From NCBI GenBank assembly GCA_965208105.1, contig OZ242318.1:3232001-3296000 (forward strand): a DNA stretch of 64,000 nucleotides. The letters are read 5' to 3'. Of this stretch, positions 1-64,000 are shown in pieces. Position 1 is the stretch's first letter, and each line of letters opens with the position of its first letter. This stretch comes from Candidatus Latescibacterota bacterium (GTDB lineage Bacteria > Latescibacterota > UBA2968 > UBA8231). A model generated the notes under the pieces. That model saw nothing but the letters and a program-made list of their open reading frames with translations. It was not told where the DNA came from and did no database searches. The translations under genes were made by a program, and so were the position numbers.

Positions 1-753
1 GAAGTAAGGCGGCCGAACTGGCTTTCATCCTGGAAGCAGCGACGCAACGCGGTTGGACTGCCAGCCATGTTGCGGCTGGCCGACCGGGTGATCGTTGAAA
101 ATGACTATACTGCCCGCTACGCCCTGCGGTACTGTGGCGGGGTATCGATAATCACGGGTCCAGTGGATACGGATCGTTTCTGTGAGGCTGCAAACGGCAG
201 GGCTGCGGCGGGGGAGGTGGTGCTTGGATGGATTGGCAGTGCCAGCACCCAGTCGTACCTGAACCTGATTCGCGAACCGCTTGCCCGCGTCGGCAGGCGA
301 TTCGACAATGTGAGGCTGAGGTTGGTGGGAGCAGAACCTACGGCATTGGAGGGGATCCCGGTCGAATTCATGGCCTGGAGCCTTGAGGAGGAAGTGGGGC
401 ATTTGCGGGGTTTTGACGTGGGGCTCATGCCCGTACCCGACGATCCCTGGACGCGCGGAAAAGGCGGCTACAAGCTCCTCCAGTACATGGCTACCGGATT
501 ACCGGTGGTTGCCAGCCCGGTGGGAATCAATCGGCAGATTGTGAGCGACGGGAAGAATGGATTCTGGGCTTGCAGTCCAAATGAATGGGAGAGGTGCCTT
601 TCACGCCTCATCGAGGACCCCCGGCTGCGCCGTGAAATGGGGAGTCAGGGACGCGCGACGATAGAAGAGAGGTATGCGCTGAAATCAAGTTGCCATCGCC
701 TGTTGATGATACTGAGAGAAATGGCACGTGGGGGAAGAGGTGAGCAAAGCTGA
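1..753 (+). CDS. Glycosyltransferase family 4 (GT-B), 5'-truncated by window edge
   Basis: Frame open from base 1; LGWIGS, FDVGLMP, KGGYKLLQYMATGLPVVASPVG (GT4 C-terminal motif). Confidence 0.9.
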   Translation, partial: EVRRPNWLSSWKQRRNAVGLPAMLRLADRVIVENDYTARYALRYCGGVSIITGPVDTDRFCEAANGRAAAGEVVLGWIGSASTQSYLNLIREPLARVGRRFDNVRLRLVGAEPTALEGIPVEFMAWSLEEEVGHLRGFDVGLMPVPDDPWTRGKGGYKLLQYMATGLPVVASPVGINRQIVSDGKNGFWACSPNEWERCLSRLIEDPRLRREMGSQGRATIEERYALKSSCHRLLMILREMARGGRGEQS

Positions 754-1588
754 AACAGTTGAAAATGCATTTACCGTCGATTTGGAGGACTGGTACCAGG
801 GCCTGGAAATCGATATGTCAGGGTGGAATGGCTTCGAGGACCGCTTGTGGGTTGGTGTCCGGAAACTATTGGACCTCCTGGATGAGTTCGGCGTGAGCGC
901 TACTTTCTTCGCGCTGGGATATGCAGCTGAACGCGCCCCCGAACTGGTTCGAGAAATCCATGCACGTGGCCACGAGATCGGCACTCACGGCTATGGGCAT
1001 CAGTTTGTCTACAAGATGGGCAAAGAGGCTTTTCGCCGGGATCTATGCCGTTCTCTGGAGGTACTGGACGGGATACTGAAGGTTCCCATCAAGGGATATC
1101 GCGCGCCTTTTTTCTCGATCACCCGTACCGCTGAATGGGCTTTCGACGTAATGAGGGACGCAGGCATCGCATACGATTCGAGCGTTTTTCCGGTCTATAA
1201 CTATCGCTACGGAATGGCGGGCGCTCCGCGCTGGATTTACCAGGCGCGGAATGGCCTGACCGAATTTCCCCTTTCCACCTATCGGTTCGGGAGCCATAAT
1301 TTCCCCTTGGGCGGAGGTGCCTACTTCCGTATATTTCCGTATAATATTACCAAATACGCCATGCGCCAAATAAATGCCGGTAAAAGGGCTGTGGTTTTTT
1401 ATATTCATCCCTGGGAACTCGATCCAGAACATCCCCGTCTGGATTTACCGCGGCGCATAAGCCTGCCCCATTACTGGAACCTTGATGGAACCGAGAAGCG
1501 CATCCGGAAGATGATGAGCGAGTTCAGCTTTACCTCCATGAGCAAGGTCTTGGAAATGCACTCCCATGCCCTTGAAAACCCGGGATAA
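740..1588 (+). CDS. Polysaccharide deacetylase (XrtA/PEP-CTERM-associated type, DUF3473)
   Basis: NAFTVDLEDWY, ATFFALG, HEIGTHGYGH, GYRAPFFS, YDSS, GGGAYFR, FYIHPWELDP; GTG start after GGAAGAG. Confidence 0.9.
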   Translation: MSKAETVENAFTVDLEDWYQGLEIDMSGWNGFEDRLWVGVRKLLDLLDEFGVSATFFALGYAAERAPELVREIHARGHEIGTHGYGHQFVYKMGKEAFRRDLCRSLEVLDGILKVPIKGYRAPFFSITRTAEWAFDVMRDAGIAYDSSVFPVYNYRYGMAGAPRWIYQARNGLTEFPLSTYRFGSHNFPLGGGAYFRIFPYNITKYAMRQINAGKRAVVFYIHPWELDPEHPRLDLPRRISLPHYWNLDGTEKRIRKMMSEFSFTSMSKVLEMHSHALENPG

Positions 1589-2255
1589 AAATTCAGAAGG
1601 TCGCGGCGAGGAGGTCCGGCGTTACTTTGATGGAACGGCCGCCGCGCGTTTTGATGTAATTTATCAGGACGAAAAAAGGCTTCTCCAAAAGCTGGTCGAC
1701 CGGCTTTTCCGCGATGTGGTGCATCGCCGGTTCCAATTGACCTTTGAGTTATGCCGGGAAATTGAAGGCAGCAGGGTACTGGATATCGGCTGTGGTTCCG
1801 GGCGCTATGCTGTGGAATTTGCCCGTCGAGGGGCCGAGGTGGTGGGTCTCGATTTTTCCTCCACAATGGTCGAAATGGCCAGGCGGGCGGCCGAGGCAGC
1901 TGGAGTAGAGGATCGATGCAGATTTGAGGTTGGAAATTTCCGAAACTGGTGCGATCCTCACCACTTCGATATCTGTCTGGCAATCGGGTTTTTTGACTAT
2001 GTCGAAGATCCAGGAATCTTCCTGAGGAAGATCCACGAAATTGTGCATGGACAGGTCGTTTTTTCCTTTCCCATACGCTGGACATTGCGATCATTGACGC
2101 GGTGGATGCGCCTTAGCCTGAATGGCTGTCCGGTATTCTTCTATGACCAGAGGCAAGTTGTTCAACTGGTTGAGGATGCAGGTTGGGAATCCCCTCAGGT
2201 CAACCGCCTTAGCCGGGACTATCTGGTTCACGGACGAACGGACCGGCTCTGTTAA
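1566..2255 (+). CDS. Class I SAM-dependent methyltransferase
   Basis: VLDIGCGSG motif I and VVGLDFS motif II; overlaps upstream gene. Confidence 0.88.
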   Translation: MPLKTRDKNSEGRGEEVRRYFDGTAAARFDVIYQDEKRLLQKLVDRLFRDVVHRRFQLTFELCREIEGSRVLDIGCGSGRYAVEFARRGAEVVGLDFSSTMVEMARRAAEAAGVEDRCRFEVGNFRNWCDPHHFDICLAIGFFDYVEDPGIFLRKIHEIVHGQVVFSFPIRWTLRSLTRWMRLSLNGCPVFFYDQRQVVQLVEDAGWESPQVNRLSRDYLVHGRTDRLC

Positions 2256-2288
2256 CCGAATCAGGAAATAGATGATGGGACTAAACTT

Positions 2289-3254
2289 ATGAGGATTCTG
2301 GTTACCGGGGGTGCCGGTTTTATCGGATCGCATTTGGCGGAGCGCCATCTGAACATGGGGGACGAGGTTGCAGTCATCGACAATCTCTCCACTGGCAGCA
2401 TCACCAATATTCAGCATCTGGAGAAATTCGGGCGATTCAAGTGCGTCATTGACGATGTTCTGAATGTGGAGGTGATGCGCGAACTGGTTGATGGATGCGA
2501 ATTGATCTACCACCTGGCTGCCGCGGTGGGGGTTGATTTCATTATCGACAACCCTCTTCTCTCCTTGACTACTAATATCCGGGGCACTGAAATAGTTCTC
2601 GAGTTGGCCAACACCAAGAAAAAAAAGGTCGTCCTTGCCTCCACTTCCGAGATTTACGGAAAGAAGAACGGGCACGTGCCTTTCAGAGAGGACAGCGATC
2701 GGATCCTGGGGCCGACAACGGTGATCCGGTGGCATTATTCCACCTCCAAGGCCGTTGATGAATTGTACGCCCTGGCTTACTGGCGCGAGAAACGGCTTCC
2801 CTGTGTCATCGTCCGACCTTTCAACATCATCGGACCGCGGCAAACCGGAGACTACGGCATGGTGGTCCCTCGATTCATCAAACAGGCTTTGTTGGGGCAC
2901 CCCATCACAGTAAATGGAGACGGGGAACAGCGTCGTTGCTGGACCTATATTGACGATGCCCTGGATGGACTGATTGCTCTCGCCATGAGCGACAGGGCCG
3001 TGGGAGAAATATTCAATTTGGGATCCCACTTCGAGTTGAGCATCAAGGACCTGGCTTACAAGGTCAAAGAGTTGACTGGCAGTGAGTCGGAGGTTGAATT
3101 CATCCCTTATGAGCAGGCGTGGCCCAAGGGGACTTATGAAGATCTGTTGTACCGCACGCCAAATCTGGAGAAGATTCGCAGGTGCGTGGGTTACGATCCA
3201 AAAATCGATCTGGACGAAGCGTTTTCCAGACTCATCGAACACTACGAGCGGTGA
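2289..3254 (+). CDS. NAD-dependent nucleotide-sugar epimerase/dehydratase (extended SDR)
   Basis: ILVTGGAGFIGSH, HLAAAVGV, ASTSEIYG, YSTSK (YxxxK). Confidence 0.92.
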   Translation: MRILVTGGAGFIGSHLAERHLNMGDEVAVIDNLSTGSITNIQHLEKFGRFKCVIDDVLNVEVMRELVDGCELIYHLAAAVGVDFIIDNPLLSLTTNIRGTEIVLELANTKKKKVVLASTSEIYGKKNGHVPFREDSDRILGPTTVIRWHYSTSKAVDELYALAYWREKRLPCVIVRPFNIIGPRQTGDYGMVVPRFIKQALLGHPITVNGDGEQRRCWTYIDDALDGLIALAMSDRAVGEIFNLGSHFELSIKDLAYKVKELTGSESEVEFIPYEQAWPKGTYEDLLYRTPNLEKIRRCVGYDPKIDLDEAFSRLIEHYER

Positions 3255-3420
3255 GAAGTGAAACTCTGGCAGGATTCAAGGGTTATGGCAGGAATTTCCA
3301 TTTTTGTTTCCTGGGAAGGCCCCTGAGGATAGTGGCTGTTCTTCCGGGGCGGTTGTGCCTGCCAGAATAAGCGAAGATTCGGTTTTGGATCAGGGTGACC
3401 GGAGACCTGATCTTGCGCTT

Positions 3421-3921
3421 TCACCTCAGGTGTCTCAGCAGGCGCGGAATGGCAAACCACCGCAATTGGCCTTGTGCCTCGTGGACCTGTTCCCAACCGG
3501 TAATGTCCAGGCTGAGCGCCGCCAAACCGGCCGTGGGAAGGCGGAGGTCGGCTCCACAAAGCAGGCTGATCCATTCTTCCAGCCCCGGATTGTGGCCGAC
3601 GATCAAGGCAGAATTGGCCCGGTCGGGCAGATTTGCCGCCGCTGCGGACAAGCCTGCAGGGGAGGCCAGATACAGGCGGTCTTCGCAGCAAAATTTCCCT
3701 GCCTCGATTTTCAGGGCCCTGGCCATTGCCGCGGCCGTTCGTTCAGCCCGTACGGCAGAGGAGCTGAGGATCAGGTCCGGAGGATTCTCCGCCGATGCCA
3801 GCAAGTTCGCCATGCAGGTCAGGTCTTTGCGGCCGCGTTTGCTCAATGGCCGATCGAAATCGTCGGCAATGGACGGCGGATAGTCCGACTTTGCGTGGCG
3901 CATGACCAGCAAGCTTTTCAT
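3421..3921 (-). CDS. sixA: Histidine phosphatase, SixA-like
   Basis: MKSLLVMRHAKS, DFDRPLSKRG, SSSAVRA, IVGHNP; start moved to the ATG at 3921. Confidence 0.85.
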   Translation of the reverse strand: MKSLLVMRHAKSDYPPSIADDFDRPLSKRGRKDLTCMANLLASAENPPDLILSSSAVRAERTAAAMARALKIEAGKFCCEDRLYLASPAGLSAAAANLPDRANSALIVGHNPGLEEWISLLCGADLRLPTAGLAALSLDITGWEQVHEAQGQLRWFAIPRLLRHLR

Positions 3922-4076
3922 GTTGGACAGGCTCCCGAGGTTGGCACAGGAGTGTTGCAGGGCGGTTAAGGATGTAGTTGCGTTGGTGGGGCCGGGGTGG
4001 TAATTTTTACAGAAGTTTCCAACAAAATTGTTTATTTTTCCTTCCGGGTGCAACATTGAAGTAGAGGGAAATAGGA

Positions 4077-5147
4077 ATGGGCAGTCAGCCTGTTGAAGTC
4101 AACCTGGACATAAATCCCAAAACCCGGTTTGAGATAATCGATGTGGCGCGCAAGATCAGAGACGCTACTGACGGTGCTTGGGAGAGTTTCCCCAAGGTTC
4201 AATACTGTTCTTTTCACACCACGGCAGGCTATTTGGAACAAGGCGTCTGCGCTCGCCTTGGCCATAGCAGGAAGCAACTGGACCCCCTTTTCCGCTTCAT
4301 TCAGAAGATCTTCCCGCAAAATGCGGGGTACTTCCACGACCGCATACAGTTGCGAAATGAGCTCAGCGAAAGCGAGAAGGAGACCGAGCCGCCCAACGCC
4401 GATTCACACCTGACCTTCATCAGTGCAGGATTGAAGAACTGCGTCACCTACATCAACAAGCCTGAGCAACCGGTCTATTTCATCGAACTTGACGGGGTTT
4501 ACAAGAAGAACCGCAGGAAGCGGCACACTACCGCACTGGCATATAATGAGGCCGAGATTGTCCATCGCGAAAGAGTGGCCATTCCCGTAGACTCCGATCA
4601 TGTGATCAATTCGTTCAACCTCAAGGATTCGCGCTACGGACTCTTCGAACAGTTGGGGGAATGGCTGCAGGCGCACGGAGTCGAAAAGGGCCGCATCGAT
4701 ATCCGCCTGGCCGCCGAGGAACGCCATGCCGGCCTGATGGTAAACGAGTATGAGACCTTGCTGATGCGCAATGATCTGCCAAAGGTAGTGCAAGATCCCC
4801 TGAGTTATATGGTTCGGCGGGGAAAGAAGTTGCTGCGCCGGCCAGGAACAATTCCAGTCAAGACTCGCAACTATGCGGTTTACGACTTGATTCACCTCTA
4901 CAATGAGTTTATGGATACTGTCCCCGTCGGGCGTTCGCTGGTAGATAAAATTGTTTCGGTGCTGTCTACGCCTGCTTCCCGTTTCCTGCGGTTGAAACGT
5001 CACGCCAGCCTGTTGGTTTCCAACAGCGAAGAGACGGGCCCCGATCACATCGTTCTTGGCAGGTACCAAAGTCCCATTCTCGTGCAGCATCATCCGGCGG
5101 ACAGAGGATTTCGCTATCTGGATATTACCCTGCGGCGCTTCAAGTAG
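4077..5147 (+). CDS. Hypothetical protein with two YjbQ/UPF0047-like half-domains
   Basis: HTTAG, YFHD, NADSHL, FIELDG in the N-half; AGLMVNE and LGRYQ in the C-half. Confidence 0.65.
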   Translation: MGSQPVEVNLDINPKTRFEIIDVARKIRDATDGAWESFPKVQYCSFHTTAGYLEQGVCARLGHSRKQLDPLFRFIQKIFPQNAGYFHDRIQLRNELSESEKETEPPNADSHLTFISAGLKNCVTYINKPEQPVYFIELDGVYKKNRRKRHTTALAYNEAEIVHRERVAIPVDSDHVINSFNLKDSRYGLFEQLGEWLQAHGVEKGRIDIRLAAEERHAGLMVNEYETLLMRNDLPKVVQDPLSYMVRRGKKLLRRPGTIPVKTRNYAVYDLIHLYNEFMDTVPVGRSLVDKIVSVLSTPASRFLRLKRHASLLVSNSEETGPDHIVLGRYQSPILVQHHPADRGFRYLDITLRRFK

Positions 5148-5168
5148 AAAGCCTAGGACGGCGGGCAG

Positions 5169-6509
5169 GTGCAGATAGATCCCTCCATTTTCAAAGCCTA
5201 CGATATCCGTGGTATATATCCTGAACAACTCGACGAAGAAGCGGCCTGCGCCATAGGCCGCGCCTTTGTTGCCTTTCTGCAGGCGGATTCCGCCGTCGTG
5301 GGTCGCGACATGCGGGTTTCCAGCCCGCAGATCTTTGCTGCCCTGGCGCAAGGGCTGGCTGAGCAGGGAGCTGATGTCATCGACATTGGCATGGTCAGCA
5401 CCGACCAGTACTACTACGCATGTGCCAGGTTGGAAAAAGCAGGCCTCATGGTGACCGCTTCACACAACCCCCCAGAGTACAATGGATTCAAAATGGTCCG
5501 ACGCATGCCGTATTTACTCAGCGGTGACGATGGCATCCATGATTTGCGCCGGATCGTTGAAGAAGAGAGTTTTCCCGTGCCCTCGAGGACGGGGGAAAGA
5601 ACCCGGAAAGACCTGAGCTCGGAATTCGTCCAGTGTATTTTGGGCCTCATCGACGCGACCGAACTCAAGCCGCTCAAGGTGGTAGTCGATACAGGCAACG
5701 GCATGGTGGGGCCAATTCTCCAGCGAGTGTACGAGCATTTGCCCGTCGAACTGACGGGTATGTACCTCGAACCGGATGGCCGCGTCCCCAACCACGGACT
5801 CGACCCGTTGCAGCCTCAGAATCGCGAGGAATTGCAGCAGAGAGTAAAATCCACGGGAGCGGATGTGGGCTTCGCCTTCGATGGTGACGGCGACCGGTTT
5901 TTCGTCATCGACGACCGCGGTGAATTCGTTCCAGGCGACTTTCTCACGGCCCTGATGGGATGCTATTTGTTGGAGAAATACCCGGGAGCCAGGATTATCC
6001 ACGATGTGCGCGCGTCCTGGGCGGTGGCCGACTTGATAGGGGAGAATGGCGGAGTAGCGCTCATGGAGCGCGTCGGACATGCCTTCATGAAATCGCGAAT
6101 GGTCCAGGAAAAGGCGGCATTTGGAGGAGAGGTCACCGGTCACTATTATTTCCGTTCCTTTTTCAATGCTGATTCGGGCCTAGTGCCCTCTCTCGTTCTT
6201 CTCGAGATGCTTTCTCGCAGAGGACGGAGATTGTCCGAGTTGCTCGCTCCCCTTGAGAGCAGATATTTCATTTCGGGAGAAATCAATTCTTCGGTGGAAG
6301 ATCCCCAGGCCAAGATAGGCGCCCTGGCTGCCTTGTACGGCGATGGTGGGATCGAGTGGGTGGATGGGCTCTCGGTGAGCTATGACGACTGGCATTTCAA
6401 CGTGCGGCCATCCAATACCGAGCCTTTGCTCCGTCTCAATCTCGAAGCCATGAACAAAGGTCTGATGGAAGAGAAGCGGGAGGAAGTCCTGGCAATTATC
6501 CGCTCCTGA
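5169..6509 (+). CDS. Phosphomannomutase/phosphoglucomutase
   Basis: IFKAYDIRG, VTASHNP (phospho-Ser loop), FDGDGDR (metal loop), GGEVTGH, VRPSNTEP. Confidence 0.95.
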   Translation: MQIDPSIFKAYDIRGIYPEQLDEEAACAIGRAFVAFLQADSAVVGRDMRVSSPQIFAALAQGLAEQGADVIDIGMVSTDQYYYACARLEKAGLMVTASHNPPEYNGFKMVRRMPYLLSGDDGIHDLRRIVEEESFPVPSRTGERTRKDLSSEFVQCILGLIDATELKPLKVVVDTGNGMVGPILQRVYEHLPVELTGMYLEPDGRVPNHGLDPLQPQNREELQQRVKSTGADVGFAFDGDGDRFFVIDDRGEFVPGDFLTALMGCYLLEKYPGARIIHDVRASWAVADLIGENGGVALMERVGHAFMKSRMVQEKAAFGGEVTGHYYFRSFFNADSGLVPSLVLLEMLSRRGRRLSELLAPLESRYFISGEINSSVEDPQAKIGALAALYGDGGIEWVDGLSVSYDDWHFNVRPSNTEPLLRLNLEAMNKGLMEEKREEVLAIIRS

Positions 6510-6544
6510 GCACGGACTGGTTTTGGATGTTGAATTCTACCGGG

Positions 6545-6578
6545 AGGAAGAAGGGAGCGGGAATGCTCCCTTCTTCCT
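6545..6578. terminator. Perfect 14-bp stem-loop downstream of PMM (probable terminator)
   Basis: aggaagaagggagc-gggaat-gctcccttcttcct; weak U-tract. Confidence 0.6.
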
Positions 6579-6676
6579 GTACGATACTAAAATGACTTAA
6601 GATTGGCTTGCTCTTGTTTTACGGAGGGAAGAGAAAGAGTTTTTCTGTTATGGACAAGGGATCGGGTTCTTAGCAG

Positions 6677-7927
6677 GTGAAATTTTCGCGCGGATTTTCG
6701 TGGAATCTGGCCTGTACGGGGCTGGTCACCGTTTTGGGTGTGGCCAACCAGTCACTGCTTGCTCGTGGGCTGGGGCCTGAAGGGCGGGGAAAGCTGGGGA
6801 TGCTGACTACCATAGTCATGCTGGGAGCATTGCTGTTTGGCGAGTGGTTGAGCCGGGGCAATACGTATGTGGTGGGGCGGAGAGAAGTGGGGGAGAAGGC
6901 GTTGCACAACACAGTGATTTATGGCCTCGTCCTGGGGATTTTTCTGGGTCTTGTGGCTTTGGCAGGTTCCCGGGTTTTTCCCCATTTGAGCGAGCTCCAA
7001 TTCTATCTGGTGGCCGCCCTCACGGTAGCGACTATAGTGCAAAAGGCGGGCCAGGCCATCCTCCTGGGAGAGGACCGGCTCAAACTTTATTCTCTGCTAC
7101 CGACGATTTTGATCTTTTCATACTTGGCGGGCAATCTACTGGTTCTGAAAGTGTGGAGATTGGGACTGGAGGGCGTCCTGGGAGCGTGGCTACTTGCATC
7201 TGTCCTGGTCCTGTTTGTAACGCTGGGTGTTTTACAGAAGCACGGTTCGAGTTCAGGAGGTTTCGACACCAGGATCTTTCGCCACACCGCCAGCGTCGGC
7301 AGTCGTGGGGCCACATCGGCAGTATTGATTTTTTTACTATTCCGGAGTGATATTTTTTTGGTGAACCATTTTCTAGGTCCGGAGATTCTGGGGGTGTACA
7401 TGATCGCTGTCGTCTTTGCCGAGATGATGCAGCGTCTGCCTAATATCGCGGGTGTCGTCCTCCTGCCAAAGATTATCCGGGGGCAGGACGAAGAGGACCG
7501 GCTCAGCTTGCAAGTGGCTCGGAATGTATTGTTTTTCTCTCTGGGAACTGCCGGGGGGATTCTCGTCTTTGGCCGCCCCATTATCGAGTTTTTCGCTGGT
7601 GCCGTCTATACAGGAGCATATGTGCCTCTACTATGGATGCTGCCTGGCTTGGTCTTCTCCGGCTTTGGCTCGGTTCTGAATACCAAGTTGGCCGGGCAGG
7701 GATATCCTCCAGTGACCATGTGGGCCCCCGCCCTTGCTCTTGGAATAAACGTGGTGCTGAACCTGGCGCTGATCCCGGCAATGGGATTGCGAGGAGCGGC
7801 TTTGTCGACATCGGTTGCCTACGGGATCTGGTCCTTGGTGGCGACGATCTGCTACTTTCGCCATACTAATCTCAGCTGGGCGGACTTCCTCCATTTGTAT
7901 CCATTTGGAAAAGCTGTCAAAAAGTAA
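6677..7927 (+). CDS. wzx: Oligosaccharide flippase (Wzx/MOP family)
   Basis: Highly hydrophobic, about 12 TM segments; LARGLGPEGRG, NLALIPAMGLRGAALSTS. Confidence 0.85.
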   Translation: MKFSRGFSWNLACTGLVTVLGVANQSLLARGLGPEGRGKLGMLTTIVMLGALLFGEWLSRGNTYVVGRREVGEKALHNTVIYGLVLGIFLGLVALAGSRVFPHLSELQFYLVAALTVATIVQKAGQAILLGEDRLKLYSLLPTILIFSYLAGNLLVLKVWRLGLEGVLGAWLLASVLVLFVTLGVLQKHGSSSGGFDTRIFRHTASVGSRGATSAVLIFLLFRSDIFLVNHFLGPEILGVYMIAVVFAEMMQRLPNIAGVVLLPKIIRGQDEEDRLSLQVARNVLFFSLGTAGGILVFGRPIIEFFAGAVYTGAYVPLLWMLPGLVFSGFGSVLNTKLAGQGYPPVTMWAPALALGINVVLNLALIPAMGLRGAALSTSVAYGIWSLVATICYFRHTNLSWADFLHLYPFGKAVKK

Positions 7928-7938
7928 TCGATAGGCAT

Positions 7939-9378
7939 ATGGCCGGGTTAACTCAATTAGCGAGAGGTATTCCAAAGCTGGACCCAAGGTGGTTCGCCGC
8001 CTTTTTGGTCTTCCAGGCGGTAGTACTGGCCTCCGTCGTCCTGGTTCCTAACAAGATTCTAATAATGGTCGCCGCAGGCATCGGCGGCGGGGTCCTTGTG
8101 ACCTTGCTCGTGCTATACCCTTGGATATTGGTGCCGGCCATTGTGACGACCACGGCTCTGGATATCACCGGGCGGTTGCTGAAAACTACAATTATCGGCG
8201 TCCCCTTGACTGGTTTCCACCTGATTTTGGCGTTGATGGTGATTGTCCTTCCCATCAATATTTTTCTGCGTCGGCGCATGGAATTCCCGGGTTTCGAGTT
8301 GAAGGCTCCTCTGTTGATGCTCCTTGGGGTGATGGCCATTTCTCTGACTTACTCGCCGAATCAGCCCGAAGCTACAATTCACTTCGTCCGCATGGTGGTG
8401 CTGGTTTTCTTTATGTACCTCACCCAGGTAATGATCGACTCTCGCCGATCCGTCAACATGGTGATCTGTTCCTTGGTATTAGCCGTACCCGTTGGAGCCA
8501 TAATGGGAGCTTGGCAGGTAGCGACGGGCCAATTTCACTTGCCGGCCGCCATGGTGCATGCCCTAGGCGCCAACGTTCCCAGGGCTACGGGCACCTTTGA
8601 CAATCCCAATATCTTCGGCATTTTCATGGTAAGCTGTATAATTCCACTGCTGAGCATTATACTGAACTATCGAATGAAGTGGTGGATGCGGATCCTCTTT
8701 GGCTTGGTCTGCCTACTAGGCCTTGTAGGGATATTGGCTACGTTCAGCCGCTCCAGCTGGGTATCCGCGATGGTGGGAATTTTGACGGTGTTGTGGCTGA
8801 GCAAAAAGCTGCGCTACCTCTTTATCCTTGCTTTTTCGTTTATCTTAATCGGGCTGGCTCTCAAAGAATTTGTTCCCATTGCCGCGTATGTTTTTGACCG
8901 TTTTACAACCATTTTTACCATTTTTGAAGAATTCGGGTCCATTGCCCGAACATCAAGTACAGCCCGTGTCTACTTGGTAATGAGCTCCTATGAGATGTTC
9001 CTGGACCATCCGATCCTCGGCATTGGATGGCGGGGTTTCCCTGTGCTGCTTTCCGAGTACGCGCCCCCGGGATACCCCTGGTGGAGTTTGGTCAACGAAT
9101 CCCATACGGTGCTCGCCGCCATAATGGCAGAATTGGGTATCGTCGGGCTGTTGGCGGCACTCTGGTTCATCTGCCGCACATTGCGGTTGGGGATGAAAGG
9201 AATCGGGGGGACGCAGGATCCATACCTTCGCGCCGTGGTGATCGGACTAGTGGCCGTGTTTGTCTCCTTCCAGGTCAACCAGTCGCTTAACGGCGATTTT
9301 GCCAACAATCTCTTCTGGTTCTTTACTGGCATGCTCTTCGCGGTTATTCGCCTGGATAAAGAGACCGAAGCCAAGTGA
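7939..9378 (+). CDS. O-antigen ligase/polymerase family (Wzy_C)
   Basis: Multi-TM; RATGTFDNPN, TFSRSSW, DHPILGIG, SHTV...AELGIVG. Confidence 0.88.
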   Translation: MAGLTQLARGIPKLDPRWFAAFLVFQAVVLASVVLVPNKILIMVAAGIGGGVLVTLLVLYPWILVPAIVTTTALDITGRLLKTTIIGVPLTGFHLILALMVIVLPINIFLRRRMEFPGFELKAPLLMLLGVMAISLTYSPNQPEATIHFVRMVVLVFFMYLTQVMIDSRRSVNMVICSLVLAVPVGAIMGAWQVATGQFHLPAAMVHALGANVPRATGTFDNPNIFGIFMVSCIIPLLSIILNYRMKWWMRILFGLVCLLGLVGILATFSRSSWVSAMVGILTVLWLSKKLRYLFILAFSFILIGLALKEFVPIAAYVFDRFTTIFTIFEEFGSIARTSSTARVYLVMSSYEMFLDHPILGIGWRGFPVLLSEYAPPGYPWWSLVNESHTVLAAIMAELGIVGLLAALWFICRTLRLGMKGIGGTQDPYLRAVVIGLVAVFVSFQVNQSLNGDFANNLFWFFTGMLFAVIRLDKETEAK

Positions 9379-10550
9379 GAGTTCTGGTCGCTTCGCACCT
9401 CTACCCCAGTTCCCTATCTCTGACGTCCGGTAGTTTCGTCCACAATCAGGTGCGTTTCCTCCGGGCCCATTGCAATATCAGGGTGATTTCGCCCACGCCG
9501 TGGTTTCCCCCATTGCCGGGATTTGGCCGTTGGAGCAGCTATGGCAGAATCAGGCGCCAAGAAGTCCTGGACAGGGTGGAAGTAAACCGGCCACCTTATC
9601 TGGCTCTACCGCGCCGGATGCTGTTTGCCCACAACTGGCGTTCATATTTGGCGGCTTTGCACCGGGACAATTCTGGACCTCCCGATCTCATTCACGCTCA
9701 CTGCGCTTATCCAGACGGACTGGCAGCTGTGGAGTACGGCCGCCGTCTGGGCCTGCCCGCTGTCATTACGGTGCATGGACACGACATCAAGGAGCTTCCC
9801 GGCATTAGATCGCACTGGCGCAGCCTGGTGGTTCGGGCTTTGGAGCAGGCCGCAGTTGTAATAGCGAACGGCAGAGATTTGCGTGAGCGGGTACTTGATC
9901 TGGGAATACCCTCGCACAAGGTGGAAACCATACCTAACGGGGTGGATTGTCAGGTGTTCTGCAACGATTTCGCCCGTCAGCCCGGAGCGGGGGGCTGGCG
10001 ATTGCTATACGTGGGACGCATTGATCCCCGAAAAGGGATTGGCGAACTGCTCGAAGCAATGGCGGTTTTGCGGAGCAAACGCGATGATGTGCGCCTCAAG
10101 CTCATAGGTGGCAACCCGGCTGGTGGATTGCCGGATAGGTTTCGGCGGCAGATGGAAAAACTTGGATTGCAGGGTTGTGCCGAGTTCCTCGAGGAGGTGC
10201 CCTGGGACCAGGTCCCGCAACACATGGCCGCTGCCGACGTATTCGTGCTGCCCAGCCTGTACGAGAGCTTCGGGGTGGTCCTGGTCGAAGCCATGGCTTG
10301 TGGTCTGCCTCTCGTGGCCACGCGTTGCGGTGGTCCGTCAGAAATCGTCGAAGAGGGGACCGGACGGTTGGTAGAGGTGGCGGACGTCAAAGGATTGGCA
10401 GAGGCTCTGGATGAGGTGATACGAGACCACAGGAGCTTTGATCGAATGGCCATCCGCCGTAGCGCCGAAGAAAAATACGACTACCGTCAAGTAGCTGCGC
10501 GTATCCACCAGGTTTACGAAGAAGCCCTGGCCGGTTATTCGGGAGGTTGA
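9375..10550 (+). CDS. Glycosyltransferase family 4 (TuaC-like)
   Basis: PDLIHAH, TVHGHD, IPNGVD, VLPSLYESFGVVLVEAMACGLP. Confidence 0.93.
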   Translation: MRVLVASHLYPSSLSLTSGSFVHNQVRFLRAHCNIRVISPTPWFPPLPGFGRWSSYGRIRRQEVLDRVEVNRPPYLALPRRMLFAHNWRSYLAALHRDNSGPPDLIHAHCAYPDGLAAVEYGRRLGLPAVITVHGHDIKELPGIRSHWRSLVVRALEQAAVVIANGRDLRERVLDLGIPSHKVETIPNGVDCQVFCNDFARQPGAGGWRLLYVGRIDPRKGIGELLEAMAVLRSKRDDVRLKLIGGNPAGGLPDRFRRQMEKLGLQGCAEFLEEVPWDQVPQHMAAADVFVLPSLYESFGVVLVEAMACGLPLVATRCGGPSEIVEEGTGRLVEVADVKGLAEALDEVIRDHRSFDRMAIRRSAEEKYDYRQVAARIHQVYEEALAGYSGG

Positions 10551-11689
10551 TTCTCTTTCAGCAATTCTCGGTAAAATTTCACCAATTTCCTCCCCTGGGA
10601 ATCCCAGTTGTATTTGCGGATTACGGCCGCCCGGCCCCGGTCTCCCATTTCCTGCCGCAAAGTACCGTTCTCCAGCAACTGCACCACTGCCTGCACGACC
10701 GCTTCCTGATTCAGAGGGTCAACGAGGAAACCACACTCCGCATCCTGGACAATTTCCCGCCAGAGGGGAAAATCGGAGACTACCACCGGTTTGCCCATAA
10801 TCATATACTCGAACAATTTTGTAGGCAGTGAGTAGAGGTAGTTCGGATCGGGGTGCAGTAGAACCAGCCCGATGTCGGCGTTCAGAATCTGATTGTGCAC
10901 TTCAAGATGGGAAACCGGGCCGAGGATCTCTACATTTTCATCAATGCCGTATTGGGCAATCAGTTCCCGCGCATGTTCCTTTTCGACGATTGAGCCGAAT
11001 GGTCCCACCAGGCGCAATAGAAGGTCGGGTTGGGCACCCTTGAGCCGGTGGATCAATCCAAGCATTTCGTAAAGCCCCCTGAGGGAGGTGATGCTACCGC
11101 AGTATATCAGAACAGGTCCGCGCCGGCTCTCGGGTCGAGCAGCATGGTAGAGGTGGGAATAGTTTGTGAGAGGATAGTTCAGTACGGTGAGCGTGTTTTT
11201 CCCTGGATAGTACTTTTCGTAGGCGCAATCCGCCAGAGTAAGGCCGTCGATAAAGCGCAGAGAAATGAACTCGAGCAGGGAATAAAGGCGGGCAACCAAG
11301 GGGCGGAGTGGTGCAGGCAGCCATTCTTTGTTGTGGATTGAAATTGGTACGTCTTCGTGGACGTCGTAGATTACCTTGCATTCGGCAAGCAGCTTGAGCA
11401 GGACCCCGGCGGGGAGTAGTTCGGGGTCGTGAAAGGCGTAGATTCTTGCCTTCTGGCGCAGTGCCAGGTTCAATGTGGACAGTATCCGCACCAATCTGTG
11501 GAGTCGATTCCTCGGTCTTGGTACGGATATGATGTGAATGCCTTTTGCCCCGGCCTGGCCGGGCTCGTCAAGCGCAATGACCGTCACGCGAAAGCCGGCC
11601 TGAGCCAAGGTAAGGGCCTGCTTCCTGACCACGCGTACATCGGAAATGGAATGGACCGTGCTGAGAATGCAGATCCGGTCGGACGCCAT
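10535..11689 (-). CDS. Glycosyltransferase family 4
   Basis: FHDPELL, YDVHED, SLPTKLFEYMIMGKPVVVSDFP; start placed at MASDRICIL. Confidence 0.9.
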   Translation of the reverse strand: MASDRICILSTVHSISDVRVVRKQALTLAQAGFRVTVIALDEPGQAGAKGIHIISVPRPRNRLHRLVRILSTLNLALRQKARIYAFHDPELLPAGVLLKLLAECKVIYDVHEDVPISIHNKEWLPAPLRPLVARLYSLLEFISLRFIDGLTLADCAYEKYYPGKNTLTVLNYPLTNYSHLYHAARPESRRGPVLIYCGSITSLRGLYEMLGLIHRLKGAQPDLLLRLVGPFGSIVEKEHARELIAQYGIDENVEILGPVSHLEVHNQILNADIGLVLLHPDPNYLYSLPTKLFEYMIMGKPVVVSDFPLWREIVQDAECGFLVDPLNQEAVVQAVVQLLENGTLRQEMGDRGRAAVIRKYNWDSQGRKLVKFYRELLKENQPPE

Positions 11690-11905
11690 CAGGACTCCCG
11701 GGAGTTGGCGGCGGAGTAGACCGGGTGGAGGAGTGGCATCTTGACCTTCCGAGCTTCCGGGGGATTTCCGGGGATTAATCCATTGGTCGGACATGCTCCC
11801 CCATAATCTTGACATATTTCAGGGGCTCGGTTATTGTGTAAACTTTGAAACCTGCTGTCAATAAAACACTTGAAATACAATCCTTCAGAATCGGGGAAGA
11901 TAGTT

Positions 11906-13621
11906 GTGGCAGCGTACCTGGGTCTTTTTGACGGCCACAATGCGGCCGCGTCCCTATTCTTCAACGGCCGCATCCAGAAAGCCGTTCAGGAAGAACGGCT
12001 CACGGGAATAAAGGATTTCTATGGTCCTCCTGAAAAGTCAGTACGGGAGGTCATGTCGTTGACGGGTTTACACCCGTCCGATGTAGACCGGGTTTGTGTC
12101 GCCTCTAAATACGTTTCACTTCCACGTCCGCCAAAATCTGCAAAGGCCGCATTTGACAACCGCTACCATCGCAATCTTCGCCAGCAGGCCTTGCGCACGC
12201 TTGCCTCGACAGGAACCTACAGAAATTTCAGGGCAAGGCAGCGGATGCAACAAAGAGCGGCCCTGGTAGAGGATTGGGGATTCAGCCGGGACAGGGTGGA
12301 ATTTTTCGATCATCATCAAACCCACGCCGCCAGCGCTTATTTCGGATTGAGAAAAGACGACAGCCCCTACCTGGTTTTGACCCTTGATGGGGGTGGAGAC
12401 CGCCTATCGGGATCAGTGTGGGTCGGGGCCAGCGGTGAGTTGAAAAAGATCGCGATGATTCCCCAGGAGGACAGCCTTGGCGAAATCTATGCCGTTACCA
12501 CCCACCTGCTGGGATTCATGCCTCTGGAACACGAATATAAGTTGATGGGCATGGCGCCCTATGCGTCGGAAGAGCATGCAAAGAGTGTAGCGGGAATCTT
12601 CCGCACATACCTCGACCTGGATGAGAAGAATCCCTTGCGATTCAAGAGAAAGGTCCCCGAGCCGCTCGCATGGATAGGGCCGCGCCTGCAGAGAGATCTC
12701 AAGCGCATGCGCTTTGACAGCATTTGTGCCGGCCTCCAACTGTTTACGGAAAATGCGATTGTAAGGTGGGTCCGCGCTTGTATCGATAAGACGGAAATAA
12801 GGCGGATTTTAGCTGCAGGTGGAGTGTTCATGAACGTGAAGGCCAACAAGGCTATTTCCGAATTGGACGGGGTCGAGTATTTCGAGGCCTTCCCTTCCAG
12901 CGGGGACGAGTCTTTGGTTTTCGGTACGTGCTATTTGGCGGCGCGATCCAATGGAGAAGAGGTGTTGCCGCTGGAGCACTGCTACCTGGGCAACGATCTG
13001 ACAGAGGATGAATGCAGGAAGGCCCTGAGTAACTTCAATGAGTTCGAGATAGAAGAACCTGGGGACATGGGATTGAGGATCGCGGAGATGTTGGCATCCG
13101 GAGAAATTGTTGCAAGAGCTTCGGGCCCTATGGAATTCGGCGCAAGGGCTCTCGGCAACCGTTCCATACTGGCCGACCCCATCAATCAGGACGTTGTGAG
13201 AATCATTAACAGGATGATAAAAAACAGGGATTTCTGGATGCCATTTGCTCCCGTTGTCATGCGCCGGGAGTCTTCGCAATATTTTGCAAATCCCAAGAGC
13301 CTGCCTTCGCCGTATATGATGAATACATTCAGTTCCACTGACAAAAGAGATGAATTTATGGCTGCCGTCCACAACGCAGACCTGACGGCCCGACCGCAGC
13401 TTTTGGAGCAGGGGCAGAACGGTGCATACGAAGAAATACTGCATCATTTTGGCAGGATGACCGGCCGACACGTCTTGTTGAATACCTCCTTCAATCTGCA
13501 TGGTTATCCGGTCGTGTGCAGGGCGGCCGATGCCCTCCACGTGATGCTCAACTCGGGGCTCAACAATCTTGCCCTGGGCCCTTACCTTGTTACGAAAAGA
13601 AAAAAAGAAGGAATCAAGTAG
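11906..13621 (+). CDS. Carbamoyltransferase (NodU/CmcH/TobZ family)
   Basis: GHNAAA, QEERLT, HHQTHAASA, LDGGGD, EYKLMGMAPY, AGGVFMNVKAN, EFGARALGNRSILA, NTSFNLHG. Confidence 0.95.
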   Translation: MAAYLGLFDGHNAAASLFFNGRIQKAVQEERLTGIKDFYGPPEKSVREVMSLTGLHPSDVDRVCVASKYVSLPRPPKSAKAAFDNRYHRNLRQQALRTLASTGTYRNFRARQRMQQRAALVEDWGFSRDRVEFFDHHQTHAASAYFGLRKDDSPYLVLTLDGGGDRLSGSVWVGASGELKKIAMIPQEDSLGEIYAVTTHLLGFMPLEHEYKLMGMAPYASEEHAKSVAGIFRTYLDLDEKNPLRFKRKVPEPLAWIGPRLQRDLKRMRFDSICAGLQLFTENAIVRWVRACIDKTEIRRILAAGGVFMNVKANKAISELDGVEYFEAFPSSGDESLVFGTCYLAARSNGEEVLPLEHCYLGNDLTEDECRKALSNFNEFEIEEPGDMGLRIAEMLASGEIVARASGPMEFGARALGNRSILADPINQDVVRIINRMIKNRDFWMPFAPVVMRRESSQYFANPKSLPSPYMMNTFSSTDKRDEFMAAVHNADLTARPQLLEQGQNGAYEEILHHFGRMTGRHVLLNTSFNLHGYPVVCRAADALHVMLNSGLNNLALGPYLVTKRKKEGIK

Positions 13622-13860
13622 AGAGATACCGGGTTTTCCTGTACGGCTTCTCCTGCCCTTTGCAGGTTCGCAAATTTGCCCCCTCCATACAGGCGGGCCT
13701 TCTTTCTCTGGCGTCCCGTTCGGAGAATTCGCGGGTTCTTTTCCGGCCCGGGTTTTGGGGATATCGAATCCGGTCAGGGCCTCCCTCCCAGTGATCCTCT
13801 GGCAAATCTTCAGGTACGAGACCTATGCACTATGATCCTTCAGAATGTGGGCAAGGTTGC

Positions 13861-15006
13861 TTGCTGAGCCTTTTGCTCTGGGCCTCGGTCCTGGTGATTG
13901 GCTATTCTTACCTGATTTATCCCGGGCTTCTTTGGATCATGACCCTTCGCAAGCGTCCTCCGACCTACGCCGAGTTTGTCGAGTGGCCAACGGTCTCCTT
14001 GATTCTCGCGGCCCGCAACGAAGCAGCTGTTATCAAGGAGAAAATTGAGAATTCGTTAGCTCTTGATTACCCCAGGGACAAACTGCAGGTAATCGTGGTG
14101 TCGGATTGTTCAACGGATGGCACGGACGAAATCGTCAGTGGTTTCGAGGAAAGGGGAATTGAGCTGTGCCGCATGGATGCCCAATCGGGCAAGACTACTG
14201 CCCAGAATGCGGGGGTAAGGATGGCATCCGGTGAAATTTTGGTTTTCTCAGATGCCAACAGTATGTACGCGGTCGATGCATTGCGGGAATTGCTGCGTCC
14301 ATTAAGCGACCCGGAGGTGGGTTGTGTTTGCGGAGAATTGCGCTACCTGAATCCGGAGGACCAGGGGGCTGGGAAGGGGGAGGGGATGTACTGGCGCTAT
14401 GAGCAATTTCTGAAATGCCGAGAGAGTCTGTTGTGTTCCACCTTGGGCGCCAATGGTTCGATTTACGCCCTTCGCCGCGGGTTGTTCGAAGAACTGGGAT
14501 CGGACATAATAAGTGACTTCATCATGCCGGTCCGCGTTTGGCGCCGGGGATATAAAGTAGTTTACGCACCTGGGGCCATAGCCACCGAGAAAACCGGAAC
14601 CAGTTTCCAGGACGAGTTCAGGCGGCGAAAACGCATCGTCTCGCGTAGCGCACACAGCCTGTGGACGGAGGCGGAGATTCTCAATCCATTGAGCAATGGA
14701 ATCTTTGCAGTTCAAATGATTTCTCACAAGGTTCTGCGTTGGCTGGTTCCAGTTTTTCTGATAGCAATTCTTGTCTGCAATGTTTTTTTGGCAGGCAGCA
14801 GGCCGTACAACCTTCTCCTGATTTTCCAATTGGCCTTCTATGGATTGGCTGTACTGGGAAATTTGGAACAGAGATTTCTGGGGCGGCGCATGTTGGTGTA
14901 TTTGCCAGCCTACTTCTGCGCCACGAATTTTGGCGCTCTACTTGGTCTGTGGAGTTTCCTGACCAGGCGCAAGCACACTGTGTGGCAGCCAAAGAGGCGC
15001 GGTTGA
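13861..15006 (+). CDS. Glycosyltransferase family 2 (membrane, CESA-like)
   Basis: AARNE, VVSDCSTDGT, FSDAN, GANGSIYA; flanking TM helices; start uncertain (13825 or 13861). Confidence 0.9.
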   Translation: MLSLLLWASVLVIGYSYLIYPGLLWIMTLRKRPPTYAEFVEWPTVSLILAARNEAAVIKEKIENSLALDYPRDKLQVIVVSDCSTDGTDEIVSGFEERGIELCRMDAQSGKTTAQNAGVRMASGEILVFSDANSMYAVDALRELLRPLSDPEVGCVCGELRYLNPEDQGAGKGEGMYWRYEQFLKCRESLLCSTLGANGSIYALRRGLFEELGSDIISDFIMPVRVWRRGYKVVYAPGAIATEKTGTSFQDEFRRRKRIVSRSAHSLWTEAEILNPLSNGIFAVQMISHKVLRWLVPVFLIAILVCNVFLAGSRPYNLLLIFQLAFYGLAVLGNLEQRFLGRRMLVYLPAYFCATNFGALLGLWSFLTRRKHTVWQPKRRG

Positions 15007-15009
15007 GCC

Positions 15010-16476
15010 ATGTCTAAATTTCAAAGACGGGTTTTTCTCCTCCTCAGTGACTTTCTCGCCATCAATGCAGCATCGGTATCCTTCCTGTGGATGAAATTCG
15101 CCGGAAATCAGCTCGAAAATGTCGAGCTTGGGTGGCGGCGGCTCCAACCTTCCGCAGATGGCGGCACTCCCCCCTTTTGGTTCGTCCTGAATCACTATCT
15201 CTACGACGCAATTCCCGCAATTTGCGTCTGCTGGCTGCTGTTCTTCGCGTTCAACGGCATGTATCGGGCCCAGCCTACCCTTTCTCGATTTGACGAGGTA
15301 GTATCCGTCTTCAAGGTAGTCACGGTTGGGACGCTGCTTTGGTTTATCGCTACCTTCAACCCGGAACAACCATTTCCCCTTACCCGGGCGTTAATTTTTT
15401 CTTACTGGCTTACTTTGATCGGGCTGCTCTCCGGTGGCCGCGTGGTCATTCACAGCATTCAGCGCCAGCTGCTGGTTCGGGGAATCGGTTGGCGCAACAC
15501 GGTGATCGTAGGGACGGACGAAAGGGGAGAACGGCTCTCTCACCACTTGAAGCTCTCGCCGGCACAGGGATTCAACGTCATTGGATTCGTGCGCACTCAC
15601 CGTGGTGAAGAAGTGGCTGCGGTAGGAGAGGTTCCTGTACTGGGTCGTGTATCGGACCTTGGCGAGATCATCTCCAGATTCCAGGTAGAAGTGATTCTGA
15701 TTGCTTTGAAATCTAACTCACACGAGGAGATTCTGGAGATCGTCGACGCAACGGGTGGAGAGCAGGTCTCCTTCGGCATCACTCCCGACCTGTACGATAT
15801 CGTCACCGGGCATGTGCGAACCAACCAGATTTACGGTGTGCCATTGATGGAATTGAAGCCCGAGCTCATGCCGACTTGGGAACAGGCAATAAAGCGCCTG
15901 ATCGATACTGCCGTGGCGGTATTGGTCGGGGTGGGCCTGGCGCCATTGTGGATTTTGGTTGCGCTGGCCATTAAAATTGATTCGAAAGGACCGGTGTTCT
16001 TTGGACAGGAACGGGTGGGAAAGGAGGGCAGGATATTTAAAATGTACAAATTCCGTTCCATGGTCCCTGATGCGGAAGAGTCCACTGGACCCGTATGGGT
16101 GAAAGGGGAGGATCCGCGGATAACGCGGATCGGCCGTATCCTGCGGGCCCTGCACCTGGATGAGATTCCCCAGTGCATAAACTTTTTTAAAGGCGATATG
16201 AGTTTGGTAGGACCGCGGCCTGAACGCCCCTACTTCGTCGAAAAGTTCAGAAAAAACATCCCTCTCTACATGCGGCGGTTCAATATAAAACCTGGTCTAC
16301 TTGGTTGGGCTCAATCCAAGCACGAGTTCGACATTAACTCGAGCAATGTCGAGGATATTGCCCGAGAGCGACTGGAGCACGATCTTTACTATATTGAGAA
16401 TATTTCGCTTAAGCTGGATCTCAAGATCATGCTGCGGACTGTCTGGTTCGTGATGGCCGGCAAGAGCACGCGCTAG
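15010..16476 (+). CDS. Polyprenyl-phosphate sugar phosphotransferase (priming GT, WcaJ-like)
   Basis: N-terminal TMs, Rossmann-like domain, KRLID, YKFRSM, LDEIPQ, MSLVGPRPE. Confidence 0.93.
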   Translation: MSKFQRRVFLLLSDFLAINAASVSFLWMKFAGNQLENVELGWRRLQPSADGGTPPFWFVLNHYLYDAIPAICVCWLLFFAFNGMYRAQPTLSRFDEVVSVFKVVTVGTLLWFIATFNPEQPFPLTRALIFSYWLTLIGLLSGGRVVIHSIQRQLLVRGIGWRNTVIVGTDERGERLSHHLKLSPAQGFNVIGFVRTHRGEEVAAVGEVPVLGRVSDLGEIISRFQVEVILIALKSNSHEEILEIVDATGGEQVSFGITPDLYDIVTGHVRTNQIYGVPLMELKPELMPTWEQAIKRLIDTAVAVLVGVGLAPLWILVALAIKIDSKGPVFFGQERVGKEGRIFKMYKFRSMVPDAEESTGPVWVKGEDPRITRIGRILRALHLDEIPQCINFFKGDMSLVGPRPERPYFVEKFRKNIPLYMRRFNIKPGLLGWAQSKHEFDINSSNVEDIARERLEHDLYYIENISLKLDLKIMLRTVWFVMAGKSTR

Positions 16477-16600
16477 TGAGCTGTCATCAGCAATGGTCGC
16501 CCCTCGCCCCCCGTCCATCTGGACTAATCGACCCGGAGGGAATCCTGCCCACCTTGCACCGCGCCGGCGCCATTCTGGCGCGTCCATGGAAGCCAGGACC

Positions 16601-17293
16601 TTATGACGACGGTCCTTTGTCCAGTTGTTTCCTCCATTCTTTCCACGTGGCCATAGAAAAATCCGGTGAATTGAAGAACGCGAAAATTCTAGACTCTCTT
16701 GCTCTGATTTCACCGGACATGCGCAGAACGTCCTCGGCATGCTCGGGGGGGATGCGGACGCACCCGTCGAGGTCGGCAAAAATAAGGTCTCCAGGTTGAA
16801 TGCGGACCTGTCCCACGGTAACGGGGACATTGAGCCGGGTCAGGTTGAAGACACCGTGGCCTGGAACGGTCCCCCAGGCGAACATTGGAAGTCCTACCTT
16901 TCGAATGCCTTCCAGGTCGCGTATGGTGCCGTCGACGACGGCTCCGACTACCCCGAGGCGCTTGTGCATGGTGGCCATGCCATCCCCGAAACTGGCGCCG
17001 CGTCCTGGGCGGGAGTCCGCGTCTTTCATTACTGCGACCAGAGGAGCTGACGATTCGTCCAGGTAGTCGTAGTAGTCGTCCCAGGGCAAGGCAGGAGAAT
17101 CCGGGTCGTTGGTGGTAACCTCGGTCGTAACTGCATAGCCAACCACCGGGCCGAATTCGGGAAGAAGGTAGCGGATCTCGTGGCTGGTGTAGTCTTCATT
17201 GGGGAGGCCGAGTTTTTTCACCATGGCGTTGAACACTGTGGGCGAGTCGAACTCTTTGAGACCTTCCAGGACTTCCGGTTTTACGCGCTGCAT
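16601..17293 (-). CDS. RraA/HMG aldolase family protein
   Basis: VVGYAVT, ASFGDGMA, VVDGTIRD, PGDLIFADLDG; AAGGAG RBS upstream of ATG 17293. Confidence 0.88.
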   Translation of the reverse strand: MQRVKPEVLEGLKEFDSPTVFNAMVKKLGLPNEDYTSHEIRYLLPEFGPVVGYAVTTEVTTNDPDSPALPWDDYYDYLDESSAPLVAVMKDADSRPGRGASFGDGMATMHKRLGVVGAVVDGTIRDLEGIRKVGLPMFAWGTVPGHGVFNLTRLNVPVTVGQVRIQPGDLIFADLDGCVRIPPEHAEDVLRMSGEIRARESRIFAFFNSPDFSMATWKEWRKQLDKGPSS

Positions 17294-17401
17294 GAACGTG
17301 CTCCTTTCGAGGGCGGAAGACAGGGTGGAATAATTTCCATCTGAAGGAAAAATTACGCTATACAAGGCCCGGTCTCAACGGGCGGTCTGCGAGAACATCT
17401 C

Positions 17402-19081
17402 ATGAGGCATTTCAGCCTGGTGGTATTGTACATGACAATGGCGGGTTGTGCCGTGTTTTCGGGCAGGGAAATAGCACCTGTCCGGGATATGACACTCCTT
17501 CCTCCACCGGTGTTGATGGATGGGATAGGCAACAGCCGATTTCCAGTTACCACCCGTTCAAGGGAAGCCCAGGCATATTTCAACCAGGGAGTGTCCCTGG
17601 TACATGGGTACTGGTACTTCGAAGCGTGGCGTGCCTTCAGGGAGGCGGCGCGGTTGGACAGTTCCTGCGCCATGGCCTACTGGGGGATCTACCAGTCGAG
17701 AACGGGGAACAATAAAAACAGAAAGGAAAAAAGTTCGGCGTTGAAGAGAGCCAAAGCACTGGCCTCAAACGCCGGAGAGCGCGAGCGGTACTACATAGGT
17801 GCAATAGCGCTTCTCGACTCATTGGGGGGCCGGGAGGGCCGCCTGGCCTTCATAGATAAAATGGGAACATTGATTGAAAGATATCCGGAGGATGTGGAGG
17901 CCAAACTATTTCTGGTGCGCTTCTTGATGAAAAACCGCAAACTGGACGCGGACTCGGGCGGCGAGGCACCCAGCCGGAAGGAGATCCTGCGCAACTTGCT
18001 GGTTTCCCATCCCGACCATCCGGCCGTCCATCACTACTGGATACACACAGTCGAGTCCAAGAATCCACAGGCCGGGCTGGAGAGTGCGGAAAAATTGCCT
18101 GAGCTATGCCCCAATGCCGGGCACTTGATGCACATGCCTGGTCATATTTACTACCGCATGGGAAACTACGACAAAGCGCGCCGTTCCTTCGTTGCTTCAT
18201 TCAAGGTCGACTCCACATATATGGCCCAACAGAATATCCCGCCAGCGAGAACCTGGAATTACCTTCACAACCTCAACTATCTGGTCGCAAACTGCGCCGA
18301 AAATGGCCGCTACAGGGAGGGATTGCAGTGGGCCCGGGTTTTGCAACAGGTTCCGTTGAATCTCCAAAGGCCCATAACCTTCTTCCAGGGCCGATTGCCC
18401 CTGGTCAGGCTGCAGATTCGATATGGATTTTGGAAATCGGCCTTTGAGAGTCTCTCCGAATTAGTTGAGAACGACACTCTGGCTACAACTTTTGCCAGCG
18501 ATTACTGCTTGGGTCTTCGGGCTTATGTGAGCGGAATGGCGGCGGTGGAAAAAGGGCGGCTGGACGAGGCAATCAGTAGAAGCGAGAAGCTCGAGGAGTT
18601 GAACAGGGAGATCGCGGCGCGGAAGAAGGCCGCCAGGGGCAAGTTCTATAGTAAAAGGAGGAAGAATTTTTTGGCTGCCATTTCTCTCGATCTGCAGGGG
18701 AATATCCACAGTATCGCGGGAGAGCACGAGCAGGGTTTCGAGGTCCTGGAAGAGGCGATAGAGAAGAAGAAGACATTGGGATACTCAGAGCCTCCGTTGT
18801 ATTCTCGTCCAGTTTTGGAAAGTCTGGGAAGTGCTCATCTGCGAGCCGGGGACTTTGAAAAGGCCCGGGCGGCGTATGCGCGAGTGATGCAGGAAAGACC
18901 CGGAAGTGGACACGCTCTCCTGGGCATTGCCCGATCGCATGCACTTGGTGGTCAGGAAGTCGAAGCAGGCGCCGCATACAAGGACTTTCTGGAGAGTTGG
19001 GCCAATGCCGACGATTATTTGCCTCAGGTGCATGAGGCGCGGGAATGGTTGAGAACGCATGGAGCAGACAGCGCGCCGTGA
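17402..19081 (+). CDS. TPR-repeat putative lipoprotein with His-rich motif
   Basis: Lipobox-like MAGC; AQAYFNQG, CAMAYWG, HPAVHHYWIH, GHLMHMPGHIY; helical TPR-like repeats. Confidence 0.8.
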   Translation: MRHFSLVVLYMTMAGCAVFSGREIAPVRDMTLLPPPVLMDGIGNSRFPVTTRSREAQAYFNQGVSLVHGYWYFEAWRAFREAARLDSSCAMAYWGIYQSRTGNNKNRKEKSSALKRAKALASNAGERERYYIGAIALLDSLGGREGRLAFIDKMGTLIERYPEDVEAKLFLVRFLMKNRKLDADSGGEAPSRKEILRNLLVSHPDHPAVHHYWIHTVESKNPQAGLESAEKLPELCPNAGHLMHMPGHIYYRMGNYDKARRSFVASFKVDSTYMAQQNIPPARTWNYLHNLNYLVANCAENGRYREGLQWARVLQQVPLNLQRPITFFQGRLPLVRLQIRYGFWKSAFESLSELVENDTLATTFASDYCLGLRAYVSGMAAVEKGRLDEAISRSEKLEELNREIAARKKAARGKFYSKRRKNFLAAISLDLQGNIHSIAGEHEQGFEVLEEAIEKKKTLGYSEPPLYSRPVLESLGSAHLRAGDFEKARAAYARVMQERPGSGHALLGIARSHALGGQEVEAGAAYKDFLESWANADDYLPQVHEAREWLRTHGADSAP

Positions 19082-19196
19082 ACCTCAGATTAGAAGAATC
19101 CGGGCAGGGCGCTATGCGAGCAAATGCACCTCAATGGGTCGCTGTCAAGTGAATTTTCGCGTCAGGGAGCCTGGAGCAAGCGGGCGGTAGGAAAAG

Positions 19197-19234
19197 GAAA
19201 GGTCCCGGCAGAACTGCTACTGCCGGGACCTTTC
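19197..19234 (-). terminator. Intrinsic terminator for the GDGDGC-repeat gene
   Basis: 15-bp stem gaaaggtcccggcag / ctgccgggacctttc, 8-nt loop, followed by CTTTT on the minus strand. Confidence 0.75.
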
Positions 19235-19281
19235 TTGGATATAGGCGCGGCCTCCATGGAAAAAGGCCGCATTGTTCCAGG

Positions 19282-19845
19282 CTAATTGCCGCAGCCGTCA
19301 CCGCAACCGCCGCAGCCGCAACCGTCGCCATCACCGCAACCGTCGCCATCACCGCAACCGTCGCCATCACCGCAACCGTCGCCATCACCGCAACCGTCGC
19401 CATCACCGCAACCGTCGCCGCAGCCGCAACCGTCGCCATCGCCGCAACCGTCGCCATCGCCGCAACCGTCGCCATCGCCGCAGCCATCACCGTCGCCGCA
19501 ACCGTCGCAGCCGTCGCCGCAGCCGCAACCGTCACCGTCGCCGCAACCGTCGCCATCGCCGCAACCGTCGCCATCGCCGCAACCGTCGCCATCGCCGCAA
19601 CCGTCGCCATCGCCGCAGCCGTCGCCATCGCCATCGCCACAGCCGTCACCGCCGCCACAACCAGCACCCTCGCCATCACCGTCACCGCAGCCGCCACCGC
19701 CCTCTTCCGCTGTCGCGGACAGGATGAGTGTGGAGTTGGCAGCAGTTGAGGTCTGTTCCGTCACGTCAAATCCATCAGCCCATGCGGCGCTGCTGATGAA
19801 AACCATCAACACCAACGCACAGAAAGAGTTAAGTAATTTTGCCAT
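19282..19845 (-). CDS. Secreted Gly/Asp/Cys tandem-repeat protein, (GDGDGC)n
   Basis: GAGGAG RBS before ATG 19845; signal peptide MAKLLNSFCALVLMVFISSAAWA; about 26 Cys in the repeat region; TAG stop then terminator. Confidence 0.8.
   Translation of the reverse strand: MAKLLNSFCALVLMVFISSAAWADGFDVTEQTSTAANSTLILSATAEEGGGGCGDGDGEGAGCGGGDGCGDGDGDGCGDGDGCGDGDGCGDGDGCGDGDGCGDGDGCGCGDGCDGCGDGDGCGDGDGCGDGDGCGDGDGCGCGDGCGDGDGCGDGDGCGDGDGCGDGDGCGDGDGCGCGGCGDGCGN
19288..19695. repeat. 18-bp coding tandem repeat (ccgcaaccgtcgccatcR), about 20 copies with variants
   Basis: Directly visible; variants ccgcag/ccgcaa and tca/tcg, with periodic 6-12 bp interruptions. Confidence 0.95.
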
Positions 19846-19962
19846 AAGTATTCTCCTCAGGGGTAAGGGTGGTGGGATTTCGATTCTCTGTTGAGGTACG
19901 ATGGACTCTATGGCTTGCAATAAAGCAGAGGCAAGACCAATCTTCCGTGAAATATTCACATT

Positions 19963-20739
19963 TCAGCCAATTCCCCTTGGATCCTGGCGCAGGGTCTCGA
20001 GGTTGTCTTGCAGAATCCGGGTTCCATACCCCACGATATTCCCCACATTAAGAAATCGGTAGCCCCAGCGGATCTTCTCCTGGATTTCGCCTACATCCAT
20101 CAGGGTAGTTCCGGCGACAATACCGGTACCCTCAAGCTTCCTGGGTACATCTTCCATTATTTCCTGGACTTCCCTGGAGCTGGTTTCGGTAATTTTGCCG
20201 ACAGAAGCCGACAAGTCCAGGGGTCCAACGAGGAGCACGTCTATGCCTGGGATCTTTTTGGTTTCGTCGATGTTTTCGTACGCTTCCCGGCTCTCGACCT
20301 GAAGGACGAGGACGGTCTCTTCATTGGCGGTTTTGATGACGTGATCCCAGTCTTCTCCGGCAACGCGGACCCAACCGGGGGACAGACCGCGTTCTCCCTC
20401 AGGGGGATATTTGGCATAGCGCACGGCACGGGCTGCTTCTTCCGGGGTGTTCACTTGAGGCACCATTACAGCTACGGCACCGACATCGTAGGCTTTCTTG
20501 ATGAGAGCAGGGTCGTTCCAGGCCACCCGGATCATGGGTGCCACTCCCTTGGTCCGGGCGAGGACGGGGATGGCATCCAGGGCCTCGGTTCCGAAAGGTG
20601 CGTGTTCCGTATCGATCCACAGGAAGTCCGGCCGGGTGGAGAGAACGGTTCCGGCGAGGATCGGGGTGGGGGCGGGAAGGGAACTTCCCAGGACTATTTC
20701 ACCCTTTTTCAATTTTCGCTTTAGAGGATTTGGATACAT
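19963..20739 (-). CDS. HpcH/HpaI aldolase family protein
   Basis: DFLWIDTEH, PMIRV, VMVPQV, KYPPEGERG, QVES, VGPLDLS; AAGGAG RBS. Confidence 0.92.
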   Translation of the reverse strand: MYPNPLKRKLKKGEIVLGSSLPAPTPILAGTVLSTRPDFLWIDTEHAPFGTEALDAIPVLARTKGVAPMIRVAWNDPALIKKAYDVGAVAVMVPQVNTPEEAARAVRYAKYPPEGERGLSPGWVRVAGEDWDHVIKTANEETVLVLQVESREAYENIDETKKIPGIDVLLVGPLDLSASVGKITETSSREVQEIMEDVPRKLEGTGIVAGTTLMDVGEIQEKIRWGYRFLNVGNIVGYGTRILQDNLETLRQDPRGIG

Positions 20740-20879
20740 TGGTTCTCCTTTACTCAATTCCAAGGGACTTAAAGTAATATGCAGATTGAGTAGTATGTAG
20801 ATTGAGGATTTCTGTCAAGTAAGAGGACGGGGATTATCTGATGAAACACCAGGAGGCTGCCGTCCATTCGGTTTTTGTT

Positions 20880-21689
20880 TTATCCCAGGGAGAAAAGGAT
20901 CAGCGCTCCCAGGGCGATCCGGTAGAAGGAGAACAGGTAGGTGCCGTGCCTCGTCAGGAAGTGCAGGAGGAAACCGATGGCAAGGTATCCGCTCACCGCT
21001 GCAGCAGTGATTCCCGCTCCAAGGTAGAAGAGACTTTGACCTCCCAGGCCGTATTCCAGCAAGTTGACGAGTTGCATCAAACCGCTTGCCCCGATGGCAG
21101 GCAAGCCCAGGAAAAAGGAGAACCGCGCTGCATCCGCGCGCCTGAGGCCGATGAGGAGCCCGCCCATAATGGTGGAACCTGAGCGCGAGCAGCCCGGGAT
21201 CAAGGCCAGGGCCTGGCACAGGCCGATGAGTTGGATGTGCCAGAATCCCAGGTCCTGTATGGAGCGGGTTCGGGTCCCCACCAGTTCGGCAAGGATGAGG
21301 AGAAGGGCAAGAACAATCAGGCTCGCGGCGATAATACCGAGTCCTCGCGCCTCGGTCTCGATGAAATTCTGGAAGGTCAACCCCAGGGTTGCGATAGGAA
21401 GAGTGCCGGGAAGAATTGACCAGGCAAGGCGCGAATCTGGAGTGTGGTTGAGGTTGCGATGCTTGAGGCCTACGAGGGCTGCAGTAAAAAGCCGCCTGAT
21501 ATCGGATGCAAAGTAAGCAAACACCGCGGCGAGTGTACCTAGCTGGACAACGGCGGAGAAGGCGGCGCCCGGGTCGGGCCAGCCCAGAAAATGGGGAACT
21601 ACGCGGAGGTGAGCCGTACTGCTTATGGGCAGAAATTCGGTCAGGCCCTGGATGAGGCCCAGAAGGAGATGCTGAAGGAAGGTCATCAA
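20880..21689 (-). CDS. uppP: Undecaprenyl-diphosphate phosphatase
   Basis: GLIQGLTEFLPISSTAH and ALIPGCSRSGST signature motifs. Confidence 0.96.
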   Translation of the reverse strand: MMTFLQHLLLGLIQGLTEFLPISSTAHLRVVPHFLGWPDPGAAFSAVVQLGTLAAVFAYFASDIRRLFTAALVGLKHRNLNHTPDSRLAWSILPGTLPIATLGLTFQNFIETEARGLGIIAASLIVLALLLILAELVGTRTRSIQDLGFWHIQLIGLCQALALIPGCSRSGSTIMGGLLIGLRRADAARFSFFLGLPAIGASGLMQLVNLLEYGLGGQSLFYLGAGITAAAVSGYLAIGFLLHFLTRHGTYLFSFYRIALGALILFSLG

Positions 21690-21824
21690 GCCTGATCTTG
21701 GTTGTTCCCTAACCTACGTTGCCCGCTCTGTCTTGACAAGCTGAAGGCATCGGATTACCCTACGAAATCCCCTCCCTCCAGAGCAGCCGGGCCGCCGCCT
21801 CAGCGCGGACGTAAAGAGGAATGA

Positions 21825-23015
21825 ATGAAGATTCTGGTTGCCAATCTGGGCAGTACTTCCTTCAAATACAAGCTCTTCGATATGCCCGCGGGCGAAGTCC
21901 TGGCCGTCGGGAGCATGGATCGCATAGGGGACACAGTTTCCGTTCACAAATACCGCTTGGGGGCGGCCGGGGAGGTGGAGCAGGCCTGCCACCTGCCCGA
22001 TCACGAGAGTGCCATCGACGAGGCACTGAGAAGGCTGGGGGGACGTGGCGGGATTCTGGCGGCCCCGAATGAGCTGAAGGCGGTCGGCTTCAAGGCAGTA
22101 CACGCACGCAGCATTTCGGGTACAGTAGCCCTGGATGAGGATGCAATCGATCGCATGGTCAGTTACTATCCCCTGGCACCGGCTCACAATCCCGCCTATG
22201 TCGCCGCAATCCGCCAGTTCAACCGGGTGGCACCGAACGTGGAGCTGGTCGGCTGCTTCGAGAGCGCATTCCACGGCCGCATGCCCCTGCGCCGGCAGCT
22301 CTATGCGGTGCCCTACTCCTGGTACGAAGACTACGGTGTGAGGCGCTACGGTTTTCACGGAGCCAGCCACCGTTTCGCCTCAGAGAAAGCCATGGAGCTG
22401 GAAGGTGTCTGCGAGCTCAGGCAGGTCAACTGCCACCTGGGCGGATCCTCTTCCATCTGTGCCGTAAAGGATGGGGTGTCGGTGGGAGCCTCGCATGGCC
22501 TGAGTCCTCAAAGTGGGGTGCCTCAGAACAATCGTATCGGAGACCTGGATCCCTATGCTCTTCAGCTGGTCATGCAAGAGGAGGGTATCTCCTTTTCAAA
22601 AGCGCTGGAACAGTGTGGCACCAAGTCGGGACTGCTGGGTCTGTGTGGATACAACGACATGCGGGACATCGAAGCACAGGCGGCAATGGGAAACCAAAGC
22701 TGCGCTCTGGCCATGGAGGTGTTCGCAGGGGCGATTCGCGACTATCTGGGCGCCTACCTCGTCGAGTTGGGTGGCATAGATGTCATAAGTTTTACGGGCG
22801 GCATCGGCGAGCATTCGAGCGCCGTGAGGGAAATGGTCCTGCGCGACCTGGAATTTCTGGGAGTCGTACTGGACCGGGAGGCGAATGGGCAAATCCGCGG
22901 TGAGGGATGCCTCCACGCCGCTGCAAGCCGGGTACACATCTACGTAATGCGCACGGACGAGGAGCTTGTCGTCGCTCGGCAGACACATGAATTCCTGACC
23001 GAAAGGGAGGGCTAG
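21825..23015 (+). CDS. ackA: Acetate/propionate kinase
   Basis: ILVANLGSTSFKY, APAHNP, RRYGFHGASH, CHLGGSSS, FTGGIGE, TDEE. Confidence 0.92.
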   Translation: MKILVANLGSTSFKYKLFDMPAGEVLAVGSMDRIGDTVSVHKYRLGAAGEVEQACHLPDHESAIDEALRRLGGRGGILAAPNELKAVGFKAVHARSISGTVALDEDAIDRMVSYYPLAPAHNPAYVAAIRQFNRVAPNVELVGCFESAFHGRMPLRRQLYAVPYSWYEDYGVRRYGFHGASHRFASEKAMELEGVCELRQVNCHLGGSSSICAVKDGVSVGASHGLSPQSGVPQNNRIGDLDPYALQLVMQEEGISFSKALEQCGTKSGLLGLCGYNDMRDIEAQAAMGNQSCALAMEVFAGAIRDYLGAYLVELGGIDVISFTGGIGEHSSAVREMVLRDLEFLGVVLDREANGQIRGEGCLHAAASRVHIYVMRTDEELVVARQTHEFLTEREG

Positions 23016-23194
23016 AGTCAGCTTCCGACACCAGTAAATGGTCGGGAATTGCCGCTTCCATGCGTCCTTGCCAACCTCTTTTTGATTTATTTCCATGCGG
23101 ATTCCCCCACCGCGCTTCTTTATTGCCAATTTAGTCAGCATCACTACCTTTTTATTGGATCTGCCAACGGCATCCAGCCAAATGAACTGGTTCA

Positions 23195-26092
23195 ATGGAC
23201 GTGCGCGACGACAAGAAGAGTTCCCCTAGCCGATTGGGTAAAGCCCAAAAGCGGTTGCTGCTGCTGGTCCTTGGGCTGGGTGTATTCATGCTGGCGGACA
23301 CGCTCTACCTGCTGGCCAATCGCTTGGCCGAGGTCCTGGGAATAAATTACTTTGCCATTACGGAGGTTTCTCTCCCCAGGTTTTATCAGGGGATGGTTTT
23401 GTCCCACACCGGGGTCGGCCTGGCCCTGGCTGCGCTCGCCCTTGGATTTGTGGTCTGGCACTTGCCCAGGGTGTGGCGGGCAAACCGCCGCCGGGCAATC
23501 ACCACGGGAGCCGCAACGGTTACCCTGGGTGGGGTCCTGACCGTTACCGGGCTTTTTATCCTCAGCGAAGCCAACAGCCGCGAGAACGCCTGGGCTTTCT
23601 GGATTCACGTCGCCGCCGCGGGGTTGTTGCCGGCTTTCTATCTGGCGCACAGGCGAATCTCCCTGTGGAAGCCCTCGGCCCGCAGCTACCGGGTTGTGCC
23701 CGGGGCGATAGTCGGACTTTTCGTGCTGGCGGTGGTACTCCACGGCCTCAGCTATGACCGGGACCCCTACACTCCCGCGGCCGAGAAAGCTTTTGCGGCA
23801 GGCTCCTACCTGGGACCAGGTTCCAAGCTGCAGAAAGTGGAAGATTATGCGGAGTCCGCGTTTGTTCCGGCCAATTTCGTACCGACCCAAAGCCCCTTTT
23901 TTCCAGCGGCCACGACCACCACGACCGGGAATTACCTTCCTTCGCGCATTATAACCCGTGGTGATCTATCCAATCCTGAGAAGCTGAAAAAGGAGATAGG
24001 TCGATACGGATTTGTAGCAGAGGAGCCGATTGGAGCCGAGACCTGTATCCGTTGCCATGCCGATATCGTCGAGCAGTGGTCCAGGTCGGCGCACCGCTTT
24101 GCCTCATTCAACAATCCCTTCTACGAAGCAACCATCAACGATTTGCGCGAGACCTCGGTTCACGGCAATGCTGAGGTCCGTGGCCATATCGACCACTTTG
24201 CCGGCCTGAAAGGCAAGGAAGGCCCGATCAAGTCCAAGTGGTGTTCGGGATGCCATGATCCGGCCCTGATGCTGGCCGGCAAGATGACCCAGCAGATCGA
24301 CCGTGAATCGCCCCAGGCCCAGGCAGGCCTCACCTGCCTGTCCTGCCATGCCATAGACCTCATCCACAACCAGACCGGAAACGGCAACTACAATATCGCC
24401 GACGAACAGGAGGACCCTTACCTCTTTGCAGAATCCGCCTCGGGCATGGGACGCATGATCCACGACGCGTCCTTGAAGGCGCGGCCTGCAGTTCACAAGC
24501 GCCAGATGCTCAAGGGATTCTTTCACACCTCGGAATTCTGCGCTACCTGTCACAAGGTCAGCCTGGATTCGCGCCTGAACGGATATCGCTGGCTCCGCGG
24601 CCAGGACGAGTACGACAACTGGCACGACAGCGGGGTGGCGCGCAACGCCGCCCGCACATTCTACCTGCCCGAGAAAGCCCGGGTCTGCCAGGACTGCCAC
24701 ATGCCACCCGAAAGGGCCTATCTGGGCGACGTTGCGGCAAAGGATGGATACGTGCGCTCGCACCGCTTTCTGGCGGTCAATACGGCACTGCCGTTCCTGC
24801 GCGGAGACGTGGAAACCATCGGGCGCATCGAGGCATTCTTGCAGGATGAAAAGCTCGGTGTCGATATTTTCGCTCTGCGCCGCGGCGAAGGAGAGATAAT
24901 CTACTCCCTGGACAGAACGCAGCCGTCACTGCGTCCCGGTGAGTCCTTTCAGTTCGATGTAGTGGTGCGCAACAAAGGTGTGGGGCACACTTTTCCAGGG
25001 GGAACCAACGACTCCAACGAGGGCTGGCTGGAGGTCTCGGTGCTGGATGGAGATGGAATCCTTCTGGCGCAAAGCGGCCAGGTACGCGATGACGGCCACG
25101 TCGACCCCGCAGCCCATTTCTACAAGGCTCTGCTGGTTGACCACCGCGGCGAGGGCATTCACAAGCGCAACGCCCAGGATATCGTCACCAGTGTCTATAC
25201 CCGCGTCATTGGTCCGGGTACGGCAGACGTTGCCCATTACAGCTTTCGCATACCGCGGGATTACGATGGTGCCCAGCTGACTCTCAAAGCCCGCCTGCTG
25301 TGGCGCAAGTTCGACCGCAAGTACACCGAATTTGCCTACCGCAACAACCCGGAGGGATTCACAGCCTTCGACAGGGTACCGGATCTTCCCGTCAGTCAAA
25401 TCGCCGCGGACGAGTTGATATTATCCGTAGGTGGAAGTGGAGGTGCTCTGGGCTCGCCGCTGGAGGAGGAATGGGTACGGTTCAATGACTACGGCATCGG
25501 CTTGCTCCTGCAGGAAGATACACAGGGGGCGGCCAGGGCTTTCGAGCAGGTGGTCGAATGGGCTCCGGAGCGCCTTGACGGATACCGCAATCTGGCGCGC
25601 GTGGCTTTGCGGGACGGCAACCTGGAGGCCGCATATGAATTCTTGCAGCGCTGCGAAGAAAGGGTGGAAGGAGATCCCCAGACCGCCTGGGTCTGGGGGA
25701 GGGTGCTGCAGGAGGATGGGCGTTACGAGGCGGCGGCGGCCGCCTATCGCCGCGTCCTTCACGATTTTCCCGACGACCGGGCGTCGTGGCGCAACCTGGG
25801 GCGCGTCCTCTACCTGGACAGCCGCTTCGAGGAGGCCCTGGCGGCCCTGAACCAGACCTTGCGAATCGATCCGGAGGACAGGATTGCCCATTACCACCGA
25901 ATGCTCTCCCTGCGGGCCCTGGGGCGCGAAGAAGAGGCGGGGATTGCGGCAGAGGCCTACAAGTATTACCAGATCGACGAATCTGCACAGGAGTTGACCC
26001 GGGCCTACCGATTGAAGCATCCTCACGACAACCGCGAAGCGCAGAGGATACACGTACACCCCTTGACCAAAACTACAAAGGCTGGTGTATGA
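23195..26092 (+). CDS. Membrane-anchored pentaheme cytochrome c with C-terminal TPR domain
   Basis: About 5 N-terminal TM helices; CIRCH, CSGCH, CLSCH, CATCH, CQDCH; GHTFPGG motif; TPR repeats. Confidence 0.88.
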   Translation: MDVRDDKKSSPSRLGKAQKRLLLLVLGLGVFMLADTLYLLANRLAEVLGINYFAITEVSLPRFYQGMVLSHTGVGLALAALALGFVVWHLPRVWRANRRRAITTGAATVTLGGVLTVTGLFILSEANSRENAWAFWIHVAAAGLLPAFYLAHRRISLWKPSARSYRVVPGAIVGLFVLAVVLHGLSYDRDPYTPAAEKAFAAGSYLGPGSKLQKVEDYAESAFVPANFVPTQSPFFPAATTTTTGNYLPSRIITRGDLSNPEKLKKEIGRYGFVAEEPIGAETCIRCHADIVEQWSRSAHRFASFNNPFYEATINDLRETSVHGNAEVRGHIDHFAGLKGKEGPIKSKWCSGCHDPALMLAGKMTQQIDRESPQAQAGLTCLSCHAIDLIHNQTGNGNYNIADEQEDPYLFAESASGMGRMIHDASLKARPAVHKRQMLKGFFHTSEFCATCHKVSLDSRLNGYRWLRGQDEYDNWHDSGVARNAARTFYLPEKARVCQDCHMPPERAYLGDVAAKDGYVRSHRFLAVNTALPFLRGDVETIGRIEAFLQDEKLGVDIFALRRGEGEIIYSLDRTQPSLRPGESFQFDVVVRNKGVGHTFPGGTNDSNEGWLEVSVLDGDGILLAQSGQVRDDGHVDPAAHFYKALLVDHRGEGIHKRNAQDIVTSVYTRVIGPGTADVAHYSFRIPRDYDGAQLTLKARLLWRKFDRKYTEFAYRNNPEGFTAFDRVPDLPVSQIAADELILSVGGSGGALGSPLEEEWVRFNDYGIGLLLQEDTQGAARAFEQVVEWAPERLDGYRNLARVALRDGNLEAAYEFLQRCEERVEGDPQTAWVWGRVLQEDGRYEAAAAAYRRVLHDFPDDRASWRNLGRVLYLDSRFEEALAALNQTLRIDPEDRIAHYHRMLSLRALGREEEAGIAAEAYKYYQIDESAQELTRAYRLKHPHDNREAQRIHVHPLTKTTKAGV

Positions 26093-27891
26093 GATGGTTT
26101 CTCCAGGTGCCTCTTGCATGCCTGGCGGTCGCCGCGCTGCTGTCCTGCGACGGCAATGACCGGAAGAGCCCGGCCCCGCCAGCCGACTATGCCCGCGCTC
26201 CATCTCTGGACTATGCCAGTTCGGGGGATCAAGTCCCTGCTCCCCGAGTAAATTTCGTAGATATTACCCGGGAAGCAGGCATCGATTTTCACCACGAAAC
26301 CGGTGCCGTGGGGAGTAAGTGGATGCCCGAGACCATGGGCAGCGGCTGCGCCCTTTTCGACTACGACGGTGACGACGACCTGGATATTCTGCTGGTAAAC
26401 AGCAACTGGTGGAGGGGGGAAGAGAGGGGAAGCCCACCCACCAGCAGACTTTACCGCAACCGGGGGGATGGCCTCTTCGAGGATGTCACTCTCCAGGCCG
26501 CCCTGGATTTTTCGGTCTACGGCATGGGAGTGACCATTGCCGACTACGATGCCGACGGGGACCCCGACGTCTACATGACGACCCTGGGGAAAAATTTGTT
26601 GCTGCGCAATGACCAGGGAAGATTTGTGGATTGTGCCGGGGAGGCAGGAGTAGCCGGGTCAGAGTGGACGGATGACAGTGGACGCCGGCATTCCGAGTGG
26701 TCCACGGCTGCCGCCTGGGTGGATGTCGACGGCGACGGCTGGCTCGATTTATTCTCGACCAACTACGTCCAGTGGTCTGCCGAGACCGATATATTCACTA
26801 CCCTGGACGGCAAACAAAAGTCCTATGCCACTCCCCAGCAGTACACAGGCTCGACCTGCCGGCTGTATCGCAACCGGGGCAACGGCACTTTTGATGAAAT
26901 TACAAGGGAGGCCGGGGTCTATCTGCCGAATGCCAAATCCATGGGGCTATGCGTTGCGGACCTCGATGGAGATGATGCGCCTGACCTGGTGATTACCAAC
27001 GATACGCAGCCGAATTTTCTATTGCGCAACCTGGGAGATGGCCGCTTCGAGGAAATAGGCCTTGAGGCTGGAATAGGCTTCGACGAAACCGGACGTGCGC
27101 GAGCCGGAATGGGAGTGGATATCAGCTCGCTGGGGAATGACGGAGTGCAGTCCATTGCCATCGGCAACTTCAGCCGCGAGGCCCTGTCGCTCTACCGGCA
27201 GACGGGGGAGGCCTTTCTGGACGTCGCTGGCAAGAGCCGCCTGGTCCAGCCGACTCTGCCGACCCTGACATTCGGGCTGCGGTTCTTCGACTACGACCTG
27301 GATGGTTTCCAGGATCTGATTCTGGCCAATGGCCACATCGAGCCGGAGATCAACAGTGTCCAGCGGGACATAGAGTACATGCAAAAACCCCAGCTGTTCT
27401 GGAACGATGGAACTGGTCGGATGATTGACTGTTCGGAACAGATCGGTGGTCCGTTCAGTCAGCCCTTTGTGGGGCGCGGCTTGGCCGTGGGGGATATCGA
27501 CGCTGACGGGGACATCGATGTTTTGTTTACAACCAACGGTGGCCCTGCGCGGCTTTTGAGAAACGACGGACCGACGGGCGGGTCGGTGGCATTGCACCTG
27601 AGGGGAGCGGGGAACAATCCGGATGCCCTGGGGGCCGTGGTAACGGCAATTGTGGGCGGTGGGCGAAGGCGACAGATGGCGCGGACGGGCTCCTCTTATT
27701 TGAGCCACAGCGCACCGATTCTGACTTTCGGGTTGGGAAGACAGGAGGCAATTGATCGTCTGGAGATCCTCTGGCCGGACGGGGAGCAGGAAGTAATGGA
27801 GGGACTCGAGGCAGGTTTTCAATACTGGATCGAGCAGAGCAGGGGGGTGGTCAGGATGAAGGCCTATTCGACTGTCCCCAGTTCCAATTGA
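26089..27891 (+). CDS. CRTAC1-family lipoprotein (FG-GAP/VCBS repeats + ASPIC/UnbV)
   Basis: ATG overlaps upstream TGA (ATGA); lipobox LLSC; repeated DYDGDDDLD/DVDGDGWLD; GSSYLSHS...FGLG...IxWPDG. Confidence 0.9.
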   Translation: MRWFLQVPLACLAVAALLSCDGNDRKSPAPPADYARAPSLDYASSGDQVPAPRVNFVDITREAGIDFHHETGAVGSKWMPETMGSGCALFDYDGDDDLDILLVNSNWWRGEERGSPPTSRLYRNRGDGLFEDVTLQAALDFSVYGMGVTIADYDADGDPDVYMTTLGKNLLLRNDQGRFVDCAGEAGVAGSEWTDDSGRRHSEWSTAAAWVDVDGDGWLDLFSTNYVQWSAETDIFTTLDGKQKSYATPQQYTGSTCRLYRNRGNGTFDEITREAGVYLPNAKSMGLCVADLDGDDAPDLVITNDTQPNFLLRNLGDGRFEEIGLEAGIGFDETGRARAGMGVDISSLGNDGVQSIAIGNFSREALSLYRQTGEAFLDVAGKSRLVQPTLPTLTFGLRFFDYDLDGFQDLILANGHIEPEINSVQRDIEYMQKPQLFWNDGTGRMIDCSEQIGGPFSQPFVGRGLAVGDIDADGDIDVLFTTNGGPARLLRNDGPTGGSVALHLRGAGNNPDALGAVVTAIVGGGRRRQMARTGSSYLSHSAPILTFGLGRQEAIDRLEILWPDGEQEVMEGLEAGFQYWIEQSRGVVRMKAYSTVPSSN

Positions 27892-27911
27892 CTGATTACA
27901 AGGAGTAAGTT

Positions 27912-28403
27912 ATGTCGTTGACTTGGGCGAAATGGCTGCTGGCGTGCTGCTTGATGGCGGTTGTTTTTCTGAGCGGGTGTTCCGATGAAGGATCAACTCT
28001 TGGTCCGGAGGGCGCTCCCGACAGCGGAGCACCGGCCACGGGTGGAGAGGGGGAGGGCAGCGACAACGGCGATGGAGGCCCCCAAGGGCCTACCCTTGCT
28101 CAGCTGAGTGCCGAGATCTTTACTCCGCGGTGCGCCACATCCGGATGTCATTCGGGGACGGATCCTTCACGGGGCCTATCGTTGGAAGAGGATCGAATCG
28201 CCAGGGGAACGATCAACGTGGACAGCAAAGGGTCGGACCTCAAGCTCGTTGACCCGGGCAATCCAGAGGGGAGTTATATGCTGCTGAAGGTGCGTGGAGA
28301 CGAAGGTATTTCCGGCTCCAGGATGCCGCCTTCCAGGTTTTTGAGCGCCGAGGAGATTGAGAAAATCCGTTCCTGGATTGCCTCGGGTGCACCGGTGCAA
28401 TGA
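27912..28403 (+). CDS. Lipoprotein with atypical c-type heme motif (CATSGCH)
   Basis: AAGGAG RBS; lipobox LSGC; CxxxxCH; VDPGNPEGSYM...RMPP...IRSWIASGA (planctomycete-type cytochrome c signature). Confidence 0.78.
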   Translation: MSLTWAKWLLACCLMAVVFLSGCSDEGSTLGPEGAPDSGAPATGGEGEGSDNGDGGPQGPTLAQLSAEIFTPRCATSGCHSGTDPSRGLSLEEDRIARGTINVDSKGSDLKLVDPGNPEGSYMLLKVRGDEGISGSRMPPSRFLSAEEIEKIRSWIASGAPVQ

Positions 28404-28435
28404 GGGGTCCGGCGGTTGGAGCACGGGGCTGCGGG

Positions 28436-30400
28436 CTATCGGTTGCGGAGCAGTTCCTCCACCACAGAGGGGTCGGCCAGGGTGGAGATGTCTCCAATGT
28501 CTTCGGTCTCGTCGGTGGCGATCTTGCGCAGGATCCGGCGCATGATCTTGCCCGAGCGAGTCTTGGGCAGATTCGGTGCCCAGTGGATAACGTCAGGTGT
28601 TGCGATGGGGCCGATGACCTTGCGCACGTGCTGCTTCAGTTCGTCCCTGAGTTCGCCGGTGTAGTCGACCCCGACGTTTAGGGTGACATAGGCGTAAATG
28701 CCCTGCCCCTTCACTTCGTGAGGGAAACCGACAACGGCTGCTTCGGCGACATGAGCGTGGGCCACGAGCGCGCTCTCGACCTCGGCTGTGCCCATGCGGT
28801 GTCCGGAGATATTGATGACGTCGTCGACCCGACCGGTGATCCAGTAATATCCGTCCTCGTCCCGGCGGCAGCCGTCGCCAGTGAAGTAGTACCCTTTGTA
28901 TTGCTGGAAATAAGTGTCCTCGAAGCGCTTGTGGTCCCCGTACACCGTTCGCATCTGCCCGGGCCAGGGCCTTTTAATGGCCAGCACGCCTGCTCCTGCT
29001 CCCTCTAGTTCCTTTCCCGATTCAGGCTCGAGGACGGCGGGCTCGATTCCAAAGAAAGGCAGGGTCGCCGACCCCGGTTTGGCGGGAATGGCGCCGGGCA
29101 GCGGAGTGATGAGGATACCACCGGTCTCGGTCTGCCACCACGTGTCGACGATGGGACAACGTTCCTTGCCGGCGTTGACGTGGTACCAGCGCCAGGCTTC
29201 GGGATTGATGGGCTCCCCCACCGTGCCAAGAAGCCGCAGAGAAGGCATTTCGTACTTGGAAGGCCATTCCTCGCCTTCCCTGGATATGGCGCGAATGGCC
29301 GTTGGGGCGGTGTAAAACTGGTTGACCTTCCACTTTTCGATTACCTGCCAGTACCTGCCCGGGTCCGGATAGTTGGGAAGGCTCTCGAACATGATGGTAG
29401 TGGCGCCGTTGCCCAAGGGACCGTAGATGATGTAGGAGTGGCCGGTGACCCAGCCGATGTCTGCGGCGCAGAAGTAAATATCGCCCTCGTGATAGTCGAA
29501 GACGTACTTGTGGGTGACGGCCGTGTAGACCATGTAGCCGCCGACGTTGTGCTGAACTCCCTTGGGCTTTCCGGTGGAGCCGGAGGTGTAGAGCAGAAAG
29601 AGGGGATCCTCGGCGTCCATCTCCTCGCAGGGGCACTCGGAGGAGATTCCCTCCATCAGATCGTGCCACCAGAAGTCGCGGCCTTCCCGCATTTCACAGT
29701 CAAAAGTGGGGTTGCCGGCGACGCGCTGCACCACGATACAGGTCTCCACTGGTTTGCCTGTCTTCTTCTCGACCTCGACCATGGCCTGGTCTGCGGTGGG
29801 TTTCATCAGCACTGGCTTGTCGCCGCGATGGGTGCCATTGCATGTGATTACCGTCGTGCAGGTGGAGTCGGCAATGCGGTCGGCCAGGGAGTCGGCGGAG
29901 AAGCCGCCGAAGACGATGGAGTGGACGGCGCCGATGCGGGCACAGGCAAGCATGGCCACGGCCAGCTCGGGAATCATGGGCATGTAGATGGAGACGCGGT
30001 CCCCCTTCCCCACTCCTTTGGACTTGAGAACGTTTGCGAATTTGCACACCTGTTCGTGCAGCTGACCATAGGTCAGGGTGGCCTCCTCGCCCGGCTCGTT
30101 CCCCTCCCAGATTATGGCGACCTGGTCTCCCCGATTTTCAAGGTGGCGGTCCAGACAGTTGTAGGCGATGCTGGTCCTGCCGCCCTCGAACCACCTGATG
30201 AAAATGGGACCGGCATTCAAATCGTAGTTGTAGGAGTTGACCGTTTCCCACCTTTTGTACCAATGGAATTCCCCCGCTTTTTGCGCCCAAAAGATTTCGG
30301 GATCCTCAATGGACCTCTGATATTCCTCATGGTATTGGTCCAGGCTCTTAAGGTAGGCCCGGCGCTGGAAGGTGGGAGAAGGAGGGTAGATTTCCGCCAT
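28436..30400 (-). CDS. acs: Acetyl-CoA synthetase (AMP-forming)
   Basis: [41 protein letters not shown]. Confidence 0.98.
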
Positions 30401-30519
30401 CGCGATGATCTCCTGGCTGAGTGATTCTTTTCCGATAGGGTGCGATAAGAAATCGGGTTTGCAAACCTTGCTTTTTCACCAAAGTATAATCCCTGCCTTG
30501 CTTCATCTCAAGAGGAACA

Positions 30520-31104
30520 CTATCCGTCTGAAAGGGGCCCTCCGCTCCTCAGCCATTGCAGGGCGATGATCGTCTTGGCGTCGAGGATACGCCCCGCTTC
30601 GAGCATGTCCCATGCCTTTTCGAGGGGAATCTCGACCACTTCGATATCTTCCCCTTCTTCCTCGAGGCCCCCTCCACTTTTGCCGGAAGCCCGAATGCCC
30701 ACCTCGGCGTAGAAGAGGTGGATCCTTTCTGAAGAACCGCCCGGGCTCAGGTAGAAGGAGGAGATGGAATCGAGTTTTTCAGTTGTGTAGCCGGTCTCCT
30801 CCAAAATTTCCCTTCGCATGGCGGCTCGGGGATTTTCGACCGGGCCGAGGACGCCGGCGACGACTTCCAGGATCCAACCTGAGCCGTGCACGTTGGCCGA
30901 ATATCTGAACTGCCGCACCAGGACGACCTCCTCCGTGTCAGGCTTGAAGAGGAGGGCGGCGACCCCGTCCCCCCGGTCGAGGTGGAGTCGGCGCAGGGAC
31001 CTGGTCATCCGGCCGTCGGCTCGTTCGTGGCGGAGGACGACTTCATCTACTTTGAAAAAGTCGTCCAGTATCCGCTTCCGTGACTGAATTTCAACTTTTC
31101 TCAT
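30520..31104 (-). CDS. Nudix hydrolase, ADP-ribose/GDP-mannose pyrophosphatase type (NudF/NudK)
   Basis: LVRQFRY, Nudix box AG...AMRREILEETG, SPGGSSE, DAKTIIAL. Confidence 0.9.
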   Translation of the reverse strand: MRKVEIQSRKRILDDFFKVDEVVLRHERADGRMTRSLRRLHLDRGDGVAALLFKPDTEEVVLVRQFRYSANVHGSGWILEVVAGVLGPVENPRAAMRREILEETGYTTEKLDSISSFYLSPGGSSERIHLFYAEVGIRASGKSGGGLEEEGEDIEVVEIPLEKAWDMLEAGRILDAKTIIALQWLRSGGPLSDG

Positions 31105-31223
31105 GGGTATGTGCACTCTGTGGAATGGTTCGACGGCCGTCGGGAGCGGGGCGCGGGAATGGGTGGCGCAATATTGCCGATCAATCTCTGCGGCGGGACG
31201 CCAGGGCGGAATCCCACTGCTTC

Positions 31224-32468
31224 TTACAGCAAGGCTGTTTCCTGGAACACGCTTCCCACGATCTGGACTTCGGCTTCATCCCCGGCGGGTACTTTCTCTC
31301 CGGGGTTCAGGATGACGATGCCGTTGGTACCCAGCATGGAGCTGAGCATGTGCGATCCCTGTTTCCCGTGAACGGTCGCCCACAGCCGGCCGCTCTCGTA
31401 GCGCAGGCGTGCGCGGAGGTACTCGCGCCGGTTCCCGTCGTTTTGGAGGTCGTGGTCAATTGCGGCCCGAGCGGTGGGTAGAAGCCACTTGTCCTCGGGA
31501 TAGGAAGAGGCCTTGCGGATGGCCGGACGCACGAACTGCAGGAAGGAAATTACGCCGGACACGGGATTGCCCGGCAGGCCGAAATAGGGTTTGTCCTGGA
31601 TGGTACAGAAGAACAGTGGCCTGCCCGGCTTCATGGATACGCGCCAGAGGCCGATTTCGGCCCCCAGATCGTCGAGGACCTTCTTGACATAATCGTGCTC
31701 TCCCACAGAGACGCCCCCGGATGACAGGATGAAGTCTGCGCCCGAGACCGCCTCGATGGCGAGGCGGATATCGGATTCGCTGTCGCGGACGATGGGCACC
31801 ATCCAGGGCAGTGCATGGTGGGTGCGGGCCAACGCCGCAAGAGCATAGGTGTTGCTGTCGACGATCTTGCCAGGCTCCAGGGGCTGACCCAGTTCCACGA
31901 GTTCGTCACCAGTCGAGAGGATGGCCAGGGTGGGCATGCGGAATACCGGCACGGAGGCATACTGCTGGGAAGCGAGGACAGCAAGTTCGCCAGGTCCGCA
32001 TTCGGTCCCTGTTCTGATCAGAGCGGACCCGGTCCGAATGTCTTCGCCGCGGTAGCGGACGTTGGCATTTTCCTCTTCCGACTCCAGGACGAGGACCCGG
32101 GATCCATGGGGGCGGGTGTCCTCTACGCGGACTACCGTGTCGGCTCCGGGGGGCAGCGGGGCCCCGGTCATGATGCGGCTGGTCTGGCCGGGACCCAGGG
32201 TCTTTTCTCCCACGCGCCCGGCCGGGATATTTTCGATCACATCCAGTTCGACGGGTTGGTGGGGCGCCGCCCCCTCTACGTCGGAATAGCGGACGGCGTA
32301 GCCATCCATGGCGGAGTTGTCCAGAGGCGGATTGTCGTAGCGAGCCCGGACGTCCTCGGCGAGAACGCGGCCCATCGCTTCGAGCAGAGGGACGCGTTCC
32401 ACTCCCAATGGCCGGATTCTGTCGAGGATTGTTCGCTGAGCTTCTTCGGGTGTGAGCATTTCGCTCAT
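31224..32468 (-). CDS. moeA: Molybdopterin molybdenumtransferase
   Basis: NSAMDGYA, IMTGAP, STGDEL, SGGVSVG, MKPGRP, GLPGNP. Confidence 0.96.
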   Translation of the reverse strand: MSEMLTPEEAQRTILDRIRPLGVERVPLLEAMGRVLAEDVRARYDNPPLDNSAMDGYAVRYSDVEGAAPHQPVELDVIENIPAGRVGEKTLGPGQTSRIMTGAPLPPGADTVVRVEDTRPHGSRVLVLESEEENANVRYRGEDIRTGSALIRTGTECGPGELAVLASQQYASVPVFRMPTLAILSTGDELVELGQPLEPGKIVDSNTYALAALARTHHALPWMVPIVRDSESDIRLAIEAVSGADFILSSGGVSVGEHDYVKKVLDDLGAEIGLWRVSMKPGRPLFFCTIQDKPYFGLPGNPVSGVISFLQFVRPAIRKASSYPEDKWLLPTARAAIDHDLQNDGNRREYLRARLRYESGRLWATVHGKQGSHMLSSMLGTNGIVILNPGEKVPAGDEAEVQIVGSVFQETALL

Positions 32469-32778
32469 TGGCGGCCGGTTTCTCGGGGGAAGTTCCATCT
32501 GAACGTCAAATATTCTACCGTGAAGATAATCGAGATTTCCGGGGATACAAGGGTGTGCAGGGCAGTCCATTCCGGGACTCGCCGCTGGCTTGATCCGCTG
32601 CCCGGGTTATTATATTATTGGCCGGTGCGGCGCTGATGGCAGGTCCTGGAACAGCGAAAATGCAGGCGGCCAGTTTGGGTTGGATGCCCACCTGGTGGCA
32701 ATGGAGATGCACTCACCTGCGGACATACCCATGCAACTGCCAGTACCGACGGTCATCCGGACGGCCGGGGAATAGATC

Positions 32779-33870
32779 GTGACGGATTTGCAGCCCATAG
32801 TCTTTACGCGGGGGACGCCGACCACCGATGTATTTTCACTGGACCTGGTGAGCGAAAGTTTCCAAAAAGCCATTGAACGATATGGACTGGAAGCTTTGCA
32901 GTACGGCAGCTCCTTTGGATTCCCCCCAATGTGCCGGTGGTTGGCCGACAGATATGGTGTTGATTCGGACCAGGTGTTGACTTCCAACGGCTCCCTGCAG
33001 CTTCTGGACCTGCTTTGCCACCCTTTGACAGGTCCAGGAGATGTCGTCTTTACCGAAGAGCCGACCTATGACCGTGCCCTTGCGCTCTTGCGCCGGCACG
33101 GAACCCGGATCGTGGGAATCCCTCTTGAACCCGACGGTCCCGACCTGGACCTGCTCGAAGCGGCCCTGTCCCGGCATTCACCAAGATTCTTCTATATCAT
33201 TCCCGATTTCCAGAATCCTTCCGGAACGACCTGCTCACAGGAGAAGCGCCGGCGGATAGTCGAGCTGGCGGAGCTCCACGATTTCTGGCTGGTCGAGGAC
33301 ACTCCCTATCGCATGCTGCGCTACCGCGGCCATGATGAACCCACTTTGTTCGAGTTGGCTTCCCATCGGGTTTTGCACCTGAACTCCTTCAGCAAGGTGA
33401 TCGTTCCCGGGACTCGGGTGGGTTTTGCCGTGGGCCCGAAGGAGATGATGGCGCGGATAGCCAGGGTCGCTGAAGACACCTATATAACGCCCGGGATTCT
33501 GGGCCAGGCTCTCGTGTGTGAATTTTGCGAGAATGATTTTCTCGAACCCCAGCTGGAGAGACTGAGGACCGCGTATGTGCCGCGCCTTCAGGCAGCGCTC
33601 GATGGACTTGACAAGCATCTGCCCGAAGCGCGGACGACGCGTCCCGAGGGCGGTTTCTTTTTGTCGCTGGCGCTTCCTCAAGGCATCACCGGCAAGGAGG
33701 TGCGGGCCGCTGCCGCAGCCAAAAACCTGACCCTGGCCGATGGCGAGGCGTTTTTCCCTGGTGGGGGAGGTGAGCATTTTCTACGCCTGCCCTTTTGCGC
33801 GATGACTCCAGAGCAGATCGAGGCGGGGATTTTCCGTCTGGGTGAAGTGGTGGCGGATCTGCAAGGATAA
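32779..33870 (+). CDS. PLP-dependent aminotransferase class I (LysN/MocR-like)
   Basis: PDFQNPSG, VEDTPY, SFSKVIVPGTRVG, PEGGFF. Confidence 0.9.
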   Translation: MTDLQPIVFTRGTPTTDVFSLDLVSESFQKAIERYGLEALQYGSSFGFPPMCRWLADRYGVDSDQVLTSNGSLQLLDLLCHPLTGPGDVVFTEEPTYDRALALLRRHGTRIVGIPLEPDGPDLDLLEAALSRHSPRFFYIIPDFQNPSGTTCSQEKRRRIVELAELHDFWLVEDTPYRMLRYRGHDEPTLFELASHRVLHLNSFSKVIVPGTRVGFAVGPKEMMARIARVAEDTYITPGILGQALVCEFCENDFLEPQLERLRTAYVPRLQAALDGLDKHLPEARTTRPEGGFFLSLALPQGITGKEVRAAAAAKNLTLADGEAFFPGGGGEHFLRLPFCAMTPEQIEAGIFRLGEVVADLQG

Positions 33871-33922
33871 TTTCCGGTCTGCGGTCAGTCCAATTCATCT
33901 ATTTCTCAACAGGAGGAAGATC

Positions 33923-34924
33923 ATGATCCGGTATTCTGGAAAGCTCATATCCGCGCTGATTGCCATGGCCCTGCTCCTTGTGGCAGCACAAGGATTCGCC
34001 CAGACCAGAGAAGCCGGACCCTGGTGGCCGCACCCGGTCTGGGGCGGGGAGGACCAGGCAGGCGGCTCCAACTGGATAACTCCGGCCAAGGTTGTGGAAG
34101 CCGTCAAGCTCGTCGAAAGTGGAAAAATCTACGATATCGGCCAGGTCTACGAGCGTGGGATGCCGCTCTTTGGCGAGCGGACCTATTCCATGTTCATCCC
34201 GGGGGCGCCCACAGGCGGTCCTTTTGGAGAGAACAACATGCTGATGTACAACGACGAGTTTCTCTGCGCCGAGATCGGCCAGGTAGGCACCCAGTTCGAT
34301 GGCCTGGGTCACATTGGAACGCGGATGACGATGGCCGATGGCACGAAGCAGGATGTGTTCTACAATGGCTATACGACGGATGAGATGAAAGGGGCCTATG
34401 GTCTGCAGAAACTGGGGATAGAGCACGTTCGGACTTTCTTCACTCGAGGCATTCTGATCGATATTGCAGGGTACAAGGAGGTGGAGACCCTGGAGCACAG
34501 CTACGAGGTGACTGTGGCCGACGTGGAAGGCGCCCTGGAGAAGCAGGGCATGGCGCAATCCGGTATCAGGGATGGGGACGCTCTTTTCTTCAACTACGGC
34601 TGGTCAAAGTGGTGGACCAATCCTGACAAGTACAACACCAACCCGCCGGGAATCGGCCTGGAGGTGGCAGCCTGGATCGCCGGTAAGAATGCTTCCATGA
34701 TCGGCTCTGATCAGTGGACCACCGAAGTGGTGCCCAACCCCGATCCGAAGAAGGAATTCCCTGTGCACCAGGAATTGATCGTGAAGAACGGCATATTCAA
34801 TCTGGAGAACATGGTTTTCGAAGAACTGGTCGAGGACGGCGTCTACGAGTTTCTGTTCGTGCTCACCCCCATTCGCTTCAAAGGGGCGACAGGTTCTCCG
34901 GGGAGGCCCATAGCGATCCGTTAG
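33923..34924 (+). CDS. Exported cyclase family (KynB-like) metal-dependent hydrolase
   Basis: AGGAGG RBS; signal peptide; WGGEDQAG, GTQFDGLGH, FPVHQ, NLEN, GATGSP. Confidence 0.88.
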   Translation: MIRYSGKLISALIAMALLLVAAQGFAQTREAGPWWPHPVWGGEDQAGGSNWITPAKVVEAVKLVESGKIYDIGQVYERGMPLFGERTYSMFIPGAPTGGPFGENNMLMYNDEFLCAEIGQVGTQFDGLGHIGTRMTMADGTKQDVFYNGYTTDEMKGAYGLQKLGIEHVRTFFTRGILIDIAGYKEVETLEHSYEVTVADVEGALEKQGMAQSGIRDGDALFFNYGWSKWWTNPDKYNTNPPGIGLEVAAWIAGKNASMIGSDQWTTEVVPNPDPKKEFPVHQELIVKNGIFNLENMVFEELVEDGVYEFLFVLTPIRFKGATGSPGRPIAIR

Positions 34925-35088
34925 TGTCCCCTCGCAGAGACAGGTTGACGAAATTGTGCCGCCTAGACGCCAGGCTCAAAAGGCGCCTGAGCGAGTCGTA
35001 GCAGTGGTGTACGGCGAGTGAAGGCAACGCCGTGAGCCGGAATGGATCGGTGGAAAAATGTTGACATATTTCTGCGATGGGACCCTGG
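34921..35088. mobile_element. MITE/REP-like palindromic element, copy 1
   Basis: Imperfect TIR tagtgtcccctcgcagaga ... tttctgcgatgggaccctg; core aaggcgcctgagcgagtcgta...gtgtacggcgag...ggcaacgccg.gagccgg shared with 41886-42052. Confidence 0.7.
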
Positions 35089-35185
35089 TGCGGGGGTTGG
35101 CAGGCAGTTTCTGCAGGACCTTCCTTCCGCGGGAATCGGGACGGCAATCCCGGGTCCGTTTTTCCGTTGCACCAGGGGTCTGGGT

Positions 35186-36067
35186 TCAAAGGGCAAGGGT
35201 AGAAGGGGCGAGGATGATTTCGACCACACCAGTTTGGTGGCCTGGCGAAACGGAAGCCTCCGGTGTGACCTCGAAGTCGTGGCGCACGGCGAGCTGGTTG
35301 GCCAGCGCAAGAAGAAAGCCCGCGATAACCAGCCATTTCAGGCGGCTTCCGTGGCGTCCGCTGACCCCGCGCAGATAGAGATAGCTCGCATAGCTCAACC
35401 AGGTGGGCAAGGCCATCCAGATCTTGGTGTCGCGCGCTCCCAGGTACTCCCCCGGAGCTCCGAATAGCCAGACGACCCCCATTCCCAGTCCCAGAGTAAA
35501 GAGAAAGAAGCCGGCCCCGACGAAGTGATCCGTGGCGCTCGTCGCGGTGTCCAGGGCAGGCAGGTAGCGGTTCAGTCGGCCCTGCTTAAGGGAGCGCGCC
35601 TGAATCAGGTAGCTGACCGCGGCGCAGGAGGCCAGGGCAAATCCCACGTTTCCCAGCAGGGTGACTATCACGTGGATGCCCAGCCAGGGATAGTGGAGGA
35701 GGACGGATTCCGCCTCTGCAAAACGCAGCGGCATCAGCACGGGGTAGAGTAGCCCGAAAAAGGCAAGAGGCGCCGCCAGAAGGCTCAGGTGGCGGAAGGA
35801 TGTATAGTTCTCGACCAGTTGATTTACCACGAGCAGGGCGAGAATCGGCAGCGAAATGACGAAGAGCATATTTGAAAAAGGGGAGCTCGATGACACCAGG
35901 AAGTGGAGCAGCAAGGCAAGGACGTGAATGCCCATGCCGAGTTGCAATGTCTTCCGGCCCCAGAAGTTCCAGCCGTTCTTGCCCAACAGGAAGTGTCCCT
36001 GGAATAACAGGGAAGCGGCCAGGTAGAGAAAAAGAGGCAGGAACAAGATGGCTGTTTGCAATGTCAT
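35186..36067 (-). CDS. Cytochrome c assembly protein family (CcsA/HemX-like)
   Basis: About 8 TMs, WLGIHV, degenerate WWD region (GVVW...DTKIW); directly after hemA. Confidence 0.82.
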   Translation of the reverse strand: MTLQTAILFLPLFLYLAASLLFQGHFLLGKNGWNFWGRKTLQLGMGIHVLALLLHFLVSSSSPFSNMLFVISLPILALLVVNQLVENYTSFRHLSLLAAPLAFFGLLYPVLMPLRFAEAESVLLHYPWLGIHVIVTLLGNVGFALASCAAVSYLIQARSLKQGRLNRYLPALDTATSATDHFVGAGFFLFTLGLGMGVVWLFGAPGEYLGARDTKIWMALPTWLSYASYLYLRGVSGRHGSRLKWLVIAGFLLALANQLAVRHDFEVTPEASVSPGHQTGVVEIILAPSTLAL

Positions 36068-36078
36068 CGCGGAGTCAC

Positions 36079-37365
36079 CTACTTTTCTTCGTTCCCCTCT
36101 TCCGAAGTATCCAGGTTGAAAAGGCGCTGCACCGTGTCCAGTCGGATGTAGCCATCCTCGTCGTTGGCGAATTCACGGATCCTCACCAGGGGATCGTGCA
36201 GCAGCTTGTTGCCGTATCCTCGCAGGATCCCTTCAACTGACCTGAGGTCCTGCTCGGACAGATGGGATAATTTGGCCATCCATCGGTCCAGCTCCACCTG
36301 CCGGAGGACTTCGGCGCGCCGGCGCAACGCCTTTACCAGGGGTCCGGTTCCCAAGGCGTTGAACCACAGGAGGAAGTCGTGAATTTCTTCCCTGATCAGT
36401 TGTTGCACCTTGAGTACTTCCACCTCGCGCTCGCCGCGGTTGGACTCCACTACTTGTTTCAGGTCATCGATGTCGAAGAGAAAGACATTGTCGAGGTCCC
36501 TGACCTGGGGATCGATATCACGCGGAACTGCGATGTCGATGAGGAATAGAGGGCGGCTCCGTCGCAGGCGCATGGTTTGCCGCAGCTGGCTGGCAGGAAT
36601 AACGAAACCTGGAGCAGCGGTCGAGGAGATGACCACATCGACCTCCTGCAGCTTGACTGCCAGGTCGGCAAAGTCCACGGCTTCGCCGTCGATGCACCTG
36701 GCCAGCGATCTTGCCCGCTCAGGGGTGCGATTGGTCACGTAGAGGCGACCGATTCCACTATCGACCAGGTACTGGGCGGTGAGTTCGCCCATCTTGCCCG
36801 CGCCGATGAGCAGAGCACTGCGGCTGTCCAGGGAATCAAAGATCTGGCAGGCAAGTTCCACCGCCGCCGTGCCGACCGACAGGCGGCCGCGGCCGATATC
36901 GGTTTCGGTGCGGGCGCGCTTGCCCACGCGGAGAGAGCGCTGAAAGATTTCGTTCAAGAGGAGACGGGCAGACCCGTTTTTCTGGGCCATTTCCAGAGCG
37001 TCGCGCACTTGCTTGAGGATCTGGGATTCGCCGATGACAAGTGAATCGATGCCGCAAGCTACGCCGAAGAGGTGCTTGACTGCATCTCCGTCGCTGAATT
37101 CGTAGAGGTGGGGTTTGAGTCGGACAGGGTCGACGCCATGAACTTCGGCGAGGAATGCAAAAGCTCCCTCCAGGCTCTTGCCGGTGTCGCACGCTGCATA
37201 TATTTCCCATCGATTGCAGGTGGAGAGGAGAGCGGCTTCGGGCAGACCGCAGCGCTCGGTCAACTGTGACAGAACCTTGCGCTGGAAGGCCGGCGCTGCG
37301 GCGAACCATTCGCGGATTTCTATTGGTGCAGTCCGGTGATTGAGCCCGAGGGTGAGTATGTGCAC
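36079..37365 (-). CDS. hemA: Glutamyl-tRNA reductase
   Basis: GLNHRTAP, LSTCNRWE, GIDSLVIGESQI, IGAGKM, DIAVPRDID. Confidence 0.97.
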   Translation of the reverse strand: MHILTLGLNHRTAPIEIREWFAAAPAFQRKVLSQLTERCGLPEAALLSTCNRWEIYAACDTGKSLEGAFAFLAEVHGVDPVRLKPHLYEFSDGDAVKHLFGVACGIDSLVIGESQILKQVRDALEMAQKNGSARLLLNEIFQRSLRVGKRARTETDIGRGRLSVGTAAVELACQIFDSLDSRSALLIGAGKMGELTAQYLVDSGIGRLYVTNRTPERARSLARCIDGEAVDFADLAVKLQEVDVVISSTAAPGFVIPASQLRQTMRLRRSRPLFLIDIAVPRDIDPQVRDLDNVFLFDIDDLKQVVESNRGEREVEVLKVQQLIREEIHDFLLWFNALGTGPLVKALRRRAEVLRQVELDRWMAKLSHLSEQDLRSVEGILRGYGNKLLHDPLVRIREFANDEDGYIRLDTVQRLFNLDTSEEGNEEK

Positions 37366-37440
37366 GGCAAGGTCGACGTCGGGGATTGAGTCATGCGAAA
37401 TGTGGATTCTAAAGGTAGTAAAATGTGGTGGGAATACCAG

Positions 37441-38883
37441 TTAGGAAGGATTGCCGGAATGAGAACCGGTTGCCTGGCAGGGAGGTTTGCCCAAATCTCC
37501 GGCTATGCGGTCGCCAAGTGCCCGGGAGTGCTCGATGCAGTTGGGGACCGAGATGCCGCCGCGGAAGTTCCCCCCAAAGTATAGTCGGGGGTGCCTGGCT
37601 TCGAAGGCATCGAGGGAAGTCGTGAATTGCTGGTATCCTGGTCGGTACTGGGGGATGGCTCTGGACCAGCGAACTACCTGGACTTCGTCCGGCGAGGCCT
37701 GGATGCCCAACAGAAATTCCAGTTCCTTCCGCACCATGTCTATGAGAGGGCCATCCGGCAGCGTTGCGTTTTCGGGTTGTCGAACACCTCCCACGAAGGT
37801 CGTAAGGGCGGCGCCTCCCTCCGGCGCACGTCCGGGGAACAGCGTGGAGTTCCAGATGGTGCCCAGAATCTGGCGTTGCTCGCACTGTGGAACGAGGAAG
37901 CCGAAACCGTCCAGGGGCCGGCCACCCGGATGGTCCTTATAGCCGCAGAAAACTACGGCAACCGGCGGGTAGTGGACCTGTTCGAGGGCGCTTCCGATGG
38001 GAAAGTCGAAAGGGAACTCCAGGTGTGCGTAGGCATGTGCGGGGATGGTGAAGGCAAGGGAACGGGTATGGAGCTGCATTGCTGCATTCCCCGAGTGCAG
38101 ATCGAGCAGGTATCCCCCGTCCATTGGTTGCACGGACTTCAAATTCGCTCCGGTATGAATGGCATCGCCGAGCCTTTCTTCCAGGGCGTCGATTAATGTC
38201 TGCAGGCCTTCTCGAAAGGAGAAGAGGCGTGCTCTTCGCATGGAAGCCGCGCCCCGCCGGTGGCGTTTGAAGGCGGCGAGTATTGCTCCCTTGAGGATGC
38301 TTCCGTGTTTCTGTTCCAGGAAATACAGCCAGGGGAAGGCGCTTCTGGCACTTAATTCCTCCGGGACTCCGGCGTAAACCCCTGCCACGAAGGGATTGAC
38401 TCCGTAGTCGAGGAACTCGCGTCCAAGGCGCCGCTCGACAAACGCTGCCAGGGTCTCCTCGGCATCTTTGGGGGCCGGTCTTGCGAAAGGTTCCCTCAGC
38501 AGGCGGGCTTTGGCGCGCGCCGAGAAGAGCTTGCTGGAGACCAGCCCGGGGAGGCTCGTGGGCAGGGGGTGCAGGGCACCACCGCGGACTATATAGCGGA
38601 ACCTGGCTTCTGAACTGGCGAATAGCCTGGACGACTCGATTCGGAGGTCGGTGAAAAGTCGGTGCAGCAGCGGGGAGGATTCGAGCAGGGCGCTGGGACC
38701 GTGTTCTATCAGGAAGCCATTGGCCCGGGTGGTGCGGATGGCGCCGCCAACCCTTTCGCCGCGTTCGATTACGCGAACATTCAGACCCTTGCCGGCCAGG
38801 TAGTAGGCGAGTGCCAGTCCGGAAATGCCCGCGCCGATTACGGCCACATCCGTCCTCCGACACCCGAGCCCGGGGTCACCCAT
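37441..38883 (-). CDS. hemY: Protoporphyrinogen/coproporphyrinogen oxidase (HemY type)
   Basis: VIGAGISGL, EHGP, GVYAG, GFGFLVP, WSRAIPQY. Confidence 0.93.
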   Translation of the reverse strand: MGDPGLGCRRTDVAVIGAGISGLALAYYLAGKGLNVRVIERGERVGGAIRTTRANGFLIEHGPSALLESSPLLHRLFTDLRIESSRLFASSEARFRYIVRGGALHPLPTSLPGLVSSKLFSARAKARLLREPFARPAPKDAEETLAAFVERRLGREFLDYGVNPFVAGVYAGVPEELSARSAFPWLYFLEQKHGSILKGAILAAFKRHRRGAASMRRARLFSFREGLQTLIDALEERLGDAIHTGANLKSVQPMDGGYLLDLHSGNAAMQLHTRSLAFTIPAHAYAHLEFPFDFPIGSALEQVHYPPVAVVFCGYKDHPGGRPLDGFGFLVPQCEQRQILGTIWNSTLFPGRAPEGGAALTTFVGGVRQPENATLPDGPLIDMVRKELEFLLGIQASPDEVQVVRWSRAIPQYRPGYQQFTTSLDAFEARHPRLYFGGNFRGGISVPNCIEHSRALGDRIAGDLGKPPCQATGSHSGNPS

Positions 38884-40000
38884 CTTTCCTTTTTCCAGCC
38901 GGCGGCAGGAGGGTGAGGCATTCCCGTCGCAGAGAGAGGAGGATCTTTTCTCCTGGATCGAGGGATAGGGGTATGTAGGCGTGGCGCGAAAACCGCACTT
39001 CCACTTCGTGACCGTTTTTCAGGCGCACCTGGAGGCTCTCAAAGTTGGCGTTGCGGGACCGGGAGGTGATGTTTCCCTCGACCTGATTGTGGCTGACCGC
39101 GTCCATCAGCGGCCGGTCCGGGTATATGATCTTGATATCTTCCGGTTGAATGTAGACCGTCACCTCCACATTCCCCGGGAGAGGTTGGACCGGGGCGTGC
39201 AGTCCGAGTCCGTCCCAATCCAGTACCAGGCCTGCTTCTCTTGCCGCGACGACCCGGGCGCGAAAGAGGTTCCTGATGCCCATGACCTCGGCCACTTGAT
39301 GGTCGGCGGGGTAGCGGAAGACCTCGTCCACCGGGCCGATCTGGCGGATGCGGCCTTCCTGCAACACGGCGAGGCGGTTCCCCATGGCGAATGCGTCGTC
39401 CAGGTTGTGGGTTACGTAGATTACAACCAGGCGCAGTTCCCGCTGCAGTTGACCCAGCTCCTGCTGGAAGCGCTGCCGCAGGGCGAGGTCCAGGGCGGAA
39501 AATGGTTCATCGAGCAGGAGTATCCGGGGTTCGATGGCCAGGGCCCGGGCAATGGCCACGCGCTGCCGCTGGCCGCCGGACAGTTCGTGGGGGCGGTGTC
39601 CTGCCAGGTGAGCCAGGCCCATCCTGTCCAGAAGCTCACGGGCGCGCTGATGGCGGTTTTTCCCCCCCGTTCGGGGATAGGCTACGTTCTCCAGGGCCGT
39701 CATGTGGGGAAAGAGGGAGTAGTGTTGGAATACGTAGCCTATGCGGCGGCGGCGCGGTGGCAAATTGCAGCTAGGACCGTCGCGATGGCGGCGAAAGAAG
39801 AGTTCGCGGTCGAGGCTGATTTCGCCGGCGTCCGGATGGTTGAGGCCGGCGATTGCGTTGAGGGTGGTGCTCTTGCCAGCCCCCGATGGGCCATAGAGAA
39901 CGAGGACCTCAGTGGCCGCCTCGAACCGGACATTCAGGGAAAATCCACCCAGGCGTTTTTCGATATCGATATTGAGGCGGTTGCGATCTTTGTCATGCAT
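38876..40000 (-). CDS. modC: Molybdate ABC transporter ATP-binding protein
   Basis: GPSGAGKS, LSGGQRQRVA, LLLDEPFSALD, C-terminal TOBE-like region; operon with modAB. Confidence 0.9.
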   Translation of the reverse strand: MHDKDRNRLNIDIEKRLGGFSLNVRFEAATEVLVLYGPSGAGKSTTLNAIAGLNHPDAGEISLDRELFFRRHRDGPSCNLPPRRRRIGYVFQHYSLFPHMTALENVAYPRTGGKNRHQRARELLDRMGLAHLAGHRPHELSGGQRQRVAIARALAIEPRILLLDEPFSALDLALRQRFQQELGQLQRELRLVVIYVTHNLDDAFAMGNRLAVLQEGRIRQIGPVDEVFRYPADHQVAEVMGIRNLFRARVVAAREAGLVLDWDGLGLHAPVQPLPGNVEVTVYIQPEDIKIIYPDRPLMDAVSHNQVEGNITSRSRNANFESLQVRLKNGHEVEVRFSRHAYIPLSLDPGEKILLSLRRECLTLLPPAGKRKDG

Positions 40001-40679
40001 GGGTCCGCTCTTCGGCCGCTGGAACGGCCGCTTCAGCACGCCGGAAGGGTTCCAGACGGCGAACGCACCACAAACTCATAAAACCCAGGACTGTCATCAA
40101 TAGGACCATCTGGTGAGCCAGACCGTATTGGCTGTCCTGTACGGCATCGTAGATTGCAAGGGGCAAAGTCTGGGTCTTGCCTGGAATGTTTGCGGCGACC
40201 ATCAGTGTGGCGCCGAACTCTCCGAGGGCGCGGGTGGAGCCCAGGACCAGGCCCGCCAGGATTCCTCTCCGGCTCAGGGGAAGGGTGATGCGCCACATCA
40301 CCTCGAGCTCGGTGGAACCCAGGGTGCGCGCTGCATGCTCGAGGTCGGGATCGACGTTGGCGATGGCCGACCGCGCGGCCTGGAACATCAATGGAAGGCC
40401 AACCACGGTGGAGGCGATCACCGCCGCCGGCCAGGTAAAGAGCAGGTTCCAGCCGAACAAATGGGCGAAGGGACCGTCCCTCCCCAGAAGTATGAGGAGG
40501 TAGAAGCCCACCACGCTGGGCGGCAGAACCAGGGGCAGATGGATTGCCGTCTCCAATATTGTCTGACCGCGGAATTGATGGCGGGCGAAGAATATGGCCA
40601 GGACCAGGCCGATGGCGAAGATCAGCAGCGTGGCTGCCGAGGTTACCTTCAACGAAAGGAGGAGAGGGTGCCAGCTCAT
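39993..40679 (-). CDS. modB: Molybdate ABC transporter permease
   Basis: LPLVLPPSVVG, RALGEFGAT, NIPGKTQTLPLAIY. Confidence 0.95.
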   Translation of the reverse strand: MSWHPLLLSLKVTSAATLLIFAIGLVLAIFFARHQFRGQTILETAIHLPLVLPPSVVGFYLLILLGRDGPFAHLFGWNLLFTWPAAVIASTVVGLPLMFQAARSAIANVDPDLEHAARTLGSTELEVMWRITLPLSRRGILAGLVLGSTRALGEFGATLMVAANIPGKTQTLPLAIYDAVQDSQYGLAHQMVLLMTVLGFMSLWCVRRLEPFRRAEAAVPAAEERTHA

Positions 40680-41485
40680 GGGTTCAGTGAATCCCGAAGT
40701 GGTAGAAGACCGTATTTTTCCATGATGGATCGAGCCTGGGGGGTATTGACATAGGCGGCGAAACTGCGTGCCTCCGTCGGATGCGCCGAGGATCTTATCA
40801 CCGCCAGGGACTGGTAGGGAGGGCTGTAGAGATCCCCGGGAACCGCTACCCAGCGGCCCTTGCCCGGTCTGCACAGGGAGCGGGCGGCGAGGGCGGCGTC
40901 GACGTTGCCGCTTTCTGCATAGTGCATGGCCTGGCGCACGTTCCGGCCCATGACGAGTTTGTGCTGGAGCCGGTCCCAGAGACCGGCGCGCTGTAGTGCC
41001 TCGCGGGCAGCTATGCCATAGGGGGCGTGCACGGGGTTGGCCATGGCAAAGCGCTTGAGCTCCGGTCGCAGCAGGTCACCGAGGCTCTTCAATGGGAGCG
41101 GACTGTCCGGCCGAGACCAGATGACGAGCTGGCCGCGGCCAAAGCGAGTGACGGTGTCGGGTGCTATGAGGTCTTTGGCGGCAAGGGTGTCGATGTAGGC
41201 GGAACTGGCCGATGCAAAGAGGTCAACCGGGGCGCCTTGTTGGATCTGGTGGGTCAGCTTGCCGCTCGAGCCAAAGTTGCATATGACTCTGATTCCGCTT
41301 TGTTGCTCGAAAAGGGCGGAGAGTTCCTGAAATGCAATGGTGAGGCTGGTCGCAGCGGAGACGGTCAGGGTGGGGCTTGGGGCCGTGTGGTTGCGCGAAC
41401 AGCTGCAGGTGAGAAGAAATGGAAATAGGAGGATCAGGTACAGGTAGATTGTTCGGATGCTATGTAGATTCTCAGGCGGACACAT
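40676..41485 (-). CDS. modA: Molybdate ABC transporter substrate-binding lipoprotein
   Basis: VSAATSL, FGSSGKL, GAPVDLFASA, APYGIAA; start uncertain. Confidence 0.93.
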   Translation of the reverse strand: MCPPENLHSIRTIYLYLILLFPFLLTCSCSRNHTAPSPTLTVSAATSLTIAFQELSALFEQQSGIRVICNFGSSGKLTHQIQQGAPVDLFASASSAYIDTLAAKDLIAPDTVTRFGRGQLVIWSRPDSPLPLKSLGDLLRPELKRFAMANPVHAPYGIAAREALQRAGLWDRLQHKLVMGRNVRQAMHYAESGNVDAALAARSLCRPGKGRWVAVPGDLYSPPYQSLAVIRSSAHPTEARSFAAYVNTPQARSIMEKYGLLPLRDSLNP

Positions 41486-41885
41486 GGGAGTTGGAAACGC
41501 AATTGGAATTGGACTCTACGGCCTGCTCCGAAAGCCGATCCGGGGTTGACTGCAACGGAGGTGCTCCGCGGTTTGACTTGCAGTGAATTCCTCAATTGAA
41601 TCTACGTAAAATTTTCGCCTGCAGAAACCACGGGGAAGGCGGCAAAACCGGCGGCTCGGAAATCTCCGGGCGCCGTGATTCAGTCCATGTTCGAGGAGGG
41701 GAAACTGGGTCTGGTCTCAGGGAAAGTCAACGGCATACTCTCGGCGGCGCAAATGGGCTTTTCTCGAGTGGCTGGGAAAAGCTCGCCCTGATGTGCTCTG
41801 CATTCAGGGGTCACGAGGAGTGTTGACGGTGCGCAACGAGAGATTTACTTTGCTCGACGCGTATTTCCAAATGGCCGGAGGGACA

Positions 41886-42052
41886 CTAGTGCCTGCTTGC
41901 GTAAGTAAGCGTACGAACGAGGGCGCAGAAGCGCCCGGCTCGCAAGGCGCCTGAGCGAGTCGTACCTGGAGTGTACGGCGAGGGAGGGCAACGCCGCGAG
42001 CCGGGATGCAGCGGAGGCCGAATTCACGCGGAATTGCGCAAGCAGGCACTAG
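41886..42052. mobile_element. MITE-like element, copy 2, with near-perfect TIRs bounded by CTAG
   Basis: CTAG-tgcctgcttgcgtaa ... ttgcgcaagcaggca-CTAG (1 mismatch); internal hairpin cccggctcgc...gcgagccggg; non-coding. Confidence 0.8.
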
Positions 42053-42153
42053 ATGGAATCTTGCCGAGGTTTCTTGGATTGAACCGGCGGTGAGACTCGA
42101 GATGGGGTGCTGAAGGTGTGCTGCCGATCCCCCGTGAAGAACAGAGGCAATTG

Positions 42154-42552
42154 ATGATGAAACAGGTGATTGTCTACGACGGCGAGTGCCGTTTCTGTCT
42201 GTGGAGTGTGAGTCGGATCGAAAGACTCGACCGCCGGAGGCAATTCGAGTACCTGCCGCGCCAATGTCCGGAGGTGGAGCAGCGCTTCCCGTTTTTGGCC
42301 GATGCCGATTTCAACACCGGCCTGCGGCTGGTGGTTGACGGTGAGAATGTCTACGTCGGGGCCGATTCGGTGTACCAGATATATCGCCGCATACCGCCCT
42401 TCCATCTGGTCGCCTGGCTCTACCGATTGCCAATCCTGGACAGAATGGTGAAATGGTGCTACGCATTCATTGCCCGCAACCGCCATCGCTTCGGCAAGGT
42501 TGAATGTGACACTGGCACTTGCTCTCCAGTCAAATCTGCTTCCAGGACCTGA
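42154..42552 (+). CDS. DCC1-like thiol-disulfide oxidoreductase (DUF393)
   Basis: IVYDGECRFC (DxxCxxC), YAFIARNRHRF. Confidence 0.9.
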   Translation: MMKQVIVYDGECRFCLWSVSRIERLDRRRQFEYLPRQCPEVEQRFPFLADADFNTGLRLVVDGENVYVGADSVYQIYRRIPPFHLVAWLYRLPILDRMVKWCYAFIARNRHRFGKVECDTGTCSPVKSASRT

Positions 42553-42652
42553 GGTCCCCCGAGGGAACCCCCGTTGGTTTGCCGCCATCCGAAAATTTGA
42601 TCACGCCCTTCGATCCGGCGCGAAAGTTCCGGAACTCTCCTGCTGACAAGCC

Positions 42653-44290
42653 TCACCATCCGAGGGCATAGCCGTCCCGCCTGGGGTCCGCACCACCCAT
42701 GAAGGATCCTGTGTCTGCGTCGACGGCGATGCCTTGACCGCCTCCCAACATGGCGGACCAATCTCCCACCAGGTTGAATTGGTGGCCCATGCTTTGCATC
42801 TCTTCAATAACCCCGGGGGAGATACGTGTCTCTGCGTCGATCGTGTAACCGGGAGAGGTGATTTTTGCTCGCGCGGCCTCAATGGCCGCCTGGATGTTCA
42901 TGGAGTGGTCGAGGAAATTCATAATCATCTGCGGTGTTGTCTGCAGGATGCCGTAGCTGCCCGGAGTTCCTATGAGAAGGCGCAGGCCGTAGTCGTCCCA
43001 GATTTGGACGGGGGACATGCACATTTCGTTCTTCTTGGATGGTCCTATGGCATTGGGGCTGCGGGGTTCCAAATCGAACCAGTTCATGAAGTTGTTCAAG
43101 GCGATACCGGTGCCGGGCACGACCATGCCGGAGCCGAAGGCCGAGCCCAGGCTTTGGGTCACCGCGACGGCATTCCCGGCGGAATCGATCGCATCGAAGT
43201 GGGTCGTGCACTCGGTGGTCATCCATGCATAGGGGTCGCCGGCAAGCACCTCTCCCGGCATTTTGACAGCCGTGTAGCGCTCGCCGCCGCCGGGCTGGGC
43301 GCGGCTGCCGATCAGTTGGCGCCGGGCGTTGGCGAATTTCTTGGAGAGGAGGCCTGCCGCAGGTGGGTCCGGTATGGCCGCGAACTCGGCCCGGTCGGCT
43401 GTGGCCAGCTTGGCCGCTTCGATGAAGCGGTGAAGAGTCGCGCTGGAGTTGTGGCCCATTTCGCCCACATCGAACCCCTCCATGATGTTGAGGATTTCCA
43501 GATACTGGACGGCCTGGCAAGGGGGTGGAGGGGCATAGATCCGGTAGCCGCGGTAGTCGGTGCAGACAGGTTCGAGCCAGGCTGGCTGGAATGATGAGAG
43601 GTCTTCGCTGCCGAGGAGGCCGCCGGCCTCGGCCATATGGCGGCAGATGCGGGCGGAGATCTCTCCCTGGTAGAAGATTTCGGGGCCCTCCGCCGCAACG
43701 AGGCGCAGGGTACGCGCAAGGTCCTGTTGCCGCAGCACTTCGCCGGGCCTCGGCGGCTTGCCGTCGAAGAGATAGTTGGAAGCTGAGGAAGAGTGAGCCA
43801 GGAGGAGGTGCAGCTGCTGCTCGAAGAATTCGCTGTTCTTAACCGTCAGGGCAAAGCCCTGTTCGGCATACTCGATGGCCGGTGCAAAGACGGTGGCGGC
43901 GTCCATGCTGCCGTAGCATTCAAGGGCCTCGAGCCAGCCGCCACAGGCGCCGGGCACTATGGGCGAAAGTGGACCGCGCAGCTCGTTTTCCGTCGGCTCG
44001 TAGAGTTTCAGGTCCGCAGACCCGGGTGTCAGTCCAATGTAGTCGAGCACTTTGTGCTCGTTGCGGGCGGCACTGTAGATGTGCATGTAGCCAATTCCGC
44101 CGATGCCGGACATGTAGGGCTCGACCACGTTGAGGGCGGCGGCGGTGCCCACGGCTGCGTCTATGGCGTTTCCGCCCTGTACGAGGATGCGCAGACCGGC
44201 TGCGGAGGCGAGAGGATGAGCGGAGGCGACCATTCCGCGCCGTCCGGTCACTGTCGATCGATGCGCCGTCCCCTGCACGGAGAAGGCCAT
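42653..44290 (-). CDS. ggt: Gamma-glutamyltransferase family protein (no signal peptide)
   Basis: GMVASAHPLAS, GGNAIDAA, nucleophile region TTHFDAID, LGSAFGSG, GTPGS, ADPRRDG. Confidence 0.93.
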   Translation of the reverse strand: MAFSVQGTAHRSTVTGRRGMVASAHPLASAAGLRILVQGGNAIDAAVGTAAALNVVEPYMSGIGGIGYMHIYSAARNEHKVLDYIGLTPGSADLKLYEPTENELRGPLSPIVPGACGGWLEALECYGSMDAATVFAPAIEYAEQGFALTVKNSEFFEQQLHLLLAHSSSASNYLFDGKPPRPGEVLRQQDLARTLRLVAAEGPEIFYQGEISARICRHMAEAGGLLGSEDLSSFQPAWLEPVCTDYRGYRIYAPPPPCQAVQYLEILNIMEGFDVGEMGHNSSATLHRFIEAAKLATADRAEFAAIPDPPAAGLLSKKFANARRQLIGSRAQPGGGERYTAVKMPGEVLAGDPYAWMTTECTTHFDAIDSAGNAVAVTQSLGSAFGSGMVVPGTGIALNNFMNWFDLEPRSPNAIGPSKKNEMCMSPVQIWDDYGLRLLIGTPGSYGILQTTPQMIMNFLDHSMNIQAAIEAARAKITSPGYTIDAETRISPGVIEEMQSMGHQFNLVGDWSAMLGGGQGIAVDADTGSFMGGADPRRDGYALGW

Positions 44291-44386
44291 TGGACAGATC
44301 TCCTTTCGGGATATAGGTTTTCGCAAAGCATAAGTGAGTAAATCGCAAAGGTCAAGTACTCCTGACCAGAGGCGGGAGGGAAATTC

Positions 44387-45430
44387 ATGTCAGGAAAAAT
44401 CGTGGATCTGAGAAGCGATACCATCACCTTGCCGACGCGGGAAATGATGGAGGCCATGGCTCGGGCTCCGCTGGGTGATGATGTTTACAACGAAGATCCC
44501 ACCGTCAACCGGTTGCAGGAATTGGCGGCCGCAAAGATGGGGATGGAAGCCGCTCTCTACGTCCCCAGCGGGACCATGGGGAATACCTGCGCCCTGCTGG
44601 CCCACACCTTTCCGGGACAGGAGGTCGTCTTTGAAGAGTTTTCCCATATGTACAGGTTTGAATCCGGGGCATATGCCAACATTGCCGGATTGTCCGCCCG
44701 CCTCGTCAAGGGCCGTCACGGCATTATCCGCCCCGAACAGCTGCAGGAATGCATCGAGGGATGCGGCGCGCGTTTTTCTGAACTGAGGTTGGTGTGCATT
44801 GAAAACACCTATAACTTCAGCGGGGGCTCGGCCTGGACGCCCGGAGAGGTGGAAGCCGTTTCCGAGGTGGCAAGGAGAAACAACCTGAAGCTGCACGCGG
44901 ACGGGGCGCGCATTTTCAATGCTGCCGTGGCTCTCGGCGTGGATGTGAAGGCTTATTCGCGGCATCTGGATTCGATAATGTTTTGTCTTTCGAAGTCCCT
45001 GAGCGCCCCGGTGGGGTCGTTGTTGTGCGGTAGCCGCGCGTTTATCGATAGAGCTTGCCAAATGCGCAGGCGCCTGGGCGGTGCCATGCGCCAGGCTGGT
45101 GTGTTGGCCGCGGCCGGAATCGTGGCTCTCGAAAAAATGGTAGACCGTCTGGCTGAAGATCACGAGAAGGCGAGGTTGCTTCGCGAAGGGTTGCAAGCCA
45201 TTGATGGGCTCGAGTTGTCCATTCCTCCCGTATCGACCAATATGGTCATAGTGGACGTGAAGAAGCTGGGCTGGAGTTCCGAGGACCTGTGTGCAAAGTG
45301 GAAGGCCTGCGGCATTCTGGGCGTTATGCGGCCCCCTACCCGGTGCCGCCTGGTTGCCCACAGGCATACTACCATGGAAGAGGTTGACTACGTGGTAGAA
45401 AGTACGAGCAGGCTGGTCAGTGCAGGGTGA
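44387..45430 (+). CDS. ltaE: Low-specificity L-threonine aldolase
   Basis: DLRSDT, GDDVYNEDPT, SGTMGN, DGARIFNA, CLSKSLSAPVGS. Confidence 0.93.
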   Translation: MSGKIVDLRSDTITLPTREMMEAMARAPLGDDVYNEDPTVNRLQELAAAKMGMEAALYVPSGTMGNTCALLAHTFPGQEVVFEEFSHMYRFESGAYANIAGLSARLVKGRHGIIRPEQLQECIEGCGARFSELRLVCIENTYNFSGGSAWTPGEVEAVSEVARRNNLKLHADGARIFNAAVALGVDVKAYSRHLDSIMFCLSKSLSAPVGSLLCGSRAFIDRACQMRRRLGGAMRQAGVLAAAGIVALEKMVDRLAEDHEKARLLREGLQAIDGLELSIPPVSTNMVIVDVKKLGWSSEDLCAKWKACGILGVMRPPTRCRLVAHRHTTMEEVDYVVESTSRLVSAG

Positions 45431-45535
45431 TCCTTGATGTGAGTCCCGGACGAAATGTCCTGTAGAGGCGGGGTGCCTCGCCGTCGGGGGCCATTCAATC
45501 AACCGGGTAGAGATCTTATCGGGTCAGTTTTCGAG

Positions 45536-48004
45536 ATGAAGGGATATGGACCAGGCCGGCTTCGAATGGGAAGTCTGGCTGTTTTTTTAGGTTTGGCCGT
45601 CGGTGTATGGACCTTGATGGAAGGAGCCGGCCGGTGGGAGGTGCGGGCCGCTGCGGGGGCAGCAGGAGGTAATTTGAAGAATGCGGATGGGTCGTGGAAG
45701 TACACCAACAACCTCGCCGGCGAGACCAGTCCATATTTGCTGCTCCACGCGCACAATCCGGTGAAGTGGTATCCCTGGGGAGCGGAGGCCCTAAACCGGG
45801 CCCGCAGGGAGAACATGCCCATCTTTCTCTCCGTTGGGTATTCCACCTGTTACTGGTGCCACGTAATGGAGCGGCTGGTCTTCTCTGACGAGGAAATCGC
45901 CGCCTTGATGAACGAGTGGTTCGTCAACATAAAGGTGGACCGGGAGGAGCGGCCGGATATAGATCAGATCTATATGAACGCCACCTATCTCATCAGCGGC
46001 CACGGAGGCTGGCCGAACTCGGTCTTTCTGACCCCGAACCTCGAGCCGTTTTTTGCCGGGACCTATTTCCCGCCGGAGGATTCGCAGCGTCTGCCGGGTT
46101 TTCCGCGCGTCCTGAAGGCTGTGCACAGTGCCTGGAATGATCGCCGCAAGGAGGTCCTGGAGATGGCCGCGCAGATGGTGTCGGAGATACGCCGCCTGGA
46201 GGAAGGAGAGCAGGGCCTGGCCGTGGAATTCGATCCGGAGGTGGCGAACCAGGCCCTCGGCAGGATAATGGAACTCTACGATGGGCGCAGTGGTGGCTTT
46301 GGAGGCGCGCCCAAATTCCCTCCCAGCATAAGGCTGGAGTTTTTGCTCTCCGCCTGGGAGGAAAGAGGAGACGAGCGCGTCCGCGAGATCGTTTCCCACA
46401 CCCTCGATGCCATGGCCCAAGGCGGCATTTACGATCAGGTGGGGGGTGGATTCCACAGGTATTCGACCGATGCTCGATGGCAGATTCCGCACTTTGAGAA
46501 AATGCTTTACAACCAGGCCCAGCTTGCCCGGACCTACCTGCGCGGATATCGAATTACCGGGGCGGAGCCATGGCGGCGCGTGGCCGAGGAAATTTTCGAG
46601 TTCGTGCGCCGCGAGATGACCTCGGAAGCCGGGTCCTTTCATTCCGCCCTGGATGCAGAAACGGAGGCGGTGGAAGGGAAATACTACCTGTGGACGGCGA
46701 AGGAGATCGAAGAGGCGCTGGCAGAGGAGGCCAGGCTGTTCTTCGAAGTCTACGAGTTGGCTCCAATGCCCGAGGAGGAGGGTGGAGTAATCTGCATGAA
46801 AAGGTCCCTGGAGGAGGCAGCCAAGGGCCTGGGGATGGATTCGGCCGCCCTCCGAAGCGAGGTAGAGATTTTGATGGGCCGTCTGCTGAATGTCCGCTCA
46901 AGGCGAACCTATCCGCTGCTGGACGACAAGGTGTTGACTGCGTGGAACGGCATGATGATAGATGCCTACTCCATGGGGTACGGAATCCTGCGGGAGCCAG
47001 CCTACCTTGGCGCGGCCGTTGCGGCGGCCGAGTTCGTCCTGGAGAATCTGCGGATGCCTGACGGCAGTTTGAAGCGGGTGTACCGCCTGGGACAGGCAAG
47101 GTACGATGCTTATCTGGAGGATTATGCCTACTTCTCTCAAGGACTTTTCAGTCTCTACCGGACCACCGGAGAGGAGCGCTGGCTGAAGGCCGGACGCGGG
47201 CTCGTCGACCAGATGATAAGGAGGTTCTGGGACGAGGAAGAAGGAGGGTTCTTCTTTGCGGAAGGCGGCGCGGACCTCATCGTGCGCAGCAAGAACGCCA
47301 GGGATTCGGCCCTGCCTGCGGCCAACGCCGTGGCCGTGCACTGCCTGCTGGATCTGGCGCGGTGGACGGATGAGGAAATTTATATGGAAAAGGCGCGGAA
47401 GACCCTTTTCGCCTTTGGTGGAATGATGAGAAACCGTCCGTCCAGCTTCATTCACATGATCGCCGCAGCAGATAAACTGATTGCAGGAAAAGTGGTTGAG
47501 CCAGATAATGCAGCGATGGACGGGCTGCCACCCGTGGAGGTGATTGGACTGCCACCTGCAGCTGTGATTCCCCCGCAGAATCTGGTCGATGCCCGGGTGG
47601 TTCTCTCAGAGGAGAGGCCGGCAGCGGGTCAGAATTTCAATATTGCGGTCCACCTCGATATCAGCGCAGGTTGGCACATCAACGCCCACCCCGCATCCGA
47701 TGAAATGCTCATTCCTACCTCGCTCACCCTGAACGCGGACCTTCCCATGGAAATAGTCGATGTAGTATATCCGCCATCCGAACCGCTCTACCTGGCGGCC
47801 CTGGGTGATACCCTCGAGGTGTACAAGGATCAGGTCGTCCTGCGCGCGGACCTGCGGATGAAGGAGGAAGCGGTAGGCGGACAGAAGGGTGAGTTGCGTC
47901 TGCTGGTGCAGTACCAGGCCTGCGACGAGATGCGCTGTTTACCCCCGGCCGAGCTGGACAGGGCGATAGTCGTGGAGGTGGCGGCCGAGGGGAGTGGACC
48001 TTAA
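45536..48004 (+). CDS. DUF255/YyaL (thioredoxin + glycoside-hydrolase-like) protein fused to a C-terminal DsbD-N-like domain, with N-terminal signal/anchor
   Basis: [45 protein letters not shown]; C-terminal GWHIN...[12 protein letters not shown]; start uncertain. Confidence 0.88.
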
Positions 48005-48005
48005 A

Positions 48006-48061
48006 AGCCCGTTGAAAAAGTCCATCCGGCCTCGCCTGCAGAGCAACTTTATCAACGGGCT
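48006..48061. repeat. 16-bp inverted repeat between convergent genes (mini-MITE/IS-end remnant or bidirectional terminator)
   Basis: agcccgttgaaaaagt ... actttatcaacgggct (1 mismatch), 24-nt spacer. Confidence 0.6.
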
Positions 48062-48117
48062 GTCAGGGCAGCCAGGCCGTGGAATCAGGCCCCCGGCAAA
48101 GGCGCCCCAGATTATAG

Positions 48118-49164
48118 TTACGTCAGTTGCCCTGCGCAGGAACTGCCGGATCCGGCAGTGCAGCCATAGCAGTGATCGGCAAGCGCAATGGGGCCTTGGT
48201 TGAATATATCAAGGGAATCTGTGGACCAGATAGTACGGGGCTCGTTGGCTGCGGGGATCTCCGCCATCTGGTTGAAGTCGCAGTCGTAGATCCGGCCATC
48301 CCAGCCTATGGAGATGAGGTCGCGGCACATGACGTTTTCCAGGGCCCTGGTGTTGAAGTGGCTGACCATCATGGTCATATACTCCTCGAGCCTGTTCATG
48401 TGCACGAGGTCATAGAGGAAACGCTTGATCGGCATATTGGCGATGGTGAAGAGTTTGTTGAACTCGATGCCGAAGTCCTCCAGAAGTTTTCCCTTGTAGT
48501 CCCTTTCCAGTTCCTCCTGGTCCGGGGGCAAAAAAGGCCCCACCGGATTGTAGACGAGGTTGAGGATGAGCCCCGTGTCCGGTTTGCCGTATCCCAGGCT
48601 GTTGAGGAGGTGAAGGGCCCTGATGCTCTTGGCGAACACCCCCTGGCCGCGCTGTCTCTCCACGTTGTCCCTGGAATAGCAGGGCAGGGATGCTACGATC
48701 TCGACCTGGTGGTCCCTCAACAATTGAGCGGTATCACCCTGCCCGGGCTCGAGGAGGACGGTTAGATTGCAGCGGTCGATTACCTTCAGACCCCGGCCCC
48801 TTGCTTCCCTGACCAGGTAGGGGAATACCGGATTGAGTTCGGGAGCGCCTCCCGTGAGATCCACGGTTTCCAGGTGTTCGCCGCCGGAGGCATCCAGGAG
48901 TTCCACGATGCGCCCGGCGGTTTCCGGGCTCATTTGCTCCTTGCGCAGAGGGCTGGCTTCGACATGGCAATGCCGGCAGGTCTGATTGCACCGCATGCCG
49001 ACATTGACCTGGAGGACGCGCAGAACTCGGCGTCGAAGGGACAACCGGTTCCGGGCGAGGGTATGGGAAAACGACGGCCAACTGCCGGTGAGCAGATGTC
49101 TGGATGACCCGGGCGTCTCAGTGTTGGTCCGCGGCAGTGTCTGGGACATAATGACTTTGACCAT
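48118..49164 (-). CDS. arsS: Radical SAM protein, ArsS/DUF3641 family
   Basis: CNQTCRHCH (CxxxCxxC), DLTGGAPE, IDRCNLT, YDCDFNQ, C-terminal HCYGCTAGSGSSC. Confidence 0.9.
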   Translation of the reverse strand: MVKVIMSQTLPRTNTETPGSSRHLLTGSWPSFSHTLARNRLSLRRRVLRVLQVNVGMRCNQTCRHCHVEASPLRKEQMSPETAGRIVELLDASGGEHLETVDLTGGAPELNPVFPYLVREARGRGLKVIDRCNLTVLLEPGQGDTAQLLRDHQVEIVASLPCYSRDNVERQRGQGVFAKSIRALHLLNSLGYGKPDTGLILNLVYNPVGPFLPPDQEELERDYKGKLLEDFGIEFNKLFTIANMPIKRFLYDLVHMNRLEEYMTMMVSHFNTRALENVMCRDLISIGWDGRIYDCDFNQMAEIPAANEPRTIWSTDSLDIFNQGPIALADHCYGCTAGSGSSCAGQLT

Positions 49165-49217
49165 GGAGGAAGACGCAGAAGGATACCATCATTGATGCCT
49201 CGTGGCAAGGATCTCCC

Positions 49218-50150
49218 TCACCACATTCTCCGGAGCATTCCAGTGAAGACCAGGCTCAGGGAGTAAGAGGTTCCGCTCAGGGAATTTTTCCCGGCTGCCA
49301 CGTGGAAGGCATCTCCCTGCAGCGCGAGCCCGTTCCCCAGGGAATACACCAACCCCGGATTCAATTTGAGTGCGTTCTGGTCGCCAATTACCAGGTCGGG
49401 CAGTACCCCTCCGCCTCCTGGAAGGGGAGTGACCACCGTACTGCCCGCAATGTCGGGAGGCTCGGAGGTGTTGTCGATTCCGTGGATATTGAACTTGAAG
49501 AGCGCAGGTCCTGAAGTGAATCCCACTTCGGATGTATAGACGATTTCATCGTTCAGCGTGCCCCCGCGCCGGCGGTAGCCGAGGCCGGCCGTCAGGTAGA
49601 GGGGCAGTGGATGAAGGCTTTTCCCCACCAACAGATGTGCTTCGGCATCCACTTTGGAAGTGCCGAGGGAGGGACCACCACTCGCCGGTACCATCTCATA
49701 TCCCAGTGGAAGCTTGATCCCGCTCTGAACCGAAAAAACCACGGGTTCCGTGCCCAGAATGTGGCGGAGGGAAATGGTCAAATCTCCAGGGCCGAAGGTC
49801 CTGAGTGTTTCCTTGTGTTCGAGAAGACCTCCTCCGAACAGGACAATGCGCTCCGAGGTCAGGCCTTTGTAAGGAAGTGAGGCGACCGCCGTCAAGCGCT
49901 CGGTCCAGCCGTATTCCAGATAGAGGTTCAGGTTGATATCGCGGAACGAGGCACCATGGAAGGCAGTCCTCTCCTCCAGGATATTCCGGCGCCTGCCGAG
50001 GTGATCGAACTCCTCGGTGGTAGAAAAAAAGGAGGAGGTCAACTTCAAATAAAAAGCGTTCTTGTTTTGGACCCAGGCTCCAGCATGAGCGTGGCCAACC
50101 AGGAGGAGAAAGACTGGGATCAGCACGCTCGAATTCGGCACCATGCACAC
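49218..50150 (-). CDS. Exported protein, putative outer-membrane beta-barrel
   Basis: Signal peptide (AHA-GAW), YLEYG, alternating aromatic beta-strands (LYLTAGLGY, YSLSLVF). Confidence 0.6.
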   Translation of the reverse strand: MCMVPNSSVLIPVFLLLVGHAHAGAWVQNKNAFYLKLTSSFFSTTEEFDHLGRRRNILEERTAFHGASFRDINLNLYLEYGWTERLTAVASLPYKGLTSERIVLFGGGLLEHKETLRTFGPGDLTISLRHILGTEPVVFSVQSGIKLPLGYEMVPASGGPSLGTSKVDAEAHLLVGKSLHPLPLYLTAGLGYRRRGGTLNDEIVYTSEVGFTSGPALFKFNIHGIDNTSEPPDIAGSTVVTPLPGGGGVLPDLVIGDQNALKLNPGLVYSLGNGLALQGDAFHVAAGKNSLSGTSYSLSLVFTGMLRRMW

Positions 50151-50159
50151 GCCCTGACT

Positions 50160-50852
50160 TCAATATTTGAGAATTCCAGTGTCGGGATGCATCTTCACCC
50201 AACTGTTCCAGCGGGTATAGGTGGACTCGAATTCGGGCAGCCTGCGGTCGGCGAATTGGCCCCCAATGCAGGTCAGGCCCTCCTCCCCTTCCAGGTGGTA
50301 CCACAAACTTTCGGTTTCGTAATCAAAGAGAATGAAGGTGTTCCTATAAGTCCATCCGCTGGCACTCAGGGTCAGTACTTGATCGTCGACTTCGCGGCTG
50401 TACACGGCAGCCAGGTTCACCAGGGGTCAGTAGGCCACGGCTGCGTGGATGTCTCCGAACTGCTCGTTGGCCACCTCATGGCGGCTCAGCACTGCAATGG
50501 GATAGGCCCTGGCAAAGCCGTTCAGGGAAGTCCCGAGAATCAGGAAATACTCGCTGCTTTCGGGGTAACCCCTGTCATTGGGGAACAACATCTGCGGGTT
50601 CATAATCGGACGGATGGCGTAGGGGCCCAGGCCGTACTGGTAGCCCGAGGGTACCAGTCCGTACTTGTCCCGGGCGTGAGTCACGTCCCACCTTTTCCCG
50701 GTGCGGTCCGTGATGAAGACCGTTTCCCTCTGTTCGACGGCCACTGTCTGCCTGGTTTGCGGCGTGGAGTGGGTTGCGGTATCGCCGCCACAACCCCCGA
50801 TGCAGCAGGCGGCAAGAAGTGTGATGAGCTCCATGCTGGTCCGCGATTTCAT
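50160..50852 (-). CDS. DUF3179-family lipoprotein with in-frame TGA at 50429-50427 read as selenocysteine
   Basis: ORFs 50427-51068 and 50160-50420 are in the same frame; they read ARAYPIAVLSRHEVANE...AVAY-TGA-PLVNLA...SGWTYRNTFILFDYETESLW; the TGA sits where DUF3179 has YCPL; lipobox IGGC. Confidence 0.85.
50396..50412 (-). promoter_or_regulatory. Putative bacterial SECIS hairpin
   Basis: mRNA: UGA-14 nt-GGCUG CCGUGUA CAGCC, a stem with a G/GU-containing apical loop. Confidence 0.65.
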
Positions 50853-51079
50853 TTCTTCGTTCCTGTGGACAAGGGTGGTTTGCCTTCGGATGCATCGTCG
50901 ATGATCGAATTTCAAGAGCCGATTATAGTGTAATAGTTGCGAAAGGAAGTTGCGAATATTTTCTACGAAGCTGCAGACTGCTTGTGGGGGATGTATACGG
51001 TTGGCGCCCAGCTTTCTATCAGGGAGGTCCTGCCGTATATTTAGCGGTTGCATCACATCGGGGATCACAGGAGGAGATC

Positions 51080-53446
51080 TTGATAAAGTGGCTGACCGAC
51101 TACGCGAAGTGGCTCCACACCCGGTGGCCGGCAGGAGCGGTGGAGAAACTCCCTCAGGTGGACGAAAACGGAGTGAGCAATATTTCCGGACTCTATATCG
51201 TCGGAGACCTTACCGGGATTCCCCTGCTGAAATTCTCCTCCGATACAGGGGCCCGGTCGGTGCATCACATCGTGGCCGACGGCGATTTCCAAAAGGAGAG
51301 ACGGGAGCAGCCGCACGATGATGTCCTCGACCTGGCCATCGTCGGTGCCGGGGTCTCCGGAATGGCCGCTGCGTTGGCGGCGCGCCAGGCCGAGCTGCGA
51401 TTTGAAATTCTCGAGGCCGCCGAGCCATTCTCCACGGTGGCGAATTTTCCCAAGGGCAAGCCGATCTATACCTATCCCACCGACATGACACCTGCGGGTT
51501 CTCTGCAGCTCAGCGCAACGGTCAAGGAACCACTCGTCGAGGAGCTCAAGAGCCAGACCTTGGGCCAGGGGATCGAACCCCGGCTGGAGCGGGTCGAAAA
51601 GGTGCAAAAGCAGGGCGGCCTCTTCGAGTTGACCATACCGGGCGGCGATCCCCTGCGGGCGCGGCGGGTGATCGTCGCCATTGGACGCTCGGGCAACTTC
51701 CGCAAACTGGGTGTTCCAGGGGAGAATCTGGACAAGGTTTCCAACCGCCTGCACGATCCCAAGGACTTCAGTGACAAGAATGTCCTGGTCGTTGGCGGCG
51801 GCGACAGTGCCCTGGAGACCTCCATTGCCGTCGCTCTGGCCGGCGGCCAGGTCACCCTGTCCTACCGCAAGCCCGAGTTTGCCCGTCCCAAGCCGGAGAA
51901 CATAGAGAAACTGCACGTGCTTTCCGCGGATCCCATGGCAGACGTGGCCGTCGATACCCCTTCCTCCGAGAGGGTGACGACTTCCAGCGGCCGATTCCTC
52001 GAGGAGGGACGGCGGCCAGGCGGCATCAGGTTGATGATGGGGAGCTCGGTGCAGGAAATCGAAGAATCGGAGGTGGTGCTCAGGGATGCCGACGGCCAGG
52101 ATGTGCGCATTGACAACGACGCTGTGTTCAGCATGATCGGACGCGAGGCGCCGCTCGAGTTCTTCCGGCGCAGCGGGGTGAACATCAAGGGCGAGATGCG
52201 GGCGCGGCAGTGGGCGGGGCTGGGTCTGTTCATGGTCTTCTGCACCTTCGTCTACAACTGGAAGGCCGGCGGCCAGTTGACCCAGGTATTCCAGGCAAAC
52301 AACTGGTTCCCATACAACTTACCCGACCTTTGGAGGGCGGGCGCCGCCCTTGCGGACGATCCATCCAGCCTGATCGGGGTCCTGGCCTATAACCTCGGTC
52401 AGCCTGGATTTTACTACAGCCTGGCCTACTCCCTCCTGGTGGGGATCTTCGGATACCGCCGCATCAAGCGGCGGCGCACGTCCTACATCAAGGTGCAGAC
52501 CTTGAGTCTGACAGCGATCCAGGTCGTACCCCTTTTCCTCCTTCCCTATATCCTCCTTCCATATTTGGGTTACAACGGAGTTTTCGACGGAGGTTTTGGA
52601 AGAAGTATCGCCGATGCTCTGTTCCCCGAGGTCGACTACGGACACGGCCGCGAGTATTGGCGGGCCTTCGGCCTCATCCTTGCCTGGCCGCTTTTCATCT
52701 GGAATGTCTTCACCTCGCAGCCCCTGTGGTGGTGGCTGGGCATCAGTATCGCGCAGACCTTCGTCCTGATACCTCTTGCCATCTACTTCTGGGGCAAGGG
52801 GGCGTATTGCGGATGGATCTGTTCCTGTGGAGCCCTGGCCGAAACCCTGGGCGATCAGCAGCGCCACAAGATGTGGCACGGTGCGGTCTGGAACAAGGTC
52901 AATATGGTGGGGCAGGCCATCCTGGTTCTGTGCGTGTTGCTGCTGCTGTCGCGCATCGTCAGCTGGGTCTGGCCGTACACCGGTGCCGGAGCCGCGTTTC
53001 GCCAGTTTTACGAAGGCCTGCTGTACGGCTGGAATCCATGGGGAATTCAACTCAACTACAAGTGGGTGGTGGATATTCTACTGGCGGGCATTATCGGCTA
53101 TGGGGCTTATTTCTGGTTCAGCGGCCGGGTTTGGTGCCGCTTTGCCTGTCCGCTGGCTGCCCTCATGCACCTCTATGCCCGCTTCAGCCGGTTTCGCATT
53201 CTGGCCGACAAGAAGAAGTGCATTTCGTGCAACGTGTGCACCTCGGTGTGCCATCAGGGGATCGATATAATGAACTTCGCCAACAAGGGGCTGCCCATGA
53301 CAGATCCGGAATGTGTGCGCTGCAGCGCCTGCGTGGAATCGTGTCCGACCGGAGTCCTAGAGTTCGGGCAGGTGGACCGCTCCACCGGGGAGGTAATCAG
53401 GAGGGATCGGCTGGAAGCTTCTCTGGTCCGCCGGCGCGAGGAGTAG
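51080..53446 (+). CDS. FAD/NAD(P)H oxidoreductase (TrxR/YpdA-like) fused to a NapH/FixG-like membrane domain with 2x[4Fe-4S]
   Basis: AGGAGG RBS + TTG; IVGAGVSG, VAIGRSG, VVGGGDSA, SYRK; multiple TMs; CGWICSCG, CRFACP, CISCNVCTSVC, CVRCSACVESCP. Confidence 0.88.
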   Translation: MIKWLTDYAKWLHTRWPAGAVEKLPQVDENGVSNISGLYIVGDLTGIPLLKFSSDTGARSVHHIVADGDFQKERREQPHDDVLDLAIVGAGVSGMAAALAARQAELRFEILEAAEPFSTVANFPKGKPIYTYPTDMTPAGSLQLSATVKEPLVEELKSQTLGQGIEPRLERVEKVQKQGGLFELTIPGGDPLRARRVIVAIGRSGNFRKLGVPGENLDKVSNRLHDPKDFSDKNVLVVGGGDSALETSIAVALAGGQVTLSYRKPEFARPKPENIEKLHVLSADPMADVAVDTPSSERVTTSSGRFLEEGRRPGGIRLMMGSSVQEIEESEVVLRDADGQDVRIDNDAVFSMIGREAPLEFFRRSGVNIKGEMRARQWAGLGLFMVFCTFVYNWKAGGQLTQVFQANNWFPYNLPDLWRAGAALADDPSSLIGVLAYNLGQPGFYYSLAYSLLVGIFGYRRIKRRRTSYIKVQTLSLTAIQVVPLFLLPYILLPYLGYNGVFDGGFGRSIADALFPEVDYGHGREYWRAFGLILAWPLFIWNVFTSQPLWWWLGISIAQTFVLIPLAIYFWGKGAYCGWICSCGALAETLGDQQRHKMWHGAVWNKVNMVGQAILVLCVLLLLSRIVSWVWPYTGAGAAFRQFYEGLLYGWNPWGIQLNYKWVVDILLAGIIGYGAYFWFSGRVWCRFACPLAALMHLYARFSRFRILADKKKCISCNVCTSVCHQGIDIMNFANKGLPMTDPECVRCSACVESCPTGVLEFGQVDRSTGEVIRRDRLEASLVRRREE

Positions 53447-53603
53447 CGTGGCTGCCTCCTGTTTTTGGGGGGGTTGAAGGGCATATTCACCGGGAGAATG
53501 AATTTATTCGGATTCCGGTGCGGAATCGCGGCAAGGTTCTGACGGTCTAATTATTGCGCGGTGCAATCATTGGATCGGCTGGAGACTACACGAGAGGACA
53601 GAG

Positions 53604-54947
53604 ATGAGGCAATCGACGGGAAAGATGCTGCTGGCAGTCGGGACCCTGGTTTCGAGTATTGCGCTCGGGGCCTGTGGAGGCGGGTCCGACACGACCGCAA
53701 AAGAGGGTGAAAGGGGGAAGGAGGCCGCAAGGGGAAGGCAGTGGGGAGGCGGTGGCGCGGCCGGGGCGACCGCGGCGATTCCCGTCAAGGCGGAAGCGGT
53801 GCAGCGCGGGGACGTGGCGCTCTATGTCCAGACCCACGCCCGGCTGGAAGCCGAGCGCTGGGTGAGTGTGGTGGCGCGCGTCCAGGGGATGGTGACGGAA
53901 CTCGCCGTCGAAGAAGGGGACCAGGTGGCGGAAGGAGACGTCCTGGCGCGGCTGAACAAGGAAGAGTTGGCCCTGAGGGTTGAGCAGGCAGAGGTAGCGC
54001 TGGAGCAGGCTGCCAGCACCTACGACCGCACCAAGGCCCTTTACGATCGCCAGCTGGTCAGCGAAGAGGAGTACGACGCTGCCTGGCACCAGATGAGAAA
54101 TATCGAGGTCAACCTGGAAGAAGCCCGGATCAATTTGGATCATGCCGATGTAATTGCGCCCATTTCCGGAACCGTGATGCAGCGTCTGGTAGAGGTGGGA
54201 GACGTGGTCCGGGCCAACGACCAGGTGTTCGCGGTGGCGGACCTGGACCCGCTGCTGGCGCGCATCCACGTCCCCGAGAAGCGGATGCGCGAGATCAGCA
54301 AAGGGCAGGATGCCCGCATCGCGGTCGACTCCGTGCCCGACAGGACTTTCGTCGGCCGCATTCGGATGATCAGCCCGGGGGTCGATCCCCAAAGCGGCAC
54401 CGTAAAGGTGACCCTCGAGATTCCCGACGCGACAGGGTTGTTGAAGCCGGGGATGTTCGCAACCGTCCGCATTGTCACCGAGCGTCGCCAGGGGACCTTG
54501 GTCGTTCCCAAGAAGGCTCTCGTTCTGGAGACGGACGAAGACGATGTCTTCGTATTTTCGCAAGGAACGGCGCGCCGGGTCCGCATTCAGCCGGGATTCG
54601 TGGACGGAGACATGGTGGAGGTGGTGTCCGGGCTCGCGGAAGGAGATCTGGTGATAACCCTGGGCCAGGAAGGCCTGAGGGAGGGCACCCGAATAAGGCT
54701 TGCGGGCCAGGCCGCAGAGGGCGGGGAAGAAGACCCGCCGGTGGAAAAGGGCAGACCGGGCTTCTCCGGGGAGCGGGGAGCGGGTGAGCCAGGTCCCGCC
54801 TCCTCCTTCCGGGGCGGGAGAGCCTTCCCCGATTCTGCCGCCTTCGTGAAACGGGCACAGGAACAACGGGGTTTGAGCGAGTCGGAGGCAGTGGAACGCT
54901 GGCGCAGAGTGAAGGAGCGTTTTGGAACCCGGAGCGAAAGCGACTGA
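53604..54947 (+). CDS. RND efflux periplasmic adaptor (MFP), lipoprotein
   Basis: Lipobox LGAC; VEEGDQV, IAPISG, SPGVDPQSGT, LKPGMF. Confidence 0.93.
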   Translation: MRQSTGKMLLAVGTLVSSIALGACGGGSDTTAKEGERGKEAARGRQWGGGGAAGATAAIPVKAEAVQRGDVALYVQTHARLEAERWVSVVARVQGMVTELAVEEGDQVAEGDVLARLNKEELALRVEQAEVALEQAASTYDRTKALYDRQLVSEEEYDAAWHQMRNIEVNLEEARINLDHADVIAPISGTVMQRLVEVGDVVRANDQVFAVADLDPLLARIHVPEKRMREISKGQDARIAVDSVPDRTFVGRIRMISPGVDPQSGTVKVTLEIPDATGLLKPGMFATVRIVTERRQGTLVVPKKALVLETDEDDVFVFSQGTARRVRIQPGFVDGDMVEVVSGLAEGDLVITLGQEGLREGTRIRLAGQAAEGGEEDPPVEKGRPGFSGERGAGEPGPASSFRGGRAFPDSAAFVKRAQEQRGLSESEAVERWRRVKERFGTRSESD

Positions 54948-54950
54948 CCT

Positions 54951-57900
54951 ATGCGGCTGATCGACTTCTCCACCAGACGCCGGGTTACGGTGGCCATGCT
55001 CATGGTCGCCATCGTTGCGTTCGGGCTGGTCGGATTTTCCCGTCTTGCCCTCAACCTGCTTCCCGATATCACCTATCCAACGATTGCGGTTCGGACCGAG
55101 TACACCGGGGTGTCCCCGGTTGAGATAGAGCGCCTGATCTCGGAACCGATCGAGGGCCTGGTGGGTGTGGTGAGCAATGTGGTGCGGGTGAGTTCGATTT
55201 CGCGGGCAGGACTCTCGGACGTTGTGGTGGAGTTCGCCTGGGGAACAAATATGGACTTCGCGGCCCTGGACATCCGCGAGAAGCTCGACCTGGCGCAGTT
55301 GCCGCAGGAAGCGGATGAGCCGATTCTCCTGCGATTTGATCCCTCCCTGGATCCAATCATGAGGGTGGCGCTTCATGGCGAGTCCGGCCTGATGGAGTTG
55401 CGGCGGGTGGCCGAGGAGCGCCTGCGCCTGGTGTTGGAGAGCCTGGAGGGAGTGGCCGCGGTGCGGGTCGAAGGGGGGATGGAGGAAGAGATCCGCGTGG
55501 AGATCGAGACCGCGCGGCTTGCCCATCTTGGCGTTTCGATCGATCAGGTGACCAGCCGTCTCGAGGCCGAAAACGTGAACCTTACCGGTGGATTGCTCAA
55601 GGACGGCGAAGCCGAATTCCTGGTGCGGACTTTAAACGAGTTCGAAGACATGGATGAAATCGGCGAGATCGTCATCGCCCGGATCGGCCCTGCCGCGGTG
55701 AAGCTCGAGGATGTGGGAAGGGTGATTCGCGGCCACAGAGAGCGCGACCTGATCACCCGGATCAATGGCCGCGAAGGGGTTGAGATCGCCATCTTCAAGG
55801 AGGGGGACGCCAATACCGTCCAGGTGAGCAAGGCGCTGCGGGAAAGGCTGGATGAATTTCAGGTTGACTACGAAGACCTGCTCGGCGCCAGCACGGTGGA
55901 GGTTGTCTTCGACCAGGCTGAATTTATCCAGCAGGCTGTGGACGAGGTTCTCAACACCGCCATCCTGGGCGCCATCCTGGCCATCGTGGTCCTCTACCTC
56001 TTCCTGCGCGACCTCAGGGCCACCGCGATTATCGGCCTCTCCATCCCCATTTCGGTATTGGCAACCTTTTTCTTCATGTTCGGTTCCGAGGTCAGCCTCA
56101 ATATCATGTCTCTTGGTGGCCTGGCCCTGGGGGTGGGCATGCTGGTTGACAACTCCATCGTAGTCCTGGAGAGTGTACGGCGCTACCGCGACCAGGGCCT
56201 CTCCAGCCTGGAGGCCGCCAGGCAGGGCAGCAGCGTGGTCGGCAAGGCGGTAATCGCCGCCACCCTGACCACGATCTGTGTCTTTGTGCCCATCGTATTT
56301 GTGGAGGGAGTCGCCGGCCAGCTTTTCCGCGACCAGGCCCTGACCGTGACCTACTCCCTTGTGGCCTCACTGATCGTAGCCCTGATGCTGATACCCATGC
56401 TCTCCTCTCTGGCGATGAGCCGCCTGGCGCAGGAGGAACAGGCCCCCGGGGGGATGCTCGTCCGCGCTCCGGCACAGGTAGTTCGCGCGGTGAAAATGGT
56501 CCTGGGCAGGCTGGGGCGTCTTCTCGGCTTGCTGTTGCGGCCGCTCTACTGGGGATTCGACACTGCCTACGGCTTTCTTGCCGCGGTTTACCCAAAGGCA
56601 TTGGACTGGTCCCTGCGTCATCGCGCCTGGGTCTTGATAGTATTTTTCATCTTCTCCGGCCTGGTGCTGCAGCGCGGCCTGTCCCTTGGGGTAGAACTGA
56701 TCCCGGAGATGAGCCAGGGAGAATTCCTCGTCGATCTGGAGTGGCCTGCGGGCACGCCCCTGGAGAACAACGCCCAACGGACCGCCGAAATAGACGGCCC
56801 CATCCAGTCCCGGGACCCGGTGATTGCCGTGTTTTCCCTGATTGGTTCGCTGGGGCAGAGCGGAGGCTATGCCGGCGAGCGAAAGGAGAATATTGCCCAG
56901 GTCTACGTACGCCTCGAGGATGGAAGTACCCGGCAGGACGAGGAGGAGGCCATGGAGCGGGTCCGCCGGGATTTGAGCAATGTCCCCGATCTGCAATACA
57001 AGTTTTCGCGGCCTTCATACTTTTCCTTCCGCACCCCTGTCGAGGTGGAAATCTCCGGATACAATCTTCAGACCCTTCGCCTCCTGGCGGAAGAGGTCAA
57101 GGAGAAGATGGGTGAAGTCCCGGGTCTCGTGGACGTCAAGGCGAGCACGGAGGAAGGACAGCCCGAGATCCAGGTGGTCTTCGACCGCCAGCGGGTGGCA
57201 GAGTTGGGAACGACGATTCAATCAATCGGCGAGATACTGCGCAACAAGCTGCAGGGAGTGGTGGCCACCGAATTGACCCGCGGCGACCGCAGGATCGATA
57301 TCAGGGTGCGGGCGGAAGAGTCCGAGCGCCACAGCTTGGAAGACTTGCAGCGGCTTATAGTCAGCCCGCCGGCACATCCGGTCCCCGTTGCCCTCGACGC
57401 GGTGGCGGCGGTGGAGGTCGTCGAGGGGCCGGCGGAGATCCGGCGCGTAGACCAGGAGCGGGTGGCGGTCATCTCCGCAAACCTCAGCGGCAGAGACCTG
57501 GGAAGCGTGGTCCAGGAGATCGAATCGTCCATGGCCGGGATTCCCGTGCCCGAAGGCTTTGCCATGGCTGTAGGAGGCCAGAACGAAGAGATGGTGCGTT
57601 CGTTCGACAGCATGAAGTTTGCCCTGGGGTTGGCCGTGTTCCTGGTCTACCTGGTGATGGCGTCCCAGTTCGAATCGCTGCTGCACCCCCTGGTGATAAT
57701 GTTCACCATTCCCCTGGGGCTGGTGGGCAGCGCCCTGGGTCTGGTGCTGACGGGACAGAGCATAAGCGTGGTAGTGCTGATCGGACTGATCATGCTGGCC
57801 GGAATCGTGGTGAACAACGCGATTGTCCTGGTGGACTACATCAACCACCTGCGCAGAGATGAAGGAATGGCCAAGGTAGAGGCCGTGTTGCGCGCCGGCA

Positions 57901-58097
57901 CGGTGCGGCTGCGGCCCATCCTGATGACCACCTCTACAACCGTCCTGGGTTTGTTGCCCATGGCTTTGGGGCTTGGGGAAGGCGCCGAGATTCGCGCCCC
58001 GATGGCCATAACCGTAATTGGCGGACTGCTGGTTTCCACCATTCTGACCCTGGTGGTCATCCCCGTAGTCTACGCGACCCTGGACCGCAGCGCCTAG
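54951..58097 (+). CDS. RND efflux permease (AcrB/MdtB-like), subunit 1
   Basis: GMLVDNSIVVLE, GIVVNNAIVLVD, RLRPILMTT, PMAITVIGGL. Confidence 0.95.
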   Translation: MRLIDFSTRRRVTVAMLMVAIVAFGLVGFSRLALNLLPDITYPTIAVRTEYTGVSPVEIERLISEPIEGLVGVVSNVVRVSSISRAGLSDVVVEFAWGTNMDFAALDIREKLDLAQLPQEADEPILLRFDPSLDPIMRVALHGESGLMELRRVAEERLRLVLESLEGVAAVRVEGGMEEEIRVEIETARLAHLGVSIDQVTSRLEAENVNLTGGLLKDGEAEFLVRTLNEFEDMDEIGEIVIARIGPAAVKLEDVGRVIRGHRERDLITRINGREGVEIAIFKEGDANTVQVSKALRERLDEFQVDYEDLLGASTVEVVFDQAEFIQQAVDEVLNTAILGAILAIVVLYLFLRDLRATAIIGLSIPISVLATFFFMFGSEVSLNIMSLGGLALGVGMLVDNSIVVLESVRRYRDQGLSSLEAARQGSSVVGKAVIAATLTTICVFVPIVFVEGVAGQLFRDQALTVTYSLVASLIVALMLIPMLSSLAMSRLAQEEQAPGGMLVRAPAQVVRAVKMVLGRLGRLLGLLLRPLYWGFDTAYGFLAAVYPKALDWSLRHRAWVLIVFFIFSGLVLQRGLSLGVELIPEMSQGEFLVDLEWPAGTPLENNAQRTAEIDGPIQSRDPVIAVFSLIGSLGQSGGYAGERKENIAQVYVRLEDGSTRQDEEEAMERVRRDLSNVPDLQYKFSRPSYFSFRTPVEVEISGYNLQTLRLLAEEVKEKMGEVPGLVDVKASTEEGQPEIQVVFDRQRVAELGTTIQSIGEILRNKLQGVVATELTRGDRRIDIRVRAEESERHSLEDLQRLIVSPPAHPVPVALDAVAAVEVVEGPAEIRRVDQERVAVISANLSGRDLGSVVQEIESSMAGIPVPEGFAMAVGGQNEEMVRSFDSMKFALGLAVFLVYLVMASQFESLLHPLVIMFTIPLGLVGSALGLVLTGQSISVVVLIGLIMLAGIVVNNAIVLVDYINHLRRDEGMAKVEAVLRAGTVRLRPILMTTSTTVLGLLPMALGLGEGAEIRAPMAITVIGGLLVSTILTLVVIPVVYATLDRSA

Positions 58098-58109
58098 AAG
58101 GGCCGGTAA

Positions 58110-61100
58110 ATGAAGATTTCCGAGTTCGCCGTCCGCAGAGGGGTTACCACCACCATGATCACCTTGAGCGTCCTGGTGCTGGGAGTGGTTTCCCTGAGCC
58201 GCCTGCCTCTGGAGCAGTTGCCGGCGATTTCCTCTTCGGGGATCACGGTTACGGGCTTCTATCCGTCTTCCTCGCCCGAAGAGGTGGAGCGCCATATTAC
58301 CCTGCCCCTGGAGGAGACCCTCGGGACCTTGGGCAACACGGAGAGGATCAGTTCCACCTCCTCGTCTGACCGGGCATCGGTGCGAGTCGACTTCAAGGCG
58401 GGCACGGACATGGATTTGGCCAACATGGAGGTGCGGGAGCGGGTAGACATGGCGCGGAGATTGTTGCCGCCCGACCTGGAGCGCATCCAGATTCGCCGCT
58501 GGCAGAGCGACCAGAGGCCCATTCTCTATGCCAGCATGGCCTGGCGCGGCGAGGGGGACAGGCTCCACGACATTGCCCTCAAGGTGGTCGAGCCAGGCCT
58601 GCTTCGTCTGGATGGGGTGGTCAACGTTTCGGTGGGAGGCATGGAGGAGAAGCAGTTGATCGTGGAGCTGGATCAGGAGCGACTCCAGGCCCACAACGTG
58701 GACCTGCCTGCCCTGGCCTGGCAGGTGCGCAACAACAACGTCAATTTGTCCCTGGGTCGGGTTCTGGATGCGGATCAGCGTTACCTGGTGCGGGCCCTGG
58801 GAGAGTTCGGCGAAGTGGACGAGATCGGCCGGTTGCCCCTGATCGGCCGGAACCTGCGCCTGGAAGACCTTGGAGAGGTGAATTACGACTACCCTGAAAA
58901 AAAGCGCTTCGAGCGCCTCAATGGCGCAGAGGCGGTTACCTTGAACGTATACAAGGCGGCCACCGCCGGGGTCGTGGAGGTGGCCGCTGCAGCGCGCGGG
59001 ACATTGGAGGAGATCGAGGCGGAATACGGTGGAAGACTTGATATCGAAATCGTTCGCGACCGCGCCGAGAGTGTATTGCGGGAAGTGAACAACCTCACCG
59101 ACGCGGCGTTTCTAGGTGCATTCCTGGCCATAGGCATTATCTATCTCTTTCTGCGCAACATCCGCAGCACCCTGGTCATAGCTGTGGCGATCCCTATTTC
59201 AGTTCTGTGCGTTTTCGTGGGCATGTACCTGGCGCGCGAGTTCCTCGGCTCCACGATTACCCTCAACATGGTTTCGATGATGGGGTTGATGCTGGCGGTG
59301 GGAATGTTGGTGGATCCAGCCGTGGTTACCCTGGAGAGCATCTTCCGCAAACGCGAGGAAGAAGGTCTGCCGCCTGGAGAGGCCGCCCTGGAAGGCAGCA
59401 GGGAAATCGGAATGGCGGTCCTGGCTTCCGGTCTGACCACCATGTGCGTGTTCATTCCCTTCTTCTTTCTGGCCAGCGGCCGCATGACCACCTGGCTGCG
59501 CGATGCGGGAATGACCATCTGCCTGGCAATTGCCGTTTCGATGTTGGTGGCACTCTCGGTCATTCCACTGGTGTCGTCACGGCTCTTCCAGAGGAAGTAC
59601 CGGCGCCTGGATCCATGGCTGAGAATGGGATTCCTGCTGGCATTTCTGGCCTTTGCGATGTGGAAGCTGTACAGTGCGGGCTGGGAGGGGGCCGGGTCGT
59701 GGGCGATGGCATGGCTGGAGCGTCTCGGTGCCTCCCTGGCGGGAATGGAGTGGACCACGGGTCTCACCCTGGGGACCTGTCTGTTGTTGACGGTCATTGC
59801 TGCAAGGTTCCTGCGCCGCCGGGGAATGCGGGACTCGTACGCGAGCCTTTTGAACTGGACCTTGGATCACCGCTGGGTGCCGCTGCTGGCAACAGTGACC
59901 TTGCTGGTCACCGGAATATTCCTTTTTCGCCAGATCGAGCAGCGCGGTACTCCCTGGACCCCGGAGCGCCGGGTGGACATTACCGTGGAGGCTGACCGCA
60001 GCTACAGCCTGAAGGAGGTGAGAGGGATATTCGAGGAGATGGAGAACGCGGTTCTGGAGAAAAAGAAGGACCTCGACGTAGAGACCCTGTCGACCAGCTT
60101 CGGCCAGCGGGGGGGAAGCCTGGCCGTCCGACTGGTGGATGCGGACGACGGCAGCCTGTCTACCATGGAGGCGGCCAGGGCGATCAGAAACCTGCTGCCG
60201 GAAAAGGTGGGGATCAGCTACAAGATGGGACGCCAGCGTAGCTGGTCCGGGCCCTTGCTGGGGGTGGAGGTCGAACTCAAAGGGCCGGATCCGGAGGTTC
60301 TCGCCCTGCTGGCAGAGGAGGTGAAAGTGAAGTTGAGGAGTCTGCCCGGCGTCCTTGAAGTAGACAGCAGCCTGGAGGACAGCGAGGAGGAAATCCTCGT
60401 GGAGGTCGACCGGGAACAGGCCCTGGGCTACGGGCTTTCTCCGCGCGAAGTGGCGACTTCCCTGGCAACGGCCCTGGGTACCCGCCGCACCAGCAGCTTC
60501 AAGGCCGAGGAGCGGGAGATCCCCATCGTGCTCCAGTGGGAAGAAGAGGATCGAAGCAATCTGGAGCAACTCAAGAACAGCCGCCTTACAGGACGAAATG
60601 ACGCGACTTTTCAGCTGGCCGGTCTGGCCGATTTCCAACTGCGGGAAGGACCGAAGGATCTCAAGCGCGAAGACCGCCAGCACAACGTGGTGGTGTTCGC
60701 CAACACCGAGAGCCGCGGCCAGGCTTTCCGCCTGATGGGGCCCGTTAGAGAAAAGATGAAGGAAGTGTCCCTGCCACCGGGGTATTCCTGGGATCTGGGA
60801 CGCGCTGCCCGCTGGGCCCAGCAGGATACCCAGGAAAACACCTTCACCCTGCTCTTCGCCCTGCTCCTGATATACCTGATCATGGCTTCGCTTTTCGAGT
60901 CCTTGATCCATCCATTCACCATCATGCTGGCCATTCCCTTCTCTTTGATCGGAGTGTTCGTGGGACTGTATGCCCTGGAAATACCGTTGGATTTCAACGG
61001 CATTCTGGGTCTGTTGATCCTGTTCGGAATTGTGGTGAACAACGGGATTGTGATGATAGACCACATCAACCACTTCCGCCGCGAGGGGATGGAGCGGCGC

Positions 61101-61373
61101 CAGGCCATCCTGCGAGGCGGACAAAACCGGCTGCGGCCCATTTTAATGACTGCGTTTACCACCATATTGAACCTGATGCCCCTTGTTTTGCCGATGATTT
61201 ACGGAACTTCGGAGGGCTTTGCCAGGCGCTGGGGACCGGTGGGCCTGGTGGTCGTCTGTGGCCTGGCCAGTTCCACGGTTTTGACTTTGGTGCTTGCGCC
61301 TACTCTCTACTCGCTTCTGGATGACCTGGCACTGTGGATGCGCCGGGTGGCGCGGGCTGCAACCGTTCATTGA
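58110..61373 (+). CDS. RND efflux permease, subunit 2
   Basis: GMLVDPAVVTLE, GIVVNNGIVMID, RLRPILMTA. Confidence 0.93.
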   Translation: MKISEFAVRRGVTTTMITLSVLVLGVVSLSRLPLEQLPAISSSGITVTGFYPSSSPEEVERHITLPLEETLGTLGNTERISSTSSSDRASVRVDFKAGTDMDLANMEVRERVDMARRLLPPDLERIQIRRWQSDQRPILYASMAWRGEGDRLHDIALKVVEPGLLRLDGVVNVSVGGMEEKQLIVELDQERLQAHNVDLPALAWQVRNNNVNLSLGRVLDADQRYLVRALGEFGEVDEIGRLPLIGRNLRLEDLGEVNYDYPEKKRFERLNGAEAVTLNVYKAATAGVVEVAAAARGTLEEIEAEYGGRLDIEIVRDRAESVLREVNNLTDAAFLGAFLAIGIIYLFLRNIRSTLVIAVAIPISVLCVFVGMYLAREFLGSTITLNMVSMMGLMLAVGMLVDPAVVTLESIFRKREEEGLPPGEAALEGSREIGMAVLASGLTTMCVFIPFFFLASGRMTTWLRDAGMTICLAIAVSMLVALSVIPLVSSRLFQRKYRRLDPWLRMGFLLAFLAFAMWKLYSAGWEGAGSWAMAWLERLGASLAGMEWTTGLTLGTCLLLTVIAARFLRRRGMRDSYASLLNWTLDHRWVPLLATVTLLVTGIFLFRQIEQRGTPWTPERRVDITVEADRSYSLKEVRGIFEEMENAVLEKKKDLDVETLSTSFGQRGGSLAVRLVDADDGSLSTMEAARAIRNLLPEKVGISYKMGRQRSWSGPLLGVEVELKGPDPEVLALLAEEVKVKLRSLPGVLEVDSSLEDSEEEILVEVDREQALGYGLSPREVATSLATALGTRRTSSFKAEEREIPIVLQWEEEDRSNLEQLKNSRLTGRNDATFQLAGLADFQLREGPKDLKREDRQHNVVVFANTESRGQAFRLMGPVREKMKEVSLPPGYSWDLGRAARWAQQDTQENTFTLLFALLLIYLIMASLFESLIHPFTIMLAIPFSLIGVFVGLYALEIPLDFNGILGLLILFGIVVNNGIVMIDHINHFRREGMERRQAILRGGQNRLRPILMTAFTTILNLMPLVLPMIYGTSEGFARRWGPVGLVVVCGLASSTVLTLVLAPTLYSLLDDLALWMRRVARAATVH

Positions 61374-61426
61374 AGCCGGACAACCATTGTATAGATCCGC
61401 CCGGCGGGTTTGTGAGGATTAAGATC

Positions 61427-62791
61427 ATGATGATTCCTGCAGGTATTTTTCTGATGATGGTTCTCTACCCCCTGTCCCTCCCGGGAAAGCCCTTGACCCT
61501 GGAGGATTGCATTTCGCGCGCACTGAGGCAGAATGCGGATGTGCTCATTGCCGAGCAGGGGATGCGGCGCGCCGCGGCGGATGTAAAGGTTGCGCGTGCG
61601 GACCTGTTGCCGTCGATCAACACTACGCTGTTCGGCTACACGAGGGCAAGGACCGGTCCGTCCATTCGAATTCAGGAAAATCCCACCGGAGAGGTCGATC
61701 CGCAGAGTGGACGCCGGATCTTCAAGGAAGAGGAGACGAGGATTCCGGCGATAGACCGCAATTCCTTTTCCTTCAGTGCATCGATGTGGCAGAACGTCTA
61801 CGACGGGGGTTTGCGGCGTAATGCCTACAAGGCGGCTCGGCGGGATGAACGAAGATCGGAGTGGAACCACGAGGCGCGTCGGGCGGCGGTGAAGGCGGCG
61901 GTTAAACAGCACTATTTCAACGTGCTCAAGGCCATGGAGCTGGTGCAAGTCCAGGAAGAAAGTTTGAAGTTGAGCGAGAGGCGGCTCGAGGAGGCCAGGA
62001 CGCGGAAGGAAGTGGGTGCGGGGACACAGATGGATGTGCTCCGGTTGCAGGTCGCATTGGAGAATGCCCAGGCCCAGCTGATCAACGGGAAGCAAGGTCT
62101 CATCCTTGCCCGGGCGAACCTCAACCACATAATGGGAGAAAAGGTCACCGCTGAGCTGGAGATCGCGCCTCTGCAGGAAGAAAAATGGCGGAAACCGGAA
62201 ACGAGAGACGGCCTGGCCGCTTCTCTGGCAGAAGCCAGGGCGCATAATTCCTCCCTGCAGAGTCTGCGCGAATCCAGGGCTGCAGCCGAGTACAACCTGG
62301 CGACCGCCCGCGGCTCCCGCCATCCTCAACTGGCGGGAAGCGTCAGTTACAGTCGCAACAACGAGGTCTTTGACAGGGTCTACCAGGGCCTCGACCAGAA
62401 CTACCGCCTCAATTTCGGATTGTCCTTGACCTACGGACTGTTCGACTGGGGGATCAAGCTGGCCAACATAGATCGGGCGAGGGCTGCCCTCGAGACCGTC
62501 AGGATGGAAGTGGAGCAGCATGAGCGCGAGATCGAGCTCGCGGTCGAAACCGCCCACCTGGAGTTGGTGCGGCTGGACAAAATTCTGGAAATCGCCTCCC
62601 GTACGGTCGAACTGGCCCAGGAAGATCTGCGCCTGGCTGAAGAGCGCTACCAGGTGGGCAAGGCCCGTCTCCTGGAGGTGCTCGATGCCCAGGTGGGTTT
62701 CATCGAAGCGCGCAGCAATCTGGTGAGCAGCCGCTACGACCTGAAGAGCGTCGAGGCGGACCTGGAGCGTCTGTTGGGGGGCAGCCAGTAG
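61427..62791 (+). CDS. TolC-family outer membrane efflux protein
   Basis: LTLEDCISRALRQN, YFNVL, ERYQVG...LEVLDAQ; GAGGA RBS before ATG 61427. Confidence 0.92.
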   Translation: MMIPAGIFLMMVLYPLSLPGKPLTLEDCISRALRQNADVLIAEQGMRRAAADVKVARADLLPSINTTLFGYTRARTGPSIRIQENPTGEVDPQSGRRIFKEEETRIPAIDRNSFSFSASMWQNVYDGGLRRNAYKAARRDERRSEWNHEARRAAVKAAVKQHYFNVLKAMELVQVQEESLKLSERRLEEARTRKEVGAGTQMDVLRLQVALENAQAQLINGKQGLILARANLNHIMGEKVTAELEIAPLQEEKWRKPETRDGLAASLAEARAHNSSLQSLRESRAAAEYNLATARGSRHPQLAGSVSYSRNNEVFDRVYQGLDQNYRLNFGLSLTYGLFDWGIKLANIDRARAALETVRMEVEQHEREIELAVETAHLELVRLDKILEIASRTVELAQEDLRLAEERYQVGKARLLEVLDAQVGFIEARSNLVSSRYDLKSVEADLERLLGGSQ

Positions 62792-62860
62792 AAGCGCAAT
62801 GGACATGCTGACGACTTGTCTCTCCCTCGCTTGACGAATGTGATCAACGGAGAATAGGAA

Positions 62861-64000
62861 ATGGAAATCTTGGGCGGCCCATTATTTGGAGTGGCCGGCG
62901 CCGGGGAATCTCATGGGCCTGCAATTACAACCATCGTTTTTGGTTGTCCGCCCGGCCTCAAGGTGGCGCGGTCCATGGTTCAGCGCTATCTGGATAGACG
63001 CAGGCCTGGCGGCAACAGGCTCGGAACCCCCCGCCGCGAGGATGATACGGTTGTCCTGTTGTCGGGCTTGTACTCGGAGGATCACGGCGCCCTGATTGCC
63101 GGTCCCCGGATTCAGATCGGCATGGAGAACAGGCCGCAGGGTGCAACCTCCTACGAGGAGGGGTATACGACGGGAGAGCCCATTGCTGCAGTGGTGCTCA
63201 CCGCAGCCAAGCGCTCCGGCGATTATCTCCAATTTGCCGGTGCCCGGGGCGAGGTTCGCCCCGGGCATACGGATTTGGTGAAGCACTACAAGTCGGGGGG
63301 ATTCACCGATGATCGCGGCGGGGGACGCTCCAGCTACCGATCGACCATTTCCGATGTGGTCGGCGGCTCGATTGCCCGTACTTTTTTGCAGGAGAACTTC
63401 GGCACGGCCATACTTTCTTCCATTTGCCAGGTGGGCCCCTTGCAGGCTGACCGCTCTCTGGCCGACCACGTGGAGCGACTCTCAATGGAATCGGAGAGCC
63501 GCGGGCTGTCCACGGACCAGATAGAACAGATCGAGGCCCGGTTGGAAAGCGCCGAAATCCATGCGCTGGACCCGGATTTTTCTCGTGAGGCCAGCTCCTT
63601 GATCCAGGCAACCCGCAAGGATGGCGACTCCCTGGGCGCTGCCATAGAAGTGGTTGCGGTGCAGGTCCCTCCCCTGGTTGGGGAGCCCCTCTATCAGGGA
63701 TTGAAGCTGCGGCTCATGGGAGCCTTGGGAGGGCTGCACGCGGTGCAGTCGTGCGAGGTCGGGGCGGGTGGGGAGGTCGCTGGCCGCAAAGGCAGTCAGA
63801 ACAACGATCCGATTCGCCGTAGCGGATACAGAAGCAACCATCACGGCGGCTTGTTGGGAGGCATCACCACGGGGATGCCGTTGGTCTGCCGGGTGAGATT
63901 CAAGCCTACTTCAACAATTGCCCTGCCCCAGGATTCCGTGCGCAAGGATTTCGAAGAGATCGAGTTCACCTTGAAGAAGGGAAGGCACGATCCGTGCGTG
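62861..64000 (+). CDS. aroC: Chorismate synthase, 3'-truncated by window edge (not in ORF track)
   Basis: Manual translation MEILGGPLFGVAGAGESHGPA...RRRPG...RPGHTD...GGGRSSYRST...NHHGGLLGGITTG...FKPTSTI...GRHDPCV. Confidence 0.92.
   Translation, partial: MEILGGPLFGVAGAGESHGPAITTIVFGCPPGLKVARSMVQRYLDRRRPGGNRLGTPRREDDTVVLLSGLYSEDHGALIAGPRIQIGMENRPQGATSYEEGYTTGEPIAAVVLTAAKRSGDYLQFAGARGEVRPGHTDLVKHYKSGGFTDDRGGGRSSYRSTISDVVGGSIARTFLQENFGTAILSSICQVGPLQADRSLADHVERLSMESESRGLSTDQIEQIEARLESAEIHALDPDFSREASSLIQATRKDGDSLGAAIEVVAVQVPPLVGEPLYQGLKLRLMGALGGLHAVQSCEVGAGGEVAGRKGSQNNDPIRRSGYRSNHHGGLLGGITTGMPLVCRVRFKPTSTIALPQDSVRKDFEEIEFTLKKGRHDPCV

Follow-up and report, generated by a model that had tools for sequence, protein, structure and literature searches.

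A Gly/Asp/Cys repeat protein of a sponge-associated Latescibacterota bacterium, derived from a Cys-tailed YceI-family protein

What kind of protein is built almost entirely from glycine, aspartate and cysteine, where does it come from, and what might it do for the bacterium that encodes it? These questions are raised by a gene in the window, i.e., the whole stretch of 64,000 nucleotides of a Candidatus Latescibacterota contig (OZ242318.1) that was analyzed. The repeat region of its product contains 72 Gly, 38 Asp, 26 Cys, 2 Glu, 1 Ala and 1 Asn in 140 residues, and the mature protein (164 residues, of which roughly 45% are Gly, 24% Asp and 16% Cys) is free of Lys and Arg, with a net charge near −44. 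The unit GDGDGC occurs 14 times, in runs of 5, 4 and 5 with GC, GDGC and DGC units between the runs; at the DNA level, Tandem Repeats Finder reported a period of 18 with 18.2 copies and 87% matches for 19315..19632 (score 454). A first, sequence-only reading had described an exported, stand-alone, polyanionic and Cys-dense protein with a strong ribosome-binding site, a 23-residue signal peptide ending in AWA, a short linker, an array made almost only of G, D and C with about 26 Cys and no basic residues, runs of GDGDGC split by GCGDGC-type units, and a terminator of its own, and this description holds in every part (Table 1). The signal peptide was called by rule, on the basis of a Lys-containing n-region, a hydrophobic core with a mean Kyte-Doolittle value of 2.1 (residues 4-20) and the A-W-A motif before Asp24. 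In an AF2 model (mean pLDDT 40.6), only the signal-peptide helix was confident, and the protein is thus predicted to lack a fold (pLDDT around 41). The 3′ UTR has a folding energy of −54.7 kcal/mol (z = −5.6), which was reached by 0 of 200 shuffled sequences.

Table 1. Coordinates of the features at the Gly/Asp/Cys locus, as positions in the window.
Feature	Position	Strand	Remarks
Coding sequence of the Gly/Asp/Cys repeat protein, 187 codons (187 aa)	19282..19845	-	ATG at 19845; TAG stop (19284..19282) included
Ribosome-binding site GAGGAG, 7 nt 5′ of the ATG	19853..19858	-	AAGGAG in the sister orthologue
Sec signal peptide, residues 1-23, predicted cleavage after A-W-A	19777..19845	-	Composition rules and orthologue
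Linker, residues 24-47 (24 aa), remnant of the first YceI strands, poorly conserved	19705..19776	-	
Repeat region (residues 48-187) with three (GDGDGC)n super-repeats, C-terminal end GCGCGGCGDGCGN	19285..19704	-	
Conserved 5′ region, 118 nt, from the HpcH-type aldolase gene to the ATG	19846..19963	-	
Palindrome, 13 nt (5-3-5), inside the 5′ region	19947..19959		
Intrinsic terminator hairpin, probably shared by the two convergent genes on either side	19197..19234	-	15-bp stem, then T-run
TPR lipoprotein, convergent neighbor with invariant His cluster	17402..19081	+	Pfam TPR matches only

Over the array of the window, five of the six reading frames are open, so that the length of the ORF by itself says no more than chance would, and the evidence for the frame has to come from comparison with the sister species. 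The only other species of the genus (genome G001) has a syntenic orthologue (L002:1369-2040, minus strand) that matched residues 1-182 with an E-value of 2.1e-20, and in both species the gene lies between a TPR gene and an HpcH aldolase gene. The orthologue retains the ribosome-binding site, the ATG, the signal peptide, the AWA|D cleavage site, the frame, the terminator and the C-terminal GCGCGGCG(D)GCGN. Its repeat unit is GGDDGC or GDDGC instead of GDGDGC, and Cys and Asp content has been maintained despite this change of unit; conservation of Cys in homologs, on which the sequence-only reading had made its proposal depend, was thus found in one orthologue. The same reading had named a plus-strand PQPSPS frame as the competing product. 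That frame begins within the array, at a TTG, runs on for 60 residues beyond it here and ends just past the array in the sister species, and it failed as an alternative since it has no conserved flanks. The conserved elements at the two ends (ribosome-binding site, ATG and signal peptide; C-terminus and terminator) are joined only by the minus-strand Gly/Asp/Cys frame, which is also the frame that carries the YceI homology described below. The comparison shows that this sponge-associated Latescibacterota bacterium has a genuine gene here, with a product predicted to be exported by the Sec pathway.

Conservation is uneven along the gene. The signal peptide is identical to that of the orthologue at 16 of 24 residues (83% nucleotide identity), and the 118-nt 5′ region shows 73% identity as compared to 53% in the convergent intergenic region, while the two flanking genes share 0.50 (189 sites) and 0.60 (126 sites) of their fourfold-degenerate positions with the sister species. 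The terminator stem is preserved through a compensatory change from G-C to C-G. The linker has only 35% amino acid and 55% nucleotide identity, which suggests that it evolves almost neutrally. The DNA units are nearly identical within the array of each genome, and the two arrays are young and were homogenized independently. Among 23 listed runs, no RNA data set was seen to hold the stretch, and the runs that hold it are mostly labeled as sponge or marine metagenomes. In contigs of three further runs, indels in the gene or at its 3′ edge (+12, −21, −3, +12, 1+2, 2+1 and +1−1) all have net lengths that are multiples of three. Slippage by whole units preserves the frame by itself, which lowers the weight of the retained frame and of the in-frame indels as evidence. 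Short-read contigs break within the array and skip 90, 297, 163 or 196 nt, which may be assembly collapse, and the copy-number variants seen in such contigs were left out of the evidence.

The 5′ region gave little on regulation: a simple scan found no sigma-70-like site, a sigma-54-like spacing was dropped because the orthologue lacks it, and the palindrome is no regulon marker, with 2 occurrences found genome-wide against 2.2 expected.

Searches for relatives returned almost exclusively low-complexity sequences. Beyond the window genome, the family was found only in G001 among 61 related genomes, with the weaker matches elsewhere being other low-complexity frames. A word search with residues 1-50 against 5.8 billion cluster representatives gave 3 candidates, none of which scored. 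The whole protein gave 84 matches at E ≤ 0.01, of which the 23 inspected were unrelated GYGDG-type low-complexity regions, and a HMMER profile gave 51 matches at E ≤ 1e-3 among 1.84 billion representatives, the 18 inspected being unrelated periodic-Cys or low-complexity proteins. The ESM Atlas yielded no usable match, NCBIfam no relative, Rfam no family near its gathering score, and two DNA-pattern scans of JGI metagenomes no matches. A scan of GTDB contigs produced 329 pattern stretches and 0 confirmed cases, but it also missed the known orthologue, and its tblastn confirmation is probably blind to this type of sequence. A Pfam match to TrAA12 (residues 37-101, 36.2 bits with a cut-off of 30.9) was rejected as compositional, as the orthologue does not have it. 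In the window genome, the only other ORF passing a Cys/Gly density filter was an off-frame, Arg-rich artifact, and text searches of the literature found neither GDGDGC nor Latescibacterota together with cysteine-rich. The family appears to be confined to one genus and two genomes. The sequence-only reading had not recognized the architecture, and no described family matched it indeed; what did not stand is the implied orphan status, as the protein is a domain-loss derivative of a YceI-family protein with a Cys-Gly tail.

The descent from YceI-type proteins emerged from the N-terminus. When the N-termini of the two Gly/Asp/Cys proteins were aligned with hhalign to those of 22 YceI proteins with Cys-rich tails, the probability was 97.7% and P was 1.4e-12 over a co-linear stretch of 60 columns (7-67 on 7-67). 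An earlier profile had been smaller, and none of 200 shuffles scored as high with it as the real sequence. In BLASTP, the orthologue matched one of these proteins, P0149, with an E-value of 3e-7. An HMM built from tail-less YceI cores matched only one ORF among those of 19 loci, which was the orthologue (E 3.8e-8), and the longer linker of the orthologue aligned to YceI residues 25-68 (P 1e-6). The linker of the window protein alone gave no signal (P 0.33), so that for this copy the link runs via the orthologue and via its signal peptide, which aligns with those of the Cys-tailed YceI proteins. Beyond the signal peptide, some 45 residues of the domain remain in the sister species and only about 20 in this genome. 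In Pfam searches the YceI domain itself, PF04264, a lipocalin-like barrel of about 150 residues, was absent from both the window protein and the orthologue, and the syntenic proteins of genomes G014, G024 and G008 matched it with E-values of 1e-21 to 1e-24. N-terminal homology and occupation of the same slot beside a TPR lipoprotein gene together point to deletion of the barrel and expansion of the tail. The Gly/Asp/Cys protein thus descends from a periplasmic YceI-family protein with a hypervariable Cys-Gly tail; in this genus the barrel was deleted and the tail expanded by amplification of 15/18-nt units. The tail grew from 7-78 to 140-150 residues, about threefold, and is now rich in Asp.

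The Cys-tailed YceI proteins form a subfamily (P0137-P0160; genomes G008, G013, G014, G021 and G024) that appears to be undescribed; a literature text search combining YceI, cysteine-rich and C-terminal gave nothing relevant. Of 26 matches, four were dropped as fragments or for lack of a Met start. Among the 22 full-length members, 17 have at least 4 Cys in a tail of 7-78 residues. The tails are rows of Gly-flanked Cys (…CGGGCGGGCGG) with repeats that differ from member to member, i.e., CGG, KCGGG, SCGG, CNPCGGAA and CDGG, and that of P0160 ends in a sequence (…CGGCGGCGN) resembling the C-terminal motif of the window protein. Their charge varies, with Lys in some members, Asp in others, and little or no Asp in ancestral tails. 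Since tail charge is not conserved, the Asp enrichment of the Gly/Asp/Cys protein may be incidental. All ancestral tails have just one feature in common, Cys residues separated by 2-5 small ones, and Cys is probably what selection has acted on.

The sequence-only reading had suggested a search for conserved neighbors, and one was found within the bacterial family. The TPR lipoprotein gene is convergent with and adjacent to the tail gene in the window genome, G001, G014 and G024, and lies one gene apart in G008 and G021, while all other flanking genes of G014, G024, G008 and G021 differ. Within this family the YceI-Cys-tail gene has the lipoprotein gene as its conserved partner; genomes G032 and G073 of the same family have the TPR gene and no YceI-tail match. 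Outside the family, genomes G093, G094, G124 and G058 encode YceI proteins with Cys-rich tails and no TPR orthologue was found there, and TPR homologs in other phyla had no YceI neighbor within 4 kb. The lipobox Cys is present in 10 of 10 orthologues of the lipoprotein, which also has 8 invariant His, several of them spaced i/i+4 on helices. Its AF2 model (pLDDT 87.5) is a generic TPR superhelix; a fold search gave only such superhelices (TM ≤ 0.51), including Tom71 with an Hsp70 tail and LbcA, and a sequence search of the PDB gave designed consensus TPRs. Complex prediction with the mature Gly/Asp/Cys protein (score 0.00, mark 0.32) speaks neither for nor against binding. The Gly/Asp/Cys gene adjoins a 16-kb polysaccharide synthesis cluster encoding Wzx, Wzy, glycosyltransferases, a priming transferase and UppP. 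Its immediate neighbors include no metal-responsive regulator, transporter or chaperone.

We tentatively propose that the protein is a putative periplasmic ligand array of thiolates and carboxylates, a function that we consider somewhat less than evenly probable. Sec export in a diderm would deliver it to the periplasm. The genome revealed no DsbA, DsbB or VKOR, which should leave the 26 thiols reduced or bound to metal: PF01323, PF13462, PF07884 and PF02600 are absent from the single-contig genome, and as controls they match in 8, 9, 3 and 6 of 14 genomes. With completeness estimated at 93.9%, however, this absence of Dsb genes is not proof. Because Cys spacing is the only feature kept in the ancestral tails, thiol chemistry appears to matter, rather than charge or a regular fold. 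About 40 carboxylates beside the thiols on a flexible Gly backbone would give an array of high capacity and low specificity, which could buffer or sequester thiophilic cations such as Zn, Cu(I), Cd, Ni, As(III) and Hg, with Ca and Mg held on the carboxylates. The protein would then be a gene-encoded, exported analog of metallothionein or phytochelatin. Sponges are known to accumulate metals. In one study, sponge-associated Latescibacterota are discussed as carrying mercury and arsenic resistance genes, and they are described as aerobic or facultative heterotrophs (PMC12993501), a way of life in which thiols could oxidize without any enzyme. A fuller scenario, which we put forward as doubtful, is that an exported poly-thiolate was born by take-over of a tail, with the barrel shed and the tail amplified, and now may serve metal or metalloid sequestration, or nucleation of metal-sulfur or Ca minerals, in the periplasm of a sponge symbiont, aiding metal handling by the holobiont.

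Several other explanations have to be weighed against this ligand array. The protein may be a functionless relic, a signal peptide and tail left after deletion of the barrel, with repeat DNA that changes by slippage. The YceI barrel, the sole part with a known activity, is lost; the linker is nearly neutral at 55% nucleotide identity and the window copy has lost more of the YceI remnant than the sister copy; the arrays are recent and homogenized, five of six frames are stop-free with slippage preserving the frame without selection, and the gene is confined to one genus. A relic is nevertheless unlikely, since signal-peptide codons (83%) and 5′ region (73%) exceed the 50-60% of fourfold sites, the ribosome-binding site, ATG, AWA|D, C-terminal motif and terminator are all conserved, and the tail was enlarged about threefold in both species instead of being lost, with Cys and Asp kept through the change of unit sequence. 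We consider it equally unlikely that the protein is a structural polymer of the envelope or exopolysaccharide matrix, or a mineral-nucleating template, held together by intermolecular disulfides, Ca2+-Asp bridges or both. Asp-Gly-rich acidic proteins and the "calcium wires" of thrombospondin type 3 are Ca binders to which the protein bears some likeness, and its charge of about −44 with Gly spacers, the adjoining polysaccharide cluster and a habitat of Ca-rich seawater or sponge tissue would suit such a polymer. Yet the YceI-tail genes of other genera do not lie by polysaccharide clusters, except for a CapD-like gene in G008 and G021, a disulfide-forming system was not found in the genome, TSP_3 and RTX gave no Pfam match at E ≤ 0.1, and there is no sign of transport past the periplasm. 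A Ca-loop reading of the D-G-D-G motifs, as had been suggested from the sequence, fared poorly as well: the orthologue (GGDDGC) has not kept the strict G-x-G-x-G-x alternation, which argues against Ca loops or a silk-like regular structure and makes a regular sheet or loop lattice unlikely.

A little less probable again is that the protein is a sacrificial or carrier polymer of thiols, which in the periplasm would trap or ferry oxidants, electrophiles (quinones, for instance) or sulfane sulfur, the last in the form of persulfides on Cys flanked by Gly. The ancestral rows of Gly-flanked Cys resemble the C-terminal GGCGG sulfur-binding arm of SoxY (PMC6067878). By annotation, the ancestral YceI domain is a polyisoprenoid/quinone-binding fold, and 26 kb away there is a gene for a thiol:disulfide protein of the DsbH/DsbD_N type. 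The Cys of the present protein, though, are flanked by Asp and Gly rather than by Gly on both sides, SoxY (PF13501) was not found in the genome, nor sulfur-oxidation genes in the window, and nothing links the protein to a recycling reductase. That the Cys-Gly tail is a tag bound by, or covalently linked to, the TPR lipoprotein or another envelope component, and that the tail-only protein acts as decoy, competitor or filler, is improbable. TPR superhelices commonly clamp C-terminal peptides, LbcA is the lipoprotein partner of CtpA, and the fold matches to Tom71 with its Hsp70 tail and to LbcA agree with docking, as does the fact that lipoprotein and tail genes are the only conserved pair at the locus within the family. 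The pairing breaks down, however, with the four genomes of other families that have Cys-tailed YceI and lack a detectable TPR orthologue, the TPR homologs of other phyla that have no YceI gene nearby, and G032 and G073 with the TPR gene only; moreover, the tail is not common to other proteins of the window genome or, with one tail as query, of G008 and G021. Very improbable is the suggestion, also made from the sequence, that the protein is a precursor modified by an enzyme encoded elsewhere, such as a radical SAM enzyme that would install Cys-to-Asp thioether cross-links. Cys and Asp do alternate at short range, as an analogy with QhpC and ranthipeptides would have it, and the window contains one radical SAM gene (48118..49164), but this nearest one lies 29 kb off and has DUF3641 rather than a SPASM peptide-maturase architecture, no maturase, protease or exporter is encoded within about 15 kb, the N-terminus is a standard Sec signal peptide instead of a leader, and the ancestors were ordinary periplasmic proteins. 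There is just as little reason to expect that the array is a non-coding tandem repeat or that the PQPSPS frame is translated. Five open frames, and absence from large protein collections, from which gene callers may have skipped the gene, would allow it; against this, PQPSPS has no conserved flank at either end, Rfam shows no family at threshold, and the joined conserved elements and YceI homology all belong to the Gly/Asp/Cys frame.

Should the protein be produced and bind metals, bacteria would have an exported counterpart of metallothionein or phytochelatin that is built of repeats. The poly-thiolate reading, if true, would add a new class of bacterial extracytoplasmic metal buffer and a clean example of a disordered tail becoming a whole protein; a relic would be no more than a curiosity. 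Whatever its function, the route is unusual, with a folded domain deleted and a low-complexity tail amplified and apparently kept under selection. The locus also brings to light YceI proteins whose Cys-rich tails are hypervariable, a subfamily in which the role of the tails can be approached through the members that retain the barrel.

Comparison with known systems places the protein apart from each of them. In C-terminal sorting tags such as MYXO-CTERM and PEP-CTERM, which many proteins of a genome share, the signature precedes a transmembrane helix and a basic cluster; here the repeat is followed by neither a hydrophobic stretch nor a basic residue, and only one gene per genome is present. 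Precursors of the ranthipeptide and QhpC type have a radical SAM/SPASM maturase gene beside them and a leader peptide, whereas the Gly/Asp/Cys protein has a Sec signal peptide and no radical SAM gene within about 15 kb on either side. It resembles SoxY, a periplasmic protein that bears a Gly-flanked Cys on a flexible arm at its C-terminus (PMC6067878), and the ancestral YceI tails look like concatenated SoxY arms, but it has no SoxY domain, dozens of Asp-flanked Cys instead of one, and GCGN as its C-terminus.

Thrombospondin type 3 repeats, the GGxGxD nonapeptides of RTX proteins and the (Asp-Gly)n proteins of mollusc shells are likewise extracytoplasmic and rich in Asp and Gly, TSP3 having Cys as well, and they function through bound cations, not through a hydrophobic core. 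RTX (HemolysinCabind) and TSP3 gave no Pfam match at E ≤ 0.1, the register changes from GDGDGC to GGDDGC between the two species, and neither GGxGxD nor DxDxDGxxDxxD is conserved. Metallothioneins and phytochelatins, the latter being (gamma-Glu-Cys)n-Gly, are Cys-dense metal-thiolate binders; they resemble the Gly/Asp/Cys protein in high Cys density, the lack of an aromatic core and the combination of thiol and carboxylate ligands. Metallothioneins have 25-30% Cys in CxC and CxxC clusters, whereas Cys makes up 16% here, in C-x5-C spacing (mostly 6), and no metallothionein match was obtained in Pfam (E ≤ 0.1) or NCBIfam (E ≤ 1). The copper storage protein Csp1 is exported too, but it is a folded four-helix bundle, in contrast to the 164-residue Sec-exported protein with its predicted unfolded state. 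With the Cys-tailed YceI proteins, finally, the Gly/Asp/Cys protein shares a homologous signal peptide and, in the sister copy, the first 45 or so mature residues, along with a Gly-spaced, Cys-rich C-terminal tail and the same gene slot by the TPR lipoprotein. It differs from them by lacking their eight-stranded ligand-binding barrel and by a tail that is about three times longer and Asp-rich, with a Cys spacing of 5-6 where theirs is mostly 3-4.

The Gly/Asp/Cys repeat gene has the anatomy described in the sequence-only reading, which was correct in all points checked (frame, signal peptide, array and terminator). Residues 1-23 of the window protein, assigned by rule, form what is by its sequence a textbook Sec signal peptide, with a core of mean hydropathy 2.1. 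Residues 48-187 contain G 72, D 38, C 26, E 2, A 1 and N 1 and nothing else. The runs of 4-5 GDGDGC with spacer units claimed earlier were found as three runs of 5, 4 and 5 GDGDGC units (14 in all), with GC, GDGC and DGC units in between and GCGCGGCGDGCGN as the C-terminal end. The claimed absence of basic residues holds for the mature protein, whose net charge is close to -44. The DNA of the array is a tandem repeat with an 18-nt period (18.2 copies, 87% matches, score 454), made mainly of two 18-mers one synonymous base apart. The 3' UTR folds at -54.7 kcal/mol (z = -5.6; equally stable shuffles 0/200), and an Rfam search of the region gave no family at threshold.

Features of the repeat-gene locus and of other genes discussed (window positions unless another locus is named)
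Feature	Position	Strand	Description
Polysaccharide synthesis cluster	67..16476		16 kb
TPR lipoprotein gene	17402..19081	+	559 aa; Pfam match to TPR only
Terminator	19234..19197	-	15-bp GC-rich hairpin and T-run, 3' of repeat gene
Repeat-protein CDS	ATG 19845, stop TAG 19284..19282	-	187 codons
Ribosome-binding site	7-nt spacing to ATG 19845	-	GAGGAG
Sec signal peptide	residues 1-23		Lys n-region, hydrophobic core, A-W-A before Asp24
Linker	residues 24-47		Thr/Ser/Ala/Glu
5-3-5 palindrome	19947..19959		perfect; end of aldolase gene
Multihaem/TPR protein gene	23195..26092	+	965 aa; MtrC/MtrF-like domain, paired CXXCH, C-terminal TPR repeats
DsbH/DUF255 and radical SAM protein genes	45455..49164		849-aa thioredoxin-like protein with DsbD_N; adjoining radical SAM protein with DUF3641
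IS630-like transposase ORF (sister genome)	L002:3061-3510	-	just upstream of aldolase gene; not in window

ORF length is worthless as coding evidence here, since the array is open in five of six frames; sequence comparison was decisive for both gene and frame. Among 61 related genomes, a counterpart was found only in G001, the sister species and sole other species of the genus, where the match spans residues 1-182 without stops (E 2.1e-20); other weak matches were rejected as unrelated low-complexity frames. The G001 gene occupies the same position: it lies downstream of the HpcH-type aldolase orthologue and converges with the orthologue of the TPR lipoprotein gene. Its ribosome-binding site and ATG are conserved, as are 16 of 24 signal-peptide residues, the AWA|D site and a C-terminus of GCGCGGCG-GCGN, while its array units differ (16 x GGDDGC, 7 x GDDGC). 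The loss of Cys in homologues that the earlier reading had named as counter-evidence was not seen, since this sole orthologue retains Cys in its changed units. Judged by fourfold-degenerate identity in the TPR gene (50%, 189 sites) and the aldolase gene (60%, 126 sites), the two genomes are well diverged. Nucleotide identity is 83% in the signal-peptide codons, 73% in the 118 nt upstream of the repeat gene, 55% in the linker and 53% in the convergent intergenic region, and the terminator stem is preserved by a compensatory G-C to C-G exchange.

The plus-strand PQPSPS translation, also named as counter-evidence, found no support: it starts with TTG inside the array and has a conserved flank in neither species. 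Comparison of contigs from four runs showed that short-read assemblies stop inside the array. Indels inside the gene or at its 3' edge were net multiples of three (+12, -21, -3, +12, 1+2, 2+1, +1-1), which tells little, since slippage by units of 15 or 18 nt leaves the frame intact anyway. On this comparative evidence the repeat gene is genuine and very narrowly distributed, occurring in two genomes of one genus and in sponge metagenome contigs; it is highly improbable that we are reading a wrong frame or non-coding DNA. The palindrome at the end of the aldolase gene is kept in the sister species, and its class has no genome-wide enrichment (2 matches versus 2.2 expected). In the sister genome the IS630-like transposase ORF interrupts what may be a uppP-aldolase-repeat gene operon; in the window, UppP lies two genes past the repeat gene.

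Strong orthologues of the convergent TPR lipoprotein gene occur in eight more genomes of the family (G001, G008, G013, G014, G021, G024, G032 and G073), and the lipobox Cys is present in 10/10 orthologues. The model of the lipoprotein is confident (pLDDT 87.5) and otherwise a generic TPR superhelix. Eight His residues are invariant, several spaced i/i+4, and this cluster may form a putative metal site; the motifs include H-x3-H-H-x3-H and H-x2-H-M-P-G-H, and a Cys is nearly invariant. Neither Pfam nor NCBIfam holds a specific model for the family, which has homologues of 24-33% identity in MAGs of Armatimonadota and Verrucomicrobiales. Convergent to the TPR gene in G014 and G024 lies a gene for a secreted protein that has a YceI domain (PF04264, E 1e-22 to 1e-24) and ends in a Cys-Gly tail, e.g., …GGGCGCCGCGGCGGCGGGKCGGG… or …GDGCGAGGCGGCGAGGCG…, and in G008 and G021 one CapD-like gene lies between the TPR and YceI-tail genes. 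All other flanking genes differ among these genera, and therefore the TPR and YceI-tail pair is the conserved unit, in which the Gly/Asp/Cys gene by its position fills the YceI slot in the window's genus.

With the G008 protein as query, a word search gave 26 YceI proteins at E <= 1e-20, of which 22 were analysed after leaving out four fragments. Their tails, counted from the end of the conserved R-L-T-D motif, range from 7 to 78 aa and have at least 4 Cys in 17/22. Repeat flavours are very diverse (CGG, CGGG, KCGGG, SCGG, CDGG, CNPCGGAA), DPCxPC being a further type, and P0160, a YceI protein of this set, ends in …CGGCGGCGN, like the window protein. Charge varies, with Lys in some tails and Asp in others, leaving Gly-spaced Cys as the only constant. 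In the genomes checked, the Cys-Gly tail is restricted to one gene per genome. The subfamily spans several Latescibacterota families and also turns up among metagenome proteins; source names go no further than 'YceI family protein' or 'polyisoprenoid-binding protein YceI'. It appears to be undescribed; a literature search, outside subscription journals and supplements, gave nothing relevant on YceI with a cysteine-rich C-terminus.

For the window protein and its orthologue, the N-terminal sequences aligned with those of the 22 YceI proteins over 60 co-linear columns in one register (7-67 on 7-67; hhalign 97.7%, P 1.4e-12). The mature part of the orthologue alone gave P 1e-6 with hhalign, BLASTP of the orthologue against P0149 gave E 3e-7, and a tail-less YceI-core HMM matched its ORF (E 3.8e-8) as the sole match among the ORFs of 19 loci. 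An earlier, smaller profile had given P 1.4e-4, with 0/200 shuffles reaching the real score. The window protein's own match (P 1.3e-5) is confined to the signal peptide, its 24-residue linker alone carrying no YceI signal (P 0.33), and the link of this copy to YceI is drawn from the orthologue, signal peptide, tail and synteny. No further member of the Cys-tail subfamily was found in G000, the window's genome, or in G001; G000 has one distant tail-less YceI (27% identity), and G001 has none at E <= 1e-25. The sequence comparisons explain the origin of the gene as a YceI protein of which the signal peptide and an oversized Cys tail are left, and so give a line of descent to an architecture that the earlier reading did not recognise as a described family. 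In the simplest history, an internal deletion would have taken out the YceI barrel and joined the signal peptide and first strands to the tail, which would then have grown about threefold by amplification and turned Asp-rich, with a later loss of a further ~25 remnant residues in the window's lineage.

AlphaFold2 predicted no structure for the window protein (mean pLDDT 40.6), the signal-peptide helix alone being confident. Since the Gly-x alternation of G-D-G-D-G-C is changed in the sister species to G-G-D-D-G-C or G-D-D-G-C (Cys spacing 5 or 6), neither a silk-like regular sheet nor a beta-helix is likely, nor a fixed Ca loop of the D-G-D-G kind mentioned earlier; composition is the property that the two sequences conserve. 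Gly-spaced Cys as the only constant of the ancestral tails points to thiol chemistry as the relevant property. No DsbA, Thioredoxin_4-type DsbA, DsbB or VKOR was found in the single-contig genome (estimated 93.9% complete), the same searches being positive in 8, 9, 6 and 3 of 14 control genomes, respectively, and therefore enzymatic oxidation of periplasmic Cys is not expected. The DsbH/DUF255-DsbD_N protein may be relevant to the periplasmic thiol redox state. Runs containing the stretch are mostly labelled sponge or marine metagenomes, and passages of PMC12993501 describe sponge Latescibacterota as aerobic or facultative heterotrophs with mercury and arsenic resistance genes. The earlier interpretation is borne out in part. 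We tentatively propose, at somewhat less than even odds, that the protein would sit disordered in the periplasm as a thiolate/carboxylate ligand array and buffer or sequester thiophilic metal ions; everything in this proposal beyond 'exported and unfolded' is inferred.

Several other roles compete with metal buffering. An envelope or matrix polymer bridged by disulfides or Ca is unlikely, its only support being the adjacent polysaccharide cluster, and the gene is just as unlikely to be a non-functional relic. That cluster encodes glycosyltransferases, a polysaccharide deacetylase with DUF3473, an epimerase, a phosphomannomutase, Wzx- and Wzy-type proteins, a carbamoyltransferase and a priming sugar transferase, and is followed by an RraA-like gene. 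Slightly less probable still is a thiol polymer with a sacrificial or carrier role, for which the GGCGG arm of SoxY offers an analogy (passages of PMC6067878), although the genome lacks SoxY. A docking or attachment element for the TPR lipoprotein is a distinctly weaker candidate: the link to TPR is undercut by four other-family genomes with DPCxPC or NPC-type Cys-tailed YceI in which no TPR orthologue was found, by TPR homologues of other phyla without a YceI neighbour, and by two family genomes with the TPR gene and no YceI-tail match. A RiPP-type precursor is scarcely credible. Elsewhere in the window, the gene next after that of the multihaem/TPR protein encodes an FG-GAP/ASPIC protein.

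Among the Pfam and NCBIfam models searched, the window protein matched none for metallothionein, RTX, TSP3, SoxY or YceI. The single match, to Pfam TrAA12, was rejected as compositional and is not shared by the orthologue, so that the earlier statement of no match to a described family stands among the models tested; by sequence, the protein lies outside every described family tested. Literature searches, outside subscription journals and supplements, gave nothing on 'GDGDGC' and nothing joining Latescibacterota with 'cysteine-rich'. Three small secreted metagenome proteins (P0095, P0102 and P0121) have a strict 6-residue Cys period of x-x-D-x-C-type hexads and are unrelated, which suggests that exported repeat proteins with periodic Cys form a wider class of non-homologous members. 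Both the architecture and the evolutionary route of the repeat gene are unusual. Its product would resemble metallothioneins and phytochelatins in its likely mode of action but fails their sequence and spacing criteria; it belongs to the YceI family by descent but without that family's defining domain.
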